A DNA stretch of 51,051 nucleotides from assembly GCA_964493525.1 (NCBI GenBank), contig CAZBOK010000001.1:1-51051 (forward strand), given 5' to 3'. Numbering within the stretch: the first letter of the stretch is position 1; the number at the start of each line of letters is the position of its first letter. This document shows positions 1 through 51,051 of this stretch, one piece after another. A program made the translations under genes and the position numbers. A model generated the notes under the pieces. It was given only the letters and a program-made list of their open reading frames with translations, made no database searches and had not been told where the DNA came from. This stretch comes from an uncultured Phycisphaeraceae bacterium (GTDB lineage Bacteria > Planctomycetota > B15-G4 > JADJEK01).

Positions 1-155
1 GAGGCAGTCGGCGAGCAGCCGCTCGACTTCGTCGCTGCCGGTCGCGTGCGGATCTCTCGTCATCGCGCTGCCCCGTGCGCCGTCCGTCGAGCGAGAACGC
101 GGATGGTAGCATCCGCGCGCACGCGGTCAGGGAGCCGGCGCGAGCACGAGGCGCG

Positions 156-767
156 ATGGACGAAGCGGGCCGCATCATCGAGAACGCTTCGCACGGCGAC
201 GCGCGCGCCATCGACGCGCTGCTCGTCCGCTACCTCCCGCAGCTCGCCGCTTACCTGCGCAGCCATGCCGGCGGCGTCGTCACCGCCAAGGAATCGCGCT
301 CCGATCTCGTGCAGTCGGTCTGCCGCGAAGTGCTGAAGCAGCTCGCGCTGGGCGGGCTCACCTTCCGCGGCGAGAGCGCGTTCAAGCATTGGTTGTTCGA
401 GGCGGCGCTGTTGAAGGTGAAGGAGCGCGCGCGGTTCTGGCGCGCCGAGAAGCGCGACCCGGTGCGCGAGCGTTCCTCCGGCGGCCCGCGCAAGACCGGT
501 TCGTCCGAGCGCTCCGCGGCGCAGGATCGCTTCCTGCTCACGCTCGTCACGCCGTCGCGCGTCGCCGACGCGAACGAGCAGCTCGACCGCGCGCGCGCCG
601 CGTTCGCGTCGCTCACCCCCGAGCAGCGCGAGGTCATCGTGCTCGCGCGCATCGAGCAGCTCCCGCACGCGCGGATCGCGGAGCGGCTCGGCAAGGACGA
701 GGCGCACTGCCGCGTCCTCCTCTCCCGCGCGCTCGCGCGGCTCGGGACGCTGCTCGCGAAACGCTGA
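156..767 (+). CDS. ECF-type RNA polymerase sigma-70 family factor
   Basis: Region-2-like 'DLVQSVCREVL..FKHWLFEAALLKVKE' and region-4 HTH 'LTPEQREVIVLARIEQLPHARIAERLGKDEAHCRVLLSRALARL'. The ATG at 156 lies inside the GTG-started ORF 75..767. No anti-sigma gene follows. Confidence 0.8.
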   Translation: MDEAGRIIENASHGDARAIDALLVRYLPQLAAYLRSHAGGVVTAKESRSDLVQSVCREVLKQLALGGLTFRGESAFKHWLFEAALLKVKERARFWRAEKRDPVRERSSGGPRKTGSSERSAAQDRFLLTLVTPSRVADANEQLDRARAAFASLTPEQREVIVLARIEQLPHARIAERLGKDEAHCRVLLSRALARLGTLLAKR

Positions 768-779
768 GCTCGAGCGACT

Positions 780-855
780 GGGTTCCTACCCGGCCCGTTG
801 TTCGCACTGCGTCACCATTCACGGAGGTAGGAACCCCCGCGGCCAACGGCCGCGG
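780..855 (+). repeat. Two perfect stem-loops: an 11-bp stem with a 35-nt loop, then an 8-bp stem with a 3-nt loop
   Basis: gggttcctacc (780-790) pairs with ggtaggaaccc (826-836). ccgcggcc (837-844) pairs with ggccgcgg (848-855). Read directly from the sequence. Confidence 0.6.
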
Positions 856-886
856 CAGCGCGCAGCGCTGCATTCAATGGTCAAGT

Positions 887-918
887 CCGAGCCTCCGCGC
901 CTTGGCGCGGAGGCTCGG
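887..918 (+). terminator. 15-bp perfect GC-rich hairpin with a TT loop; possible terminator or attenuator after the sigma gene
   Basis: ccgagcctccgcgcc (887-901), tt, ggcgcggaggctcgg (904-918), followed only by 'tt'. There is no real U-tract, so intrinsic-terminator status is uncertain. Confidence 0.35.
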
Positions 919-1008
919 TTGCACGAGATCCCCGCACATTCGGTGATCGGAGTCCGCCTCGCGCCAAGATTCCGTGTTGCGCCCGGTTCGCCGCGGTCTT
1001 TCGCGGAG

Positions 1009-2682
1009 ATGAACCCGCCCACACCGGAGTCCGTCATGCTCGCATCCGCGCGCTCGTTCCCGCGTCTCGCGCTTTTCGTCTCCTTCGTCTCGCTCGCCTC
1101 GTTCGCGCCGCTCGCAGGCGCGCAGGCGACGTTCGGGCCGACGCGCTCGATCCCGTACCCGACGCTCGGATCGATCCACTACGACCTGACCAGCGGCCGC
1201 CTGAACGGCGACTGCTACCCCGACGTCGTGGTCACGTCGCGCGGCATCGTCGAAGGGCTCGGCGTCTACCTCGGCGGACCGGACGGCCTCACCAATCCCG
1301 GCGCGTTCGTGCCGATGACGTCGACCACCAACGGCCCGACCGTGAAGTCGGCGGTGATCGTCGACCTCGACATGGACGGGATCGGCGAGATCTTCGCGCT
1401 GCAGGGCACCGACATGCGGATCGTCGACTTCGACGGCGCGACGTTCACGCCCGGTCCGTCGACGCCCGCGCCGATCCCGGCGATCAGCGAGCGCGTCCGC
1501 GCGTGCGATGTCGACGGCGACGGCGACCAGGACCTCGTCATGATCGGATGGAACGGCGGCGCCGGCGGCGGGATCGCGGTGCTGCGTTCGGATGGCCACG
1601 GCGGGCTGTCGCAGAGCTATGCGTCCCCGGGCGGCAACCCGACCAGCTTCGTGCTCGCCGACTTCGACGGCGACGGCCGCCCCGACCTCGCCACCACGCA
1701 CCCGAGCCCGCCCCGCGTCGAAGTGCGCTTGAACGCCGGCGGCGCGACGTTCGCCGCGCCGTTCGTGCTGCCGCTGCCGTTCCTCGAATGGGTCGACGAC
1801 ATCGATGCGTTCGACCAGGACCACGACGGCGACCTCGACCTCGTCATGGATTCGATCGGCGCGATGCTCACCGCATACAACATCAACGGCAGCCAGTTCC
1901 AGGTGAACAACCAGAGCTACGCGCGGTACCCCGCGTTCGTGCCGGTCACGAGCTTCGTGCGCTTCGCCGACCTCGATCGCGACGGCGACGTCGACGCCGC
2001 GATCCACAACCCGCCGACGCTCACGTCGTGGCTGTGGAACGATCCGGGCGACGCGTTCGCGACGCTCGGCCTGCCCGCGGCCGGCGTGCAGTGCCCGATC
2101 CTCGCCGTCGATCTCGATCGCAACGGCTACCTCGACCTGGTCTCCGCGGGTTACGAGGTGCAGTACCGCATGAACGTCACGGGCTCGAACCCCGCGGGCC
2201 TCGCGAAGATGGCGACGGCGGTGAACGGCGGGCCGTTCGACGCGACGAGCAAGACGTTCACGAGCGGCGACACGATCTCCTTCGGCACCGACATCGCGGG
2301 CGAGCCGTGCATGGCCGGACGTCCCGCGGCGATCATCGTCAACGGTCCGCCGTACTCGACGCAGACCGCCGTCACGCCGCTCACCAACAACTTCTTCTTC
2401 CCGAACCTCTCGATCCTCTCGCCGTGGTCGCAGCCGGCGGGCGTCGCGATCTTCTGCGGCAACTCGCTGTACGCGCTCCCGCCGATCCCCGGATTCGTCG
2501 ACGCGGGCTTCGGTCCGCTGCATCTCGGCGACGCGCCGTTCTCCGTCGTGATGCCCGCGGGGCTGCTCGGTCCCGGCGACAAGCTGCGCTTCCAGGCGAT
2601 CTACTATGACCCGATCCCGAACCAGAACGTCGTCACGCTCGGCCTCTTCGCGACGAACGCGGTCGAGCTCGTGAAGAACTGA
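1009..2682 (+). CDS. Secreted FG-GAP/VCBS-repeat protein
   Basis: Signal peptide 'MLASARSFPRLALFVSFVSLASFAPLAGAQA'. Ca-binding-loop repeats 'DVDGDGDQDLV','DFDGDGRPDL','DQDHDGDLDLV','DLDRDGDVD','DLDRNGYLDLV'. Start is ATG 1009 or 1036; the 877 ATG lies inside the hairpin region and is unlikely. Confidence 0.8.
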   Translation: MNPPTPESVMLASARSFPRLALFVSFVSLASFAPLAGAQATFGPTRSIPYPTLGSIHYDLTSGRLNGDCYPDVVVTSRGIVEGLGVYLGGPDGLTNPGAFVPMTSTTNGPTVKSAVIVDLDMDGIGEIFALQGTDMRIVDFDGATFTPGPSTPAPIPAISERVRACDVDGDGDQDLVMIGWNGGAGGGIAVLRSDGHGGLSQSYASPGGNPTSFVLADFDGDGRPDLATTHPSPPRVEVRLNAGGATFAAPFVLPLPFLEWVDDIDAFDQDHDGDLDLVMDSIGAMLTAYNINGSQFQVNNQSYARYPAFVPVTSFVRFADLDRDGDVDAAIHNPPTLTSWLWNDPGDAFATLGLPAAGVQCPILAVDLDRNGYLDLVSAGYEVQYRMNVTGSNPAGLAKMATAVNGGPFDATSKTFTSGDTISFGTDIAGEPCMAGRPAAIIVNGPPYSTQTAVTPLTNNFFFPNLSILSPWSQPAGVAIFCGNSLYALPPIPGFVDAGFGPLHLGDAPFSVVMPAGLLGPGDKLRFQAIYYDPIPNQNVVTLGLFATNAVELVKN

Positions 2683-2683
2683 C

Positions 2684-2697
2684 GACCGCGCGCGGTC
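2684..2697. terminator. 14-bp perfect palindrome between convergent stop codons
   Basis: gaccgcgcgcggtc lies between the TGA of the + gene (2680-2682) and overlaps the stop of the - gene (tca, 2696-2698). Confidence 0.25.
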
Positions 2698-5600
2698 ACG
2701 GTCTCCCGAACAGGTCGTTCGGCTGGAACGGATCGGGGTTCTGCGTCCCCGCGGTGGCGGCGGGGGCGTCGCGGCGCGTGAACAAGCGCTCCGCGATCCA
2801 CTCGCCGAGCCGCCGGTAGCTCTCCCACTGCGCTTCGTCGAAGAACTGATCCGCCGTCGTCTCCTGCGGGAAGTCGGGCGACGTCGACTGGTACTGCAGG
2901 AGGTCGATCGGCTCGTTGCCGAGCAGCGTCGGCTTCACGTAGAGCAGCCAGCCCGACGTCCCGTCCGCGTAGGACACGGTCGCGAGCGCGGCGTTCGCGA
3001 GCGAGAACTGCGCGGTGTCCGCCGCTTCGAAGCGTTGGGTCTCGACCACGCGCCCCGCGGCGTTGATCGGCTTCGCCTTCCACTGGCCGCGCTTCAACTG
3101 CTCGAGCGTCCCGATGTGCTCGCGCAGCGCCGGATGCACCGATTGATCGAGCTCGTCCGCCGCGAGGAAGTGGACCTCCGCGCCGAAGTCGAGCCGCGCC
3201 TTGCGCACGAGGTTGCCGAGCCCTTCGAACGTGGAATCGCCGTCGCACTCGGCGTCGACGACGACGATGCACTTCACGCGGCGGCGGATCAGCTCGTAGC
3301 CGCCCATGTTCTCGAAGTGTCCGCCGTCGGAGAGGTACCAGCGATCCCACGCGGTGCCGGGGAAGCGCGCGACGAACTCGCTCAAGAGGTAGGTCTGCAG
3401 CGGGAAGAAGCGGCGCATCAGCGTCGGCGGCGGATCGTCGGGCGGCTGCGGCTTCGACGGGTCGCGCGGGTCCCACCAGTATCCGAGCCGCACGTTGGCG
3501 AGGCCGCAGAGGAGGCTGAGCCCGAGGTTCGTGCGCGCGCCGAGTCCCGTCGAGAACGCCGCGCCCGAGACGGCGAGCCAACTGCCGAGCGGCAGGTCCG
3601 CGTGCGGCGCGGACCGCGCGCCCTCGAACACGCGGAACTGCCCCGGCGGCGGGAACACGACCGGCGCCGCGCCGGTGAGGAGATGGTGGCGCACGCCGAC
3701 GCTCAACGCTTCGGGCCCGATCGCGAGCCCGGTGCCGCGGCGATCCTGCTGCTGCACCTGATCGCGGCCGTGCACGGTCTCGTTGATCGTGACGTTGATG
3801 AAGTGCAGCGGCCCGCCGCTCCGCTCCGGGTGGTAGCGGTCGATCTCGAGATCGTCGTCCTTCGTCACCTCGGTCACCGGGACGTCGTCGCGCCAACGCG
3901 CCGGGTTCGACGCGCCGAGGTACGCGCGCGTGAGGCGCGCCCCGTAGAACTGGAACTGCGACGAGTCGTTCAGGAACGCCCACCAGCGGCGGAACGCGAG
4001 CGACAGCGCCAGGCAGAGCGCGATGCCCGCGCCGAGCGCGCCGCACGCGCCGAAGCCGAGCGCGGCGCCGTCGCGCGGCACCCACGTCGCGCCGTCCTCC
4101 CGCGCGAGAGTCGGCTCCGGAGCGGTGAGCGTCTCCTTCGCGGCGACGCGCGGGTCGTCCGCATGCAGCAGGACGTGCGCGTCGATCGTCGCCGCTCCGC
4201 CGGTGCTGACCTCGACGCGCGCGTCGATCGGCCGCACCGCCGCGGCGTGCACTCCGGGCGGCGCCTCGAACCGGTACGCGATCGCGTACGAGAGCAGGCT
4301 CACCGCCGCGAGCACGATGAACGTGATCGCGAGCGCGCCCGCGGTGCTCGCCGCGCCGACCCAACGGTTCGGGCGCTTGCCCTCCGGCTTCCCGTTGATC
4401 ACCGTCGCGATCGTGCGACCGAAACCGGCGACTCCCACGAGCGCGGCGCCGACCGCGGCACCCCACGACTTCAGCGCCGCCGCCGCCGAGCCGTGCGCGT
4501 GGATCGCGGCGTAGAACGAAGCGCCGGCCGTGTCGACCAACCCGTAACCGAGCAGGACGGCGACCACGATCAATGCGTCGCGCAGTCCGCGCGAGAGCTG
4601 GTTGCGCCGCGCGCGCTCCGCGTCGACCGCGCCGCTCGTTCCCGCCACGACCTGATGGTGGATCACCACCGACGCGATGACGACCGTGAGCACCGACGCC
4701 GCCCACCAGACGCCGGTCTCCGCGCCGATGCCGAAGAACAGGACGATGCCGGACGCGAGGCCGAAGAGGAACAGCGGCCACGCGCGATAGAAGAACGCGG
4801 CGCCGAACGGGATCGCCGCCACGACGGTGACGACCGCGGCGATCAGCCACCACGGGCTGGTGCGCAGCGGCTCGGTGAGCTTCGAGTCGAGCCACGTCAC
4901 GAACGTCGGGCTGAGCGGCGCGGCGAGGAGGTACAGCGCGCGTGCGACCGCGTGCAGCGCGAGGAACAAGAGCAGCGTGAACACGACGAGGACGACGTGG
5001 ATCGCGGCCCAGTTGCGCAACAGCGCGCCGCCGGCGAGGAGCAGGTCGCCCGACCCGTTCGGCGCGAGGTAGCGGCCGTTCTCGCGCAACTGGCGCAGCA
5101 CCGCCGGTCCGTTGCCGGCGCCGGCGAGCGCGTCCTCGACGCTCGCCGCGCTGCCGAACTCGGGCCGCGTGAACATCCGGCCGAAGAACGAGCCGAAGTA
5201 CCCGCCGCCGGAGACGGTCGACAACAGGTCGATCTTGCGCAGGAGGCGGAGGCGCGCGATCGCCTGGAACACGCCGAGCGCGAACGTCGCGCTGCGGATG
5301 CCGCCGCCCGACAGCGCGAACCCGAGCGTCTCGCGCGTCTCGCCCGCTCGCTCGGACTGCGCGTCGCGCCGCCGCGCCGCCACGAGATCGCGTTCGCGCT
5401 GCGCGAGCGGCGTCGGGTACGAGCCGTCGTCGTCCTGCGGACGCTGGTCGCGCGCGCGTCGCGCCGCCGCGGCGGCCGCGCTGGTCGCGCCGAGGAACGC
5501 GTCGACCACGCGGCCCGGGCTCACGATCGTGCGCGCGGTGAACCCGAGCCAGCCCGCGCCGATCAGCGGGAACGCGAGCGGCAGAAACGGACGCTCCCCG

Positions 5601-6184
5601 ATGGTCGCGAACCCGACGCACGCGGCGGCGGTGCACAGGAGGCCGAGCGCGCGATCGGTGCGCGAGCGGCTGCCGACGAAGACGAACGCGCCGGCGAGCA
5701 CGGCGCCGAAGAAGCACCGCCACTTCCAGACCGCGGCGGCGGCGATCGAGTCCACGCTCAGGTCGGACGCGAGCGCTCCGGAGCGGACGGCGGCGAGCGC
5801 CGCGCGGATCGCGCCGTTCTCGCGGAAGTCGAAGTACGCCGCGGCGACGCCGAGCGCGGCGCTCGCGACCGCGGCGGCGCGCGCACCGCCGCGACCGGTC
5901 GTCCAGCCGAGCGCCGCGATCGCGACGAACAGCGCCGCGTAGTTCAGGATGAACCACGTGTCGTGATCGAGCTGCTGCTCCGGGGAGGTCGGGTTCGCGC
6001 TCGCGACCGCGCGGAACTCCGCGGCGTCGTCGGGCAGCTCGAGGACGAGCATCCCGAACGGCTCATCCTGAACTCCGCGAACGACCGGCATCCGGACCGC
6101 GAGGCTGACGAGCGACATCACGAGGACCGCGATCACTCCGACGATCGCGGTCGTGCGCATCCGCGCCGCCGCGCCGGCCGGCAT
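2696..6184 (-). CDS. Large polytopic membrane patatin/cPLA2-like phospholipase (1162 aa)
   Basis: Oxyanion motif 'FALSGGGIRSATF', nucleophile elbow 'STVSGGGYFGS', catalytic Asp motif 'YLSDGGHFENMGG'. Many hydrophobic helices lie N-terminal to and between the motifs. ATG at 6184 is chosen because the upstream part of ORF 2696..6769 overlaps the NUDIX and ADH genes and is Arg-rich junk. Confidence 0.8.
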   Translation of the reverse strand: MPAGAAARMRTTAIVGVIAVLVMSLVSLAVRMPVVRGVQDEPFGMLVLELPDDAAEFRAVASANPTSPEQQLDHDTWFILNYAALFVAIAALGWTTGRGGARAAAVASAALGVAAAYFDFRENGAIRAALAAVRSGALASDLSVDSIAAAAVWKWRCFFGAVLAGAFVFVGSRSRTDRALGLLCTAAACVGFATIGERPFLPLAFPLIGAGWLGFTARTIVSPGRVVDAFLGATSAAAAAARRARDQRPQDDDGSYPTPLAQRERDLVAARRRDAQSERAGETRETLGFALSGGGIRSATFALGVFQAIARLRLLRKIDLLSTVSGGGYFGSFFGRMFTRPEFGSAASVEDALAGAGNGPAVLRQLRENGRYLAPNGSGDLLLAGGALLRNWAAIHVVLVVFTLLLFLALHAVARALYLLAAPLSPTFVTWLDSKLTEPLRTSPWWLIAAVVTVVAAIPFGAAFFYRAWPLFLFGLASGIVLFFGIGAETGVWWAASVLTVVIASVVIHHQVVAGTSGAVDAERARRNQLSRGLRDALIVVAVLLGYGLVDTAGASFYAAIHAHGSAAAALKSWGAAVGAALVGVAGFGRTIATVINGKPEGKRPNRWVGAASTAGALAITFIVLAAVSLLSYAIAYRFEAPPGVHAAAVRPIDARVEVSTGGAATIDAHVLLHADDPRVAAKETLTAPEPTLAREDGATWVPRDGAALGFGACGALGAGIALCLALSLAFRRWWAFLNDSSQFQFYGARLTRAYLGASNPARWRDDVPVTEVTKDDDLEIDRYHPERSGGPLHFINVTINETVHGRDQVQQQDRRGTGLAIGPEALSVGVRHHLLTGAAPVVFPPPGQFRVFEGARSAPHADLPLGSWLAVSGAAFSTGLGARTNLGLSLLCGLANVRLGYWWDPRDPSKPQPPDDPPPTLMRRFFPLQTYLLSEFVARFPGTAWDRWYLSDGGHFENMGGYELIRRRVKCIVVVDAECDGDSTFEGLGNLVRKARLDFGAEVHFLAADELDQSVHPALREHIGTLEQLKRGQWKAKPINAAGRVVETQRFEAADTAQFSLANAALATVSYADGTSGWLLYVKPTLLGNEPIDLLQYQSTSPDFPQETTADQFFDEAQWESYRRLGEWIAERLFTRRDAPAATAGTQNPDPFQPNDLFGRP

Positions 6185-6327
6185 CTGCTCGCGTTGACGA
6201 AGGACGGCTTCCACGCTCCACCTCCCGCAGCGTTTCCCTGGGAGCGCGCGCCAGACTAGCGACGCCGTCTTCCGCCGTCCGTCCGGTCGCGCTGTGCATC
6301 TGTCGATACCCCGGCGACGCGCGCCGC

Positions 6328-6699
6328 GTGCTCGTCGAGCACGGGCACGATCCCGCCACGGATCGGCGCTTCCTGCGGTTGATCGGCGGCGGCATCGAGT
6401 TCGGCGAGCGCGCCGAGGACGCCGGGCGACGCGAGTGGATGGAGGAGCTGGGCGCCGAGCTCGCGGACGTTCGACTGCTCGACGTGCTCGAGGACTTCCT
6501 CGAGCACGCGGGCAGGGTGGGACACGAGATCGTGTTCCTGTTCGAAGCGTCGCTCGCGAACTTCGATCGCTTTGCCCGGGACGAAATCGAGCTCGTGGAG
6601 GCGGACGGCTCGCGTCACGTCGCGAGCTGGGTGTCGATCGACGCGCTTTCGGACGGACCGCTCCCGTTCGTGCCGAAAGCGGCCGCGCGTTGGCTGTGA
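6328..6699 (+). CDS. NUDIX hydrolase (5' end uncertain)
   Basis: Nudix box 'GGGIEFGERAEDAGRREWMEELG' (Gx5Ex7REuxEExG). GTG 6328 is the first ATG/GTG/TTG after the in-frame stop at 6106-6108, but Nudix-like sequence continues upstream of it. Confidence 0.7.
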   Translation: MLVEHGHDPATDRRFLRLIGGGIEFGERAEDAGRREWMEELGAELADVRLLDVLEDFLEHAGRVGHEIVFLFEASLANFDRFARDEIELVEADGSRHVASWVSIDALSDGPLPFVPKAAARWL

Positions 6700-6713
6700 G
6701 CGTGCGTGCGCGA

Positions 6714-7733
6714 TCAACCCATCGTGAGGACGACGCGGAAGCGTGCTTTGCCGGAGAGCATCCGGTCATAGGCCTCCGCGACGCGCTCGAGCGGGAACGA
6801 CTCGTTCATCGATCGCACGCCCGACTGCACGCAGAACGCGAGGGTGTCCTGCGCGTCGATCGACGTGCCCGAGTACCAGCCCTCGACGGTCCGATGCCCG
6901 CCGATCAGGAACGCGGGCGACACCGAGAACGGACCCGCCGCGCCGAGCACGAGGAACTTGCCGTTCGGACCGAGGCCGAGCAGCGTCGCCTGCATCGCGT
7001 CGGCCGCGGTCACCGTCGCGAGGATGACGCGCGCGCCGCCCTGCTTCATCAGCTCCGCCGCGGGATCGACCGCCTGGCTGTCGAGGTAGAGCGACGCGCC
7101 GAGCTTCCGCGCGAGCGGCTCCTTGTCCGCGCCGCGCGCGATCGCGACGGTGCGGAAGCCCATCTTCGCGGCGAACTGCACGCCGAGATGGCCGAGCCCG
7201 CCGAGGCCGAGCACGGCGACGAGATCTCCCGCGCGCGCGCCCGAGTGGCGCAGCGCGTTGAACGTGGTGAGTCCGGCGCAGAGGAGCGGCGCCGCTTCGA
7301 CGCCGGCGAGCGCGGCCGGCACGCGCGCGATCGCCGACGCCGGCGCGACCATGAACTCGGCGTACCCGCCGTCGCTCGTGATCCCGGTGATCTCCGTCGA
7401 CGTGCGGCACGCGAAGAACTCGCCGCGCCGGCACGTGTCGCAATGACCGCAGTATCCGCCGTTCCATCCGACGCCGACGCGGTCGCCGGGCGCGAATCCC
7501 ACGACGCCGGCGCCAAGCGCGTCGATCGTCCCGACCACCTCGTGACCCGGCACCCGCGGGAATCGGATGCCGGGGAAGAGTCCGTCCTTCGTGTGCGCGT
7601 CGCTGTGGCAGATGCCGCACGCCTGCACGCGGATGCGCACCGTGCCCGATCGCGGCTCGGGGATCGGGCGCTCGACCAGCTCGAACGCCGCCTTCGGAGC
7701 GGGGACCTGTGCGACACGCATGGTGACGGGCAT
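6714..7733 (-). CDS. Zn-dependent alcohol dehydrogenase (MDR family)
   Basis: 'ACGICHSDAH','PGHEVVGTIDALGAGV', structural-Zn Cys cluster 'GYCGHCDTCRRGEFFAC', NAD fold 'VAVLGLGGLGHLGVQFA'. RBS GAGAGGA lies upstream of ATG 7733. Confidence 0.9.
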   Translation of the reverse strand: MPVTMRVAQVPAPKAAFELVERPIPEPRSGTVRIRVQACGICHSDAHTKDGLFPGIRFPRVPGHEVVGTIDALGAGVVGFAPGDRVGVGWNGGYCGHCDTCRRGEFFACRTSTEITGITSDGGYAEFMVAPASAIARVPAALAGVEAAPLLCAGLTTFNALRHSGARAGDLVAVLGLGGLGHLGVQFAAKMGFRTVAIARGADKEPLARKLGASLYLDSQAVDPAAELMKQGGARVILATVTAADAMQATLLGLGPNGKFLVLGAAGPFSVSPAFLIGGHRTVEGWYSGTSIDAQDTLAFCVQSGVRSMNESFPLERVAEAYDRMLSGKARFRVVLTMG

Positions 7734-7926
7734 CGGCGGATCCTCTCGCGGCCGCGACCGGTTCGTTCGGGTCGCGGCGAAGAACTTACCGCGCGGGGAA
7801 CGGCGCGCGAGATTCGCGACAGCGGTGACGGAGTTCGAGTCCGGTTCTTGCGATTCGCCTCGCGGCCGGAAGACTTGGCGGCGCTGCTGGACGCGCGGCC
7901 CCCGATCCGCGCCCGTGAGGACCCCG

Positions 7927-8466
7927 ATGACGACGACGACCGCGCGGCCGGACCGCACCGAGGCCGCGGACTACTACTTCACCTACATCGACCAGGTCGG
8001 CGGCGGCGACGTCCTCGATCTGCTCGATCGGCAATCGAGCGAAGCGATCGCGGTGCTGAACGGCATCTCCGAGGACCGCTCGCGCTTCCGCTACGCGCCG
8101 GAGAAATGGAGCCTCCGGCAGCTCATGAGCCACGTGAACGACGGCGAGCGGCTCTTCGTCTTCCGCGCGTTCTGGTTCGCGCGCGGGTTCGACTCTCCGC
8201 TGCCGAGCTTCGACCAGGACGTCGCCGTCGCGAACACCGGCGCCGAGGATCGGTCGTGGCGGAGCCACGTCGAGGAGTTCCGCGCGGTGCGCGCCGCTTC
8301 GCTGTCGTTCTTCCGCGGACTTCCGGCCGGCGCGTGGATGCGGCGCGGCGTCGCGAGCGACAACCCGTTCACGGTGCGCGCGCTCGCGTTCATCACGGTC
8401 GGCCACGTGACGCACCACATGCGGATCATCCGGGAGCGATATCTCCCGGCGCTCGCGAAGTCGTGA
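7927..8466 (+). CDS. DinB-family (DinB_2-like) protein
   Basis: Four-helix DinB-like pattern with His residues ('LRQLMSHVNDGERLF','ITVGHVTHHMRII'). ATG at 7927. Confidence 0.75.
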   Translation: MTTTTARPDRTEAADYYFTYIDQVGGGDVLDLLDRQSSEAIAVLNGISEDRSRFRYAPEKWSLRQLMSHVNDGERLFVFRAFWFARGFDSPLPSFDQDVAVANTGAEDRSWRSHVEEFRAVRAASLSFFRGLPAGAWMRRGVASDNPFTVRALAFITVGHVTHHMRIIRERYLPALAKS

Positions 8467-8891
8467 CGCGATCGTCGCTCGCCGCGTGCGGGATCGCGTG
8501 GGGCGCGGTGTGGGCGTTCTGGTTCGTCCTCACGCGCGACGCGCATCCGACCCGGCAGCTCGCGGTCGTCGTCACGACCGCGCTGGTCGTCGCGTACGCG
8601 ATCGCCGCGTTCGTCCATCACCGGTTCCTCGTGCCGCGCTTCTGGGCGCGCGGGCGGCGACTGCAGTGGGCGGGCTGGCTCGCGGCGACGATGGTGGCGC
8701 TGACCGCCGCCGCGCTCGCGGTGATCCGCACTGCATACACGGCGTCGTGCGGACCGGATGCCGATCCGAACGGCCTGTACAAGCACTTCGCGATCGATCT
8801 GTTCGGCATGGCGGTGCACGTCGCCGCCGCCGCGGCGGTCGTCGGACTGTGGAATCGCCGCGCAGCGCGCGCGGCCGAGGGGAGCGGATGA
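8463..8891 (+). CDS. Small integral membrane protein (about 4 TM helices)
   Basis: GTG 8463 overlaps the DinB stop (GTGA). Four hydrophobic segments, e.g. 'GIAWGAVWAFWFVL' and 'LAVVVTTALVVAYAIAAFV'. This is the only real part of the 865-aa ORF 6294..8891. Confidence 0.6.
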   Translation: MTRSSLAACGIAWGAVWAFWFVLTRDAHPTRQLAVVVTTALVVAYAIAAFVHHRFLVPRFWARGRRLQWAGWLAATMVALTAAALAVIRTAYTASCGPDADPNGLYKHFAIDLFGMAVHVAAAAAVVGLWNRRAARAAEGSG

Positions 8892-9211
8892 AACCGGCCG
8901 CAGATCTCTCCTTCGAGGAAGCCGTGCGCGGCCTGATGAACGGCGACTTCTCGCGCCTCGAGCCGCTGTTCGTCGCGGCGCCGGACGGCGCGCGCTCTCG
9001 CATCCTCGACTGGCACGACCGCGGCCTCTTTGCGCGCGAGCCGGCGGCGCTCGCGGAAGCGTTCACCTGCGCGTGCTTCAACGGATGCACCGCGGTCGTC
9101 GATCACCTGCTCGCGCGCGGCGTCGCGGCCGGCGCCGACGTGCGCGAGTCCGGTTACCCCACGGGCGATGCGCGCATCGACGCGCTGCTGGCGCGCGGCG
9201 CCGCCGGCTGA
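8888..9211 (+). CDS. Hypothetical protein, possibly ankyrin-repeat-like
   Basis: ATG 8888 overlaps the preceding stop (ATGA). 'AFTCACFNGCTAVVDHLLARGVAAGA' resembles an ankyrin repeat core. Weak call. Confidence 0.45.
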   Translation: MKPAADLSFEEAVRGLMNGDFSRLEPLFVAAPDGARSRILDWHDRGLFAREPAALAEAFTCACFNGCTAVVDHLLARGVAAGADVRESGYPTGDARIDALLARGAAG

Positions 9212-9259
9212 GCCCGTAGAATCCGCGCCCATCGTCGGGGAATCGAGGGGAGTCGAGCA

Positions 9260-9865
9260 ATGACCGTCCACGCGATCCGGTTCGCCGTTGCGAGCGCGCT
9301 CGTGCTCACGATCTCAGCGTGCTCCGCTTCGGCGCCGACACAACGCGTGGTCGGCGTCGGCTCGATCGAGGTCGCGTCGTCCGATCCGCTGCCGAGTGGT
9401 CCGTGTCGAGTGTTCGACGAACTGCATCGGCTCATGCTCGAAGGGACGCTCGCTGCCGGGAAGATGGACGGCACGTGGGTCGCCACCGGTTCCGACGGGA
9501 CGAAGGTGATGGAGTGGAACTACCGGCAGGGCGTCCGACACGGTCCGGTGAAGATGTGGTACAGCGGGATGCGCGATCGGAGCGAAGCGGGAAAGCCGAA
9601 GCTCGAAGGAGTGATGGAAGACGGCGGCTGGGTCGGGACGGTGCAGCGCACCTATCCGAGCGGCGCTCGGCAGAGCGAGCGCGTGTATGAGCACGGAGTG
9701 TTGAAGAGCAATCGATATTGGGCGCCGAACGGGATCGAGGCGCCGCCGCACATCGCGGTCGAGGAAGGGAACTTCGAGCACGAGGCCGACCGGGAGTACT
9801 TCGAGTTCGAGGAGACGACCGTGGCGCACGCGCTGGCCGAAGCGCCGCGCGAGATTCGACGCTGA
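9260..9865 (+). CDS. Lipoprotein with MORN/YwqK-like repeats
   Basis: Lipobox 'LTISAC'. Repeats of the type 'DGTWVATGSDGTKVMEWNYRQGVRHGPVKMWY'. Confidence 0.6.
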   Translation: MTVHAIRFAVASALVLTISACSASAPTQRVVGVGSIEVASSDPLPSGPCRVFDELHRLMLEGTLAAGKMDGTWVATGSDGTKVMEWNYRQGVRHGPVKMWYSGMRDRSEAGKPKLEGVMEDGGWVGTVQRTYPSGARQSERVYEHGVLKSNRYWAPNGIEAPPHIAVEEGNFEHEADREYFEFEETTVAHALAEAPREIRR

Positions 9866-9991
9866 CGGCGCGGGCCGCCGCGCGAACCGGTACAAAGTGA
9901 CTCCACGACCGGCGCACGCGTCCTGCCCACGCACGCGCCGGGATCATCGAGCACTCCCGGCGTCCGCCGGGACCAGCCACGGAGCTTCACA

Positions 9992-10369
9992 ATGACGAGG
10001 ATTCGAGTCGCGATGGCGGCGCTGACGGTGTTGTCGGCGATCGCATTGAACGGTTGCGTGTCGATCACGGTCGGCACCGACGGCGAACCGCCGGAGTTCA
10101 CGATGAAGGATTGGGGCAACGCGTTCGCGACCGCGGGCAGCGTGCCGAAGTTCGACGGTCACATCCTCGCCGCTCATCTGTTCCGCGGCGGCAAGTACAC
10201 CGGCGAGATCGCCGCGATCGACATCTGGCCGATCGTCGGTCTGAACGTCGGCGTGCTCGGTCTGAAGGCGCGCCTCTTCAACCTCGAAGCCGGCGCCGCG
10301 ACGCTCTTCTATCACCCGGGTCCGGAGACGGAGTGGGGCGCCGACGCGGAAGCGACCGCCGGCAAGTGA
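9992..10369 (+). CDS. Small lipoprotein, unknown function
   Basis: Signal plus lipobox 'LSAIALNGC'. Good third-position GC. Confidence 0.6.
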   Translation: MTRIRVAMAALTVLSAIALNGCVSITVGTDGEPPEFTMKDWGNAFATAGSVPKFDGHILAAHLFRGGKYTGEIAAIDIWPIVGLNVGVLGLKARLFNLEAGAATLFYHPGPETEWGADAEATAGK

Positions 10370-10433
10370 CGCACGTTGGAATCCGCGCGCCGCGAGCGGG
10401 CCGTGACGGCTCGCTCGCGGCGCTCGTCCGAGG

Positions 10434-10823
10434 ATGCGAGCGATGAACGGATCGAAGAGCCCGGCCGACCCCGACGCGAACTGGCCCGCGGAGCTGGACG
10501 CGATGATCGCCGCGCCCGCGCACCACGTCGTGCTGTTCGAGAACGAGCACGTGCGGGTGCTCGACACGCACGTCGGCCCCGGCGAGACGACGCCGGTGCA
10601 CACGCATCGATGGCCGGGCGTCCTCTACTTCCTCGGGTCGAGTCACTTCGTCCGGCACGACGGCGACGGACGCGTGCTGGTCGACTCGCGCGTCGACGGA
10701 TCGATGCCGACACCGGGCGCGGCGGTCTGGATCGACGCGCTCGCTCCGCACTTCGTCGAGAACGTCGGCTCGAGCGAGCTGCGCGCGATCGCCGTCGAGT
10801 GGAAACGGGGCGCGCCGGGATGA
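10434..10823 (+). CDS. Cupin-like small protein
   Basis: 'VRVLDTHVGPGETTPVHTHRWPGVLYF...APHFVENVG' has a cupin-type His pattern. The start could instead be ATG 10443. Confidence 0.5.
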   Translation: MRAMNGSKSPADPDANWPAELDAMIAAPAHHVVLFENEHVRVLDTHVGPGETTPVHTHRWPGVLYFLGSSHFVRHDGDGRVLVDSRVDGSMPTPGAAVWIDALAPHFVENVGSSELRAIAVEWKRGAPG

Positions 10824-11467
10824 CGCGCGCGGCGGCGGCCGATCCTGCGGCTCGCGAGCGCGCGATCCTGCTCCTCGTCGGCCTCGCCGCCGTCGTCGCC
10901 TCCGGCATCGCGCCGTTCGATCGGGTCACCTGGATGCTCGAGGTGGCGCCGGTCGTGGTCGCCGTTCCGGTGCTCGTGCTCACCGCGCGTCGGTTCCCGC
11001 TGACGACGCTGACCTGTCGGCTCATCCTTCTGCACGCGATCGTCCTCGCGGTCGGCGGGCATTACACGTACGCGCTCGTGCCGCTCGGCGAATGGATGCG
11101 CGACGCGTTCGGGTTCGCGCGCAACCACTTCGACCGGATCGGCCACTTCCTGCAGGGCTTCGTCCCCGCGATCATCGCGCGCGAGGTGATGCTCCGCCGA
11201 GGCGTCGTGCGGGGCCGCGGGTGGTTGTTCTTCCTGGTCACGTGCACGTGCCTGGCGATCAGCGCCGCGTACGAGATCTTCGAGTGGCTCGCGGCCGTCA
11301 TCGGCGGAAGCGCCGCCGACGCGTTCCTCGGGACGCAGGGCGACCCGTGGGACACGCAGTGGGACATGGCCCTCGCGGGCTGCGGTGCGACGATCGCCCA
11401 GCTCGTGCTCGCCCGTCCGCTCGACGCCGCGATCCGAGGACTTCCTCCGCAGGGAGCGCTCGCATGA
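10820..11467 (+). CDS. DUF2238/YjdF-like inner membrane protein
   Basis: ATGA overlap with the upstream gene. Multi-TM protein with 'NHFDRIGHFLQGFVPAIIAREV'. Confidence 0.6.
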   Translation: MTRAAAADPAARERAILLLVGLAAVVASGIAPFDRVTWMLEVAPVVVAVPVLVLTARRFPLTTLTCRLILLHAIVLAVGGHYTYALVPLGEWMRDAFGFARNHFDRIGHFLQGFVPAIIAREVMLRRGVVRGRGWLFFLVTCTCLAISAAYEIFEWLAAVIGGSAADAFLGTQGDPWDTQWDMALAGCGATIAQLVLARPLDAAIRGLPPQGALA

Positions 11468-12951
11468 TGGTGCTCGGTCCGATTGCGCTCTGGTCCTCCG
11501 TCGCGTGGGGCGCGGCGCGCGCCGACGCGCCGATTCCCGCCGCCGACCTGCGCGCGGACGTCCTGATCCTGCGCCGCGCCTACGAGACGATGCATCCCGG
11601 CCTCTACCGTTACAACACGCCGGAGCAGATGGACGCGGCGTTCCGCGCGCTCGACGCCGAGTTCGCGACCGATCGCACGCTCGCCGACGCCTACCTCGCG
11701 TTCTCCGTGTTCGCCGCGAAGGTGAAGTGCGGGCACACCTATGCGAACTTCTTCAACCAGTCGGACGCCGTGGTCGCGGCGCTGTTCGACGCTCCGCGCG
11801 TCCCGTTCCTGTTCCGCTGGCTCGGCGACCGCATGGTCGTCACGCGTTCGTTCGCCGCCGATCCGCGCCTGCGCGCCGGCGCCGAAGTGCTCGCGCTGAA
11901 CGACGTGCCGGTGGCGAAGATCCTCGCGAAGCTGATGACGATCGCGCGTGCGGACGGGAGCAACGACGCGAAGCGCGTCGCGTCGCTGCAGGTCGAGGGC
12001 TTCGATCGCTTCGAGGCGTTCGACATCTTCTGGCCGCTGTTCTTCCCGTCGCCGGACGCGGACGTGACGCTGCGCGTGCGCGCGCCGGACGACGCGCGCG
12101 AGCAGACGGTGCGCGTAGCGCGCATGAGCGCGGCGGAGCGCATTGCACTCTCGAAGGGCGCGAGCGCGGATCCGGCGCCCGACGCGCCGCTGTGGGAGTT
12201 CCGCCCGGACGACGGCGGCATCGCGGTGCTGCGGATGCCGAGCTGGGCGTTGTACAACTCCAAGTGGAACTGGCGGGCGTTCCTCGACGACACGTTCGAG
12301 GCGCTCGCCGGCGGCGGGGCGACCGACCTCGTCATCGACCTGCGCGGCAACGAAGGCGGCAACGACATCGGCGACGTCATCGTCAGCCACCTGGTGAAGT
12401 CGCCCGTGCCGCGTCCGACGATCGCGCGCCGCGTCCGCTACCGGAAGGTGCAGGACGATCTCGCGCCGTACCTCGACACGTGGGATCCGTCGTTCAAGGA
12501 TTGGGGCGACGCCGCGATCGACATGGAAGGCGGGTTCTTCCGGTTGCGGCGCGACGCCGACGACGACCCGGGCGCGCCGATCGATCCCGAGGAGCCGACG
12601 TTCACGGGACGCACGTGGGTGTTGATCGGCGCGACGAACAGCTCGGCCACGTTCGAGTTCGCGCAGATGGTCCGCCGCAACCGACTCGGCACGCTGGTCG
12701 GCCAGCCGACCGGCGGCAACCAGCGCGGCATCAACGGCGGATGCTTCTTCTTCCTGCGGCTCCCGCACTCGGGCATCGAGCTCGACCTCCCGTTGATCGG
12801 GCAATTCCCCGACGGCGACCCGCCGGACGCCGGACTCGAACCGGACGTGCTCGTCGTGCCGACGATCGCCGACATCGCCGCGGGCCGAGACGCGGAGCTG
12901 GAAGCGGTCCGCGAACGCGTGCGCGCCGCCGCGTCGCCGCCGGACAAGTGA
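11464..12951 (+). CDS. Secreted S41-family (tail-specific protease-like) peptidase
   Basis: ATGA overlap. 'LVIDLRGNEGGND' and 'VLIGATNSSATFEFAQMV' resemble the S41 Ser region. Confidence 0.65.
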   Translation: MMVLGPIALWSSVAWGAARADAPIPAADLRADVLILRRAYETMHPGLYRYNTPEQMDAAFRALDAEFATDRTLADAYLAFSVFAAKVKCGHTYANFFNQSDAVVAALFDAPRVPFLFRWLGDRMVVTRSFAADPRLRAGAEVLALNDVPVAKILAKLMTIARADGSNDAKRVASLQVEGFDRFEAFDIFWPLFFPSPDADVTLRVRAPDDAREQTVRVARMSAAERIALSKGASADPAPDAPLWEFRPDDGGIAVLRMPSWALYNSKWNWRAFLDDTFEALAGGGATDLVIDLRGNEGGNDIGDVIVSHLVKSPVPRPTIARRVRYRKVQDDLAPYLDTWDPSFKDWGDAAIDMEGGFFRLRRDADDDPGAPIDPEEPTFTGRTWVLIGATNSSATFEFAQMVRRNRLGTLVGQPTGGNQRGINGGCFFFLRLPHSGIELDLPLIGQFPDGDPPDAGLEPDVLVVPTIADIAAGRDAELEAVRERVRAAASPPDK

Positions 12952-13030
12952 GCGCGCGGCGGATCGATTTCGACGCGCCGCGCGCGCGTCCCTCACCGAT
13001 GTCGAGAGCCGAGTCCCGCACGAGGTGACC

Positions 13031-13462
13031 ATGACGCGTCGCGCCAGGACCACGAGACCTTCCGCGAAGAAGCCGAGACCGGGCGCGAAGCGCGCGGCGC
13101 CGCGAGCGGACGATGCCGCCGCCGTGCGCGCCTACATCGCGGCGCTGCCGCGGGAACAGCGCGCGCTCGCACAACGCTTCGACGATCTCGTTGCGCGTGC
13201 CGTGCCCGGCGTGCTCCGCGTCATCAAATGGAGCCTGCCGTTCTACGGCGTGCCGGGGCGCGGCTGGTTCGTGTCGTGCGGCGGCTTCGCGAAGTTCGTG
13301 AAGATCACGTTCTTCCAGGGCGTCGCGTTGAAGCCGGTGCCGCCGTCCGGCTCGAGCAAGCAGGTGCGCTCGATCGACCTGCGCACGAGCGACGAATTCG
13401 ACGCGGCGCCGATCGCGTCGTGGGTGCGGCAGGCCGCGAAGCTGCCCGGCTTCGGCTCGTGA
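13031..13462 (+). CDS. DUF1801 (YdhG-like) domain protein
   Basis: 'IKWSLPFYGVPGRGWFVSCGGFAKFVKITFFQG'. RBS GAGG lies 4 nt before ATG 13031 (GTG 13025 is an alternative). Confidence 0.7.
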   Translation: MTRRARTTRPSAKKPRPGAKRAAPRADDAAAVRAYIAALPREQRALAQRFDDLVARAVPGVLRVIKWSLPFYGVPGRGWFVSCGGFAKFVKITFFQGVALKPVPPSGSSKQVRSIDLRTSDEFDAAPIASWVRQAAKLPGFGS

Positions 13463-14265
13463 CGCATCGATCGGTCGCGCTCGCGCTGTCGATCGCGTTG
13501 CCCGCGTGCGGCGCGCCGCCGGCGCCGTCCGCGCCGGCCGATCCGATCCCGGCGCACGAGTCGTTCACGATCGAGTCGCGCGTGCTCGGCGAGTCGCGGC
13601 TCATCAATGTCCACGTCCCGCGCGGCCGCTCCGGCGCGCCGCTTCCCGTCCTCTTCATGCCGGACGGCGGACTCGACGAGGACTTCCCGCACGTCGTCGC
13701 CGCCGTCGAGTCGCTGATCGAGCGCGGCGCGATCCGGCCGGTGATCGTCGTCGGCATCCCGAACACGCAACGGCGTCGCGACCTGACCGGCGCGACGCAC
13801 GTCGCCGCGGAGCTGGCGGCCGCGCCGGTCGTCGGCGGATCGGCGGCGTTCCGCCGCTTCGTGCGCGACGAGCTCGTGCCCGAGATCGGGCGGCGCTACC
13901 GGACGACGAGCGAGCGGTCGATCGTCGGCGAGTCGCTCGCGGGCCTCTTCGTCGTCGAGACGTTCCTCGAGGATCCGTCGCTGTTCACGCACTGCGTCGC
14001 GTTCGACCCGAGCCTGTGGTGGAACAAAGGCGCGCTCGTCGCCGCGGCGCCGGCGCGCTTGAAGTCGATCGACGCCGCGCCGCGGACGCTCTACCTCGCG
14101 AGCTCACGGGACGACATCGACGACGACACCACGCGCTTCGCCGCGTGCGTGCGCGATGCCGCGCTCCCCGGGCTGCGCTTCCGCCACGACCCGCGGCCCG
14201 ACCTCACGCACGCGACGATCTTCCGCGCGCTCGAGCTCACCGGCCTCGAGGACGCGCTGCGCTGA
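13459..14265 (+). CDS. Lipoprotein esterase (alpha/beta hydrolase, putative-esterase family)
   Basis: GTGA overlap. Lipobox 'LSIALPAC'. Nucleophile elbow 'GESLAG'. 'LPVLFMPDGG'. Confidence 0.75.
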   Translation: MTHRSVALALSIALPACGAPPAPSAPADPIPAHESFTIESRVLGESRLINVHVPRGRSGAPLPVLFMPDGGLDEDFPHVVAAVESLIERGAIRPVIVVGIPNTQRRRDLTGATHVAAELAAAPVVGGSAAFRRFVRDELVPEIGRRYRTTSERSIVGESLAGLFVVETFLEDPSLFTHCVAFDPSLWWNKGALVAAAPARLKSIDAAPRTLYLASSRDDIDDDTTRFAACVRDAALPGLRFRHDPRPDLTHATIFRALELTGLEDALR

Positions 14266-14286
14266 GACGCGCCGCTCGCGCGCCGC

Positions 14287-15957
14287 TCACTGCGCGTCGC
14301 CGCGCAGCGCGTTGCTGAACGCGACGCCGCACGCCGCGGCGGGATCGGACAGCGCGTACTGGAAGTACACCGACAACCCGGAGAGTCCCGCGGGCCACGC
14401 GGCCCACGGCAGCGCGATCGTGCCCAGCGGATCGGTCGAGTACGCGAGCACGGCGGCGTACGGCATCGGCACGAGGGTCCCGCACTGCACCGTCACCGGC
14501 GTGCTGGTCAGCGACAGGAAGAGGATCGCGGGGGACGACGGACGCGCGCTGCTCAGCACCACGCTGCCCGGCGAACCGGCGACCAGCGTCCCGGCGCCGA
14601 GGAGGTTCGGCACGCCGGACACACCCGCGAGCCCCGAACCGAGGTTCGTCCACTGCGTCACGAACGGGCCGCGCACGAACATGTCGAAGCCGAAGTTCGT
14701 GTCGCCGGGGACGAGGTTGTCGGCGAGCGACGTGAACACGACGAAGCGACCGTCGGAGGACATCACCGGCTGCAGGCTCGTGTTGTTCGCCTGCGCGTTC
14801 GTCGTCGAGAGCGACACCCACGACGTCTGGCCGAGCGCGCGATCGCGGCGGAAGATCGCGGTCCAGCCGATCGTGCCGGGAACGAGGTTCGTCGCGGACG
14901 ACGAGAACGTCACGAAGCGGCCGTCCGCGGACAGACCCGGCGGCTGGCCCGTGCCGCCGCTCGGGCTGTTCGCCTGGGCTCCCGCCGACGAGACGCTGAC
15001 GCGCTCGGTCGTGCTCGTGTCGAGGTCGCGCACGAAGACGTCGGTGAACGTGTTCGTGTCGCCGGGGACGAGATTGGTCGCGTCGCTCTGGAACGCGATG
15101 ACGCGGCCGTTCGCGGAGATCATCGGCAGGAAGCACCAGCCGTTCGAGTCGATGCCGGCTGACGAGCGGCTCACGAGCGTCGTCGTGCCGAGGACGCGAT
15201 CGCGCACCCACACCTGGTATCCCGCCTGCGGCGGACCGGCGATCAGGTTGTTCGCGTCGCTGGTGAACGCGAGATAGCGGCCGTCGGCGGACAAGCACGG
15301 GTCGAGGTGAACGCCGTTCGCGAGCGTTCCGTCGAACGCGACGCTGATGAGCGTCGTGACGCCGGTCGCGCGCTCGTTGACGAAGATGTGCGGAACCGAG
15401 GTGTTCGCGAGCGGCACCAGCGTCGTCGCCTGGCTGATGAACGTGATGAAGCGCCCGTCCGCGGAGATGAAGGGCGTGTCGCTCGCGAAGTTCGCCTGCG
15501 TTCCCGTCGTCGACACGCTGCGCCGCGTGGTCTGCCCGGTCACGCGATCGTGGAGGAAGATGTCCGACGTGTTGTTCGTGTCGCCGGCGACGAGGTTCGA
15601 CGCATAGCTCATGAACGCGACGAAGCGGCCGTCGGCGGAGATCGACGGGTTGAAGCTGTAGTCGTTCGCCTGCGCGCCGGCGGACGAGACGCTCACGCGC
15701 GTCGTCGTGTTCGTCAGTCGATCGCGCACGAAGATGTCGCGGAAACCGTTCGTGTCGCCGGCCACCAGGTTCGTCGCGTCGCTCTGGAACGCGACGAAGC
15801 GCCCGTCGGGAGTGATCGACGACGAATGGATGCTGCTGGCGTCGCCCTGCACGCCGGCGGACGACACGCTGATCCGCTCGGTCGTCTGCGCGCGCGCGAC
15901 GCCGGCGGCGGCAGTGACGGAGCAGAGGACGATGAAGAGGAATCGGGGGAACGACAT
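14287..15957 (-). CDS. Secreted 7-blade TolB/PD40-like beta-propeller protein with shared C-terminal module
   Basis: Signal 'MSFPRFLFIVLCSVTAAAGVARAQ'. Seven repeats of 'RVSVSSAGAQAN..S..PSISADGRFVAF.S.A.NLV.GDTN...DIFVRD'. ATG at 15957. Confidence 0.8.
   Translation of the reverse strand: MSFPRFLFIVLCSVTAAAGVARAQTTERISVSSAGVQGDASSIHSSSITPDGRFVAFQSDATNLVAGDTNGFRDIFVRDRLTNTTTRVSVSSAGAQANDYSFNPSISADGRFVAFMSYASNLVAGDTNNTSDIFLHDRVTGQTTRRSVSTTGTQANFASDTPFISADGRFITFISQATTLVPLANTSVPHIFVNERATGVTTLISVAFDGTLANGVHLDPCLSADGRYLAFTSDANNLIAGPPQAGYQVWVRDRVLGTTTLVSRSSAGIDSNGWCFLPMISANGRVIAFQSDATNLVPGDTNTFTDVFVRDLDTSTTERVSVSSAGAQANSPSGGTGQPPGLSADGRFVTFSSSATNLVPGTIGWTAIFRRDRALGQTSWVSLSTTNAQANNTSLQPVMSSDGRFVVFTSLADNLVPGDTNFGFDMFVRGPFVTQWTNLGSGLAGVSGVPNLLGAGTLVAGSPGSVVLSSARPSSPAILFLSLTSTPVTVQCGTLVPMPYAAVLAYSTDPLGTIALPWAAWPAGLSGLSVYFQYALSDPAAACGVAFSNALRGDAQ
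14665..15880 (-). repeat. Seven tandem ~58-aa coding repeats (propeller blades)
   Basis: Counted by eye in the translation of 14287..15957. Confidence 0.7.
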
Positions 15958-16106
15958 TGGCGAATCTCCTGGGTCGCGCGAATGGCCGACTTCGACAACC
16001 ACGAAGAAAGGCCAGTGGCGCCCCCGTGGGATTCCCCCGCGAATCAAGAAGCGCGGCCGTTCTGCCGAACGAGGCCGTGAGAGCGCACGAACGCCGGAGC
16101 AAGACG

Positions 16107-16571
16107 ATGCCGAAGCCGAGCCCTCCGAGGCTCCTCTCCTCCGACGTGTGGATGCTCGCGGCGATCCACCTCGCGACGAACGCCGGCAGCAAGCCGGTCC
16201 CGCTGACGCACATCCTGAAGGCCGCGGACCTCCTCAACCACGCGACGCCGGATTACGAAGAGCTGCGCGGCGGCCTCGCGCGCCTCGATCGCGCGGGCTG
16301 GATCGTTCGCAGTCCCGGCGAGCTGACGTTCCGCTGTTCCGCCGCGGCGCTCGCGCGGTTCCGCGCGATCGATCCGCCGCGCCGCACGCTGTACGACCAG
16401 TGGAAGGCGCTCGAGGTCGCGCTCGACGCGGTGCCGTGGGCGCCGAATCAAACGGCCCCGGCCGTTGAACCGGACGACGGCTACGCGGCGCTCACCCGCG
16501 AGGTCCACACCGCCGCGCTCGACGAATACTGCAAACACGCGAGCCGCGGGCGGCGACGTTCACGCGGATAA
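16107..16571 (+). CDS. Hypothetical protein
   Basis: ATG 16107 preceded by GGAG. No motif recognised. Confidence 0.5.
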   Translation: MPKPSPPRLLSSDVWMLAAIHLATNAGSKPVPLTHILKAADLLNHATPDYEELRGGLARLDRAGWIVRSPGELTFRCSAAALARFRAIDPPRRTLYDQWKALEVALDAVPWAPNQTAPAVEPDDGYAALTREVHTAALDEYCKHASRGRRRSRG

Positions 16572-16601
16572 CCTCCGATCGCCGACGCGCCCGGATTTCC
16601 C

Positions 16602-16628
16602 TGTCGATCGAACGGATCCGCGTTCGAC
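16602..16628 (+). promoter_or_regulatory. Candidate ECF42-type promoter (TGTCGA-N17-CGAC)
   Basis: tgtcga (16602-16607) and cgac (16625-16628) lie 32 nt upstream of the yciI-like ATG. The match relies on my recollection of the ECF42 -35 consensus. Confidence 0.35.
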
Positions 16629-16659
16629 TTCACGCCGTCCGATCCCACGGAGCCGTCCC

Positions 16660-17013
16660 ATGAAGCAGTACCTGTTGAGCATCGAACAGCCCGATGGTCC
16701 GCCGCCGCCGCCCGCGGTGCTCGGGCCGGTGATGCAGGAGCTCGGCGCGCTGATCCAGCAGTTGAAGTCGTCCGGCGCGTGGGTGTTCAACGGCGGACTC
16801 GCGCCGCCGAGCAGCGCGACCGTCGTGCGTTGGAAGGACGGCGACACGCTGATGACCGACGGCCCGTACGCCGAGGGGAAGGAGCACATCGGCGGGTTCG
16901 TGATCGTGAAGGCCGCGGACCTCGATGCCGCGCTCGCGTGGGCCGCGAAGTTCGCGCGCGTCATCGGGCTGCCGATCGAAGTGCGCCCGTTCCAGACGCC
17001 GCCCGCCGCATGA
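16660..17013 (+). CDS. YciI-like / DGPF-domain protein
   Basis: 'MKQYLL...TDGPYAEGKEHIGGFVIVKAADLDAALAWA'. Confidence 0.8.
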   Translation: MKQYLLSIEQPDGPPPPPAVLGPVMQELGALIQQLKSSGAWVFNGGLAPPSSATVVRWKDGDTLMTDGPYAEGKEHIGGFVIVKAADLDAALAWAAKFARVIGLPIEVRPFQTPPAA

Positions 17014-18284
17014 GCGACGCCGTGCCGGCGGCCGCGACGGCGGCGATCGAGCGCGTGTTCCGCGCGGAGTTCGGTCGCGCGGTCGCGGTCCTCGTCCGCG
17101 TGTGCGGCGACATCGATCGCGCAGAAGAGGCGGTGGCGGAAGCGTTCACCGCGGCGATCGAGAGCTGGCCGGCGAGCGGCGTCCCGCAGCATCCCGCGGC
17201 GTGGATCGTCGCGACGGCGAAGCACCGCGCGATCGATCGACTGCGCCGCGAGGCGACGCGCGACGCGCGACACGCCGCGGCCGTGAGCATGGACGAACGC
17301 GAAACGACCGGCGAGCCGCTCGACGACGGCGCGGTGCAGGACGATCGCCTGCGCTTGATCTTCACGTGCTGTCATCCGGCGTTGTCGGTCCCCGCGCAGG
17401 TCGCGCTCACGCTGCGGCTCCTGTGCGGGCTCACCACGGCGCAGATCGCGCGCGCGTTCTTCGTGCCCGAGGCGACGATGGCGCAGCGACTCGTGCGCGC
17501 GAAGGGGAAGATCACGGACGCCGGGATCCCGTACCGCGTGCCGAACGCGACCGACCTGCCGGCGCGGCTGCGCGCCGTGCTCGCGGTCGTGTACCTCGTG
17601 TTCACCGAAGGACACGCCGCGAGCGCGGGCGACGCCCTCGTGCGCGACGATCTCTGCGCGGAGGCGATCCGACTCGCGCGGCTCCTCGGCGAGCTCTTTC
17701 CGGACGAGCCGGAGGTCACCGGCTTGCTCGCGCTGATGCTGCTCGTCGACGCCCGGCGCGCGACCCGCGTCGATGCGAACGGAGCGCTCGTCCTGCTCGC
17801 CGATCAGGATCGGAGCCGCTGGGACCGCGCGCGCATCGACGAAGGCCATGCGCTGGTGCGCGAGTGCCTGCGGAGGGATCGGCCCGGTCCGTACCAGATC
17901 CAGGCCGCGATCCAGGCGGTCCACTGCGACGCGCGCACCGCCGCAGCGACGGACTGGCGGCAGATCGTGCGGCTCTACGACCAGTTGCTGGCGATCGCGC
18001 CGAGTCCGGTCGTCGCGCTGCATCGCGCCGTCGCCGTCGCCGAGGTCGACGGCGCGGAGGCGGCGCTGCGCGAGCTGGACGCCATGCCGCTCGGCGACAC
18101 GCACCGCTTCCACGCCGTGCGCGCCGATCTGCTGCGCCGGCTCGCGCGCGACGACGAGGCGCTGCGCGCTTACGGCTCCGCGATCGACGCGTGTGCGAAC
18201 GCGACCGAGCGCCGCTTCCTCGAATCGCGTCGCGACGCGCTCGCGCGGGCGCGCGGACCGACCGACGAACGAACGAAACCGTGA
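17010..18284 (+). CDS. ECF sigma factor with long C-terminal TPR-like extension (COG4941 / ECF42-like)
   Basis: ATGA overlap with the yciI-like gene. Sigma region 2 'PAAWIVATAKHRAIDRLRRE', region 4 'LTTAQIARAFFVPEATMAQRLVRAKGKI', then a ~230-aa helical extension. Confidence 0.8.
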   Translation: MSDAVPAAATAAIERVFRAEFGRAVAVLVRVCGDIDRAEEAVAEAFTAAIESWPASGVPQHPAAWIVATAKHRAIDRLRREATRDARHAAAVSMDERETTGEPLDDGAVQDDRLRLIFTCCHPALSVPAQVALTLRLLCGLTTAQIARAFFVPEATMAQRLVRAKGKITDAGIPYRVPNATDLPARLRAVLAVVYLVFTEGHAASAGDALVRDDLCAEAIRLARLLGELFPDEPEVTGLLALMLLVDARRATRVDANGALVLLADQDRSRWDRARIDEGHALVRECLRRDRPGPYQIQAAIQAVHCDARTAAATDWRQIVRLYDQLLAIAPSPVVALHRAVAVAEVDGAEAALRELDAMPLGDTHRFHAVRADLLRRLARDDEALRAYGSAIDACANATERRFLESRRDALARARGPTDERTKP

Positions 18285-18295
18285 CGGAGACGACC

Positions 18296-18853
18296 ATGCG
18301 GACCACGACGACGATCGCGATCCTCTGCTGCGCGCTGACCGGCCTCGCCGCCGCGACGGCCGGCGACCCCGCGCGCGCCGCTTCCGCGAACCCGGCGGCC
18401 GCGCGCGTCGAGGCGATGAAGAAGCTCGACCGCTGGGTCGGCGAATGGAAGGGCTCGGGCTGGTCGTCCACGCCCACCGGCGCCCGCGTGGAGTTCGATC
18501 AGGTCGAGACGGTGGAGCGGAGAGTCGGCGGCACCGTCCTGCTCGTCGGGGGGAAGAGCACGACGCGCGGCGACGGCGCGGGCGTCGCGCACGACGGAAT
18601 CGTGCTGGTGTCGTTCGACGACAAGACCGGGCGCTACCGGTGGCACGGGCACGACCTCGCGCGCGGCGTCACCGACGCGGAGGTCACGCTGACCGAGCGC
18701 GGCTTCCAGTGGTGCGTGCCGGTCGGCGAAGGCGGCGCCGTGGTCCGCTTCACGATCGAGCTCGACGAGAAGCACTGGCACGAAGTCGGCGAGGTGCGCA
18801 TGGGCGCCGCCGCGTGGTCGCAGTTCATGACGACCGACCTCGAGCGGCAGTGA
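18296..18853 (+). CDS. Secreted DUF1579-like protein
   Basis: Signal 'MRTTTTIAILCCALTGLAAATA'. 'LDRWVGEWKGSGW'. RBS GGAG. GTG 18281 (GTGA overlap) is an alternative start. Confidence 0.6.
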   Translation: MRTTTTIAILCCALTGLAAATAGDPARAASANPAAARVEAMKKLDRWVGEWKGSGWSSTPTGARVEFDQVETVERRVGGTVLLVGGKSTTRGDGAGVAHDGIVLVSFDDKTGRYRWHGHDLARGVTDAEVTLTERGFQWCVPVGEGGAVVRFTIELDEKHWHEVGEVRMGAAAWSQFMTTDLERQ

Positions 18854-19428
18854 GCGCGCACGAAGGCCGCCGCCTCTTCCTCGTTCGACACGGTCGCTCG
18901 GCGCACGCGCACGCGGGATGGATCGACGCCGACGGCTTCCGCGCGTGGCGCACGGCGTACGAAGCGGCGGGGATCCTCGAGTCCGAGCGCGCGCCCGAGC
19001 ACTTGGTGCGGCTCACGGCGCGCGCGAGCCGCGTCTTCTCGAGCGATGCGCCGCGCTCGGTCGCATCGGCGCGGATGCTGGCGCCGGAGCGCGAGATCAT
19101 CGTCTCCGCGCGGTTGCGCGAGCTCGATCTCCAGGCGCCGCGGCTCGCCGGCCTGCGCCTCCCGCTCGCCGCATGGGCACTTGCCGTCGGCGCCCGCATG
19201 CTCGTCGAGACGGTGCGTCGCGCTCCTCCGTCGGCCGCCGAGGCGGCGCGCATCGACGAAGCGGCGGCCTGGCTCGACGCGGAATGCGCGGAGTCCGGCG
19301 TCGTCGTCGCCGTGACCCACGCGTCATTCCGCGCGCGGCTCGCGCGACGGCTCGTCGAGCGCGGCTGGCGCGAGGCGCATCGTGAGGGCGGCACCGCGCC
19401 GTGGAGCGCGTGGCAGTTCGAATCGTGA
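18850..19428 (+). CDS. Histidine phosphatase (phosphoglycerate-mutase-like) family protein
   Basis: GTGA overlap. N-terminal 'LFLVRHGRS' RHG motif. Confidence 0.7.
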   Translation: MSAHEGRRLFLVRHGRSAHAHAGWIDADGFRAWRTAYEAAGILESERAPEHLVRLTARASRVFSSDAPRSVASARMLAPEREIIVSARLRELDLQAPRLAGLRLPLAAWALAVGARMLVETVRRAPPSAAEAARIDEAAAWLDAECAESGVVVAVTHASFRARLARRLVERGWREAHREGGTAPWSAWQFES

Positions 19429-19516
19429 TCGTCGAGCGCCGCGTGCGCCGGCGGAAGATCGGAGCACGCGGAGATGCCGCATTGCCCGATCTCGCGCGGA
19501 TCACGATGATGCCGGC

Positions 19517-19942
19517 ATGTCGACCCGCATCGCAGCCCTCGTCGCCGTCTTGTTCGCGCTGCCCGCCGCCGATCCGCCGCCGCACCCGACCGGATGGAAG
19601 TCGGTCGAGGCGCCGATCGGGATGCTCGGCCACCGGATCGGCACCTACCACTCGATCGCGGGCGTGCGCGACGAGTCCGGCAAGGTCGGCGATCGCTCGC
19701 TGCTCGTCGACACGATCGACGGCTTCCGGCTCGAACAGCCGATCGACCTCTGGATCGAGAACCTGCCGCTCCCGAAGGGCGAGCGCTGCGAGATCCACGG
19801 CTACGAGACCGGTCGCTGGATCGGCATGCCGGACGAAGTGGCGAAGGCGGCCGGCGTTCCGTTGCAGCAGGCGGTGTGGCAGTTCCACTTCGCGTTCATC
19901 GCGACGTCGGTCGAGCAGCCGAAGGGGCTCGAGCTGAAGTAA
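19517..19942 (+). CDS. Secreted hypothetical protein
   Basis: Signal-like 'MSTRIAALVAVLFALPAA'. No motif recognised. Confidence 0.5.
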   Translation: MSTRIAALVAVLFALPAADPPPHPTGWKSVEAPIGMLGHRIGTYHSIAGVRDESGKVGDRSLLVDTIDGFRLEQPIDLWIENLPLPKGERCEIHGYETGRWIGMPDEVAKAAGVPLQQAVWQFHFAFIATSVEQPKGLELK

Positions 19943-20089
19943 GCGGACGGGACCCCCCGCGGCCGCTGCATCTCGAAGTGGGCGAACTCGGATCACGCAG
20001 GGCGGCGGCGCGGCCGGAGACGACACTGCGGGCGTGGCGTCGCCTCGCGCACGTTGTGACGAACGCGATGCGTTGACGGGGAAGGTTCG

Positions 20090-21508
20090 ATGCGTTCCGG
20101 ATTGCGCGATCGACTTTGCTGTGCGGCGCTGCTCGCCGTCGTCGGCGCGTGCACCGCTCCGACGTCCGAGACCGACGGGTCGCGGGAGCAGAGAGCCGCT
20201 CTCGACGGGACCTGGAAGTCGGACGGCTACGGATACGTGGTCGTGGCGACGGCGGACCAACTGCAGACCTACGAGGTCACCGAGACGACGTGCGTCCGAT
20301 CGTTCGTCGCGAAGAAGCGCGCGGACGCCGTGCCCGGCGTCGACGCGGCGTACGCCGTGGACGATCAGGTCCTCCTGTTGACGCTGGCCGCGGATCGAAA
20401 CGAGATGCGCATCCACGCCGAAGGCGCGGCGTCGGACGTGGTCTTCCATTGCCTCGCCGATCGGCCCCCGCTCCTCGACGCGCAGACTCCGGACACGCCG
20501 GCGGGCAACTTCGAGGTGTTCGCTCGGACCTGGAGCGAGCACTACATCCTGTTCGACGAGAAGCACGTCGACTGGTCCGCCGTGGTCGAGAGAGCGCGCG
20601 CCAAGGTCACGCCGGCGACGACTCCGGACGAGCTGTTCGAGATCTTCGCGGGGATGATCGCGCCGTTCGAAGACGCGCACACGATGATCGCGGCCGAGCC
20701 GATCGAGCGGCGGTTCCGCAGCCTCCGCGCCGGGACCGACCGGGTGGCGAAGCACGGCCTCGACGACTTCATGACCAAGGACCTGCCGGCGATCCATGCC
20801 GTCACCGACGCTCGGCTCGTGGGCCCAATGCAGAAGTTCTGCGGCGACCGGATCCACTATGGCCATCTCGACGATTCGACCGGCTACCTCCGGATCCTCG
20901 GCGAAGGCGGCTACACGGCGGACGGAGGCTTCGCGACCGGGCTGGTCGCTCTCGAGTCGGCGCTCGACGCGATCTTCGGCGATCCGAAACTCGAGCGGCT
21001 CGTGATCGACGTGCGGATCAACGGCGGCGGCGCCGATCCCTACGGGCTCGCGCTCGCGGCGCGGCTCGCGACGACGGAGTATGTCGCGTACTCGAAAGAG
21101 GCGCGGAACGACCCGGTCGATCGTCGCAAATGGACGCGCGGACAGCCGAGCATCGTGCGACCGAGCACGCGACCGTCGTTCCACGGACCGGTCGTGGAGC
21201 TCACCGGTCCGTTGACGATCAGCGCGGGCGAGACCTTGACGCAGGCGCTGATGGGTCGGACGCCGAAGGTGGTGCGCATCGGCGAGAACACGCAGGGTGT
21301 CTTCTCGGACGTCCTGGTCCGCACGCTGCCGAACGGCTGGCGCTTCGGTCTGCCGAACGAAGTGTTCCGCACGTCGGATGGCAAGACCTTCGACGGGCCG
21401 GGAATCCCGCCGGACATCACGGTGCCCGTGTTCGCGGACGACGACCTCGCGGCCGGACGAGATCCCGCGCTCGAGCGCGCGCGGATCGAGCTCTCGAAGC
21501 AGCGGTAG
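20090..21508 (+). CDS. Lipoprotein S41-family peptidase
   Basis: Lipobox 'LAVVGAC'. 'VIDVRINGGGADPYG','LTGPLTISAGETLTQALMG'. Confidence 0.65.
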   Translation: MRSGLRDRLCCAALLAVVGACTAPTSETDGSREQRAALDGTWKSDGYGYVVVATADQLQTYEVTETTCVRSFVAKKRADAVPGVDAAYAVDDQVLLLTLAADRNEMRIHAEGAASDVVFHCLADRPPLLDAQTPDTPAGNFEVFARTWSEHYILFDEKHVDWSAVVERARAKVTPATTPDELFEIFAGMIAPFEDAHTMIAAEPIERRFRSLRAGTDRVAKHGLDDFMTKDLPAIHAVTDARLVGPMQKFCGDRIHYGHLDDSTGYLRILGEGGYTADGGFATGLVALESALDAIFGDPKLERLVIDVRINGGGADPYGLALAARLATTEYVAYSKEARNDPVDRRKWTRGQPSIVRPSTRPSFHGPVVELTGPLTISAGETLTQALMGRTPKVVRIGENTQGVFSDVLVRTLPNGWRFGLPNEVFRTSDGKTFDGPGIPPDITVPVFADDDLAAGRDPALERARIELSKQR

Positions 21509-21563
21509 GCCGCGTGGCGGGTGCAACAGGGCGTGGCGCAGTGCGGCGCACGGAGAATCATCG

Positions 21564-21968
21564 ATGACGGACGTCGTCTCCCCGAAGCAGATCGCGGCCT
21601 CCCTCGCCGAGCTCTGGTCACCGCGTGTCGTGGCCGAGCTGGACGACTCGTACGTCAAGGTCGCCAAGGTCCACGGCACTCTCGCGTGGCACGATCACGA
21701 GAGCGAGGACGAGCTGTTCCTGGTGTTGAAGGGCTCGCTGAAGATCGAGATGGAAGATCGCACGGTCGTGCTCCGCGAAGGCGAGCTGTTCGTCGTCCCG
21801 AAAGGCGTGCGGCACAATCCGGTCGCCGAGCAAGAGTGCCACGTCCTGCTGGTCGAGAAGAAGACGACGCATCACACCGGCACCGTCGTGACGGACCAGA
21901 CGCGCAGCGTGGCCGAGCAGCTTCGGCCAATCCGCCGGTCGACGCCTCCCGGCGCTGCGATCGCGTAG
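21564..21968 (+). CDS. Cupin-domain protein
   Basis: 'GTLAWHDHESEDELFLVLKGSLKIEMED..VLREGELFVVPKGVRHNPVA'. RBS GGAG. Confidence 0.75.
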   Translation: MTDVVSPKQIAASLAELWSPRVVAELDDSYVKVAKVHGTLAWHDHESEDELFLVLKGSLKIEMEDRTVVLREGELFVVPKGVRHNPVAEQECHVLLVEKKTTHHTGTVVTDQTRSVAEQLRPIRRSTPPGAAIA

Positions 21969-22200
21969 GACGGGACGATGTCGGAGGGAGGTCCGTTCAA
22001 ACCCGGCATCCGCGGGCTGGACTTCCCGTGCGCCGTCGTGATGCTCCTCGCGTCTCTCGATGCGTGGCTCGTGAAAGGGCGGCAGTTCTCTCGGGATCCG
22101 GACCACGCGAACTCCTCGCGAGTCGGTGCGCCGCGATCGGGGACTCGTCCCGAGCGCGGGAAGTCGTGCCCGCGCCATGTGCGCGTCGCGCACGATCGGT

Positions 22201-22253
22201 CGCGCGGGAGCGTCTGGATTCGACTCGTCGCGCGCGGGAACGGCTGGATTCGA
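22201..22253 (+). repeat. Direct repeat, 2 x 23 bp with 30-bp period, upstream of the beta-helix gene
   Basis: cgcgcgggagcgtctggattcga (22201-22223) versus cgcgcgggaacggctggattcga (22231-22253), 20/23 identical. A third 'gcgcgggaag' occurs at about 22154. Confidence 0.6.
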
Positions 22254-22331
22254 GACGCGCGACGGCTCCGATCGAGTCGCCGGCGCACGGCACCTGGGTT
22301 GCCCTGCGTTGCGGACCGAAAGGAGCACCGC

Positions 22332-24341
22332 ATGGCTTCGCCCCGTACCTCGCTCGCATTCGCCGTCGTCCTCGGCTGCCCGCTCGCGTCGTTCGCGCAG
22401 AGCATCTTCGTCGACACGTCGGCGGACGTCGTCGACTTCGGCGGCGCTCAGACCGTGGCGGATCTCCCGGGCCCCGACGGCAAGATCTCGCTCGCGGAGG
22501 CGGGTCTTGCCTCCGACCACACGCCCGGCGTGCAGACGATCGGCTTCCACGTCCCGCCGGCCGATTGGCAATACCAGCAGTTCTTCCCGGGCCGCGTCGT
22601 GCTGCGCCCGTTCCTCGGCTTCCGCATGTTCGACACCGCGATCCTCGACGGCACCACGCAGACCGCGTTCACGGGCGAGACGAATCCGAACGGCGGCGCC
22701 GAGGTCGTGATCTGGGCCGAGACCTATCTCATCGACAGCGTCGGCGGAGCGATCCTCGGACTCGACGGCTCCGGCCTCCACCTGAGCGGCGGGTCGAACA
22801 ACGTCGTGCGCTCGAACACGAATTGCGGGATTGAGGTGTTCGACTCGAACTCGAACGTGATCGGCGGAACGAACCCGGGCGACGGCAACGTCGGCCCCGG
22901 CGTGATCCAGATCGACCGCGCGAACGACAACATCGTGATCGGCAACACCGCGAGTCGCGTTCGCGTGCTCGGTTGGTTCGCGGGCGGTCAACCGGCGACG
23001 AACAACAGGATCGGCGGCAAGACGCTCGCCGAGCGCAACCACGTACTCGGCTCCGGCACGCTGAACAGCGAGGGGATCCCGTCCGGATACGCGCTGCAAC
23101 TGTTCGACACGCAAGGCACCGTGATCGAGAACGACTGGATCGGAATGTCGGTCGATGGACTCGCGCAGGGCCATCAATGGACGACGACCGGCATCTGGTT
23201 CGACGGCGAGAATCGCGACGTCATCGTGCGCGAGAACCGCGTCGCCGGCGTCCGCGCGCTCGCGGTGCCGTCGCACGGGCCGAGCTTTTACATGGGCACG
23301 GCGATCTCGATCACCGGCACCGGCGCCGGCGTGATCATGACGGGCAACCAGATCGGCCTCGACGCGAACGACCAGCCAACGCTCGGCAGCGTCACGGGCA
23401 TCGCGACCGCGAACTACTACCTCGGCCCGCTGACCGGCCTCGTGATCGGCGGCATCGGCGCCGGCGAAGGCAACGAGATCGCCGGCCACCTCGGCGCCGG
23501 GATCACCCTCGCGAACTCGTACTCCGGCGTCTCGATCCGCGGCAACTCGATCCACGACGACGGCGGCCTGGGCATCGACCTGGTCGCCGCCTCCTTCGCG
23601 ACCGGCGTCACGCCGAACGACCCGCTCGACGCCGACGCCGGCGCGAACGGCCTGCAGAACTTCCCGGTGATCGCGTCCGCCACGCGCCAGGGCGGCGTCG
23701 TCCGCATCGTCGGTTCGCTCGCGTCGAGCGCAGCGGAATCGTTCACGCTCGACTTCTACGCGTCGCCGCAATGCGATCCGTCCGGCTTCGGAGAGGGGCA
23801 GATCTACATCGGTGCGACGAGCGTGACGACGGACGCGGCCGGCAACGCGGCGATCGACGTGACGCTGCCCGCAGCATTCGCCGATGGTTTCGCGTCGACC
23901 GCGACCGCGACGCGCGCGCAGGACGGTTCGACCTCCGAGTTCTCGGCGTGCGTGCCGATCACCGGTTCGGGCGCGACCTGGACCGACCTCGGGTTCGGCC
24001 TCGCCGGCCTCGCCGGCGTGCCGCATCTCGCCGGGTTCGGAACGCTCGGCGCCGGCTCGACGCTGAACTGGTCCCTCAGCGGTGCGCGGCCCTTCGCGAC
24101 CGCGTGGCTCGTCGCCGGCCTCGGCCAGCTCCACCTGCCGTTCGCGGGCGGCGTTCTCGTGCCGACGCCCGACGTGGTCGTGCCGTTCGTGATCGACGCG
24201 GCCGGCGCACTCGACGTCGTACTGTTCCTCCCGTCGGCGTTGCCGCCGGGAACCACGGTGACGGTGCAGGATTGGCTGATCGATCCGGCGGCAGTCGCTG
24301 GTTTCGCGGCGTCGAACTCGATCGCGCGAACCGCACCGTGA
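22332..24341 (+). CDS. Secreted right-handed parallel beta-helix repeat protein with shared C-terminal module
   Basis: RBS AAAGGAG. Signal 'MASPRTSLAFAVVLGCPLASFAQS'. Repeats such as 'NNVVRSNTNCGIEVFDSNSNVIGG','NDNIVIGN','GVSIRGNSIHDDGGLGIDL'. Confidence 0.75.
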   Translation: MASPRTSLAFAVVLGCPLASFAQSIFVDTSADVVDFGGAQTVADLPGPDGKISLAEAGLASDHTPGVQTIGFHVPPADWQYQQFFPGRVVLRPFLGFRMFDTAILDGTTQTAFTGETNPNGGAEVVIWAETYLIDSVGGAILGLDGSGLHLSGGSNNVVRSNTNCGIEVFDSNSNVIGGTNPGDGNVGPGVIQIDRANDNIVIGNTASRVRVLGWFAGGQPATNNRIGGKTLAERNHVLGSGTLNSEGIPSGYALQLFDTQGTVIENDWIGMSVDGLAQGHQWTTTGIWFDGENRDVIVRENRVAGVRALAVPSHGPSFYMGTAISITGTGAGVIMTGNQIGLDANDQPTLGSVTGIATANYYLGPLTGLVIGGIGAGEGNEIAGHLGAGITLANSYSGVSIRGNSIHDDGGLGIDLVAASFATGVTPNDPLDADAGANGLQNFPVIASATRQGGVVRIVGSLASSAAESFTLDFYASPQCDPSGFGEGQIYIGATSVTTDAAGNAAIDVTLPAAFADGFASTATATRAQDGSTSEFSACVPITGSGATWTDLGFGLAGLAGVPHLAGFGTLGAGSTLNWSLSGARPFATAWLVAGLGQLHLPFAGGVLVPTPDVVVPFVIDAAGALDVVLFLPSALPPGTTVTVQDWLIDPAAVAGFAASNSIARTAP

Positions 24342-24414
24342 TCGGCCGCGGGTAGACGCTGGCGTCCGGTCGCGGCGCGGGGAGAATCGGACTCGCCCAT
24401 TCCCGGAGAACACG

Positions 24415-24897
24415 ATGCGAACCGCACTGCTTTCGATGTCCGTGCCCCTCGCGATCCTGGTCGGACTGCTCGCGCCGGAGCCGAAGAAGAAAGCGCCGAA
24501 GCCGGACGTCGGGAACGGCCGCGTCGCGTGGTTCGACATCACCACCACGAACATGGCCAAGTCGCGCGAGTTCTACGGCAAGCTCTTCGACTGGAAGTTC
24601 AACGGTCTCGAAGGGATGGAGGACATCGCCGCCGAGATCGTCGCCGCCGACGTCTCGATCGGGACGCTGCGCCGCGCGGAAGGCTCGATCAGCCCGTACG
24701 ACGGCGTCGTGTACATCCAGGTGACCGACATCGAGGAGAGCTGCAAGAAGGCGACGGAGCTGGGCGCGAAGATGGTGCCCGGATTCCCGTTCGACCTCGA
24801 CGACGAGCGCGGGGCGATCGGCCTCTTCACGGATCCCGCGGGACATCCGATGGGGATGTACTCGCGCACGCCGATCAAGAAGTCGCCCGGGAAGTGA
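24415..24897 (+). CDS. VOC/glyoxalase-family protein with N-terminal anchor
   Basis: 'VAWFDITTTNMAKSREFYGKLFDWKF...GLFTDPAGHPMGMY'. Confidence 0.75.
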   Translation: MRTALLSMSVPLAILVGLLAPEPKKKAPKPDVGNGRVAWFDITTTNMAKSREFYGKLFDWKFNGLEGMEDIAAEIVAADVSIGTLRRAEGSISPYDGVVYIQVTDIEESCKKATELGAKMVPGFPFDLDDERGAIGLFTDPAGHPMGMYSRTPIKKSPGK

Positions 24898-24913
24898 TCG
24901 CGGCGGGCGGAGC

Positions 24914-25408
24914 ATGAAAGCCGGCAACAAGCGCGTCGCCGTCGAACCGACGCTTCGGGTTCGCGTGCGGTGCACCGAGCTTCCCGGCGTCCGGTTCGAC
25001 GACCGCGGGAACCAGCCGCCCGTCGTTCGGGAACCGGTGCACCTCGGGATCCAGCGCGGCACGGAGGTGATCGACATGGTGCCCGCGAGCGGCGGCACTG
25101 CGGAGTTCACCGCCGAGTTCCGCGTCGGCAAGAAGGCCGACGGATCGCCGAACTTCCTCGGGCCGTTCGCGCAGGGCGGCGCGTCGGATCGCTTCTTCTA
25201 TCTGTCGTGGGGGACGAAGCGCCGCGACGGCGGCTTCGACATGTTCCGCCGGTTGAAGATCCGGCTCGGCCACCTGCGCTGGCCCGCGATCCGCCGCGCG
25301 ATCGAGAACGACGAGCCGCTGGTCGTCACGCTGCGGCTGACCGACGCGAAGGGCGCCCCGCTCTGCGCCACGCCGCCGGCGACGCACGTCGCGTGGGAGT
25401 CGGCCTGA
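24914..25408 (+). CDS. Conserved hypothetical protein (possibly DUF5990-like)
   Basis: Good coding statistics. 'FYLSWG' segment. The family assignment is from memory only. Confidence 0.5.
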   Translation: MKAGNKRVAVEPTLRVRVRCTELPGVRFDDRGNQPPVVREPVHLGIQRGTEVIDMVPASGGTAEFTAEFRVGKKADGSPNFLGPFAQGGASDRFFYLSWGTKRRDGGFDMFRRLKIRLGHLRWPAIRRAIENDEPLVVTLRLTDAKGAPLCATPPATHVAWESA

Positions 25409-25430
25409 CGCGCGCGCGTCGCTCGCGGCG

Positions 25431-25970
25431 CTACGAGCGCGTCAGCTTCACGCGTGCGAACGGCGAGAGCTTTCCGTTCGACTCGTTGTCGATCGTCCAC
25501 GACCACTCGTCGCGCGCGCGGTCATACGCGAACGTCGTGCGGATCCCGCCGCCGGCTCCGGTGAACACGAACGGGATCGCGTCGGTCGCCGGTTTCGCGC
25601 GGCCGACGCCGTCCATCGAGAAGGTCGGCGCCGCGGTGTTGTCGAGCCACAGGCACGACGTCTCGCCCGCGTTCGGATCCCACACGACGTGGACGATGGC
25701 CTCATAACGCGGCTTGCCGTCGGCGTCGCGCTCGCGCGAGACCTCGTGGATCTGCACGTACTCGCGGTTCAGCACCCAGAACGCGTCGACGTCGTGCGTC
25801 GTCTCCTCGTTCGCAATCGTGCCGCGCAGCACCCAGTGGCCGGTCATCCGGTCGAGCAGCTCACGGTGCGGATCGGACTCCGGCGAAGGCGCGAGCGGCT
25901 TCGGCACGGACGGCGCCGCGCACGCCGCGGACAGCGAGAGGACGAGGAGCGGAGCGAACACTTGGCGCAT
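25431..25970 (-). CDS. DUF1579-like lipoprotein
   Basis: Lipobox 'LSLSAAC'. 'LDRMTGHWVLRG'. Paralogous in style to 18296..18853. Confidence 0.6.
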   Translation of the reverse strand: MRQVFAPLLVLSLSAACAAPSVPKPLAPSPESDPHRELLDRMTGHWVLRGTIANEETTHDVDAFWVLNREYVQIHEVSRERDADGKPRYEAIVHVVWDPNAGETSCLWLDNTAAPTFSMDGVGRAKPATDAIPFVFTGAGGGIRTTFAYDRARDEWSWTIDNESNGKLSPFARVKLTRS

Positions 25971-26081
25971 GGATCGACCCTCCCGGGCTCCGGCGGATGC
26001 CGACGTCGCGGCGCAAGGTTAGATTCTCGGCCCGCAGAAGTGACGAACAGCCGTGCGACGAATCCGCGACGAGAGGCACCG

Positions 26082-26579
26082 ATGACCCGCGACACGAACC
26101 CGCGTCGATCGACGCGCTCCGCGCGAAGCCGCCGGCGCATCGCCCCGAAGCGGCCCGCGCTGCTCGCGGGCGGCAACCCGCAGATCGCGAAGGGCGACGG
26201 CGACGCTCCGGTGCAGGCGTGGATCGCCGCGCTGCCGGGATGGAAGCAGGACGTCGCGCGCCGGCTCGACGCGTTGATCACGCGCGCCGTGCCCCACGTG
26301 CGCAAGGCGGTGAAGTGGAACTCGCCGTTCTACGGCATCGACGGCCACGGCTGGTTCGTCGGCCTGCACGCGTTCACGGCCTTCATCAAGGCGATGTTCT
26401 TCCGCGGCACGCTGCTGAAGCCGACGCCGCCCGGCGGCAAGGGGAAGGACGCGCGCTGGATCGACGTGCACGAGGACGATCTCGACGCGGCGCAGATGAC
26501 CGCGTGGGTGAAGCGGGCGGCGACGCTGCCGGGCTGGGTGACGTCGGACATCGGTGTAGGATCCGCGCGCAAGCGATGA
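26082..26579 (+). CDS. DUF1801 domain protein
   Basis: 'VKWNSPFYGIDGHGWFVGLHAFTAFIKAMFFRG'. RBS GAGAGG. Confidence 0.7.
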   Translation: MTRDTNPRRSTRSARSRRRIAPKRPALLAGGNPQIAKGDGDAPVQAWIAALPGWKQDVARRLDALITRAVPHVRKAVKWNSPFYGIDGHGWFVGLHAFTAFIKAMFFRGTLLKPTPPGGKGKDARWIDVHEDDLDAAQMTAWVKRAATLPGWVTSDIGVGSARKR

Positions 26580-27052
26580 CGCGCATCGCGCGGCACTCGA
26601 ACGCGGGGATCGGCATGGCAGCGAAGCAGAAGAAGTCGCAGGAGTTCCTGTCCGCCTCGCAGTTGATCGACGCTCGCATCGGCGAGCTCGGCGACTGGCG
26701 CGGTGAGACGCTCCGCAAGCTGCGCTCGTGGATCCAAGCGGCCGATCCCGACGTCACCGAGGAATGGAAGTGGGGCGTTCCGGTCTGGTCGCACGACGGC
26801 ATCGTCTGCACCGGCGAGACCTACAAGAAGGTCGTGAAGCTCACGTTCGCGAAAGGCGCGTCATTGCGGGATCCGTCGCGCCTCTTCAACTCGAGCCTCG
26901 AGGGAAACACGCGCCGCGCGATCGACGTCCCCGAAGGAGCTTCGATCGACGCCTCGGCGTTCCAGGCGCTGATTCGCGAGGCGGTCGCGCTCAACCGTTC
27001 GGCGCGCGCGAAGCCCGCGACGAAGAAGCCCGCGAAGAGAACGAAATCCTGA
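26576..27052 (+). CDS. DUF1801 domain protein
   Basis: 'EEWKWGVPVWSHDGIVCTGETYKKVVKLTFAKG'. ATGA overlap at 26576; ATG 26615 is an alternative start. Confidence 0.65.
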   Translation: MTRIARHSNAGIGMAAKQKKSQEFLSASQLIDARIGELGDWRGETLRKLRSWIQAADPDVTEEWKWGVPVWSHDGIVCTGETYKKVVKLTFAKGASLRDPSRLFNSSLEGNTRRAIDVPEGASIDASAFQALIREAVALNRSARAKPATKKPAKRTKS

Positions 27053-27077
27053 GCCGCGTCCGGAGCACAACGCAGCG

Positions 27078-27470
27078 ATGCGCACCGAGCAACTTCTCAC
27101 GAAAGCCGCGAAGTCATTGAAAGACGTCGACGAAGGCATTGCCTGCGCCGGGACTGCCCTCGAGTCGAAGACCTACAAGGTCGGCGGCAAGGCGTTCCTG
27201 TTCGTGAGCGCGAAGGTTGCGCGGCTGAAGCTCGCGCAATCGGTCGACGAAGCGCGGGCGTTCGCGCGCGAGCCGAACTCGGCGATCGACGTCGGCGCCG
27301 GCGGATGGACGGCGATTCGATGGACCGACGGCGACGTGCCGGCCGATGCCGTGCTGCGTCGCTGGGTCACGGAGAGTCACGCGCAGTATCGGGAGTCGGC
27401 GGCGCCGGCTGCGCGGAAGAAACACGCATTCGGAGCGAAGCCGATCAAGACCAAGAGTCGGCGGACGTGA
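27078..27470 (+). CDS. Hypothetical protein (possibly MmcQ/YjbR-like)
   Basis: The ORF has normal composition. The family guess is weak. Confidence 0.45.
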   Translation: MRTEQLLTKAAKSLKDVDEGIACAGTALESKTYKVGGKAFLFVSAKVARLKLAQSVDEARAFAREPNSAIDVGAGGWTAIRWTDGDVPADAVLRRWVTESHAQYRESAAPAARKKHAFGAKPIKTKSRRT

Positions 27471-27887
27471 CGCTCGTCGCGCGGAAGGCGAACCCCCGCG
27501 ATCGCCGGGGCTCCGTCCTCGGCGCGTCTCACGGCCCGGTGTTCGTGCCGTCGCCGCGGGTCACGATCGTCGTTCCGCCGCCAACTGAATGACTGGATGT
27601 GAGATCGTCGTTCGCGCCGCCCATCGCGATCTCGAGCTGCCGGAACCGCGCGCCCAGCGAGCCGGGCGCCGACGCTGCTGATCCGGTCGTGACCGGATCG
27701 ATACGCTGACACTTGCAGTCGTCGTCGTCGGTGGCCGTCCGCTCGAGAAGCTCCAACGGCGTCCGCCCGGCAAGAACGAGCGAGAACCTTTCGGACGGAT
27801 CCTGGGGGTTCGCCGGCCTCGGCGCGTGGTGAGCGTCGAGCTCGATGCCGATCGCGGCGAGGTGATCGTGCGAGTCGGAGCGGATGA

Positions 27888-28316
27888 AGTCGGCGACCTG
27901 GCGCGCGGCACGATCCGGACGCGGATCGCAAGATCGTGTTCGATCGGTTCCAGGTCGCCCAGCACTTGAACGACGCCGTCGATCACGCGCGCCGCGAGAG
28001 TGTGCCGACTCCGGTGGGACGCCGCGCCGGATTCCGCACCGCGCGCGCCTGGGCCGAGCGCGGCCGGCGCTCGTGGCTCGAGCCGATGAAGCGCGCCGCG
28101 CGAATGTTCCGCAATCACCTGTTCGGAATCGTCGACGCCACGATCTTCCCCGCCTCGAACGCGCTCAGCGAAACGATCAACGGAAAGATCCAGCGGATCA
28201 AGCGACTTGCCCGCGGCTTCCGCAATCCCACGCATTTCAAGAACGCGATTGTCTTCCGGTTCGGCGGTCTCGACCTCCATCCCTCACGACGCCGGCTCAC
28301 CCACACAGATTCCTGA
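27888..28316 (+). pseudogene. ISL3-family transposase remnant (C-terminal fragment with internal deletion)
   Basis: 'PDADRKIVFDRFQVAQHLNDAVDHARR' matches the ISL3 'P.A.IV.DRFHV' block. 'SNALSETINGKIQRIKRLARGFRNPTHFKNAI' matches the ISL3 'TNG..EG.N.KIK..KR.A.GFRN' C-terminal block. The N-terminal ~250 aa and the middle are missing. Confidence 0.6.
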
Positions 28317-28413
28317 GGCGCCATCCATCCGCTGCGCGCGGTCGAGCCCGGAGCCGGGGCTGACCCGACTTCGGTTCCGCGATAATGTTTCGCACCAAGC
28401 GAGGACCACCCGC

Positions 28414-31400
28414 ATGTCAGTGCATCGAGCCGTCAGGGCAGCCGCACGCCGCCTCGCGTTCACGATTGCTTCGGCCGGTGTCGCGATCGGGACCGGGAGC
28501 GCGCAGTCTCCCTCCCCCGCGATTCCACGCAGACTCGGCGCGACCGAATGGTCAAGCATCCGCGCGGCGCACGACGCGAGCGAGCGTGCCGCAGTCGCCG
28601 TCGACGGCGGCTGGCGCGCTGTCGACCCGCGACAGCAGTGGTCCGAGCAGTTCGATGGCCACGGCTTCCGCGTGATTCCGTCGGGCGCGCAGTGGAGCTT
28701 CGGGCTGGCGCTCGAGAGCTACGGGATCGCCGGCGCAGAGCACGCCGTCTCGCGGCCGCGAGCGACGAGCGCGGAGGGACGGCGCGTCGCGTATGCGTGG
28801 GACGCGACCCTCGAAGAGTGGTACGTGAACGACGCGCGCGGCCTCGAGCACGGGTTCACGGTCAGCGAGCGGCCCGCGGGTCAGAACGGGAGCCTCGTGT
28901 TGACGCTCGCGGTGCGGGGCGATCTGCAACCGGTCGCGGCGACAGACGGAAGCGCGATCGCGTTCACCGCGAGCGGCATCGCGGCGGTGAATTACTCGGG
29001 CTTGGTCGTTCGCGACGCGAGCGGTCGCGAACTGACGGCGCGGCTCGAAGTCGTCGGCGACCGGATCCGCTTCGTCATCGACGAGGCAGGCGCGCGCTAT
29101 CCGCTTTCGATCGACCCGATCGCGCAGCAGGCCTACCTGAAGGCGTCGAACGCCGAGTACGCCGATGAGTTCGGTTCGGCAGTCGCCGTGTCCGGTGACA
29201 CGATCGTGGTCGGCGCTCCCGGTGAGGACAGCCTCGCGTCCGGTGTGAACGGCGACCAGAGCGACAACAGCGCGGGCGATGTCGGCGCCGCCTACGTGTT
29301 CGTCCGGAGCGGCACGACCTGGACGCAGCAGGCGTATCTCAAGGCCTCGAACCCCGACGCGAACGACCGCTTCGGTGGGGCCGTCGCGATCGCGGGCGAC
29401 ACGATCGTGATCGGGGCCAGCGGCGAGAGCAGCGGTTCCACCGGCGTGAACGGCACGGAGTCCGACAACAGCAAGGTGGACGCCGGCGCGGCCTACGTGT
29501 TCGTGCGCAGCGGAACGAGCTGGTCGCAGCAGGCTTACCTGAAGGGCTCGACCGCCGCCGCATTCGATCAGTTCGGCTGCTCGGTCGCGATTTCGGGCGA
29601 CACCGTTGTCGTGGGGGCGATCATCGCGCAGAAGGCGACCGTGTTCGTGCGGAGCGGCACGACCTGGACGACCGAGACCGATCTCGTCGCGTCGAACGCC
29701 GGCACGCGCGACCAGTTCGGCTGCGCGGTGGCCGTGGATGGGGACACCGTCGTCGTCGGGGCGGATTGGGAGGAGAGCAACGCGACGGGCGTGGGCGGCG
29801 ACCAGTCGGACAACAGTCTGCAGGAAGCCGGCGCCGCGTACGTGTTCGTCCGGAGCGGCACGACCTGGAGCCAGCAGGCCTACCTGAAGGCCTCGAACAC
29901 CGAGACCTTCGACGATTTCGGCTACGCGGTGGCGGTCGCCGGTGACACCGCCGTCGTCTCGGCGCTCGGCGAGGGCAGCAACGCGACCGGTGTGAACGGC
30001 GATCAAAGTGACAACAGCATGGGCAATGCCGGCGCGGTGTACGTCTTCCTGCGCAGCGGCACGACCTGGAGCCAACAGGCCTATCTCAAGGCGTCGAACA
30101 CCGACGCCGGCGACTGGTTCGGCCACTCCCTGTCGATCGAGGGCGACACGCTGCTCGTCGGAGCGCCGGGCGAGTTCAGCAATGCCACGGGCGTGAACGG
30201 CGGGCAGAGCGACAACAGCCTGCGCTTCGCCGGCGCCGTGTACGTGTTTGCACGCAACGGCACGGTGTGGAGCCAGCTCGCCTACGTGAAGGCCTCGAAT
30301 ACCGATGCGTTCGACGACTTCGGATTCTCGGTGTCGCTCTCCGGCGACACGTTCGTGGCCGGAGCCGCCGGCGAATACAGCAGCGCGACCGGAGTGAACG
30401 GCGATCAGAGCGACAACAGCGCGCCCGGGGCCGGCGCAGCGTACGTATTCCTCCGGACGCCCGGACCGCCCCCGCTCGGACCCGCAACCGTGCTGCCGAT
30501 GTACTTCACGAACGGCCAGACGGTTCCCGTGACGGCGTCCTCCGCCACCGGCAACGCCACCTGCTACCTGGATCCGGTCACGAAGGTATTGACGTGCGAG
30601 GCCGACGTCACGGGACTGCAGGGGGCTGTGTATTCGGCCCATCTCCATCGGGGCATTCCGGGAGTTAACGGCGCGACGCTCGCGACACTGAGCGGCGGAC
30701 CGACGCATCTGTCCGGAGCGGTCGGGTTGAGCTCCGCGCAGATCGACGAGGTGCGCGCAGGCGGTCTCTATGTCGATGTGCACACCTCCGCTTATCCGGC
30801 CGGCGAGGTCCGTGCGCAAGTCGTGCCCGCGCTCTCGCGATTCATCGCCGTGTTGAACGGGGCGAAGGAGACACCCGCCAATGGATCGGCGGCCGTGGCG
30901 ACCGGCACGCTCGTGGTCAATCCCGGCAATACCGTGACGTACGCCATCACGTTCGCCGGCCTGACCGCGAACGTCACGGTCGCGCATCTGCACGAAGGCG
31001 TTGCCGGCGTGGCAGGCCCGATCGTCGCAGGGATGACGCTCACCACGCCAGTCGGCACTTCCGGCACTTTCTCGGGCACCACTTCAGCGCTGACCGACGT
31101 GCAAATTGCGAAGCTCCGCGCCGGGCGGATGTATGTCGACGTTCACAGCGCCGCCTACGGTGGCGGCGAGATCCGCGGCCAGGTCGCGGCGTCGTTCGCC
31201 GAGTACGGCGTCGGCTGTCACGGCAGCGCGGCGCTCGGAGGCGGCGGCGTCACGACGCCGGGCGGGATCCTCGTGCTCGACGTGCATGGCGGGACGCCGT
31301 TCGCTTATCCGAGTTTGTTGTTCATGGGCGCAGCCGGAGATCAGCGCGCGTTCCCGTACGGGTGCCGTTTCGCGATGGCGTTCGCGCCGACGTGGACGAT

Positions 31401-31572
31401 CTCGCTGCCCCCACTCGACGCCGCGGGCGCGTTGGCGCTTCCGATCGCGCTGCCGGCGCTGCCGCTGCTCGCATCGCCGCTGTGCCTCCCGCTGCAGTAC
31501 TTCGCGGGCGACCCGGCGCAGCTCGGTGGTTTCTTCGCGACCAACGGACTGCAGCTGTGCATCGATGCGTGA
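28414..31572 (+). CDS. Secreted protein: N-terminal module + 7-blade FG-GAP-like propeller + 2 CHRD domains + shared C-terminal module
   Basis: RBS GAGG. Seven 'QQAYLKASN..D.FG.SVA.SGDT.VVGA..E.S.ATGVNGDQSDNS...AGAAYVF.RSGTTWS' repeats. CHRD motifs 'VYSAHLHRGIPGVNG','GGLYVDVHTSAYPAGEVRAQV','VTVAHLHEGVAGVAGP','GRMYVDVHSAAYGGGEIRGQV'. Confidence 0.85.
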   Translation: MSVHRAVRAAARRLAFTIASAGVAIGTGSAQSPSPAIPRRLGATEWSSIRAAHDASERAAVAVDGGWRAVDPRQQWSEQFDGHGFRVIPSGAQWSFGLALESYGIAGAEHAVSRPRATSAEGRRVAYAWDATLEEWYVNDARGLEHGFTVSERPAGQNGSLVLTLAVRGDLQPVAATDGSAIAFTASGIAAVNYSGLVVRDASGRELTARLEVVGDRIRFVIDEAGARYPLSIDPIAQQAYLKASNAEYADEFGSAVAVSGDTIVVGAPGEDSLASGVNGDQSDNSAGDVGAAYVFVRSGTTWTQQAYLKASNPDANDRFGGAVAIAGDTIVIGASGESSGSTGVNGTESDNSKVDAGAAYVFVRSGTSWSQQAYLKGSTAAAFDQFGCSVAISGDTVVVGAIIAQKATVFVRSGTTWTTETDLVASNAGTRDQFGCAVAVDGDTVVVGADWEESNATGVGGDQSDNSLQEAGAAYVFVRSGTTWSQQAYLKASNTETFDDFGYAVAVAGDTAVVSALGEGSNATGVNGDQSDNSMGNAGAVYVFLRSGTTWSQQAYLKASNTDAGDWFGHSLSIEGDTLLVGAPGEFSNATGVNGGQSDNSLRFAGAVYVFARNGTVWSQLAYVKASNTDAFDDFGFSVSLSGDTFVAGAAGEYSSATGVNGDQSDNSAPGAGAAYVFLRTPGPPPLGPATVLPMYFTNGQTVPVTASSATGNATCYLDPVTKVLTCEADVTGLQGAVYSAHLHRGIPGVNGATLATLSGGPTHLSGAVGLSSAQIDEVRAGGLYVDVHTSAYPAGEVRAQVVPALSRFIAVLNGAKETPANGSAAVATGTLVVNPGNTVTYAITFAGLTANVTVAHLHEGVAGVAGPIVAGMTLTTPVGTSGTFSGTTSALTDVQIAKLRAGRMYVDVHSAAYGGGEIRGQVAASFAEYGVGCHGSAALGGGGVTTPGGILVLDVHGGTPFAYPSLLFMGAAGDQRAFPYGCRFAMAFAPTWTISLPPLDAAGALALPIALPALPLLASPLCLPLQYFAGDPAQLGGFFATNGLQLCIDA
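29125..30465 (+). repeat. Seven tandem ~48-67-aa coding repeats (propeller blades)
   Basis: Counted in the translation. Blade 3 is shortened. Confidence 0.75.
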
Positions 31573-31716
31573 GAGTGCGCGCGCGGTCATGGACACGTCT
31601 CGCGCAGTTCCACGGATCAACGCGGACGACGAAGCGGCGCAGCTCCTCGGAGCTGGGAACCGGTCCGCTCCCGATGAGCGGCCTCGCAAGGCATCCGTCG
31701 AAGAAAGGAATCCTCA

Positions 31717-32133
31717 ATGACACCGATGGAGAAGGTCCTCTACACCGCGAAGGCACACACCACCGGCGGACGCGACGGCGCGGGCCGCAGCTCCGACGGT
31801 CGTCTCGACGTGAAGCTGTCGTCCCCCGGAGCTGCCGGCAACGGCACGAACCCCGAGCAGATGTTCGCCGTCGGCTGGTCGGCGTGCTTTCTCGGCGCGC
31901 TCGGCGTCGTCGCCGCGAAGCAGAAGGTGACGCTCCCCGCCGACCGCGCCGTCGACGCCGAGGTCGACCTCGGCACGAACGCCGGCGGCTACCTGATCCG
32001 CGCGCGGCTGAACGTGAGCCTGCCGGGAATCCCGCGCGACGTCGCGCGCGCTCTCGTCGAAGCGGCGCACCAGGTTTGCCCGTACTCGAAAGCGACGCGC
32101 GGGAACATCGAGGTGGCCGTCAACGTGGTGTGA
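31717..32133 (+). CDS. ohr: Organic hydroperoxide resistance protein (OsmC/Ohr family)
   Basis: 'EKVLYTAKAHTTGGRDG', Cys motifs 'GWSACFLGAL' and 'HQVCPYSKATRGNI'. RBS AAAGGAA. Confidence 0.9.
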   Translation: MTPMEKVLYTAKAHTTGGRDGAGRSSDGRLDVKLSSPGAAGNGTNPEQMFAVGWSACFLGALGVVAAKQKVTLPADRAVDAEVDLGTNAGGYLIRARLNVSLPGIPRDVARALVEAAHQVCPYSKATRGNIEVAVNVV

Positions 32134-32319
32134 CGCCGCGCGCGGCATCGACGCGCGACCCGCGAGCACGTCGATCGACACTTCCCCCGCTTCGGGTGCT
32201 AGCGTGCGGCGCTGATTCGCGGAGTTCGGCGCCCACCTCCATCGACTCCCGATTGCGCATCCGTCGCATCGGAAGCGATCGCTCCGAAACCGCTCGACTC
32301 GAAACCTGCTGGAGTCCGC

Positions 32320-33846
32320 ATGAACGTCCTCGTTCTCGTTGGTTGTCTCGCCCTCGCTCCGATCGGAGCCGCGCAGGACGCGCCGCCCGCAGCACCGTCG
32401 CCCGACGCCGCTCCCGAAGAGCCGCGCGGCCTGCGCATGAACGATCCGGGCGCGCTTCCGGGCTACACGCTGATCGCGCCGCTCTCGTCGTATCGCACCG
32501 TGCTTCTCGACATGGAGGGCAAGGTCGTCCACGAGTGGAAGAGCGCCTTCCCGCCGGGCGGTGCGGTCTACCTGCTGAGCAACGGCAATCTCCTGCGCGT
32601 GCGGCGCGATCTCGACTCCGACATCTTCGAGGGAGGCGGCATCAGCGGCGGCATCGAGGAGTTCGCGCCGGACGGCAAGCTCGTTTGGGAATACGCGATC
32701 AAGAGCGACACGATCTACTCGCACCACGACGTGAAGCAGCTCCCGAACGGCCACGTCCTCGCGATCGTGTGGGAGCGCAAGAGCGGAACCAAGGCGGTGC
32801 AGTCCGGGCGCGACAAAGAGCGCGTGCCCGCCGGCGAGCTCTGGGCCGACGCGATCTACGAGATCGAGAAGCAGCCCCCGACCGGCGGTCGCGTCGTGTG
32901 GGAGTGGCACAGTTGGGACCACCTGATTCAGGACTACGACAAGGACCGCGCGAACTTCGGCGACGTCGCCGCGCATCCCGAGCTCATCGACATCAATGGC
33001 GATCCGAAGGACGACCGTTCTCCGGCTGCGATCGCCGCGGCGGCCGATGCAATGAAGCAGGCCGGCTATCTCGGCGGCGACGCGAAGGACAAACAAGGTC
33101 GCCCGCGCGATCTCCGCGGCGCGGATTGGATGCACTGCAACGCCGTCGACTACAACGCCGCGCTCGATCAGATCGCGGTCTCGTCGCCGCACTTCAGCGA
33201 GTTCTGGGTGATCGACCACTCGACAACGACCGAGGAGGCGAAGGGCCACACCGGCGGCCGGCGGGGCAAGGGCGGCGATCTGCTGTACCGGTTCGGCAAT
33301 CCGGCCGTGTACCGCGCCGGCTCGAAGGACGCACAGCGGCTGTTCGGTCAGCACAACGTGCAATGGATCGAGCCCGGGCTTCCGGGCGCCGGCAATTTCC
33401 TGGTGTTCAACAACGGCGAAGGACGTCCGAGGGCCGAGTACTCGAGCGTCGATGAGTTCACCGCGCCGACCGACGCGGACGGCAATTATCAGAAGGACCC
33501 CGAGGAGCCGTTCGGTCCGGACGAGCTCGCGTGGCGCTACGGCGGAACGCCGAACGTGTTCTTTTCGAGCTTCATCTCCGGCGCGCAGCGATTGAGCAAC
33601 GGCGACACGCTGATCTGCTCCGGCGCCGACGGTCGGATCTTCGAGGTCACGCACGACGGCACGACCGTGTGGGAGTTCTGGAACGACATCGGAGGCGATG
33701 CCCCGATGTCGCTCGGCAAGCACGCGCCGCCGCCGATGGGGCCGGGGGGGAAGGGGTTCAACCCGTTCGCGCTGTTCCGCGCGACGCGGATCGCGATGGA
33801 CGATCCGCGGCTCGCGGCGCTGGGATTGACGGCGCCGGCGAAGTAG
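32320..33846 (+). CDS. Secreted arylsulfotransferase (ASST)-like beta-propeller protein, copy 1
   Basis: 'PGYTLIAPLSSYRTVLLDMEGKVVHEWKS','YSHHDVKQLPNGHVLAIVWE','MHCNAVDYN'. Family call from motif memory. Confidence 0.6.
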   Translation: MNVLVLVGCLALAPIGAAQDAPPAAPSPDAAPEEPRGLRMNDPGALPGYTLIAPLSSYRTVLLDMEGKVVHEWKSAFPPGGAVYLLSNGNLLRVRRDLDSDIFEGGGISGGIEEFAPDGKLVWEYAIKSDTIYSHHDVKQLPNGHVLAIVWERKSGTKAVQSGRDKERVPAGELWADAIYEIEKQPPTGGRVVWEWHSWDHLIQDYDKDRANFGDVAAHPELIDINGDPKDDRSPAAIAAAADAMKQAGYLGGDAKDKQGRPRDLRGADWMHCNAVDYNAALDQIAVSSPHFSEFWVIDHSTTTEEAKGHTGGRRGKGGDLLYRFGNPAVYRAGSKDAQRLFGQHNVQWIEPGLPGAGNFLVFNNGEGRPRAEYSSVDEFTAPTDADGNYQKDPEEPFGPDELAWRYGGTPNVFFSSFISGAQRLSNGDTLICSGADGRIFEVTHDGTTVWEFWNDIGGDAPMSLGKHAPPPMGPGGKGFNPFALFRATRIAMDDPRLAALGLTAPAK

Positions 33847-33976
33847 CGCAGCACGACGCGCTGCAGCGCCTCCGGCGCGCGGAGCGGCACTCCGCAAGAT
33901 CGAGTCGGCCCCCGCGGGCGATGCGGGCGCGTCGATCCGCTGTATGACGCGACTCGCCGCCGCACCGGGAGTCCGC

Positions 33977-35392
33977 ATGCACGCATTCTGCTTCCTCGGT
34001 TGTCTCGCGCTCGCCGCTGCGGATGCGAAGAATGGCGCTGACGGCGACGAACCGCGCGGCCTGCGCGTGCGCGAGCCGGGCGCGCTCCCCGGCTACACGC
34101 TGATCGCGCCGCTCTTCTCGTTCCGCACCGTGCTCGTCGACATGGAGGGCAAGGTCGTCCACGAGTGGAAGAGCGCGGCTCCGGCCACCGCCGACGCGCA
34201 CCTCCTGCCGAACGGCAACTTGCTGCGCGCCACGCGCGACATCGACAGCGCGGTGTTCGAGGGCGGCGGCATCGGCGGCGGCGTCGAGGAGATCGCGCCG
34301 GACGGCGCGGTCGCGTGGCGGTACAGCATCAAGAGCGAGAAGTTCCACTCGCACCACGACGTCGAGCCGCTGCCAAACGGCCACGTCCTCGCGATCGTGT
34401 GGGAGCGCCACAGCAAGGCCGACGCCGTGGCCGCGGGCCGCGACGAGAAGCGCGTCCCGCGCGAGCTGTGGTCGGACGCGATCTACGAGATCCAGAAACA
34501 GGGCCAGTCCGGCGGCCGCGTCGTGTGGGAGTGGCACGTCTGGGATCACCTGATCCAGGACCATGACGAAGGACGCGCGAACTTCGGCGACGTCGCGGCG
34601 CATCGCGAGCTCATCGACATCAACGGCGATCCCAAGAACGGCCTGCGCGGCGCCGACGATCCGGATTGGATGCACTGCAACTCGATCGACTACAACGTGG
34701 CGCTCGATCAGGTCGTGCTCGCGTCGCCGATGTTCGGCGAGCTGTGGGTCATCGATCACTCGACGAAGATGGCGGAGGCGAAGGGCCACGCCGGCGGGCG
34801 GTCGGGCAAAGGCGGCGACCTGCTGTATCGATGGGGCAACCCCGCCGTGTATCGCGCCGGCAGCACGAATGATCAGCGGCTCTTCGGCCAGCACGATGTG
34901 CAATGGATCGAACCCGGCCTCCCCGGCGCCGGCGACTTCCTCGTGTTCAACAACGGCACCGGACGGACGCGCGGCGAGTTCTCGAGCGCCGACGAGTTCA
35001 CCTCGCCGGTCGACGCAGCGGGGCATTACTCGATCGATCCCGACGAACCCGGCGAGCCGTTCGAGCCGTCGGACCTCGCGTGGCGCTTCGGCGACGCGCC
35101 CGACGCACGGTTCTTCTCGATGTTCATCGCCGGCGTGCAGCGTCTCGCGAACGGCAACACGCTGATCTGCGTCGGCGCCGACGGCCACGTGTCCGAAGTG
35201 ACGAGCGACGGGAAGACCGTCTGGGAGTTCTGGAACGAGATCGGCGGCGACGCCCCGGCTTCCTTCGGGAAGCACTTCGCGTCGGTCATCCAACCGGGCG
35301 GCCTCAGCCGATACGCGCTGTCCGGCGCGACCCGGATCCCGCTCGATCACCCCGGGCTGAAGGCGCTCGGGTTGGCGGCTCGCGCGAGGTAG
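33977..35392 (+). CDS. Secreted arylsulfotransferase (ASST)-like protein, copy 2 (tandem paralogue)
   Basis: Colinear with copy 1. Start chosen at ATG 33977 because its context 'ggagtccgcATG' is identical to that of copy 1 (32309-32322). Confidence 0.6.
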   Translation: MHAFCFLGCLALAAADAKNGADGDEPRGLRVREPGALPGYTLIAPLFSFRTVLVDMEGKVVHEWKSAAPATADAHLLPNGNLLRATRDIDSAVFEGGGIGGGVEEIAPDGAVAWRYSIKSEKFHSHHDVEPLPNGHVLAIVWERHSKADAVAAGRDEKRVPRELWSDAIYEIQKQGQSGGRVVWEWHVWDHLIQDHDEGRANFGDVAAHRELIDINGDPKNGLRGADDPDWMHCNSIDYNVALDQVVLASPMFGELWVIDHSTKMAEAKGHAGGRSGKGGDLLYRWGNPAVYRAGSTNDQRLFGQHDVQWIEPGLPGAGDFLVFNNGTGRTRGEFSSADEFTSPVDAAGHYSIDPDEPGEPFEPSDLAWRFGDAPDARFFSMFIAGVQRLANGNTLICVGADGHVSEVTSDGKTVWEFWNEIGGDAPASFGKHFASVIQPGGLSRYALSGATRIPLDHPGLKALGLAARAR

Positions 35393-35480
35393 GCGGATCT
35401 TCGGCGCCAGATCTCCCGCGAATCCGTGGCCTTTGCGGCGGCCATACTGCGCGAGGCACCGTGATCCCCCGGAGGTTGCC

Positions 35481-36914
35481 ATGCGCCCCACGAATCGGTC
35501 CCCGTTCCTCGCGCTCGCGCTGATCGCTCTCGGCTCCGGCGCCGCTCGCGCTTCCGACGCCACGGTGACCGTGAAGAACGGCTCGTTGCGGATCACCAGC
35601 ACGGCGGGCAGCCCGACCTTGATGATGAACTCGCTCGGTCTGAGCGACCCGCACTCGATCAAGATCCTTCCCGAGATCGGCGACACGGTGAACGGATCGG
35701 GCGCAGCGCAGACGTTCGACGGCGTGAAGAACGACGTCGTGATCGACGTCGTGAGCGGCGCGTTCTACATGTCCGACCTGTCGATCCCCCGCGACCTGCG
35801 CATGACCGTGTCGGGCGCCGTCGTCGGTTACATCTCGCTCACGCACGTCGACGTCGGCCGCGACGTGCGGTGCCGCGGCGGCGCGGGCACCGACACGATC
35901 ATCCTCGCGGACAGCGTGAGCGTCGGGCGCGACGTGCGCGTCGACCCGGGCGTCGGTGACGACCTCGTTTCGATCGTCTCGTCGACCATCGGTGGACGCG
36001 TGTCCGTCGCGGAGAGTCCCGGCTCCGACACCGTGAGCGTCTTGGACAGCCGCGTCGACGAATCGGTCCGGTTCGTCGATCGTGACGGGGTCGGCACGTT
36101 CTCGCTCATGCACGTCATCGTCGACTCGATCCTCGCGGTCGGCGGCGCCGGCAGCGAGCAGTTCTACCTCTCCAAGGTTCTCGTGCTCGACGACACGCGC
36201 GTCTCGCTCGGCGCCGGCGCGAACGGGCTCTCGGTCTCGGGCAGCACGTTCCTCGGGTCGGCGCGATTCAGCGGCGGCGCGGAGAACGACGACGTCGCGG
36301 TCCAGTCGGACAGTTCATTCGCGCGCGGCGCCTCGATCGCGCTCGGCGAGGGGACGAACAAGCTCAACTTCCTCGACTCCTCCGTGAGCGGCTCTCTCAA
36401 CGTGCGCTCCGGGTCGGGCCCCGACAAAGTGGGTTTCTTCGACAGCTCCGTCGAGGGTTCGTTCCGCATGCGCCTCGGTTCCGCTCCCGGCGGCCAAAAA
36501 AACGAGGTGGACATCTCGGACAATCTGTTCGGCGGGTCGCTCGTCTGCACCGGCGGGAGCGGCGTCGACGACATCGACGCGGGCACGGATTCCGTCGGCG
36601 GCGACTTCCGCATCGCGTTCGGCGGCGGGGCGAACTCGATCGGGGTCTTCATGAGCGACGCTCGCGAGGTCCGCGTCAGCACGGGCGCGGACGCCGACGC
36701 GATCAACATCGGCTCGGCCACGCGCACCGAGAAAGACCTCCGGATCTCGGCGGGCGACGGCGTGAACACGCTGACGGTGGGAAGCGTCATCGTCGGGAAC
36801 GATGTTCGGGTGACGGCAGGAAGCGGCAACGACGCGCTGACGATCAACCCGGCCGCGGTGATCGGCGGGAAGACGAAGGTCGACCTCGGCGGCGGGACGA
36901 ACACCGGGCCGTGA
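35481..36914 (+). CDS. Secreted beta-solenoid-like protein made of about 17 x 21-22-aa repeats
   Basis: RBS GGAGG. Signal 'MRPTNRSPFLALALIALGSGAARASDA'. Repeats such as 'SVGRDVRVDPGVGDDLVSIVSS','SVSGSLNVRSGSGPDKVGFFDS','VIVGNDVRVTAGSGNDALTINPA'. Confidence 0.7.
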   Translation: MRPTNRSPFLALALIALGSGAARASDATVTVKNGSLRITSTAGSPTLMMNSLGLSDPHSIKILPEIGDTVNGSGAAQTFDGVKNDVVIDVVSGAFYMSDLSIPRDLRMTVSGAVVGYISLTHVDVGRDVRCRGGAGTDTIILADSVSVGRDVRVDPGVGDDLVSIVSSTIGGRVSVAESPGSDTVSVLDSRVDESVRFVDRDGVGTFSLMHVIVDSILAVGGAGSEQFYLSKVLVLDDTRVSLGAGANGLSVSGSTFLGSARFSGGAENDDVAVQSDSSFARGASIALGEGTNKLNFLDSSVSGSLNVRSGSGPDKVGFFDSSVEGSFRMRLGSAPGGQKNEVDISDNLFGGSLVCTGGSGVDDIDAGTDSVGGDFRIAFGGGANSIGVFMSDAREVRVSTGADADAINIGSATRTEKDLRISAGDGVNTLTVGSVIVGNDVRVTAGSGNDALTINPAAVIGGKTKVDLGGGTNTGP

Positions 36915-36945
36915 ACGGCGCGGGGGACGGTCCAGCGGTCCAGGT

Positions 36946-37040
36946 CCGCGTCACTCGTGCCGCGTCACTGCGTCGAATCGGCCAATACTCGACGTTGGCG
37001 GGCACGAATGGCCAGTGACGCGAGTGACGCGGGGTTTTGG
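36946..37040. terminator. Compound inverted repeat between convergent genes; possible bidirectional terminator
   Basis: ccgcgtcactcgtgccgcgtcactg (36946-36970) pairs with ccagtgacgcgagtgacgcgg (37012-37032) as 12+8 bp with a 5-nt bulge. An inner hairpin is cgtcga(36971-76)/tcgacg(36989-94). Followed by ggggttttgg. Confidence 0.35.
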
Positions 37041-37051
37041 AACTCCTCACG

Positions 37052-38692
37052 TCACCGCTTCTCGGCGCCGACCGGCCGCAGGAGCTGCAGCGTTCGCGGT
37101 GCGCCGGCCGGCGCGAACGAGATCGTCTTCTCGCTGCCGTCGACACTCACCGTGATCTCCATCGGTCGATCGGCGAACCAGACGTTCGCGAAGCGGTTCG
37201 TGTTCTTCGTGCGGACGATCTTCATTCCATCGCGCAGGCCGGCCGCGTGCGCCGGCCCGCCCGCGCGCACGCCGGAGACGACTCCGCTCGCGCGGCTCTT
37301 CTCGAGCTCGAAGCCCGGGTCGAACTCCGGCGCGGTCACCGGCTCGAACGCGTAGCCGGGAAGCGGCGAGCCGGAGACGACCACCGGCCGGCCGCGCGTG
37401 ACGAACTCGTCGACGTCGTGCTGCGCATCGACGCCGTAGCGCGCGGCGATCTCGAAGAAGTCCGCCTCCGGCAGCACGCCCGCCGGCGCCGCCTCCTCGA
37501 AGCACTCCTTCACGAAGTCGAGCAGGCTCTTCTCCGGAGTCTTCGCCTGGATCGCGGCATTCCAGTTCAGCGCCATCAGCGCGCCCTTGCTGTACGAGAG
37601 CTTTCGAAACGTCTGGCCGAACGTGTTCGCCCGCGACGCCGCGAGCGCGTCGTCGGACGTCGCCGCGCGGTAGGGGTTGTCGGCCAGCGTGACGATGTCG
37701 TTGTTGACGAGGTCGACGAACTCCTGCTCCGTGATCAGCTTCGCGCGCAGCAGCAGCAGCCGTGCGAGCAGGTCGGTGAACCCTTCCGCGTACCACATGT
37801 ATCGGTACTCGGAGTCGACGCCGCGCGGCGCGCGCACGTCGATCTTCCCCGGCAGCCACGTGTGGAACATTTCGTGAGCCAGAAGCTTCGCGAGCTCGAG
37901 ATGCGTGGCGTCTGTCTTCGCGAAGCCGATGAAGCAACGCGGCACCTGCGTGCCGCACACGTTGTCCTCGCGAGGGGTGATCGCGACCACGTAGAAGGGA
38001 TCGGAGTCGTCGTCGAACACCGCGCGCTGCTGGCGCACGATCGTCTCCGCCAACTCGAAGATGCGCTGCCGGCCGATCTGGAACTGGCCCTGCACCGAGA
38101 CGAGGACGGGACTGCCGTCGATCTCGAACCGGTGGAGCGGCGCCGCCCCGCCGCCGAACGTGGCGGTCCCGAGCGCGTCGTAGCTGGCGTCGAGTTCGAT
38201 GTGCCGCGGATCGAGCGCGAGCGACGAGTAGAGGCTCCAACCCGCGGGCGCGTCGGCGAAGTCGATGACGTAGTGATCGATCTGCGCTGAGTTGCCGACC
38301 CGGAGCAGCCATTGGCAGCCAGCGACGTGGAAGTAATCGGGCGCGATGTTCGGGCCGAACGAGACGTGGCCGAAGAGGGCGGGGTCGTAGGCGAGCGTGT
38401 AGTCGAGCGAGATCTTGCCGTCGGGTCCGGGAGTCACGACGCGTTCGGCTGGAGCGCTGCCTGGGCGCACTGTCGTGCCGTTCCGTCCTTCGAACTGAGT
38501 GAGGTGCTGCTCGAGCGGCAAGCCGCTGTAGAAGTCGACGGGGAGGAAGGCTGTGAGCGAGTCCGGGGTTGGGCGCGTGAAGTCGAGCGAGACGTGGAGC
38601 TCGGTGCGGTCGGTGGTCGGCACGGGGCGGAGCGTGTAGTGGAGGGCGTCGGGTGCGAGCGCGAGCGTGAGTGCCAGGCCGAGGACGAACAT
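37052..38692 (-). CDS. M61-like (glycyl aminopeptidase family) zinc metalloprotease with C-terminal PDZ-like domain
   Basis: HExxH 'LLAHEMFHTWLPG', downstream 'YMWYAEGFTDLLA'. PDZ-like 'GVVSGVRAGGPAHAAGLRDGMKIV'. Confidence 0.75.
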   Translation of the reverse strand: MFVLGLALTLALAPDALHYTLRPVPTTDRTELHVSLDFTRPTPDSLTAFLPVDFYSGLPLEQHLTQFEGRNGTTVRPGSAPAERVVTPGPDGKISLDYTLAYDPALFGHVSFGPNIAPDYFHVAGCQWLLRVGNSAQIDHYVIDFADAPAGWSLYSSLALDPRHIELDASYDALGTATFGGGAAPLHRFEIDGSPVLVSVQGQFQIGRQRIFELAETIVRQQRAVFDDDSDPFYVVAITPREDNVCGTQVPRCFIGFAKTDATHLELAKLLAHEMFHTWLPGKIDVRAPRGVDSEYRYMWYAEGFTDLLARLLLLRAKLITEQEFVDLVNNDIVTLADNPYRAATSDDALAASRANTFGQTFRKLSYSKGALMALNWNAAIQAKTPEKSLLDFVKECFEEAAPAGVLPEADFFEIAARYGVDAQHDVDEFVTRGRPVVVSGSPLPGYAFEPVTAPEFDPGFELEKSRASGVVSGVRAGGPAHAAGLRDGMKIVRTKNTNRFANVWFADRPMEITVSVDGSEKTISFAPAGAPRTLQLLRPVGAEKR

Positions 38693-38879
38693 CGCGGGGT
38701 CTCCTTCGCCGTGCGAAGGCGCGATGTACGCGGCGCGAGGCGAGTTGTTCGGCGGCTCGTGCCGAAGTGCGTGCGGACGTGAGCTTCCGCGTCGCTCACT
38801 TCACGAAGTCACGAGGTCCCGCCGTCCCGCCGCGGTCGAGTGCGCCGGATGCTCGGCCGCGCGACCGCGACCGCTCCTC

Positions 38880-41800
38880 TCATTGGCAGATGCGCAGCGC
38901 GAGCCCCGGGCTCGCCGAGTACCCCTGCGGCGCGGCCGGGTCGAAGACGATCAACTGAAGGTCCGCCTCCAGTCCGATCCACGCGGAGACGTTCGGGATC
39001 CCGAACGCGACGGTGACGGTGCCCGCTGCCGATGTCGGCAGCGCGAACGTCGTGAGCACCGGCGACGGATCGACGAGCAGCGTGAAACCGTGGACCTGGA
39101 TCGCGGCTCGTGACAGGCCGAGCAGCAGGTACCCGATCGAGTTCGGGTTCACGTGATCGAACGTGATCGTCTCCGTGGTGCCGAGCATCGGTGAACCGGA
39201 CCACGAGATCCCCGGGCGGCCGAGCACGCCCGCAGTCCCCGGCCCATAGAGCGCCGGCGGCGCGCAGTCGATCGCGGTGGAGTGGATGCGGAAGTCTGCC
39301 TCGAGGTCGCCGTTCCACGGGTTGCGCAGCCACGGCCCGAACGGCTGGAACGGCACCGTGACCGGCCGCGGTCGCACGCGTGCGCGCCAGTGATACTGAC
39401 CGGGGGCGAGACCGGTCGCTGTGGCCACGAGGACCGGCACCGCCGTCGTGTCCTTCCACGCGCTGATGCCCGACTGCACCGGCGTGGACGAGCCGAGTGG
39501 CGCGACTTCCCATTCGATCGCGGAGAACGTGCGGCCAGTCGGCGGCAATGACTCGACCTCGATCCGCAATCCGTCCGAATGCGTGCGCGACAGGTGAGCC
39601 ACGGCCGCGCTGTCATCGAGGCGATCCTGACGCGGCATCCGCCACTTGCCCGGCCGTCCATTCCCGAAGTATGCGTACACGTCGCCGCGCGCGTGACCGA
39701 GCGACGTCTCGGTGAGCGGCGCGCCGACCAGGATGTCGGCGGCACCGTCGCCGTTCACGTCGCCGGCACCGCTGAGCGCGCTTGCGTAGCGCGCTCCGGG
39801 GCCGCCGATCGAGGCGAATGCGGCCGTCGGATCGACGCCCGTCGGGCTCCCCAGGTGCTCCACCACGCGCCCCGCGTCGGCGGCGCCCGCATGGTCCCAC
39901 GCAGGCGCGCCGACCAGCAAGTCGGCGAAGCCGTCGCAGTTCACGTCGCCGGCCGTCGCCAACGCCGCCCCGAACGCACAGCCGGTCTGGGCGCCGTCGA
40001 GCACGACCGCGGGAGTCGTCGCTGGAGCACTGATCGCGCCGTGATACACGCTGACTTGCCCGCAATCGATCGCTGATTGGTCAGACTCCGGCGCGCCGAC
40101 CGCGACGTCGGCGAAGCCGTCGCCGTTCACGTCGCCAGCACCACACACCGCTGTGCCGCAGTGCGCGTCGGGCTGGCCGCCCACGACGGACCAGCACGGC
40201 ACCACCTCGGCGCCGAGCGAGTGTCCGCGATAAATCGTCGCGCGGCCCTCGTCGCTTGCGGCGCCGTCGAAGTTGGGCGCGCCGACGATGATGTCGGTGA
40301 ACCCGTCCCGATCGACGTCACCCGCGGTGTCGAGCGCTGCACCGAAGTTCGCGAGCGCTTGCTCGCCATCGATGACCCACAGCGGCGCCGTCGCGAGCCC
40401 GGAGACGCCACCGGGGAACAGGAATGCGCGCCCTTCCCCGACCTCGCCCGCGCGGAACGCCGGCGCGCCGACCAGCACGTCGGCGAAACCATCGCCGTTC
40501 ACGTCGCCGGCTCCGGCGACCGCGGCACCGAAGTGCGCACCGGCTTGCTGACCCTCCGCGAACCAACTCGCCGTGGGGTGAAGGAGGAGATTCGGATCGC
40601 CTCCCCGGAACAGGTAGGCGCGGCCCTCGGTCGGCTGTTCGCCGCTGAAAAACGGCGCGCCGATCACGGCGTCGCAGAATCCGTCCGCGTCGACGTCGCC
40701 GGCGTTCGCGACCGCGGAGCCAAACTCGTCGCCGGCCTCCTCGCCGTCGACGATCCAGGCCGGCCAGTCGTCCGGACCGTGCTCCGCGCCGGAGTAGACC
40801 AGCGCGCGGCCGCGATCGGTCTTCCCACCCGCGTCGAAACCCGGGCAGCCGATCAGCAGTTCGGAGCGTCCATTGCCGTCGAGGTCGCCGAGATTCGCCA
40901 CCGACGCGCCGACGTTCTCGCCGTCCTGCGTCAGGGGGAAGCTCTGCGATTGCACAGCCCACACTTTGAACTCGCTGGTCGGGTTCGGGCCACCGTAATA
41001 GGCGACCACGCGACCCTCTCCGGCCTCGCCGTTCGTGTAGCCGAATGCACCGACCAAGACGTCGGAGAAGCCGTCGCCGTTCACATCGCCGGCGCCCGCG
41101 ACCGAGTACCCGTGGTGCTCGTCCATCGCGCTGCCCTGCGTCTGCCACGAGGGCGCAGCGGGCCAAGGCCAGTCGCCGGGATAGAGCAACGCGCCGCCCT
41201 CGTCGTTTGAACCCAGATTGGGTGCGCCGATGATGAAATCGGCAAAGCCATCGCCATTGACATCGCCAGCTGCGGACATTGCTGCGGAATAGCGATCATC
41301 GACATTTGCGCCGATGGCCGACCAGATCGGAGCCGACGCGAGTGTCTCGAGGCGAGCGGAGCCCACGGACCCCTCGATCGGGATCCGGCCCATCAGGAGA
41401 TCCGGCCAACCGTCCCCGTTTGTGTCCCCGGCGGGAGCGATCGTGTAGCCGAAGACCCGCCTCTCCATTTGTTGATAGACCGTGCTTGGATAAAAGCCGA
41501 AGAAAGCGAACTTTCCAGGACCGGCACTGCTGCCAGCGAACAATTGAACAAAGCCCGCATCCATCGCCAAGGCGACATCGCCGTTCCCACCACCCGTGTA
41601 GAGGTCGGTGAGGGGCGAACTCACCATCACGTCGGAATATCCGTCGAGATTGGCATCCGCTGCGCTTGCGACCGAGAAGCCGAATTGTTCCCCGGCCTGA
41701 GATCCCGCAACGGTCCACACGGGCGCCGCAGCGGGCCCGCCGGGCGCGCCGAGGTAGACGTATGCGGCGCCGACGTCGAGCGCTTCGACGTCGGCCTCGT

Positions 41801-42965
41801 GTGGGTTGCCGGACGAAACCACGGCGACGTGATCGAACAGCGGCGCACCGATGATGATGTCGGAGCGGCCGTCGTCGTTCGTGTCACCGGCGGTCGCGAC
41901 GCAGGTTCCGAAGTGCGCACCGACTTGGTTGTTCTCGCCCGTCCAGACGGGCACGCTCGACATCGAGCCGCTGCCGAGGAACACGTACGCGCGACCTTCG
42001 TCGAGCTCGCCGTTGTCGGCGAACGGCGCGCCGACGATCACGTCGGAGAGGCCATCGCCGTCGACGTCACCGGCAGTGGAGACGGAGAAGCCGAAGCGCG
42101 CGCCGACCTGGTCGCTCTCCGCAATCCAGCTCGGCGCCGGCAGCAGACCGGTGGGGCTGCCGCGGAACACGTAGGCGCGACCTTCCCAGGACTCACCGTT
42201 GCTGAAATAGGGTGCGCCGACGATCACGTCGGAGAAGCCGTCGGCATCGACGTCGCCTGCGCCCGCGCTCGCCGCCCCGAAATGCGCGCCGATCTGGTCG
42301 CCTTCCGCCGACCACGCCGGCTTCGTTGCGAGCGGATCGACGAAGATCGGGTACCGCGCCGCGCGATCATCAACCTGGATCGTCAGCAGGCCCGCGCCGA
42401 GCACGAAGCGCACCGGAAGCGCGCGCCGGTCGGCGTCCCACGCGAGCAGGTGGTCGAACTGGATCGCGCAGTTACCGACCGCATCGCGGAACTCGACGGA
42501 CTCGCCACCCGCGCTCTCGACCGGCACGAGCGATCCGCCGACGTGCATGCGGAGATCGACGCCCGAGTCGTTCGACCGCGCCGGCCGCTCCTCGAGGACG
42601 AAGCCCTGCTCGAGGCCGCGCGCCGCGTTCTCGTACCACTCGACGACGCCGTCGCGCACGATCTCGAGGCGCGAACCGTTCGCCAAGACACGCACGTCCT
42701 TCGCCGGCTCGCCGTCGAGCGACAACGCAAGCGACCACGGCGCGACCGTGCGCGCACACGACTCGATGCGCACTCCGTCCGCGGAGAAGCGCGCGATGAA
42801 CGCGTGGGCGCCGTTTGCTGCGAAGAAGCCGGTGCCGCGTGCGTCGCGCTCGATCGCGTAGGCGGTGTCACGGCGCGCCGATTCTTGCGGCCAGGCCACG
42901 GGCGGCGTGACCAGAGCACTGGCGGCTGCAACGATGAACGAGGCACTCAGAATCTGCGGCGACAT
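38880..42965 (-). CDS. Secreted 1361-aa protein: N-terminal module + 14 FG-GAP repeats + shared C-terminal module
   Basis: RBS GGGGGAGG. Signal 'MSPQILSASFIVAAASALVTPPVAWPQ'. 14 copies of 'FG.....AGDVNGDGF.DV.VGAP'. Confidence 0.85.
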   Translation of the reverse strand: MSPQILSASFIVAAASALVTPPVAWPQESARRDTAYAIERDARGTGFFAANGAHAFIARFSADGVRIESCARTVAPWSLALSLDGEPAKDVRVLANGSRLEIVRDGVVEWYENAARGLEQGFVLEERPARSNDSGVDLRMHVGGSLVPVESAGGESVEFRDAVGNCAIQFDHLLAWDADRRALPVRFVLGAGLLTIQVDDRAARYPIFVDPLATKPAWSAEGDQIGAHFGAASAGAGDVDADGFSDVIVGAPYFSNGESWEGRAYVFRGSPTGLLPAPSWIAESDQVGARFGFSVSTAGDVDGDGLSDVIVGAPFADNGELDEGRAYVFLGSGSMSSVPVWTGENNQVGAHFGTCVATAGDTNDDGRSDIIIGAPLFDHVAVVSSGNPHEADVEALDVGAAYVYLGAPGGPAAAPVWTVAGSQAGEQFGFSVASAADANLDGYSDVMVSSPLTDLYTGGGNGDVALAMDAGFVQLFAGSSAGPGKFAFFGFYPSTVYQQMERRVFGYTIAPAGDTNGDGWPDLLMGRIPIEGSVGSARLETLASAPIWSAIGANVDDRYSAAMSAAGDVNGDGFADFIIGAPNLGSNDEGGALLYPGDWPWPAAPSWQTQGSAMDEHHGYSVAGAGDVNGDGFSDVLVGAFGYTNGEAGEGRVVAYYGGPNPTSEFKVWAVQSQSFPLTQDGENVGASVANLGDLDGNGRSELLIGCPGFDAGGKTDRGRALVYSGAEHGPDDWPAWIVDGEEAGDEFGSAVANAGDVDADGFCDAVIGAPFFSGEQPTEGRAYLFRGGDPNLLLHPTASWFAEGQQAGAHFGAAVAGAGDVNGDGFADVLVGAPAFRAGEVGEGRAFLFPGGVSGLATAPLWVIDGEQALANFGAALDTAGDVDRDGFTDIIVGAPNFDGAASDEGRATIYRGHSLGAEVVPCWSVVGGQPDAHCGTAVCGAGDVNGDGFADVAVGAPESDQSAIDCGQVSVYHGAISAPATTPAVVLDGAQTGCAFGAALATAGDVNCDGFADLLVGAPAWDHAGAADAGRVVEHLGSPTGVDPTAAFASIGGPGARYASALSGAGDVNGDGAADILVGAPLTETSLGHARGDVYAYFGNGRPGKWRMPRQDRLDDSAAVAHLSRTHSDGLRIEVESLPPTGRTFSAIEWEVAPLGSSTPVQSGISAWKDTTAVPVLVATATGLAPGQYHWRARVRPRPVTVPFQPFGPWLRNPWNGDLEADFRIHSTAIDCAPPALYGPGTAGVLGRPGISWSGSPMLGTTETITFDHVNPNSIGYLLLGLSRAAIQVHGFTLLVDPSPVLTTFALPTSAAGTVTVAFGIPNVSAWIGLEADLQLIVFDPAAPQGYSASPGLALRICQ
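39657..42317 (-). repeat. 14 tandem FG-GAP coding repeats (two predicted 7-blade propellers)
   Basis: The GD[VT][ND].DG motif counted 14 times in the translation. Confidence 0.75.
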
Positions 42966-43181
42966 GGAACGCCTCCCCCGAATCGATGGACCGAGCACAG
43001 GCTCCGAGAGTAGCAGCGCCGACGGATTGCGCAGGGGATGGCGGACGCGAGGGTGGTGATTCGATTGACGCGCGGCTCCGATCCCGGGTGCACGCATCGG
43101 GCGGCTGCTCGAGGGGAGGCGCCCTCCTCGACCGTGATCTCGTCCGGCGGCGGTCGTGCGAACGCGCGCACGGCGTCGAGG

Positions 43182-44216
43182 TCACTGCGCGAAAAAGGGG
43201 TTGTCGGCCAGCGGGCCGATGTCGTTGTTGATCCGCTCGACGAACTCCGGCTCGGTGATGAGCCGCGCGCGCAGGAACCGAAGGCGCGCGAGGAAGTCGG
43301 TGAACCCTTCCGCGGATCACCTGGACCGGGACTCAGAGTCGACGCCCCGCGGCGCCCGCACGTCGATCTTCCCCGGCAGACCCATGTGGAACATCTCGTG
43401 AGCGAGGAGCTTCGCCAGCTCGAGATGCGTGGCGTCCGTCTTCGCGAAGCCGATGAAGCAGCGCGGCACCTGCGTGCCGCACACGTTGTCCTCGCGAGGG
43501 CTGATCGCGACGATGGAGAATGCGTCGGAGTCGTCGTCGAACACGGCCCGCTGCTGGCGCACGATCGTTTCCGCCAACTCGAAGATGCGCGGCCGGCCGA
43601 TCTGGAACTGGCCCTGCACCGAGACGAGAACGGGTTTGCCGTCGATGTCGAACGTGTGGAGCGGCGCCGCCCCGCCGCCGAACGTGGCCGTCACGAGCCC
43701 GTCGTAGGAGGCGTCGACCTCGATGTGCCGCGGATCGAGCGCGAGCGACGAGTAGAGGCTCCAGCCGGAGGGAGCGTCCGCGAAGTCGATGGCGTAGTGA
43801 TCGATCTGCGCTGACGCGCCGACGCGCAGCAGCCATTGGCAGCCCGCCACGTGGAAGGAATCGGGCGCGACGTTCGGGCCGAACGAGACGTGACCGAACA
43901 GGCCGGGGTCGTACGCGAGCGTGTAGTCGAGGGAGATCTTGCCGTCGGGTGCGGGCGTGACGAGGCGCTCAGTGGGGGAGGCACCCTCGCGAACTGTGGT
44001 GCCGTTCAGACCTTCGAAGGTAGTGATGTGTTGCTCGAGGGGCAGGCCGCTGTAGAAGTCGACAGGGAGGGAGACGGTGAAGGCGTCTTGCGTGGGGCGT
44101 GTGAAGTCAAGCGCGACGTGGAGTTCGATGCGGTCGGCGATTGGGGTGGGGCGAAGCGTTTAGTGGAGCGAGGCCAGCGAGAGCGTCATCACGAGCGCGA
44201 AAACGGGAGTGCGCAT
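43182..44216 (-). pseudogene. Decayed, 3'-truncated paralogue of the M61 peptidase gene
   Basis: Colinear with 37660-38692 (94/100 nt identical for 37861-37960 versus 43386-43485). In-frame TAA at codon 19 (44160-44162; Tyr in the intact copy). In-frame TGA at 43317-43319 just after the HEMFH motif. Homology ends at about 43195, so the C-terminal third including the PDZ-like domain is absent. Confidence 0.8.
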
Positions 44217-44447
44217 CGAGGTCTCTTTCGCGAGCGGCATACGGAATACAGATCAACTTTTCCCGGTCACTACAGATGTTGGAACGCGACAACGGGGCGC
44301 AACGCATGGAGAAGAAAGTTCCCGATTCTCAATGCGTGTGGTGCCAAGCGGCAGCGTGATCGAATCGCACGAAGCAATTCGCTTCCGAATTCCTCAGCGC
44401 ACAGTTTAGAATGAAACAGACGCGACTAGACTGCCGGTGAGACACAC

Positions 44448-45527
44448 ATGGCGACGAACAGCCTTCCGATTGACAACCCCGGCACGAGCGCAACACTTGC
44501 ATATACACGCTCACGCGGCGCACTCTACATCGGGGACTCACTAGGCGCGATTACACGCAAACCACTCGTCGAATTCCGCGGCAAGGTTCAGCTCGTCTTT
44601 ACATCGCCACCATTTCCGCTTAATCGCAAGAAACGATACGGGAATCTCCATGGGGAAGAATATGTCGAGTGGCTCGCAGCCTATGCAGTGCCCCTCACCG
44701 AGTATCTGACCGCCAACGGGTCGATCGTGATCGAAGTGGGAAACGGATGGGATCCTGGCCAGCCCACCGTCTCAACTCTCGCCATCGAAGCACTCCTGGC
44801 GTTCAAGAAAAAAGCCCAACTACATCTATGTCAGGAATTCATCTGCTTCAATCCAGCGCGCCTGCCAAGCCCGGCCCAGTGGGTCACCATCGAGCGTTGC
44901 AGAGTAAAGGACGCCTTCACGCGAGTGTGGTGGATGTCTCCGACGCCGCGCCCCAAAGCGGATAACGGCCGTATCCTCACCGAATACAGTGATGCGATGC
45001 GGCGACTGCTAGCTCGAGGTACATACAACCCCGGAGCGCGCCCATCTGAGCATCACATTGGGGAGACTTCGTTTCTGGCGAACAATGGGGGGGCGATTCC
45101 ACCCAATGTGTTAATTCCTTCGGCCACCGCGCTGGCGCAGGAAATCCTAGCAGCGGAGAGCCAGATCACAGATGTCCTTACGATCGCAAATACGTCGATG
45201 GCCGATCCATATCAGCGCCACTGCCGAGAGAATCACATTCCTCAACATCCTGCGCGCATGCCAATGAAGCTTGTGCAGTTCTTCATCGACTTCCTGACTG
45301 ACCCTGGAGACGTCATACTCGATCCATTCGCGGGAACAAACTCCACAGGATTCGTCGCCGAACTCCGTGAGCGTCGATGGGTGGGTATTGAGGCCGATGA
45401 ACACTACGCCCGCACATCTGAAGAGCGTTTTAAGCATTACGAACTGACGGGCGTTAACCCTCTCTTTGGCGAATCGCCTCGACCTGCCTCGCAAAGCGGG
45501 CTCGGAGCACGTCAAGAAACGTCTTGA
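44448..45527 (+). CDS. Beta-class exocyclic-amino DNA methyltransferase (N4-C or N6-A), M.PvuII-like
   Basis: Motif IV 'LVFTSPPFPL' near the N-terminus and motif I 'VILDPFAGTNSTG' near the C-terminus (IV-TRD-I order). Other blocks: 'FNPARLPSPAQWV','RVKDAFTRVWW','NGGAIPPNVL','HPARMPMKLVQFFI'. SPPF is the variant I recall for M.PvuII (m4C). Confidence 0.85.
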   Translation: MATNSLPIDNPGTSATLAYTRSRGALYIGDSLGAITRKPLVEFRGKVQLVFTSPPFPLNRKKRYGNLHGEEYVEWLAAYAVPLTEYLTANGSIVIEVGNGWDPGQPTVSTLAIEALLAFKKKAQLHLCQEFICFNPARLPSPAQWVTIERCRVKDAFTRVWWMSPTPRPKADNGRILTEYSDAMRRLLARGTYNPGARPSEHHIGETSFLANNGGAIPPNVLIPSATALAQEILAAESQITDVLTIANTSMADPYQRHCRENHIPQHPARMPMKLVQFFIDFLTDPGDVILDPFAGTNSTGFVAELRERRWVGIEADEHYARTSEERFKHYELTGVNPLFGESPRPASQSGLGARQETS

Positions 45528-46143
45528 GCTGCTCGATTTCTGTAAGCGGAATCGGGCGCGAGCCGCCGTGTACTCCACGGGTGATGTCCGTGCGGTGGGT
45601 CCGCCCACACCATTCCTTCGCGTGACCTATTGCGGTTTCAATCGCACGCACGCGGTCATTTAGCTCGTTTGCGGTGTTCTTTGAGAGGCCGAGAAACGCA
45701 GCGGCTCCGAGCCAGGTCCGCGGCTCGTCGCGATCATCTAGCCACGCTCGAAACGGCGGACTCTCAACGAACGGCGCGATTGCAACGTAGATCGGTCCAG
45801 GCGACCGGGAAGAAGGACCTTCAATTCCTCGGCTACCGTGAATCGCGGCTGCTTCCGCCGCCCCTAGGTCTGTCAATCGATAATAGTTTGGCTTGGTCTT
45901 CTCAACAAATCGCCTCCGCACCGGATTGTCTTTCTTGGACTGGCCCATGATCTCCATCATGACTCGCTTGTGATCCGGGTGCGTTGTTTCGAACCCACGC
46001 AATCCAAATCGATTGTTGTCGCGACGCCATGCGGCGACGGTCAACTCCCATTCCGTGAATTCACGCTTACCGGCAGCCGCCAAGTCCGCAGCGGCTAGAA
46101 GGATCTCTTGCGTCGCAGTTCGCCTGTTCGTTGGCGAACTCAC
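45454..46143 (-). CDS. Hypothetical 229-aa protein, translationally coupled to the GHKL-ATPase gene
   Basis: The GTG start (46143-46141) overlaps the upstream TGA (46142-46140). The 3' end overlaps the convergent MTase gene by 74 bp. No motif recognised. Confidence 0.6.
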   Translation of the reverse strand: MSSPTNRRTATQEILLAAADLAAAGKREFTEWELTVAAWRRDNNRFGLRGFETTHPDHKRVMMEIMGQSKKDNPVRRRFVEKTKPNYYRLTDLGAAEAAAIHGSRGIEGPSSRSPGPIYVAIAPFVESPPFRAWLDDRDEPRTWLGAAAFLGLSKNTANELNDRVRAIETAIGHAKEWCGRTHRTDITRGVHGGSRPIPLTEIEQLKTFLDVLRARFARQVEAIRQREG

Positions 46144-48512
46144 GTCGCGCGATCTCCGGCATCGGCGAGCACGTCCGCGATGTTGTAGGCATCCTCAATG
46201 AACGGCGCACATTCGGTTTCCGCCGTGGCGAATCGCTCGCGAAACTGAAGTTCAGTCAACGGCGCCTCACGCGCCTGTTCGAATACCCACAGTCGCTTGA
46301 GAATCTCGAAACACTTTATTGCGACGAAGTGGTAGTAGGTTTCCGTCGCGATGCCGGCCATGCCCTTGCGTCCACCTCTTCCGCGACGCGCCTGAATCGA
46401 TTCCCGGCTATCCGGATTGATAAATATCACGTTCTCGAACGCCGGGTCAAAATCATTGATAGTCGGCAAGTGCTCAGATGGCATGATCGTGCGCTGTTCC
46501 AACGGATAGTGATCCATGCCCGGCGCGGACGTGCCGCAGAGCAAGATGATCGGGATCTCTCCTCCGGCATTACCACCAGTGCCTCGCCGTGGCAGAACTC
46601 GCTCCGATCCCACGCGCGCCAATGCCGATGCCGTATCGATCTGGTTGCTTCCCCAACGAACGCGAATGGTCGCGGTGCCTTCGCATGAACCGGATACGTA
46701 GAGACCATTACGACTGATCCGCCCCATGCCGATCTCATCGATGGAAGCGTCGTGTAGCAAGTCGTCTCTGACTCCCCCCGCCGTCATGTATTCGATCTTG
46801 ATGGCCAGGTGTTCGCCCTGCAGTAGTTGTCGGTCAGGGATGCCGGAGATGCTGGCACCCGTACAGCACACCAACTCGATCGTCACGCGATTCGACTTGA
46901 CGCTCCCATCTTCGCTTTCGAAGGACACGACCGTCTTGCCGACGGATAGGCCGGTCACTTGGTTCGAGGCGTCAACAGTAGCGTGGTTAGCCGGATCCAA
47001 CTTCGCAACAAGTCTCGGCGATGCGACGGGTCGGAGCTCTCCTGCGGCGGTCTGCTCAAACGCCTTCACTCGCAGTGGCACGGTTGCACCAACCGCGATC
47101 GCGATGCTTGCAGATCTCCCCTCAAGCTCTATGACGTTAACGAGATCGCCCCTCGGAGGAGATAGTGGGCGTGACTTCTTCGTGCCGTCCGTCCCGTCTC
47201 CTTGTTGCCCCTCGCCGGCACCCCGATCGCCGCGATCGCGCTCCTTCAGAAACCTGCGCATCAGATCGCGGAGCTTCTGAAGGCTTTCATTCACTTTGTC
47301 GCGATCCTCGGCCCGATGTTCCTTGGCCGTGGCCTGTTGGATTCTGTCCGCGAGTGTCTTGACCTGGGTGGCGGTCCAATCCTGGAGTCCGCGAATCAGT
47401 GGAGTATCGTTGAGTGACTTCCGATCCGCGCCAGTGACGTGCTCACCGTCAATAGCGGGAACTCGAAGCTCACCGAACACGAATCCTGAAGACGCGCCTG
47501 GACTCAGGTCCGCAACGCTCCAGAGGCCAACGACGTTCCTGTTGTTTCGGACCCGAATGACGTGGAGAGGTCGCATGTCCTCGGTACGTAATGACCGAGC
47601 ACTGGTACGTAGAGTGAGTACGCGGCTGCGGGCGTCGCCAGTACCCGTACGCACGGGGTCGCCGGTCTGAGGGTCGATTACTTCGTCGGGCACCGGAACC
47701 ACCAGTGTCTCAAGGAACCCAGGGAAAGGCTCAGGATATTCGACCTTCGCTGGCGAACCACCGATGATCTGTCCATCGACAATGAACCACACCGCGCAAG
47801 ACTCAAGGGTGAGCGCAGCTTGCGGATGCGTCTCAACGGACCGACGAATCTCCGCAGCTAGTCGGCGCACCGTTTCTTCCCTCGCGCGCGCCCAATCCTT
47901 CACAGAGTTTACCTGCGCGACCGTGTAGGTCTGTCGTGCATCGAACACTCTCTGTGCTTGTTCTGGCAAGTGATCGAATCGAAGCCCGATGTCGGCAAGC
48001 GCCTTGTCGAATTGCTTCCGAGGCACATCGACGCGCTGATCCTCGACAGCCTTTCCACCCTCGATCGCAATCCCAGGCTTAAATCGCGTGCGTTCGTTAT
48101 CGTTCTCATAACCCATCCGCGTTCGACGATGGTCATGGCACGATTCGAAGGAAGAATCCGAAGTCGAACCGAGCACCATGAAAGCCTTGCCGCCGTTGCC
48201 ATGCCCACCTTCGATGTCGGCAGCCTTGTCGCGAGCATTGGCAGTTGGATCCGACCATGTTTCCCATCTCATGAATTGGTCTGCAGTGGCTCCTGCGAAG
48301 TCAATAACAGCAATCGCCCTGTCGCCCGTGTTGACGGCGACAACTATCGTGCGCTGGTCCGGCTCCGTGATGCCGAGACGGCTGTATTGGTCCTTCGCAT
48401 TCTTGATCAGCTCAGGAAGTCCGTCCCTGACGCCCTGAAATCGGGACAAGAGCTGCATGAGCGTGTGGGGAACGTCGATCGGAATCCGTTCCCGGAACTG
48501 ATACCTTGCCAT
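46140..48512 (-). CDS. GHKL (Bergerat-fold) ATPase fused to two Big_2-like Ig domains and an unknown C-terminal domain
   Basis: N-box 'ELIKNAKDQ', degenerate G1 'IDFAGAT', G2 'GGHGNGGKAF'. Ig-like 'VGATVPLRVKA...ATVDASNQVTGLSVGKTVVSFESEDGSVKSNRVTIEL' and 'GEHLAIKIEY...ISRNGLYVSGSCEGTATIRV'. No signal peptide. ATG 48512 has GGGGA 6 nt upstream; ATG 48518 is an alternative. Confidence 0.7.
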   Translation of the reverse strand: MARYQFRERIPIDVPHTLMQLLSRFQGVRDGLPELIKNAKDQYSRLGITEPDQRTIVVAVNTGDRAIAVIDFAGATADQFMRWETWSDPTANARDKAADIEGGHGNGGKAFMVLGSTSDSSFESCHDHRRTRMGYENDNERTRFKPGIAIEGGKAVEDQRVDVPRKQFDKALADIGLRFDHLPEQAQRVFDARQTYTVAQVNSVKDWARAREETVRRLAAEIRRSVETHPQAALTLESCAVWFIVDGQIIGGSPAKVEYPEPFPGFLETLVVPVPDEVIDPQTGDPVRTGTGDARSRVLTLRTSARSLRTEDMRPLHVIRVRNNRNVVGLWSVADLSPGASSGFVFGELRVPAIDGEHVTGADRKSLNDTPLIRGLQDWTATQVKTLADRIQQATAKEHRAEDRDKVNESLQKLRDLMRRFLKERDRGDRGAGEGQQGDGTDGTKKSRPLSPPRGDLVNVIELEGRSASIAIAVGATVPLRVKAFEQTAAGELRPVASPRLVAKLDPANHATVDASNQVTGLSVGKTVVSFESEDGSVKSNRVTIELVCCTGASISGIPDRQLLQGEHLAIKIEYMTAGGVRDDLLHDASIDEIGMGRISRNGLYVSGSCEGTATIRVRWGSNQIDTASALARVGSERVLPRRGTGGNAGGEIPIILLCGTSAPGMDHYPLEQRTIMPSEHLPTINDFDPAFENVIFINPDSRESIQARRGRGGRKGMAGIATETYYHFVAIKCFEILKRLWVFEQAREAPLTELQFRERFATAETECAPFIEDAYNIADVLADAGDRAT

Positions 48513-49187
48513 ACACATTCCCCAAGCAGCAACTGCCGAGTAGCGCGAGGCAACGATTCCAACGACAACTAGCGAGCGCTTACGACTGCACCCGAGCGAT
48601 GAGGCGTGCTGTCAACTCCGCTGGATAACGACCGGATCTTCGTGATCCGATGCCCGGAAGTCAATCGGTCGGCGCTCAGTCGCCTCGTCGGTCGCTTTAC
48701 TGGCGCGCGGATGTATTCGGGACACTGTGGATTGGAATTGGAGCAAGAGTGTTCAACACCTCGCACCGAAGCCGGGCACGCTCGTCAGCGCCTCGCTAGT
48801 TTCGGGTGTTGTCGGCAGGGCAATCGACACCGACCCGTCCAAGTACTCGCCCTTCATGCGCGTCTTTGAGAGCCTTGTGCGATCACAAGCGACTGTCGAA
48901 CTGGAGCTTCCACTGTTGAGGCGGTCGCGGGAAGCCGTGGGATCCCTTGAACGCAGGTCACGCCTCTTCGTTGCCCGGGCTCGACATGCAGGACTCGTTC
49001 GACCCGCAATCCCTCGTGGCCACGAGAGCGATCGTCGAGGAGAAACTGCAGAAGAGGGGGCATGGTCCCACACAGGGCTCGGGTGACTCGGAGCGTTCAA
49101 AGCTCCCCGCGACCACGCTCCAGAGTACATGCACCTTTCAGGGATCGCGATACCGGGAGTCGCCCTCAGTTGCGAGGGCAGTGCAGC

Positions 49188-51051
49188 TCACACGAACGAT
49201 GACGGGATCGACCGCAACAAGTCCGATGCGGGCTGACCATGCCGCTTTGCTGCTCTCAACCCCACCACCGCCTCCATCACCGCATACTGCTCCCCGTCAA
49301 ACCCCGCGACAAACCTCCCACCTCTCACATCCCCGCGCATCTCCATCCTTCTCAGCACCCGCAGCACATCCCGCCACGGCACCTTCGAGAACGCCCAGCG
49401 CTCCTTGCTCGCCGTCATCCGGAACACGACGCCCGTCCTTCGGAGCAGCACGCGCGCGACGAACTCGGCGTCGGTCATCGCCAATTGAAGCGGCGCGCTC
49501 TCCGCTGACTCGACTCCCCGCAGCCGACTGAACCTTCCGGTCCCGCCCGAGCCGCGCACTCCCTCGAACAAGGCCCGCCTCCGCCGGCTCGGCGGAACGA
49601 TCAATCCGCGCACGGCGGCAAACGAGTCCGCCGTCGCCAGGCCGTGCGCGATCAACGACTGCAGCGCGGCCTCCAATTGGTTCGGAAGCAGCTTCGCCCT
49701 GCGCGCGATCTCCGCGGGGAACAGCGCGCCGTGCTGGTCGAGCAAGCCGAGCACTTCCTTCGCGTCGCCGCTCAACGCCTCGATCGTCTCCGGCGTCGTC
49801 GGCTCGGCGATCGACAGCCACTGATCCAAGTCGTCGCGCTTCACGAGCGTCATCGGCATCGCGCGCATCGATGCGTTGCCGGCGCCGAAGAATCGTCCCC
49901 ACGTGACCTCGCCGCCGAGCGTCAACTGGTCGAGCCACTCCCTCCGATACCCCTGCACCCGCGCGGGCAGGATCGTGCGCTCCCACTCGGGCGCGGGCGC
50001 TTCCCAGCCGGCGAGCTGCTCGATGACCGTCCGCACGCCGTGCGGGCCTTCGAGCCGGTGGCCTTCCGCCGCGTGCTGCCACTGCGCGAGGAACTGCTCG
50101 AACACCGCGGCGCTGACCGGCTCGATCTCCTTGCGCAATCGTTCGAGCATCCGGCGCCGGATGCGGATCAGCAGGCGTCGCTCGCACCAGCACTCGCGCC
50201 CGCGCCAGCGCGCGCGGAGCACGTGGCCTTCGGCATCGAGCTCCTTCAGCGTCAACAACTCGGCGTGCATCGAATCGCCGGGCTCGCTCGCGAAGACGGG
50301 CCCGAGCGCTTCGAGCCGGCCGCGCGTTACCGTCTTCTCGTCGCGGCTCGCTTCCGCCGCATACCAGCGCTCGCCGTCGCGCACGACGCGGCCGGCGGCG
50401 GCGAGCGCGTCGATCCACGGACGCCACGCGGTCGCCTCGCTTTCCGTCACGAACCCCATCCACGTCAGTGCCTCATGCACCTCCTCGGCATTCCTCGGAT
50501 CCGGCCACGCCTCGTCCTTCACCGCCATCACCGCCGCGTCGTCGAGTTCTCCCGCCTCCGCGTCCGACTCCGGCAGCACGCCGGCCGTGATCACCGCGCG
50601 CGTCCTGCGCTCCTCGAGCGGAGCGTCATCGAGGAACGCGTACGGCCGCGCGTTCACCACCTCGTGCGCGAGCGGCGACGGCTTCGGCGTGTCGACGAAG
50701 CGGGTTTCGATCGCGCCCGACTGCATCCCCGCGACGACCTCGAGCATCCCGTCGGCGTCCATCGATTCGTTCAGGCAGTCTTCGATCGTCTGCCGCACGA
50801 GCGGGTGCTCCATCGGCACCGGCAGGTCGGGAGTCGTCAGCGTCTCGGGGCACGCGTTCGCCTGCGGGAAGGCGGCGGTGAGGAAGTCGTTCGCGCGCAT
50901 CCGCTGCAGGATCAAAGGCACGCGCGCGCCGTTGTTCATGCGGTCCATCAACAGTGAACGGCCGACGTTCCAGCGCCAGCGGTTGCCGAAGATCGGCGTC
51001 TGCAGCACCGCCTGGATCAGCACGTCCTTCGCGCTGTTCGGATGCAGCAGC
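49188..51051 (-). CDS. lhr: Lhr-like large ATP-dependent helicase, C-terminal part (gene runs off the window)
   Basis: The frame stays open to the window edge. 'PIFGNRWRWNVGRSLL','LILQRMRANDFL','PLAHEVVNARPYAFLDDAPLEERRTRAV' are typical of the Lhr DEAD/H-associated and C-terminal domains. Confidence 0.7.
   Translation of the reverse strand, partial: LLHPNSAKDVLIQAVLQTPIFGNRWRWNVGRSLLMDRMNNGARVPLILQRMRANDFLTAAFPQANACPETLTTPDLPVPMEHPLVRQTIEDCLNESMDADGMLEVVAGMQSGAIETRFVDTPKPSPLAHEVVNARPYAFLDDAPLEERRTRAVITAGVLPESDAEAGELDDAAVMAVKDEAWPDPRNAEEVHEALTWMGFVTESEATAWRPWIDALAAAGRVVRDGERWYAAEASRDEKTVTRGRLEALGPVFASEPGDSMHAELLTLKELDAEGHVLRARWRGRECWCERRLLIRIRRRMLERLRKEIEPVSAAVFEQFLAQWQHAAEGHRLEGPHGVRTVIEQLAGWEAPAPEWERTILPARVQGYRREWLDQLTLGGEVTWGRFFGAGNASMRAMPMTLVKRDDLDQWLSIAEPTTPETIEALSGDAKEVLGLLDQHGALFPAEIARRAKLLPNQLEAALQSLIAHGLATADSFAAVRGLIVPPSRRRRALFEGVRGSGGTGRFSRLRGVESAESAPLQLAMTDAEFVARVLLRRTGVVFRMTASKERWAFSKVPWRDVLRVLRRMEMRGDVRGGRFVAGFDGEQYAVMEAVVGLRAAKRHGQPASDLLRSIPSSFV

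What the first reader, a model, noticed from the sequence alone, without database searches (positions are those of the whole stretch)
44217..49187. Low-GC 5-kb islet: PvuII-like amino-MTase convergent with a GHKL-ATPase/Ig-domain gene and a coupled 229-aa gene; candidate uncharacterised methylation-linked defence module
Seen:
- GC drops abruptly. Hand counts give 48-55 % for lines 44401, 44581 and 47701, versus 63-73 % for lines 40081, 42961 and 50101.
- The drop runs exactly between the start codon of a decayed M61 paralogue (44216) and the stop codon of the Lhr-like helicase gene (49188).
- Only three convincing ORFs lie inside. One is a beta-class amino-MTase (44448-45527, +; 'FTSPPF' precedes 'DPFAGTNSTG'). 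Convergent to it is a two-gene operon (48512 to 45454, -) joined by a GTGA stop-start overlap.
- The operon encodes a 790-aa protein (GHKL ATPase motifs, two Big_2-like Ig domains, an unassigned ~170-aa C-terminal domain) and a 229-aa protein with no motif I recognise.
- I see no restriction endonuclease fold, C-protein, integrase or transposase.

Established: GHKL/MORC-type ATPases have been described by comparative genomics as components of R-M-like systems (Iyer, Abhiman and Aravind). An MTase plus an NTPase plus an unknown partner in a compositionally foreign islet is the usual signature of an immunity module.

Inference: the trio is a self/non-self methylation-based defence system. The ATPase/Ig protein would act as sensor or motor and the 229-aa protein, or the unknown C-terminal domain, as effector. 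By gene content it does not match BREX, DISARM, Dnd/Ssp, Druantia, Gabija, Lamassu, Zorya or classical type I-IV R-M.
Basis: partly seen in the sequence, partly recalled or inferred. Interest (0 to 1): 0.85.

Follow-up and report, generated by a model that had tools for sequence, protein, structure and literature searches.

The report
Unnamed methylase-linked GHKL ATPase defence cassette
A recently acquired 5-kb island carries a DNA methylase together with a tightly coupled pair of unnamed genes, an ATP-driven clamp-like protein and a DNA-binding partner; the same trio recurs across bacteria and archaea on mobile elements and looks like a new restriction-modification-type immune module with no recognisable DNA-cutting enzyme.

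Summary
The islet has 58.3% GC against 70.0 ± 1.3% for the rest of the window. It holds a PvuII-like N4-cytosine methylase (43.5% identical to M.PvuII), convergent with a GTGA-coupled operon of a 790-aa and a 229-aa protein.

- **790-aa protein:** predicted GHKL ATPase plus transducer, two long helices, two Big_2 Ig domains and a small C-terminal domain.
- **229-aa protein:** a winged helix plus a helical domain.
- **Databases:** neither protein matches Pfam, NCBIfam, PADLOC, PHROGs or PDB sequences.

Across 91 non-redundant loci from six bacterial phyla and DPANN archaea, the 229-aa partner accompanies an intact 790-aa gene in 61 of 62 assessable loci. A DNA methylase is adjacent in 58 of 58. 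Four unrelated methylase types fill that position. The cassette sits on integrative elements, a conjugative plasmid and toxin-antitoxin or Abi islands.

No nuclease fold was found in the trio. About 12% of relatives embed a McrBC-like or MTaX1-HNH nuclease. The window copy also lacks an upstream gene that all its close relatives carry.

Best reading: a new GHKL (MORC/paraMORC-like) variant of methylation-based self/non-self discrimination. The effector step is unknown. Defence itself is inferred, not shown.

The parts
44217..44447 (.). Left junction and methylase upstream region (GC 0.537)
   Evidence: GC falls here. Nucleotide homology to the nearest relatives L001 and L002 starts only at 44508, inside the methylase gene. 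No att-like flanking repeat was found.
44448..45527 (+). Beta-class N4-cytosine-type DNA methyltransferase, PvuII-like (359 aa)
   Evidence: PF01555 at 8.7e-28. PADLOC MTase_II PDLC03323 at 2e-77. M.PvuII 1boo at 5e-67, 43.5% identity over 285 aligned positions. SPPF at residues 53-56 precedes DPFAGTNSTG. dN/dS 0.045-0.062 against L001 and L002.
45454..46143 (-). 229-aa partner protein: N-terminal winged helix (aa ~10-105, 45829-46116) plus C-terminal helical domain (aa ~115-228, 45460-45801). The GTG start overlaps the stop of the upstream gene.
   Evidence: No Pfam, NCBIfam, PADLOC, PHROGs or PDB sequence hit. AlphaFold pLDDT 87. Foldseek gives only generic wHTH matches (F93, MarR, PadR) and a weak MukF match at E = 2.4e-3. 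495 homologues were found. Present in 61 of 62 assessable loci. dN/dS 0.02-0.03.
46140..48512 (-). 790-aa GHKL-type ATPase (an alternative ATG at 48518 gives 792 aa)
   Evidence: No hit in any HMM library. 172+ homologues in the 90%-clustered database. 589 representatives at 50% clustering with E <= 1e-3. AlphaFold pLDDT 81. dN/dS 0.06-0.07.
47433..48512 (-). ATPase gene, aa 1-360: GHKL (Bergerat) ATP-binding domain plus S5-like transducer
   Evidence: Superfamily-invariant residues E34, K37, N38, D71, G74, G105, G107 and K109. Foldseek: MORC2 9cdj at 1e-7, MORC3/4, Hsp90, MutL-NTD 9n2k, GyrB 3cwv, each aligned over about 410-450 columns. HATPase_c_3 hits, sub-threshold, in 5 of 47 relatives.
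47235..47402 (-). ATPase gene, aa 371-426: two long helices, followed by a disordered Gly/charged linker (aa 428-452)
   Evidence: AlphaFold secondary structure and pLDDT profile.
46593..47150 (-). ATPase gene, aa ~455-640: two Big_2-type Ig-like beta domains
   Evidence: Foldseek: LigA 8gyr at 2.9e-8 and Big_2-CBM56 7quz. The superfamily profile hits teneurin-like Big_2 repeats in PDB at 8.5e-19. Pfam Big_2 in 20 of 47 relatives. Absent from the L033-type clade.
46143..46565 (-). ATPase gene, aa ~650-790: small alpha/beta-plus-helical C-terminal domain of unknown function ('ILLCG ... WIN' motifs)
   Evidence: No PDB or Pfam relative, even with a profile. Conserved in all three clades, but only P654, P670, W697 and N699 are superfamily-wide. 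It is therefore unlikely to hold a conserved nuclease site.
48513..49187 (.). 675-bp spacer upstream of the operon (GC 0.614). A fourth gene ('up209') sits at this position in every close relative that can be assessed.
   Evidence: No convincing ORF. No trace of up209 by tblastn or hmmsearch. No similarity to any fetched locus or to the rest of the window. No Rfam hit. No above-chance promoter match.

Best explanation
The islet is a horizontally acquired, restriction-modification-like module for telling self from non-self DNA, of an undescribed type.

**Shown.**
- The conserved core is a DNA methyltransferase (here a PvuII-like N4-cytosine enzyme) plus a translationally coupled pair.
- The pair is a GHKL/transducer ATPase with intact ATP-binding and hydrolysis residues, and a winged-helix partner.
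- The trio travels as a unit between distant phyla on mobile elements.

**Inferred mechanism.**
- The methylase marks host DNA.
- The ATPase-partner complex acts on unmarked incoming DNA. As in MutL, MORC, Hsp90 and topoisomerase VI-B, ATP binding would dimerise the GHKL heads, so that the complex clamps or loops DNA.
- The winged-helix protein anchors the complex to DNA, or bridges the ATPase dimer.
- Sequence reading is more likely done by the methylase itself (type I/III logic) or by the variable Ig region than by the partner. The partner's putative recognition helix is unchanged across loci with unrelated methylases.
- The final step is open. It could be cleavage by an unrecognised active site, hand-over to an accessory nuclease (McrBC-like or MTaX1-HNH, present in about 12% of loci but not here), or a nuclease-free block of replication, as proposed for BREX.

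The window copy is intact and under purifying selection, but it lacks the upstream gene, possibly a regulator, that its closest relatives carry.
For: **Co-occurrence**.
- The partner is present in 61 of 62 assessable loci and a methylase is adjacent in 58 of 58, over 91 non-redundant loci.
- The 62 assessable loci are those with a near-full-length ATPase match. A solo ATPase copy (L095) and two truncated remnants (L108, L109) fell outside this count.

**Methylase displacement.** Four non-homologous methylases occupy the same slot:
- PvuII-like in 48 loci;
- a permuted N6_N4 type in 8, including archaeal L013;
- a Dcm-Vsr fusion in L033;
- a DPPF type in L080.

**Tight coupling.** The stop/start overlap or abutment of the pair, and the 3'-3' overlap with the methylase, are kept in unrelated hosts.

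**Co-inheritance.** Identities of the three proteins fall together across loci. dN/dS is 0.02-0.09.

**GHKL assignment**.

**Links to methylation discrimination and DNA cleavage.**
- One family member (P0242) carries an N-terminal MTaX1 'methylase-associated' domain. That domain is predicted to discriminate modified DNA (PMC10853773).
- MTaX1-HNH genes follow the partner gene in L116 and L053, and one lies next to the methylase in L075.
- McrB-like AAA_5 plus McrC-like cassettes lie inside the module in eight loci from two deep clades.

**Mobility and context.**
- Window homology to its nearest relatives is limited to the three genes.
- The GC break is about 9 SD.
- Neighbours include tyrosine and serine integrases, a D5 primase, TraI, MazE/PIN, AbiEi/Eii, DarT/Macro, BrnT/A and NmeDI_C.
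- One copy lies on a conjugative Ensifer plasmid.

**Precedent.**
- GHKL+S5 ATPases were predicted as R-M components (PMC2292703).
- One of them, paraMORC3/VcSduA, has been shown to defend against phage (PMC12137116).
Against: - No nuclease fold or catalytic motif was found in either unknown protein by Pfam, NCBIfam, PADLOC, PHROGs, PDB sequence or profile search, or Foldseek.
- The C-terminal domain could not be fold-searched on its own.
- No experiment, methylome or phage challenge exists for any member.
- CAGCTG depletion is the strongest of the 64 palindromic hexamers in this window (2 observed, about 9-10 expected). Across all carrier loci it is only generically depleted, with O/E 0.66, rank 4. 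There is therefore no clear restriction footprint.
- The module is rare: 20 hits in 185,579 species genomes. That scan depends on exact peptide patterns, so this is a lower bound.
- The module is absent from the phage GenBank set.
- A solo ATPase copy exists (L095), as do truncated or decayed ones (L108/L109, L056).
- The window copy lacks the upstream gene of its clade, so it may be deregulated or incomplete.
Confidence: 0.65

Rival explanations
1. It is a classical type II-like R-M system. One of the two unknown proteins is simply a restriction endonuclease of a fold too divergent to recognise, and the GHKL ATPase only regulates it.
For: - The gene order is typical of type II systems: a methylase convergent with the R operon.
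- The methylase is a close M.PvuII homologue.
- Many REases escape HMM detection.
- Main-clade-specific invariant polar residues exist in the C-terminal domain: R674, N699, S702, E704, K733, K739, E754 and E765.
Against: - Those residues are not kept in the two other clades that retain the same domain.
- The predicted C-terminal domain has only two strands, which does not fit PD-(D/E)xK.
- The partner is wHTH plus helices.
- Some lineages add separate nucleases. That would be redundant if the core already cut DNA.
Confidence: 0.2
2. It is mainly a selfish addiction (post-segregational killing) cassette that stabilises mobile elements, not a phage defence. Loss of the methylase exposes the host chromosome to the ATPase-partner pair.
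For: - It is always cargo of integrative elements or plasmids, next to toxin-antitoxin pairs.
- The convergent, overlapping gene layout could give antisense control.
- It is rare and patchily distributed.
Against: - This is not exclusive of defence, because classical R-M systems do both.
- In the window the cassette sits in the chromosome with no mobility gene left and is still under purifying selection.
Confidence: 0.1
3. It is an epigenetic or repair module, not immunity. It would be a MutL-like, methyl-directed repair or a MORC-like silencing apparatus that reads the mark written by the methylase.
For: - It has a GHKL plus transducer architecture like MutL and MORC.
- One variant is linked to a Dcm-Vsr fusion, echoing very-short-patch repair.
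- The core has no nuclease.
Against: - The distribution is sporadic, island-like and horizontally transferred, on mobile elements among defence and TA genes.
- McrBC-like and HNH nucleases are embedded in the module.
- Housekeeping repair genes are not expected to show a 12-point GC deficit.
Confidence: 0.05

Closest known systems
MORC / paraMORC1-5 GHKL+S5 ATPases of predicted restriction-modification operons (Iyer, Abhiman & Aravind 2008, PMC2292703)
   Same: - N-terminal GHKL domain with intact ATP motifs, followed by a transducer domain.
- Sporadic, laterally mobile distribution.
- Genomic linkage to DNA methylases, including a Dcm-Vsr variant.
- C-terminal family-specific extension.
   Different: - The window protein has no HATPase_c_3 hit. 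Relatives reach it only sub-threshold.
- There is no SF2 helicase partner.
- The obligate partner is a 229-aa winged-helix protein not described for those families.
- Two Big_2 Ig domains are inserted.
- There is no RE-fold, TIR or HxH C-terminal domain.
VcSduA / Shedu type I-D (paraMORC3: GHKL + DUF4263 nuclease), experimentally anti-phage (PMC12137116)
   Same: A GHKL ATPase head thought to control a DNA-directed effector, located in a defence island.
   Different: VcSduA is a single protein with a PD-(D/E)xK DUF4263 domain and no methylase. Here there is no DUF4263, an obligate methylase and an obligate wHTH partner.
PvuII restriction-modification system
   Same: The methylase is 43.5% identical to M.PvuII along its whole length. 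CAGCTG is the most depleted palindromic hexamer in the window.
   Different: No R.PvuII or C.PvuII homologue. The restriction slot is filled by the ATPase-partner pair. Specificity is not determined.
BREX (methylation-based phage exclusion without a recognised nuclease)
   Same: - The logic matches: a site-specific methylase marks self.
- The ATPase-containing partner proteins carry no identifiable nuclease.
- Regulators and accessory genes are variable.
   Different: No PglZ, BrxC, BrxL or PglX homologues (PADLOC). The core has three genes instead of six or more. The ATPase is GHKL, not P-loop.
McrBC / LlaJI-type AAA+ GTPase-nuclease restriction
   Same: In eight related loci a McrB-like AAA_5 protein (PDB McrB hits at 1e-8 to 1e-6) and a McrC-like gene lie between the pair and the methylase.
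   Different: The window has no such cassette. The McrC-like assignment rests on gene position and a D...EVK motif only.

Membership tests
Classical type II R-M | Site-specific DNA methyltransferase | tested here: met
   PF01555, PADLOC MTase_II at 2e-77, M.PvuII at 5e-67. Catalytic SPPF and AdoMet motifs are present.
Classical type II R-M | Cognate endonuclease with a known nuclease fold (PD-(D/E)xK, HNH, GIY-YIG, PLD, half-pipe) | tested here: not met
   No hit in Pfam, NCBIfam, PADLOC, PHROGs or PDB sequences. Foldseek of both models shows no nuclease.
MORC/paraMORC R-M-associated GHKL ATPases | Bergerat-fold ATP-binding motifs (ExxxNxxD, DxGxG, GxxGxG/K) | tested here: met
   E34, N38, D41, D71, G74 and G103-K109 are invariant in the family. 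E34, K37, N38, D71, G74, G105, G107 and K109 are invariant in 47 superfamily members.
MORC/paraMORC R-M-associated GHKL ATPases | S5-fold transducer domain after the GHKL domain | tested here: inconclusive
   Foldseek alignments of about 410-450 columns to MORC2/3/4, MutL-NTD, Hsp90 and GyrB cover both domains. They rest on a predicted model, and TM-scores normalised to the full query are low.
MORC/paraMORC R-M-associated GHKL ATPases | Match to the family HMM (Pfam HATPase_c_3, PF13589) | tested here: not met
   No hit for the window protein at E <= 0.1. Five of 47 relatives hit it, the best at 24.3 bits against a cut-off of 25.
MORC/paraMORC R-M-associated GHKL ATPases | Operon partner that is an SF2 helicase and/or RE-fold/HNH nuclease | tested here: not met
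   The window has neither. Relatives carry a McrBC-like cassette or an MTaX1-HNH gene in about 12% of loci.
MORC/paraMORC R-M-associated GHKL ATPases | Genomic linkage to a DNA methylase | tested here: met
   58 of 58 assessable loci.
Shedu type I-D (paraMORC3) | C-terminal DUF4263 PD-(D/E)xK nuclease domain | tested here: not met
   No Pfam or PADLOC hit. The C-terminal domain has no conserved D/ExK motif.
BREX / DISARM / Druantia / Dnd-Ssp / Mza / Hma / MADS and other PADLOC v2 systems | Signature proteins (PglZ, BrxC, DrmA/B, DruE, DndD, MzaB-E and others) | tested here: not met
   PADLOC-DB v2.0.0 gives no hit for the ATPase, the partner or the accessory genes in any of the three clades. 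DefenseFinder and REBASE were not available.
McrBC/LlaJI-like restriction | AAA_5 GTPase plus McrC nuclease | tested here: not met
   Absent from the window. Present in eight related loci.
Defence island / mobile-element cargo | Compositional foreignness and neighbourhood of mobility, TA and defence genes | tested here: met
   GC 0.583 against 0.700. Homology to relatives is limited to the cassette. Contexts with integrases, TraI, PIN/MazE, AbiE, DarTG and BrnTA. The window itself retains no mobility gene.
Anti-phage defence system (functional) | Protection against phage or foreign DNA when expressed | not testable with these tools
   No experimental data were found in the literature searches.

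The most novel reading that the evidence does not exclude
The trio is a nuclease-free immune system. A prokaryotic MORC-like GHKL clamp, loaded with a kleisin-like winged-helix partner, topologically entraps or compacts DNA that lacks the host methyl mark and so silences or stalls it. Nucleases (McrBC-like, MTaX1-HNH) are optional add-ons. This would be a bacterial counterpart, and possibly an evolutionary source, of methylation-linked MORC silencing in eukaryotes.
Probability: 0.2. Interest if true: 0.88.

Novelty: new variant of a known kind. Interest (0 to 1): 0.72.

Why it matters
- **An unnamed superfamily.** It defines a protein pair and a three-gene module. The superfamily has about 590 representatives at 50% clustering and spans six bacterial phyla and DPANN archaea. 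No curated library names it.
- **A clean comparative signal.** The module is tied to DNA methylation about as firmly as comparative genomics can show. Four unrelated methylases are swapped into the same slot.
- **A place among nuclease-free systems.** The minimal version has no detectable nuclease, which puts it beside BREX among methylation-based systems of unknown mechanism. It is much smaller (two proteins plus a methylase), so it should be easier to reconstitute.
- **A model for GHKL/MORC ATPases.** It offers a simple bacterial model for how these ATPases couple ATP-driven dimerisation to reading DNA methylation, an open question for eukaryotic MORCs.
- **A possible new N4mC-sensitive tool.**
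- **A practical route.** A cultured carrier exists: Ensifer adhaerens CTYH.Ch1, plasmid pCTYH.Ch1_3.

Tried and rejected
- **Direct family assignment.** Pfam, NCBIfam, PADLOC, PHROGs and PDB sequence searches gave nothing for the two unknown proteins.
- **C-terminal domain as nuclease.**
  - A profile of the domain against PDB and Pfam gave only noise: zinc-finger linker-like matches at E >= 0.1.
  - Cross-clade alignment shows no conserved catalytic residues.
  - I considered Toprim, HNH and PD-(D/E)xK readings and dropped each, because the motifs or secondary structure do not fit.
- **The 229-aa protein as HEPN, Spo11-like or a kleisin.**
  - There is no Rx4-6H motif and no Toprim domain.
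  - The MukF match is weak (E = 2.4e-3, TM 0.31), so it remains only a lead.
  - The BFVD search gave generic wHTH matches only.
- **Remnant of the clade's upstream gene in 48513-49187.** None was found by tblastn, HMM or tblastx.
- **Integration scars.** No att-like direct repeats flank the islet, and there is no tRNA.
- **Promoter and terminator scan.** Matches did not exceed shuffled controls.
- **Rfam.** No hit.
- **PvuII-site avoidance as a restriction footprint.** It ranks first in this window, but depletion across the 30 carrier loci is not specific. I report it as inconclusive.
- **Phage GenBank records.** No homologue.
- **Literature.** No paper describing this trio was found.
- **Superfamily alignment for the metagenome scan.** The tool rejected it, so I used the main-clade alignment instead.

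Full report
**1. The observation**

The compositional break is real.
- The islet 44217-49187 has GC 0.583. The 393 same-size windows in the rest of the sequence give 0.700 ± 0.013.
- All 500-bp windows inside the islet are at or below 0.604. None of the 175 outside falls below 0.62.
- Third-position GC of the three genes is 0.59-0.65, against 0.83-0.89 in the flanking genes.

- On the right is the C-terminal part of an Lhr-type helicase gene at 49188-51023 (DEAD_assoc, WH3_Lhr, WH4_Lhr).
- On the left, a reading frame starting at 44216 has three in-frame stops and an HEMFH motif. It gives only a sub-threshold Peptidase_M61 hit (E = 0.005).

The ORFs are also as described.
- The methylase lies at 44448-45527 (+).
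- The 790-aa gene lies at 46140-48512 (-).
- The 229-aa gene lies at 45454-46143 (-). Its GTG start overlaps the TGA of the upstream gene (GTGA at 46143-46140).
- The methylase and the 229-aa gene overlap by 74 bp, tail to tail.

**2. What the three proteins are**

The methylase belongs to PF01555.
- It matches the crystal-structure sequence of M.PvuII at E = 5e-67, with 43.5% identity over 285 aligned positions.
- SPPF lies before the AdoMet motif, which is the beta-class, N4-cytosine-type order.

The 790-aa and 229-aa proteins have no hit in Pfam, NCBIfam, PADLOC v2, PHROGs or PDB sequences.

An alignment of 22 homologues shows invariant Bergerat-fold motifs: E34-x3-N38-x2-D41, D71-F-A-G74, and G103-H-G-N-G-G-K109.

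An AlphaFold model of the 790-aa protein (mean pLDDT 81) has five parts:
- a GHKL plus transducer region (aa 1 to about 360);
- two long helices (aa 371-426);
- a disordered linker;
- two beta-sandwich domains (aa about 455-640);
- a small alpha/beta-plus-helical C-terminal domain (aa about 650-790).

Foldseek against PDB aligns the first ~430 residues with MORC2/3/4, Hsp90-family proteins, MutL-NTD and GyrB (E about 1e-7 to 1e-6). It aligns the beta region with tandem Big_2 domains.

Family-level sequence evidence agrees.
- Among 47 superfamily members, 20 hit Pfam Big_2 (best 3.8e-12).
- Five hit HATPase_c_3 just below threshold.
- The superfamily profile hits Big_2 repeats in PDB at 8.5e-19.

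The 229-aa protein (pLDDT 87) is an N-terminal winged helix plus a helical C-terminal domain. Structural matches are generic wHTH proteins. There is also a weak MukF (kleisin) match at E = 2.4e-3 and TM 0.31, which I treat only as a lead.

**3. Is it a system?**

I collected 117 loci, of which 91 are non-redundant.
- Sources were species-representative genomes, viral contigs, metagenomes, look-ups of encoding contigs, and one plasmid record.
- Carriers include Planctomycetota, Acidobacteriota, Alphaproteobacteria, a MAG labelled Exiguobacterium, Dehalococcoidia, Armatimonadota, and Woese- and Pacearchaeota.

Co-occurrence is almost complete.
- The 229-aa partner accompanies a near-full-length ATPase gene in 61 of 62 assessable loci. 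The exception, L056, is a decayed copy with a frameshifted ATPase and a truncated methylase.
- Outside that count are a solo ATPase copy (L095) and two N-terminal remnants (L108, L109).
- A DNA methylase is adjacent in 58 of 58 assessable loci.

The methylase is not always the same protein.
- 48 loci have the PvuII-like enzyme.
- Eight, including the archaeal L013, have a permuted N6_N4 type.
- One (L033) has a Dcm-Vsr fusion.
- One (L080) has a 608-aa DPPF-type enzyme.

Non-orthologous displacement within a fixed slot is strong evidence that what matters is methylation, not a particular methylase.

The three genes also evolve as a unit.
- Their identities fall together across loci.
- All three are under strong purifying selection relative to the nearest relatives, with dN/dS 0.02-0.09.
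- The stop/start overlap or abutment of the pair, and the 3'-3' overlap with the methylase, recur in unrelated hosts.

**4. Mobility and context**

- Nucleotide homology between the window and its closest relatives (L001 and L002, 78-83% protein identity) runs only from 44508 to 48512. That is the three genes and nothing else.
- Elsewhere the cassette sits at the cargo end of several kinds of mobile element: tyrosine-integrase/D5-primase elements, elements with large serine recombinases, an integrative element with TraI and ParA, and a conjugative Ensifer adhaerens plasmid.
- Its neighbours include MazE/PIN, AbiEi/AbiEii, DarT/Macro, BrnT/BrnA and NmeDI_C.
- In many hosts the module's GC is lower than that of its flanks.
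- The window retains no mobility gene, tRNA or att-like repeat.

**5.

*(a) A variable fourth gene.* It lies directly upstream of the ATPase gene in 33 of 59 assessable loci.
- A 75-87-aa helical protein occurs in 19 loci.
- A ~209-aa protein with a wHTH-like C-terminus ('up209') occurs in 10.
- A larger protein of about 227-323 aa, with an N-terminal zinc ribbon in the L013 copy, occurs in 4 loci, including the archaeal ones.
- MazE/PIN pairs take that position in L004 and L022.

Every close relative of the window copy (70-81% identity) that can be assessed has up209. The window does not. Its 675-bp spacer at 48513-49187 shows no trace of up209 and no similarity to anything else I fetched. 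By position these genes resemble R-M controller genes. That is an inference.

*(b) Three clades of the ATPase superfamily.*
- The superfamily has 589 representatives at E <= 1e-3.
- One clade lacks the Ig domains altogether (L033, P0348).
- Superfamily-wide invariants are the ATP-site residues plus P275, R364, W697 and N699.
- The C-terminal domain is kept in all clades but has no conserved acidic or histidine cluster. It is more likely an interaction or dimerisation domain than a nuclease.

*(c) Real nucleases appear as optional inserts inside the module.*
- A cassette of an unknown ~480-aa protein, a McrB-like AAA_5 ATPase and a McrC-like protein lies between the pair and the methylase in eight loci from two deep clades. 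The methylase is always convergent with the McrC-like gene.
- An MTaX1-HNH gene follows the partner gene in L116 and L053, and one lies next to the methylase in L075.
- One ATPase (P0242) has MTaX1 fused at its N-terminus. MTaX1 is a 'methylase-associated' domain predicted to discriminate modified DNA (PMC10853773).

*(d) The partner is probably not the sequence reader.* Its putative recognition helix (YPDHKRVMxEhM) is unchanged in main-clade loci that carry three unrelated methylase types. The methylase itself (type I/III logic) or the variable Ig region are better candidates.

**6. Mechanism**

*Shown:*
- a methylase-linked, mobile, selected three-gene unit;
- an ATPase of the GHKL class with its catalytic residues intact;
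- a winged-helix partner.

*Inferred:*
- The methylase marks self DNA.
- The ATPase-partner complex acts on unmarked DNA by ATP-driven head dimerisation, which clamps or loops DNA as in MutL, MORC and topoisomerase VI-B.
- The outcome is one of three: cleavage by an unrecognised site, hand-over to accessory nucleases where they are present, or a nuclease-free block.

I give 0.65 to the general model. I split the effector question roughly evenly between 'hidden nuclease' and 'no nuclease'.

The PvuII site CAGCTG is the most depleted palindromic hexamer in this window (2 observed, about 9-10 expected). Across all carrier loci its depletion is generic (O/E 0.66, rank 4 of 64). Specificity therefore remains open.

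**7. Comparison with known systems**

- The concept of GHKL+S5 ATPases in R-M operons was set out by Iyer, Abhiman and Aravind (PMC2292703).
- One such family, paraMORC3/VcSduA, has since been shown to defend against phage as a Shedu variant (PMC12137116).
- The present family meets the architectural criteria and the methylase linkage. It fails the HATPase_c_3 HMM, has no helicase or nuclease partner in its core, and has a distinctive obligate wHTH partner and Ig insert.
- It is not BREX, DISARM, Druantia, Dnd/Ssp, Mza, Hma or any PADLOC v2 candidate.
- RefSeq annotates all of its proteins in the Ensifer plasmid as hypothetical.
- I found no paper describing it.
- DefenseFinder and REBASE could not be queried.

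**8. Verdict**

It is a genuine, undescribed methylation-linked module, best filed as a new variant of the GHKL/MORC-type R-M-like systems.
- The proposed effectors are not supported, and defence has not been demonstrated.
- The window copy is intact but lacks the upstream gene of its clade.
- Interest is high for a specialist. The system is small, widespread and unnamed, with no recognisable nuclease, and a cultured carrier exists for experiments.

Noticed in passing
window 43098-44216 (-): A reading frame with a signal-peptide-like start, three in-frame stop codons and an HEMFH zinc-protease motif. It gives only a sub-threshold Peptidase_M61 hit (E = 0.005). It is probably a pseudogene abutting the islet.
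   Followed up: partly
window 48513-49187: A 675-bp spacer of intermediate GC (0.614) with no credible ORF, no Rfam hit and no similarity to any fetched locus. It occupies the position, and roughly the size, of the ~209-aa upstream gene that close relatives of the cassette carry.
   Followed up: yes
L001 9344-9973; L002, L003, L005, L006, L018, L035-L040, L042: An unnamed ~209-aa protein family lies directly upstream of the ATPase gene in the window's own clade. It has a helical N-terminus, a disordered linker and a wHTH-like C-terminus (motifs YPxF.R..., QHGRxGY). No Pfam or PADLOC hit. It may be a controller.
   Followed up: partly
L024 9740-9967; L026 9757-10020; 19 non-redundant loci: A second, unrelated upstream gene family of 75-87 aa (REKF..LAE.R.N.A...IGNLSN..Y), with no database match. 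A third small gene of 87-96 aa (L024 9411-9674, L022 13125-13415, L005, L048) also recurs near the module.
   Followed up: partly
L031 10988-14812; L008 6230-9156; L034 (Ensifer plasmid) 4908-7891; L053, L059, L061, L070, L117: A three-gene cassette is embedded between the ATPase-partner pair and the methylase, in two gene orders and two deep clades. It comprises an unknown ~480-aa protein, a McrB-like AAA_5 ATPase and a McrC-like protein with a D...EVK motif. The methylase is always convergent with the McrC-like gene.
   Followed up: partly
L116 12126-13127; L075 2081-3004; L053 11382-11978; protein P0242: Genes encoding MTaX1 (methylase-associated X1) fused to an HNH nuclease lie directly after the partner gene in L116 and L053, and next to the methylase in L075. 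In P0242 the MTaX1 domain is fused to the N-terminus of the ATPase itself.
   Followed up: partly
L033 7180-11656: A short variant of the system. The gene order is partner first, then a 660-aa ATPase without Ig domains, followed by a C5-cytosine methylase fused to a Vsr-like mismatch endonuclease. It lies next to a large serine recombinase.
   Followed up: partly
L034 = NZ_CP118613.1 54211-62548: A cultured carrier. The conjugative plasmid pCTYH.Ch1_3 of Ensifer adhaerens CTYH.Ch1 holds the full module with the McrBC-like cassette. The ATPase, its partner, the small upstream gene and the McrC-like gene are annotated as hypothetical proteins.
   Followed up: no
window, whole (host part): CAGCTG, the PvuII site, is the most under-represented of the 64 palindromic hexamers (2 observed, about 9-10 expected) and is absent from the islet. 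Across all carrier loci the depletion is not specific.
   Followed up: yes
L095 7842-10532; L108, L109; L056: Solo or decayed copies exist. L095 has a solo 896-aa ATPase with an acidic insert and a G103R change. L108 and L109 have N-terminal 246-aa remnants. L056 has a frameshifted ATPase with a truncated methylase and no partner.
   Followed up: partly
window 38880-43097 (-): A 1405-aa secreted-looking protein made of many FG-GAP/VCBS-like 'GDVNGDGxxD' repeats lies just upstream of the islet's left flank. It was not examined.
   Followed up: no

Follow-up and report, generated by a model that had tools for sequence, protein, structure and literature searches.

The window, as we call the whole 51,051-nt stretch of DNA analysed here from an uncultured Phycisphaeraceae bacterium, contains a reverse-strand gene for a 790-aa ATPase, a smaller reverse-strand gene for a basic partner protein and a forward-strand DNA methyltransferase gene, all within an island of low GC content. 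With ATPase residues numbered as in the public protein P0001, and with the basis of each call in brackets, the features are:

44000..49000, no strand: low-GC island with the three-gene cassette (composition profile; blastn)
44448..45527, forward strand: beta-class DNA methyltransferase, M.PvuII homologue (Pfam, PADLOC, PDB 1boo, motifs)
45454..46143, reverse strand: partner gene, 229 aa, basic (open reading frame, overlap, synteny, weak PF25213 match)
46140..48512, reverse strand: coding sequence of the GHKL-S5-Ig-Ig-CTD protein, 790 aa (open reading frame, Shine-Dalgarno spacing, identity to P0001)
46140-46142, reverse strand: ATPase stop codon
46143..46556, reverse strand: C-terminal domain (CTD), residues 653-790, two short strands and three long helices (own model; lowest dN)
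46593..46868, reverse strand: Big_2-type Ig domain 2, residues 549-640 (basis as for Ig domain 1)
46869..47147, reverse strand: Big_2-type Ig domain 1, residues 456-548 (Foldseek match to LigA 8gyr; all-beta model; profile hits)
47148..47228, reverse strand: disordered linker rich in Gly, Pro and charged residues, residues 429-455 (pLDDT <50 at 428-450)
47229..47402, reverse strand: two long helices, residues 371-428, slightly basic (+4 here) (secondary structure of the model; net charge)
47403..47822, reverse strand: S5-type transducer, residues 231-370, with invariant R320, N323 and N326 (Foldseek span; invariant columns)
47823..48512, reverse strand: GHKL (Bergerat-fold) ATPase domain, residues 1-230 (Foldseek to Hsp90/MORC/SMCHD1; invariant residues)

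The longest open reading frame listed for the ATPase runs over 46140..48518 on the reverse strand (792 aa, from an alternative ATG at 48518); a second ATG, at 48512, has a GGGGA Shine-Dalgarno sequence 6 nt upstream and gives a product identical to P0001. Because of this Shine-Dalgarno sequence and the 790-aa length of P0001, 46140-48512 is the likely coding sequence, which bears out the coordinates of the first-pass annotation, made from the letters alone. From the N-terminus, the protein consists of a GHKL domain, an S5-type transducer, two long helices, a disordered linker, two Big_2-type Ig domains and the CTD, and its full-length AlphaFold2 model has a mean pLDDT of 82. Neither a transmembrane helix nor a signal-like N-terminus was found (highest 19-residue Kyte-Doolittle mean 1.42), as the first reading had also held, and motifs, model and Foldseek together confirm its central proposal of a cytoplasmic GHKL ATPase with two Big_2-type Ig domains. 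The protein has a net charge of −9, with acidic Ig and C-terminal domains, and dN/dS indicates purifying selection on every domain, strongest in the CTD. It went unrecognised in searches of Pfam, NCBIfam, PADLOC and PDB sequences, and the architecture, earlier suspected to be undescribed, is absent from Pfam, NCBIfam and PADLOC and appears in no paper that we found.

All four Bergerat motifs are present and in order: motif I is E34xxxN38xxD41, motif II a degenerate D71FAG74A (DFAGA), motif III G103GHG-N-G-G-K109 and motif IV FT197xV. Across 40 family sequences E34, N38, D41, D71, G74, G105, N106, G107, G108 and K109 are invariant, and across 16 superfamily sequences at 20-43% identity so are E34, K37, N38, D71, G74, G105, G107, G108, K109 and T197. 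The ATP-binding motifs are thus intact at the level of sequence, and the N-box, degenerate G1 and G2 boxes quoted in the first-pass annotation are among them; most of the key motif residues are invariant. GHKL ATPases typically have a catalytic Glu in motif I. Structurally, Foldseek matched the model to the GHKL domain and transducer of GRP94/Hsp90/TRAP1, MORC2, MORC3 and SMCHD1 (430-460 columns, E 4e-9 to 1e-7, probability 1.0), so that a structure search finds the proposed Bergerat fold at the N-terminus; the alignments also cover the middle domain of Hsp90 and the transducer of MORC/SMCHD1. No GHKL protein came up in profile searches of PDB sequences, and neither the ATPase nor 40 family members gave an above-threshold Pfam HATPase_c or HATPase_c_3 match, distant relatives scoring 24.3, 19.3 and 17.9 bits against HATPase_c_3 (cut-off 25). 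The S5 domain directly follows GHKL, with R320 invariant and R325 nearly so. GhXhhpXXRhl is the S5-domain motif of the MORC family proper (PMC2292703), and the corresponding region here, LHVIRVRNNRNVV, has no clear match to it in a comparison by eye only.

The segment after the transducer, described at first as a coiled-coil-like linker, has two long helices in the model (371-395 and 401-428) and then becomes disordered, and residues 429-455 are the least conserved segment of the protein. Foldseek aligns residues 456-640 with the tandem Big_2 domains of Leptospira LigA (8gyr; E 1.4e-8, 195 columns) and also with Nup210, and this region resembles Big_2 repeats in general. The two segments proposed to be of Big_2 type are thus Ig folds by their all-beta model and the LigA match, though Pfam Big_2 (PF02368) scores only 12.2 bits on the ATPase (E 0.18; gathering score 22.8), with the match in Ig domain 1 and not in Ig domain 2; the relative P0300 passes the same profile with 46.4 bits. 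In a 4000-aa protein (P0333) the ATPase family profile matches 22 stretches and Pfam Big_2 gives E 8.7e-44; this protein combines a STAND NTPase with Big_2 repeats, so the earlier premise that Big_2 domains are confined to surface proteins was too strong. Both Ig domains carry a net negative charge (family means −3.9 and −2.3) and so are poor candidates for DNA binding. Of the folded domains, Ig domain 1 is conserved least (35% mean identity to the window protein), and dN/dS of ~0.09-0.155 in the pair, highest in Ig domain 1 (0.14-0.155), indicates purifying selection. Relatives of ~600-700 aa lack the Ig domains and retain the ATPase and C-terminal domains; in some a disordered linker takes their place. 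At least one examined locus of an Ig-less relative (L034) still has the partner and a methyltransferase.

The first reading could not place the CTD, which it took to be ~170 aa long; the domain is indeed without a significant structural match in the PDB (best E 2.4) or BFVD (best E 0.094), but is smaller, at ~140 aa. Modelled alone it reaches pLDDT 87 and pTM 0.77, is mostly helical and, in the comparison that the first-pass annotation had proposed, matches no nuclease fold. It has the lowest dN and dN/dS of the ATPase domains. Within the close family C659, N699, S702, E704, K733, E765 and C768 are invariant polar residues; across the superfamily the conserved core is P..LL(C/S)G ... WIN, and no conserved catalytic set was found there.

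The first reading overlooked the operon, in which the ATPase lies beside a coupled 229-aa partner and an M.PvuII-like methyltransferase. The GTG start of the partner overlaps the ATPase stop codon by 4 nt (GTGA), and the two genes are translationally coupled; they adjoin in 28 of ~31 informative loci, including those with members at ~25% identity. The partner has a net charge of +8 and is predicted from sequence to have a winged-helix-like N-terminal half and a helical C-terminal half; PF25213 is matched weakly by 7 of 30 members (best E 0.004), the call otherwise resting on sequence pattern. A PDHKR motif is invariant in close-family partners, the superfamily consensus shrinks to W, FG, G, YPD and hydrophobic positions, and a conserved wing tyrosine, Tyr88, is Phe in some relatives. 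Sequence libraries, the CTD structure and conservation revealed neither a nuclease domain nor a conserved catalytic set in the ATPase or the partner.

The methyltransferase gene is convergent with the partner gene, overlapping its 3' end by 74 nt. Its product matches Pfam N6_N4_Mtase (8.7e-28), PADLOC MTase_II (2e-77) and M.PvuII (PDB 1boo, E 5e-67), with invariant TSPPF and DPFxGS, and from these sequence features is probably N4-cytosine specific. GC content is 57-60% in 44000..49000 against ~70% in the flanks, and blastn similarity to two other loci (L010 and L011) is limited to exactly the three genes; these make up a low-GC cassette of ~4 kb that is transferred as a whole. At other loci the neighbours include integrases, primases, toxin-antitoxin and Abi genes and a conjugative plasmid. 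The PvuII site CAGCTG occurs twice in the window against 9.0 expected, a depletion that is not specific once 17 loci are pooled.

The ATPase family has ~1,000 representatives at 50% identity in bacteria and DPANN archaea, and cassette hosts include Planctomycetota, Acidobacteriota, Alphaproteobacteria, Chloroflexota, Armatimonadota and DPANN archaea. A DNA methyltransferase was present at every examined locus with an intact ATPase gene and sufficient flank. Among close-family loci, counted where the ATPase gene and flank were intact, it is an orthologous PvuII-like enzyme, adjacent or within ~4 kb, except at two DPANN archaeal loci that have a permuted N6_N4 enzyme in its place. Elsewhere we found a permuted N6_N4 enzyme (L022, L033 and L037), a C5 enzyme (L034) and a D12 Dam-like enzyme (L032), and the ATPase-partner pair is thus linked to four classes of DNA methyltransferase. 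In one member the ATPase is fused to MTaX1, a methylase-associated domain that may take part in the discrimination of modified DNA (PMC10853773).

GHKL+S5 paraMORC ATPases were predicted as restriction-modification components in 2008 (Iyer, Abhiman and Aravind, PMC2292703), and the operon with partner and methyltransferase places the window ATPase among them. Compared with paraMORC1-5 by their published description, it shares an N-terminal GHKL domain with intact ATP motifs, an S5 transducer, family-specific C-terminal extensions, a sporadic, laterally transferred distribution and genomic linkage to DNA methylases (PMC2292703). It differs in its tandem Big_2 domains and fixed winged-helix-like partner, in having no Pfam HATPase_c_3 match and no visible MORC-specific S5 motif, and in a cassette without a superfamily II helicase or recognisable endonuclease, neither of which Pfam or PADLOC detected in relatives. 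The Vibrio cholerae protein VcSduA (Shedu type I-D/paraMORC3) likewise has a GHKL ATPase, required for defence, with a clamp-like middle domain, and shares the motif I Glu, which VcSduA needs for defence, and a predicted dimer (PMC12137116). Unlike the window cassette, VcSduA consists of one polypeptide that includes a DUF4263 PD-(D/E)xK nuclease, and it has no methyltransferase (PMC12137116); Pfam and PADLOC gave no DUF4263 match in the window ATPase, and the CTD fold is unrelated.

Eukaryotic MORC2/MORC3 and SMCHD1 modules, ATP-dependent dimerising DNA clamps tied to epigenetic marks, are among the best structural matches at only 11-13% identity, whereas the CW, chromo-like and SMC-hinge domains are missing here and the C-terminal parts differ. 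Motif III, in the form GxxGNGxK, is similar to that of MORCs. MutL, too, is a GHKL+S5 ATPase, with a C-terminal dimerisation domain as proposed for the window protein; in methyl-directed mismatch repair it works with MutH and links a sensor bound to DNA with processing of the unmethylated strand. The window cassette, by contrast, lacks MutS-like and MutH-like proteins and MutL endonuclease motifs, and is mobile and in a defence-island context. The window methyltransferase is a full-length M.PvuII homologue with the SPPF motif typical of N4-cytosine enzymes, but R.PvuII and C.PvuII are absent and the ATPase and partner stand in their place. By the criteria for Type II restriction-modification, then, a stand-alone methyltransferase is present, and for a cognate Mg2+-dependent endonuclease no nuclease family, fold or catalytic set was detected. 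BREX and other methylation-based systems in which cleavage of DNA has not been observed resemble the model proposed here, in that self DNA is labelled by a methyltransferase and foreign DNA is blocked by ATPases with no demonstrated nuclease; the three-gene cassette is far smaller, and the BREX marker families PglZ, BrxC and BrxL were not found among called genes of the loci examined. Topoisomerase VI B is likewise a cytoplasmic GHKL-transducer protein with a possible Ig fold (that of Methanosarcina mazei carries a C-terminal Ig-like domain) and pairs with a winged-helix-containing subunit. Unlike topoisomerase VI, the window partner lacks Toprim and its wing Tyr88 is not constant, and topoisomerase VI-B was not among the best 50 structural matches of the ATPase model.

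Functionally, we posit, with a probability of roughly 0.6, that the ATPase is the large subunit of a three-gene mobile cassette of restriction-modification type, in which it acts with the partner on unmarked DNA; the defence role suggested in the first-pass annotation is plausible. The M.PvuII-like methyltransferase would mark host DNA, probably as N4-methylcytosine, leaving the ATPase and partner as the module directed at unmarked DNA, a paraMORC-like dimeric clamp driven by ATP. On the model of MutL, Hsp90 and MORC, the CTD would hold two ATPase chains together, ATP binding would dimerise the GHKL heads and close a ring around DNA, the basic partner would supply DNA binding and read methylation state, and the acidic Ig pair would be a rigid spacer or protein-docking arm that sets ring size. 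Since no nuclease was found, the clamp may work by holding unmethylated DNA so that it is not replicated or expressed, or it may pass such DNA on to a nuclease that escapes these searches. Tentatively, and as a bolder version that we hold to be doubtful, the cassette could be a nuclease-free minimal restriction system, in which a MORC-like, ATP-driven ring is loaded by the winged-helix partner, entraps unmethylated DNA topologically and silences or stalls it, the Ig pair setting ring size and the CTD serving as dimer gate.

The rival in which a conventional nucleolytic restriction system contains a hidden nuclease, with the GHKL ATPase only regulating or translocating as in Shedu type I-D or MutL-MutH, seems unlikely to us but deserves weight. 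Type II enzymes often escape profile searches, and a ~230-aa gene convergent with a Type II methyltransferase is, in size and position, what a Type II endonuclease gene classically looks like. The invariant polar residues and low dN and dN/dS of the CTD, and the invariant PDHKR of the partner, would suit an active site; yet the CTD polar residues are lost in distant relatives whose examined loci keep partner and methyltransferase, the consensus of both proteins is reduced to the few positions given above, and the mostly helical CTD matches no nuclease fold. Other paraMORCs do carry or neighbour nucleases (PMC2292703, PMC12137116), but a sequence-specific nuclease would not be expected to be conserved across changes of methyltransferase class.

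Much less probable is the earlier suggestion that the Ig domains are a sensor for invader proteins or DNA, or that the gene derives from a phage tail or decoration protein by domestication. Phage and surface proteins commonly carry Big_2 domains, Ig domain 1 is the most variable folded domain and the cassette occurs on 6 IMG/VR contigs; those contigs carry it whole, as prophages often carry restriction-modification systems, and nothing speaks for a phage structural origin, with no match in 50,697 phage genome records. The Ig domains are unlikely to be a key recognition surface because they are acidic, under purifying selection (dN/dS far below 1) and dispensable in the superfamily; they are probably spacers, not sensors. 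Most improbable of all, to our mind, is a non-defence role, either as a GHKL kinase with a winged-helix substrate (CapK/CapS-like) or as an Hsp90-like chaperone regulating the neighbouring methyltransferase. GHKL kinases paired with winged-helix repressors do regulate immune operons (PMC13373217), and paraMORC-related, two-component-like elements have been suggested (PMC8011034), but the structural matches here are S5-transducer ATPases (Hsp90, MORC, SMCHD1) and not kinases, no STAS, DHp or receiver domain was found, and the motif I catalytic Glu is invariant. Moreover, retention of a 790-aa ATPase through swaps of methyltransferase class fits a restriction partner better than a regulator.

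The paraMORC concept has thus been known since 2008, and it is the window ATPase family that is unannotated in Pfam, NCBIfam and PADLOC; in the literature we found no experimental tests of GHKL+S5 restriction-modification ATPases beyond the nuclease-fused paraMORC3/Shedu branch. Because a cultured isolate of Ensifer adhaerens carries one copy of the cassette on a plasmid (NZ_CP118613), the system is directly testable. The family pairs a MORC-like ATPase with a small putative DNA-binding partner and interchangeable methyltransferases, with no visible nuclease, and, if the cassette restricts DNA, it would either couple the reading of methylation to an ATP-driven clamp in a new way or contain a nuclease of new fold. 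Both possibilities are relevant to the origin of MORC-type epigenetic silencers and, were the nuclease-free ring true, the family would be a prokaryotic counterpart, and possibly an ancestor, of eukaryotic MORC-mediated epigenetic silencing.

The ATPase is encoded by the single long open reading frame in its part of the window, within a 5-kb island of 57–60% GC surrounded by DNA of ~70% GC. Its stop codon is overlapped by the start codon of the gene of a second protein, hereafter the partner, and a methyltransferase gene converges on the pair; we refer to the three genes as the cassette.

Features of the cassette and flanking host genes in the window
38880-43097, minus strand: FG-GAP repeat protein, 1405 aa (flanking host gene)
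43317-43850, minus strand: 177-aa ORF without a Pfam match, containing the HExxH-like motif HEMFH (flanking host gene)
44448-45527, plus strand: methyltransferase, convergent with the partner ORF and overlapping it by 74 nt
45454-46143, minus strand: partner ORF, 229 aa, GTG start overlapping the ATPase stop codon (GTGA)
46140-48518, minus strand: ATPase ORF, 792 aa
49188-51023, minus strand: C-terminal part of an Lhr-type helicase, with DEAD_assoc and Lhr winged-helix domains (flanking host gene)

Because a second ATG at 48512 has a GGGGA Shine-Dalgarno sequence 6 nt before it and yields a 790-aa product equal to the public protein P0001, the span proposed in the first-pass annotation, 46140-48512, is the probable coding sequence; the residue numbering of P0001 is used throughout. 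Pfam returned nothing for this protein but a Big_2 match below threshold (E 0.18), NCBIfam, PADLOC and PDB sequences gave no match, and neither a 40-member family profile nor a superfamily N-terminal profile retrieved anything useful from sequence libraries, PDB sequences included. A word-indexed search found 172 homologues, all labelled hypothetical and none (0/172) with a Pfam domain, and HATPase_c_3 matched slightly below threshold in three relatives (P0341, P0364, P0374); the family is real and conserved, and is without prior annotation. Its alignment holds E34, N38, D41, D71, G74, G105, N106, G107, G108 and K109 invariant, and with relatives of 20–32% identity added the invariant set is G31, E34, K37, N38, Y43, D71, G74, W86, G105, G107, G108, K109 and T197, so that Bergerat motifs I (ExxxN), II (DxxG), III (GxGGK) and IV (FTxV) all lie among invariant columns, in canonical order.

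Structurally, an AlphaFold2 model built from the family alignment (mean pLDDT 82) was matched by Foldseek over residues 1 to ~430 to GRP94, Hsp90, TRAP1, MORC2, MORC3 and SMCHD1 in the PDB, across 430–460 columns, with E-values of 4e-9 to 1e-7 and probability 1.0. As modelled, this region is a GHKL domain followed by an S5-type transducer, and the N-terminal GHKL ATPase recognized at first pass is upheld by both the invariant motifs and these matches. What had been described as a coiled-coil-like linker is predicted to be a pair of long helices with a disordered stretch after them, and hydropathy agrees that there is no transmembrane segment. Everything that the first-pass annotation had observed in the protein was thus borne out by structure matches, conservation and hydropathy.

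The middle of the ATPase resembles the tandem Big_2 domains of Leptospira LigA (Foldseek against the PDB, E 1.4e-8) and also Nup210; one relative, P0300, passes the Pfam Big_2 cut-off with 46 bits, and the ATPase family profile hits 22 stretches of P0333, itself scored as Big_2 by Pfam. The two Big_2-type Ig domains are confirmed by structure, and the sequence evidence, which comes by way of relatives, agrees. Both carry a net negative charge (family means −3.9 and −2.3), and Ig1 is the least conserved of the folded domains. Pairwise dN/dS, a rough measure here with dS saturated, was 0.09–0.155 for the Ig domains versus 0.03–0.09 for the GHKL and C-terminal domains; by these estimates the Ig domains are under purifying selection, and diversifying selection at the domain level is without support. 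Relatives of ~745–790 aa retain the Ig region; in those of ~590–705 aa only the ATPase module and C-terminal domain are matched, with a Gly/Pro-rich or disordered linker at the Ig position in P0341 and P0320, and the Ig domains are dispensable among relatives. Because they are acidic, variable in Ig1, under purifying selection and dispensable, and because the partner is basic versus an acidic ATPase, we think that the two Ig domains, placed between the helices and the C-terminal domain, act as a rigid spacer or docking arm and are not the primary DNA reader. The Ig architecture highlighted at first pass is correct, but of secondary rather than main interest. The first-pass premise that Big_2 domains are typical of surface proteins and not of intracellular ATPases is too strong, as such repeats extend beyond surface proteins: P0333 (4000 aa) joins a novel STAND NTPase domain and TPRs to more than 20 Big_2/Rib-type repeats, and would be a cytoplasmic-type immune NTPase bearing ‘surface’ Ig repeats. 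The B subunit of Methanosarcina topoisomerase VI likewise ends with an Ig-like domain.

Genomically, we scanned synteny with profiles of the ATPase and partner and the sequence of the methyltransferase, covering 31 loci from metagenomes, species genomes and an Ensifer plasmid, plus 13 further loci. Wherever the ATPase gene was intact and its flank present, the partner gene directly followed it, usually with an orthologue of the window methyltransferase (E 1e-63 to 1e-204) next and convergent; the methyltransferase lay ~4 kb upstream in an alphaproteobacterial genome and in Ensifer adhaerens plasmid NZ_CP118613. On that plasmid, from strain CTYH.Ch1, the methyltransferase gene spans 54211-55464 and the rest of the cassette 59223-62548. 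At the nucleotide level the window resembles its closest relatives, loci L010 and L011, from the ATPase start codon to just inside the methyltransferase gene; the likeness is confined to the three genes, which therefore constitute the mobile unit. Elsewhere the cassette neighbours integrases, D5 and Prim-Pol primases, and toxin-antitoxin and AbiE genes, and it also occurs on a conjugative plasmid. Searches located it at 21 loci among 185,579 species genomes and at 6 among 2.9 million viral contigs, with no locus in 50,697 phage records, which makes it rare; its hosts are scattered over Planctomycetota, Acidobacteriota, Alphaproteobacteria, Chloroflexota, Armatimonadota, an Exiguobacterium bin and DPANN archaea. 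At the island boundaries we found neither convincing flanking repeats nor a convincing tRNA gene, promoter or terminator. The ~500 nt of low-GC DNA before the ATPase gene (48519-49000), with no convincing gene and no likeness to relatives' flanks, may be left over from the element that brought the cassette in. Two ATPase copies look inactivated from their reading frames: that of L029 (872-3219) is frameshifted, as is its methyltransferase, and that of L026 (6941-8671) is cut off after about residue 506.

The methyltransferase matches Pfam N6_N4_Mtase and the PADLOC Type II model (2e-77), and has an invariant TSPPF motif IV with a C-terminal DPFxGS motif I, the beta-class order. SPPF or SPPY is a signature of N4-cytosine enzymes, and M.PvuII, itself an N4-cytosine enzyme, is a full-length homologue (PDB 1boo, E 5e-67). 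The mark is predicted to be N4-methylcytosine, possibly in CAGCTG, the PvuII site. Of all 6-bp palindromes in the host part of the window (positions 1-43900 plus 49150-51051), this site shows the strongest depletion (2 observed, 9.0 expected), and the cassette has none; when 17 loci were pooled, its depletion was no greater than that of other palindromes.

An exhaustive profile search extended the ATPase superfamily to 989 representatives (E ≤ 1e-3). In distant branches the partner still adjoins the ATPase gene (L033, E 3e-33; L036, L037, L042 and L043), lying upstream of it in L034 (E 1e-10), and the methyltransferase belongs to other classes: permuted N6_N4 (L022, L033, L037), C5 (L034) and D12 Dam-like (L032). 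A constant ATPase-partner pair with an exchanged methyltransferase is what a restriction-modification-type system should show for its non-methylase half. Several loci carry further genes. In L032 the ATPase (P0241, 1265-5058) has a Pfam MTaX1 domain fused at its N-terminus and is preceded by the Dam-like enzyme in place of the PvuII-like one; within its MTaX1 stretch, a D...ECK pattern may represent a restriction-endonuclease-like motif. MTaX1 is a methylase-associated domain possibly involved in discrimination of modified DNA (PMC10853773). A clade ~40% identical to P0001 has a ~70–75-aa gene directly upstream of the ATPase gene (L004 7709-7987, L007 7727-8017, L031 7722-7946 and others; consensus R.NKA..AI..IGNLSN...Y), found also in L032 and the IMG/VR loci L039–L041; it matches no Pfam family except for one weak DUF4145 hit, was not detected in the window's clade and is absent from window 48519-49187. 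Genes without Pfam or PADLOC matches, a 457-aa one between partner and methyltransferase in L037 (9338-10711) and one after the partner in L036 (4800-5762; 321-aa product cut by the contig end), are candidate effectors of an archaeal or distant branch. In L034 (3443-5330), whose ATPase lacks the Ig domains, a small Mrr_N protein is encoded directly upstream of the partner gene, and a CAP12/PCTIR-type TIR gene is next door.

The behaviour of MutL, Hsp90 and MORC proteins is established, and it underlies the mechanism we propose beside the domain anatomy, intact ATP motifs, partner-gene coupling, methyltransferase linkage and cassette mobility established here. By analogy with these proteins (PMC2292703; PMC12137116), two ATPase chains would be joined by their C-terminal domains, ATP would close a ring at the GHKL heads, the partner would bind DNA and sense a missing methyl mark, and the ring would then act on the unmarked DNA. 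We give such a restriction-modification-type clamp module as a whole a probability of roughly 0.6. The last step may be cleavage by an unrecognized or host nuclease, or unmethylated DNA may be trapped in the ring uncut. Entrapment without cleavage has been argued for BREX; for this cassette we judge the nuclease-free version unlikely, at about the same odds as a nuclease hidden within the pair.

A nuclease hidden within the ATPase-partner pair itself is the rival explanation. Family libraries found no nuclease in the ATPase, the partner or the relatives' accessory genes. Modelled alone, the last 140 residues of the ATPase (pLDDT 87, pTM 0.77) found no significant structural counterpart in either the PDB or BFVD, leaving the C-terminal domain as unplaceable as at first pass and its assignment as a nuclease without structural backing. 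The best, non-significant BFVD matches of this model (mbdd68c5b8951) were uncharacterised giant-virus proteins near the ATPase family in length, from Hokovirus (702 aa) and Yasminevirus (759 aa), with E 0.094 and 0.72 and TM 0.45 and 0.43, too weak for use. Over 40 superfamily members the domain consensus is P..LL(C/S)G ... WIN plus hydrophobic positions only, with no shared acidic, His or Lys set, and over 12 diverse partners it is W, FG, G and YPD plus hydrophobic positions only; a conserved nuclease within the pair is not supported. Because the close family has invariant polar residues in both proteins, a family-specific active site could exist there, and overall we judge the hidden nuclease unlikely. 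The partner has a net charge of +8, of which +6 falls in its N-terminal half, versus −9 for the ATPase overall. Its only PDB profile match, IsdE, was spurious; hhalign found it unrelated to the L034 Mrr_N protein and to the MTaX1 region of P0241; and a Spo11/Top6A-like catalytic tyrosine was rejected, Tyr88 being Phe in two relatives and a Toprim domain being absent.

Among the papers covered by a literature search on GHKL proteins with Ig-like domains, methyltransferases or defence, none described a GHKL ATPase with Big_2 domains or such a cassette. Conceptually, P0001 comes closest to the paraMORC group of Iyer, Abhiman and Aravind (PMC2292703), with which it shares the GHKL and S5 domains and a methylase neighbourhood, but from which it differs in having neither helicase nor nuclease association, nor any Pfam GHKL match. 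Lacking a DUF4263 domain, it does not belong to Shedu/paraMORC3; a CapK/CapS-type kinase-repressor pair is ruled out by architecture; and, as no endonuclease was found, the cassette falls outside the classical Type II systems. P0001 is the MORC-like ATPase subunit of a compact cassette that is based on methylation and probably serves defence. The absent nuclease and the interchangeable methyltransferases are what make the cassette interesting.
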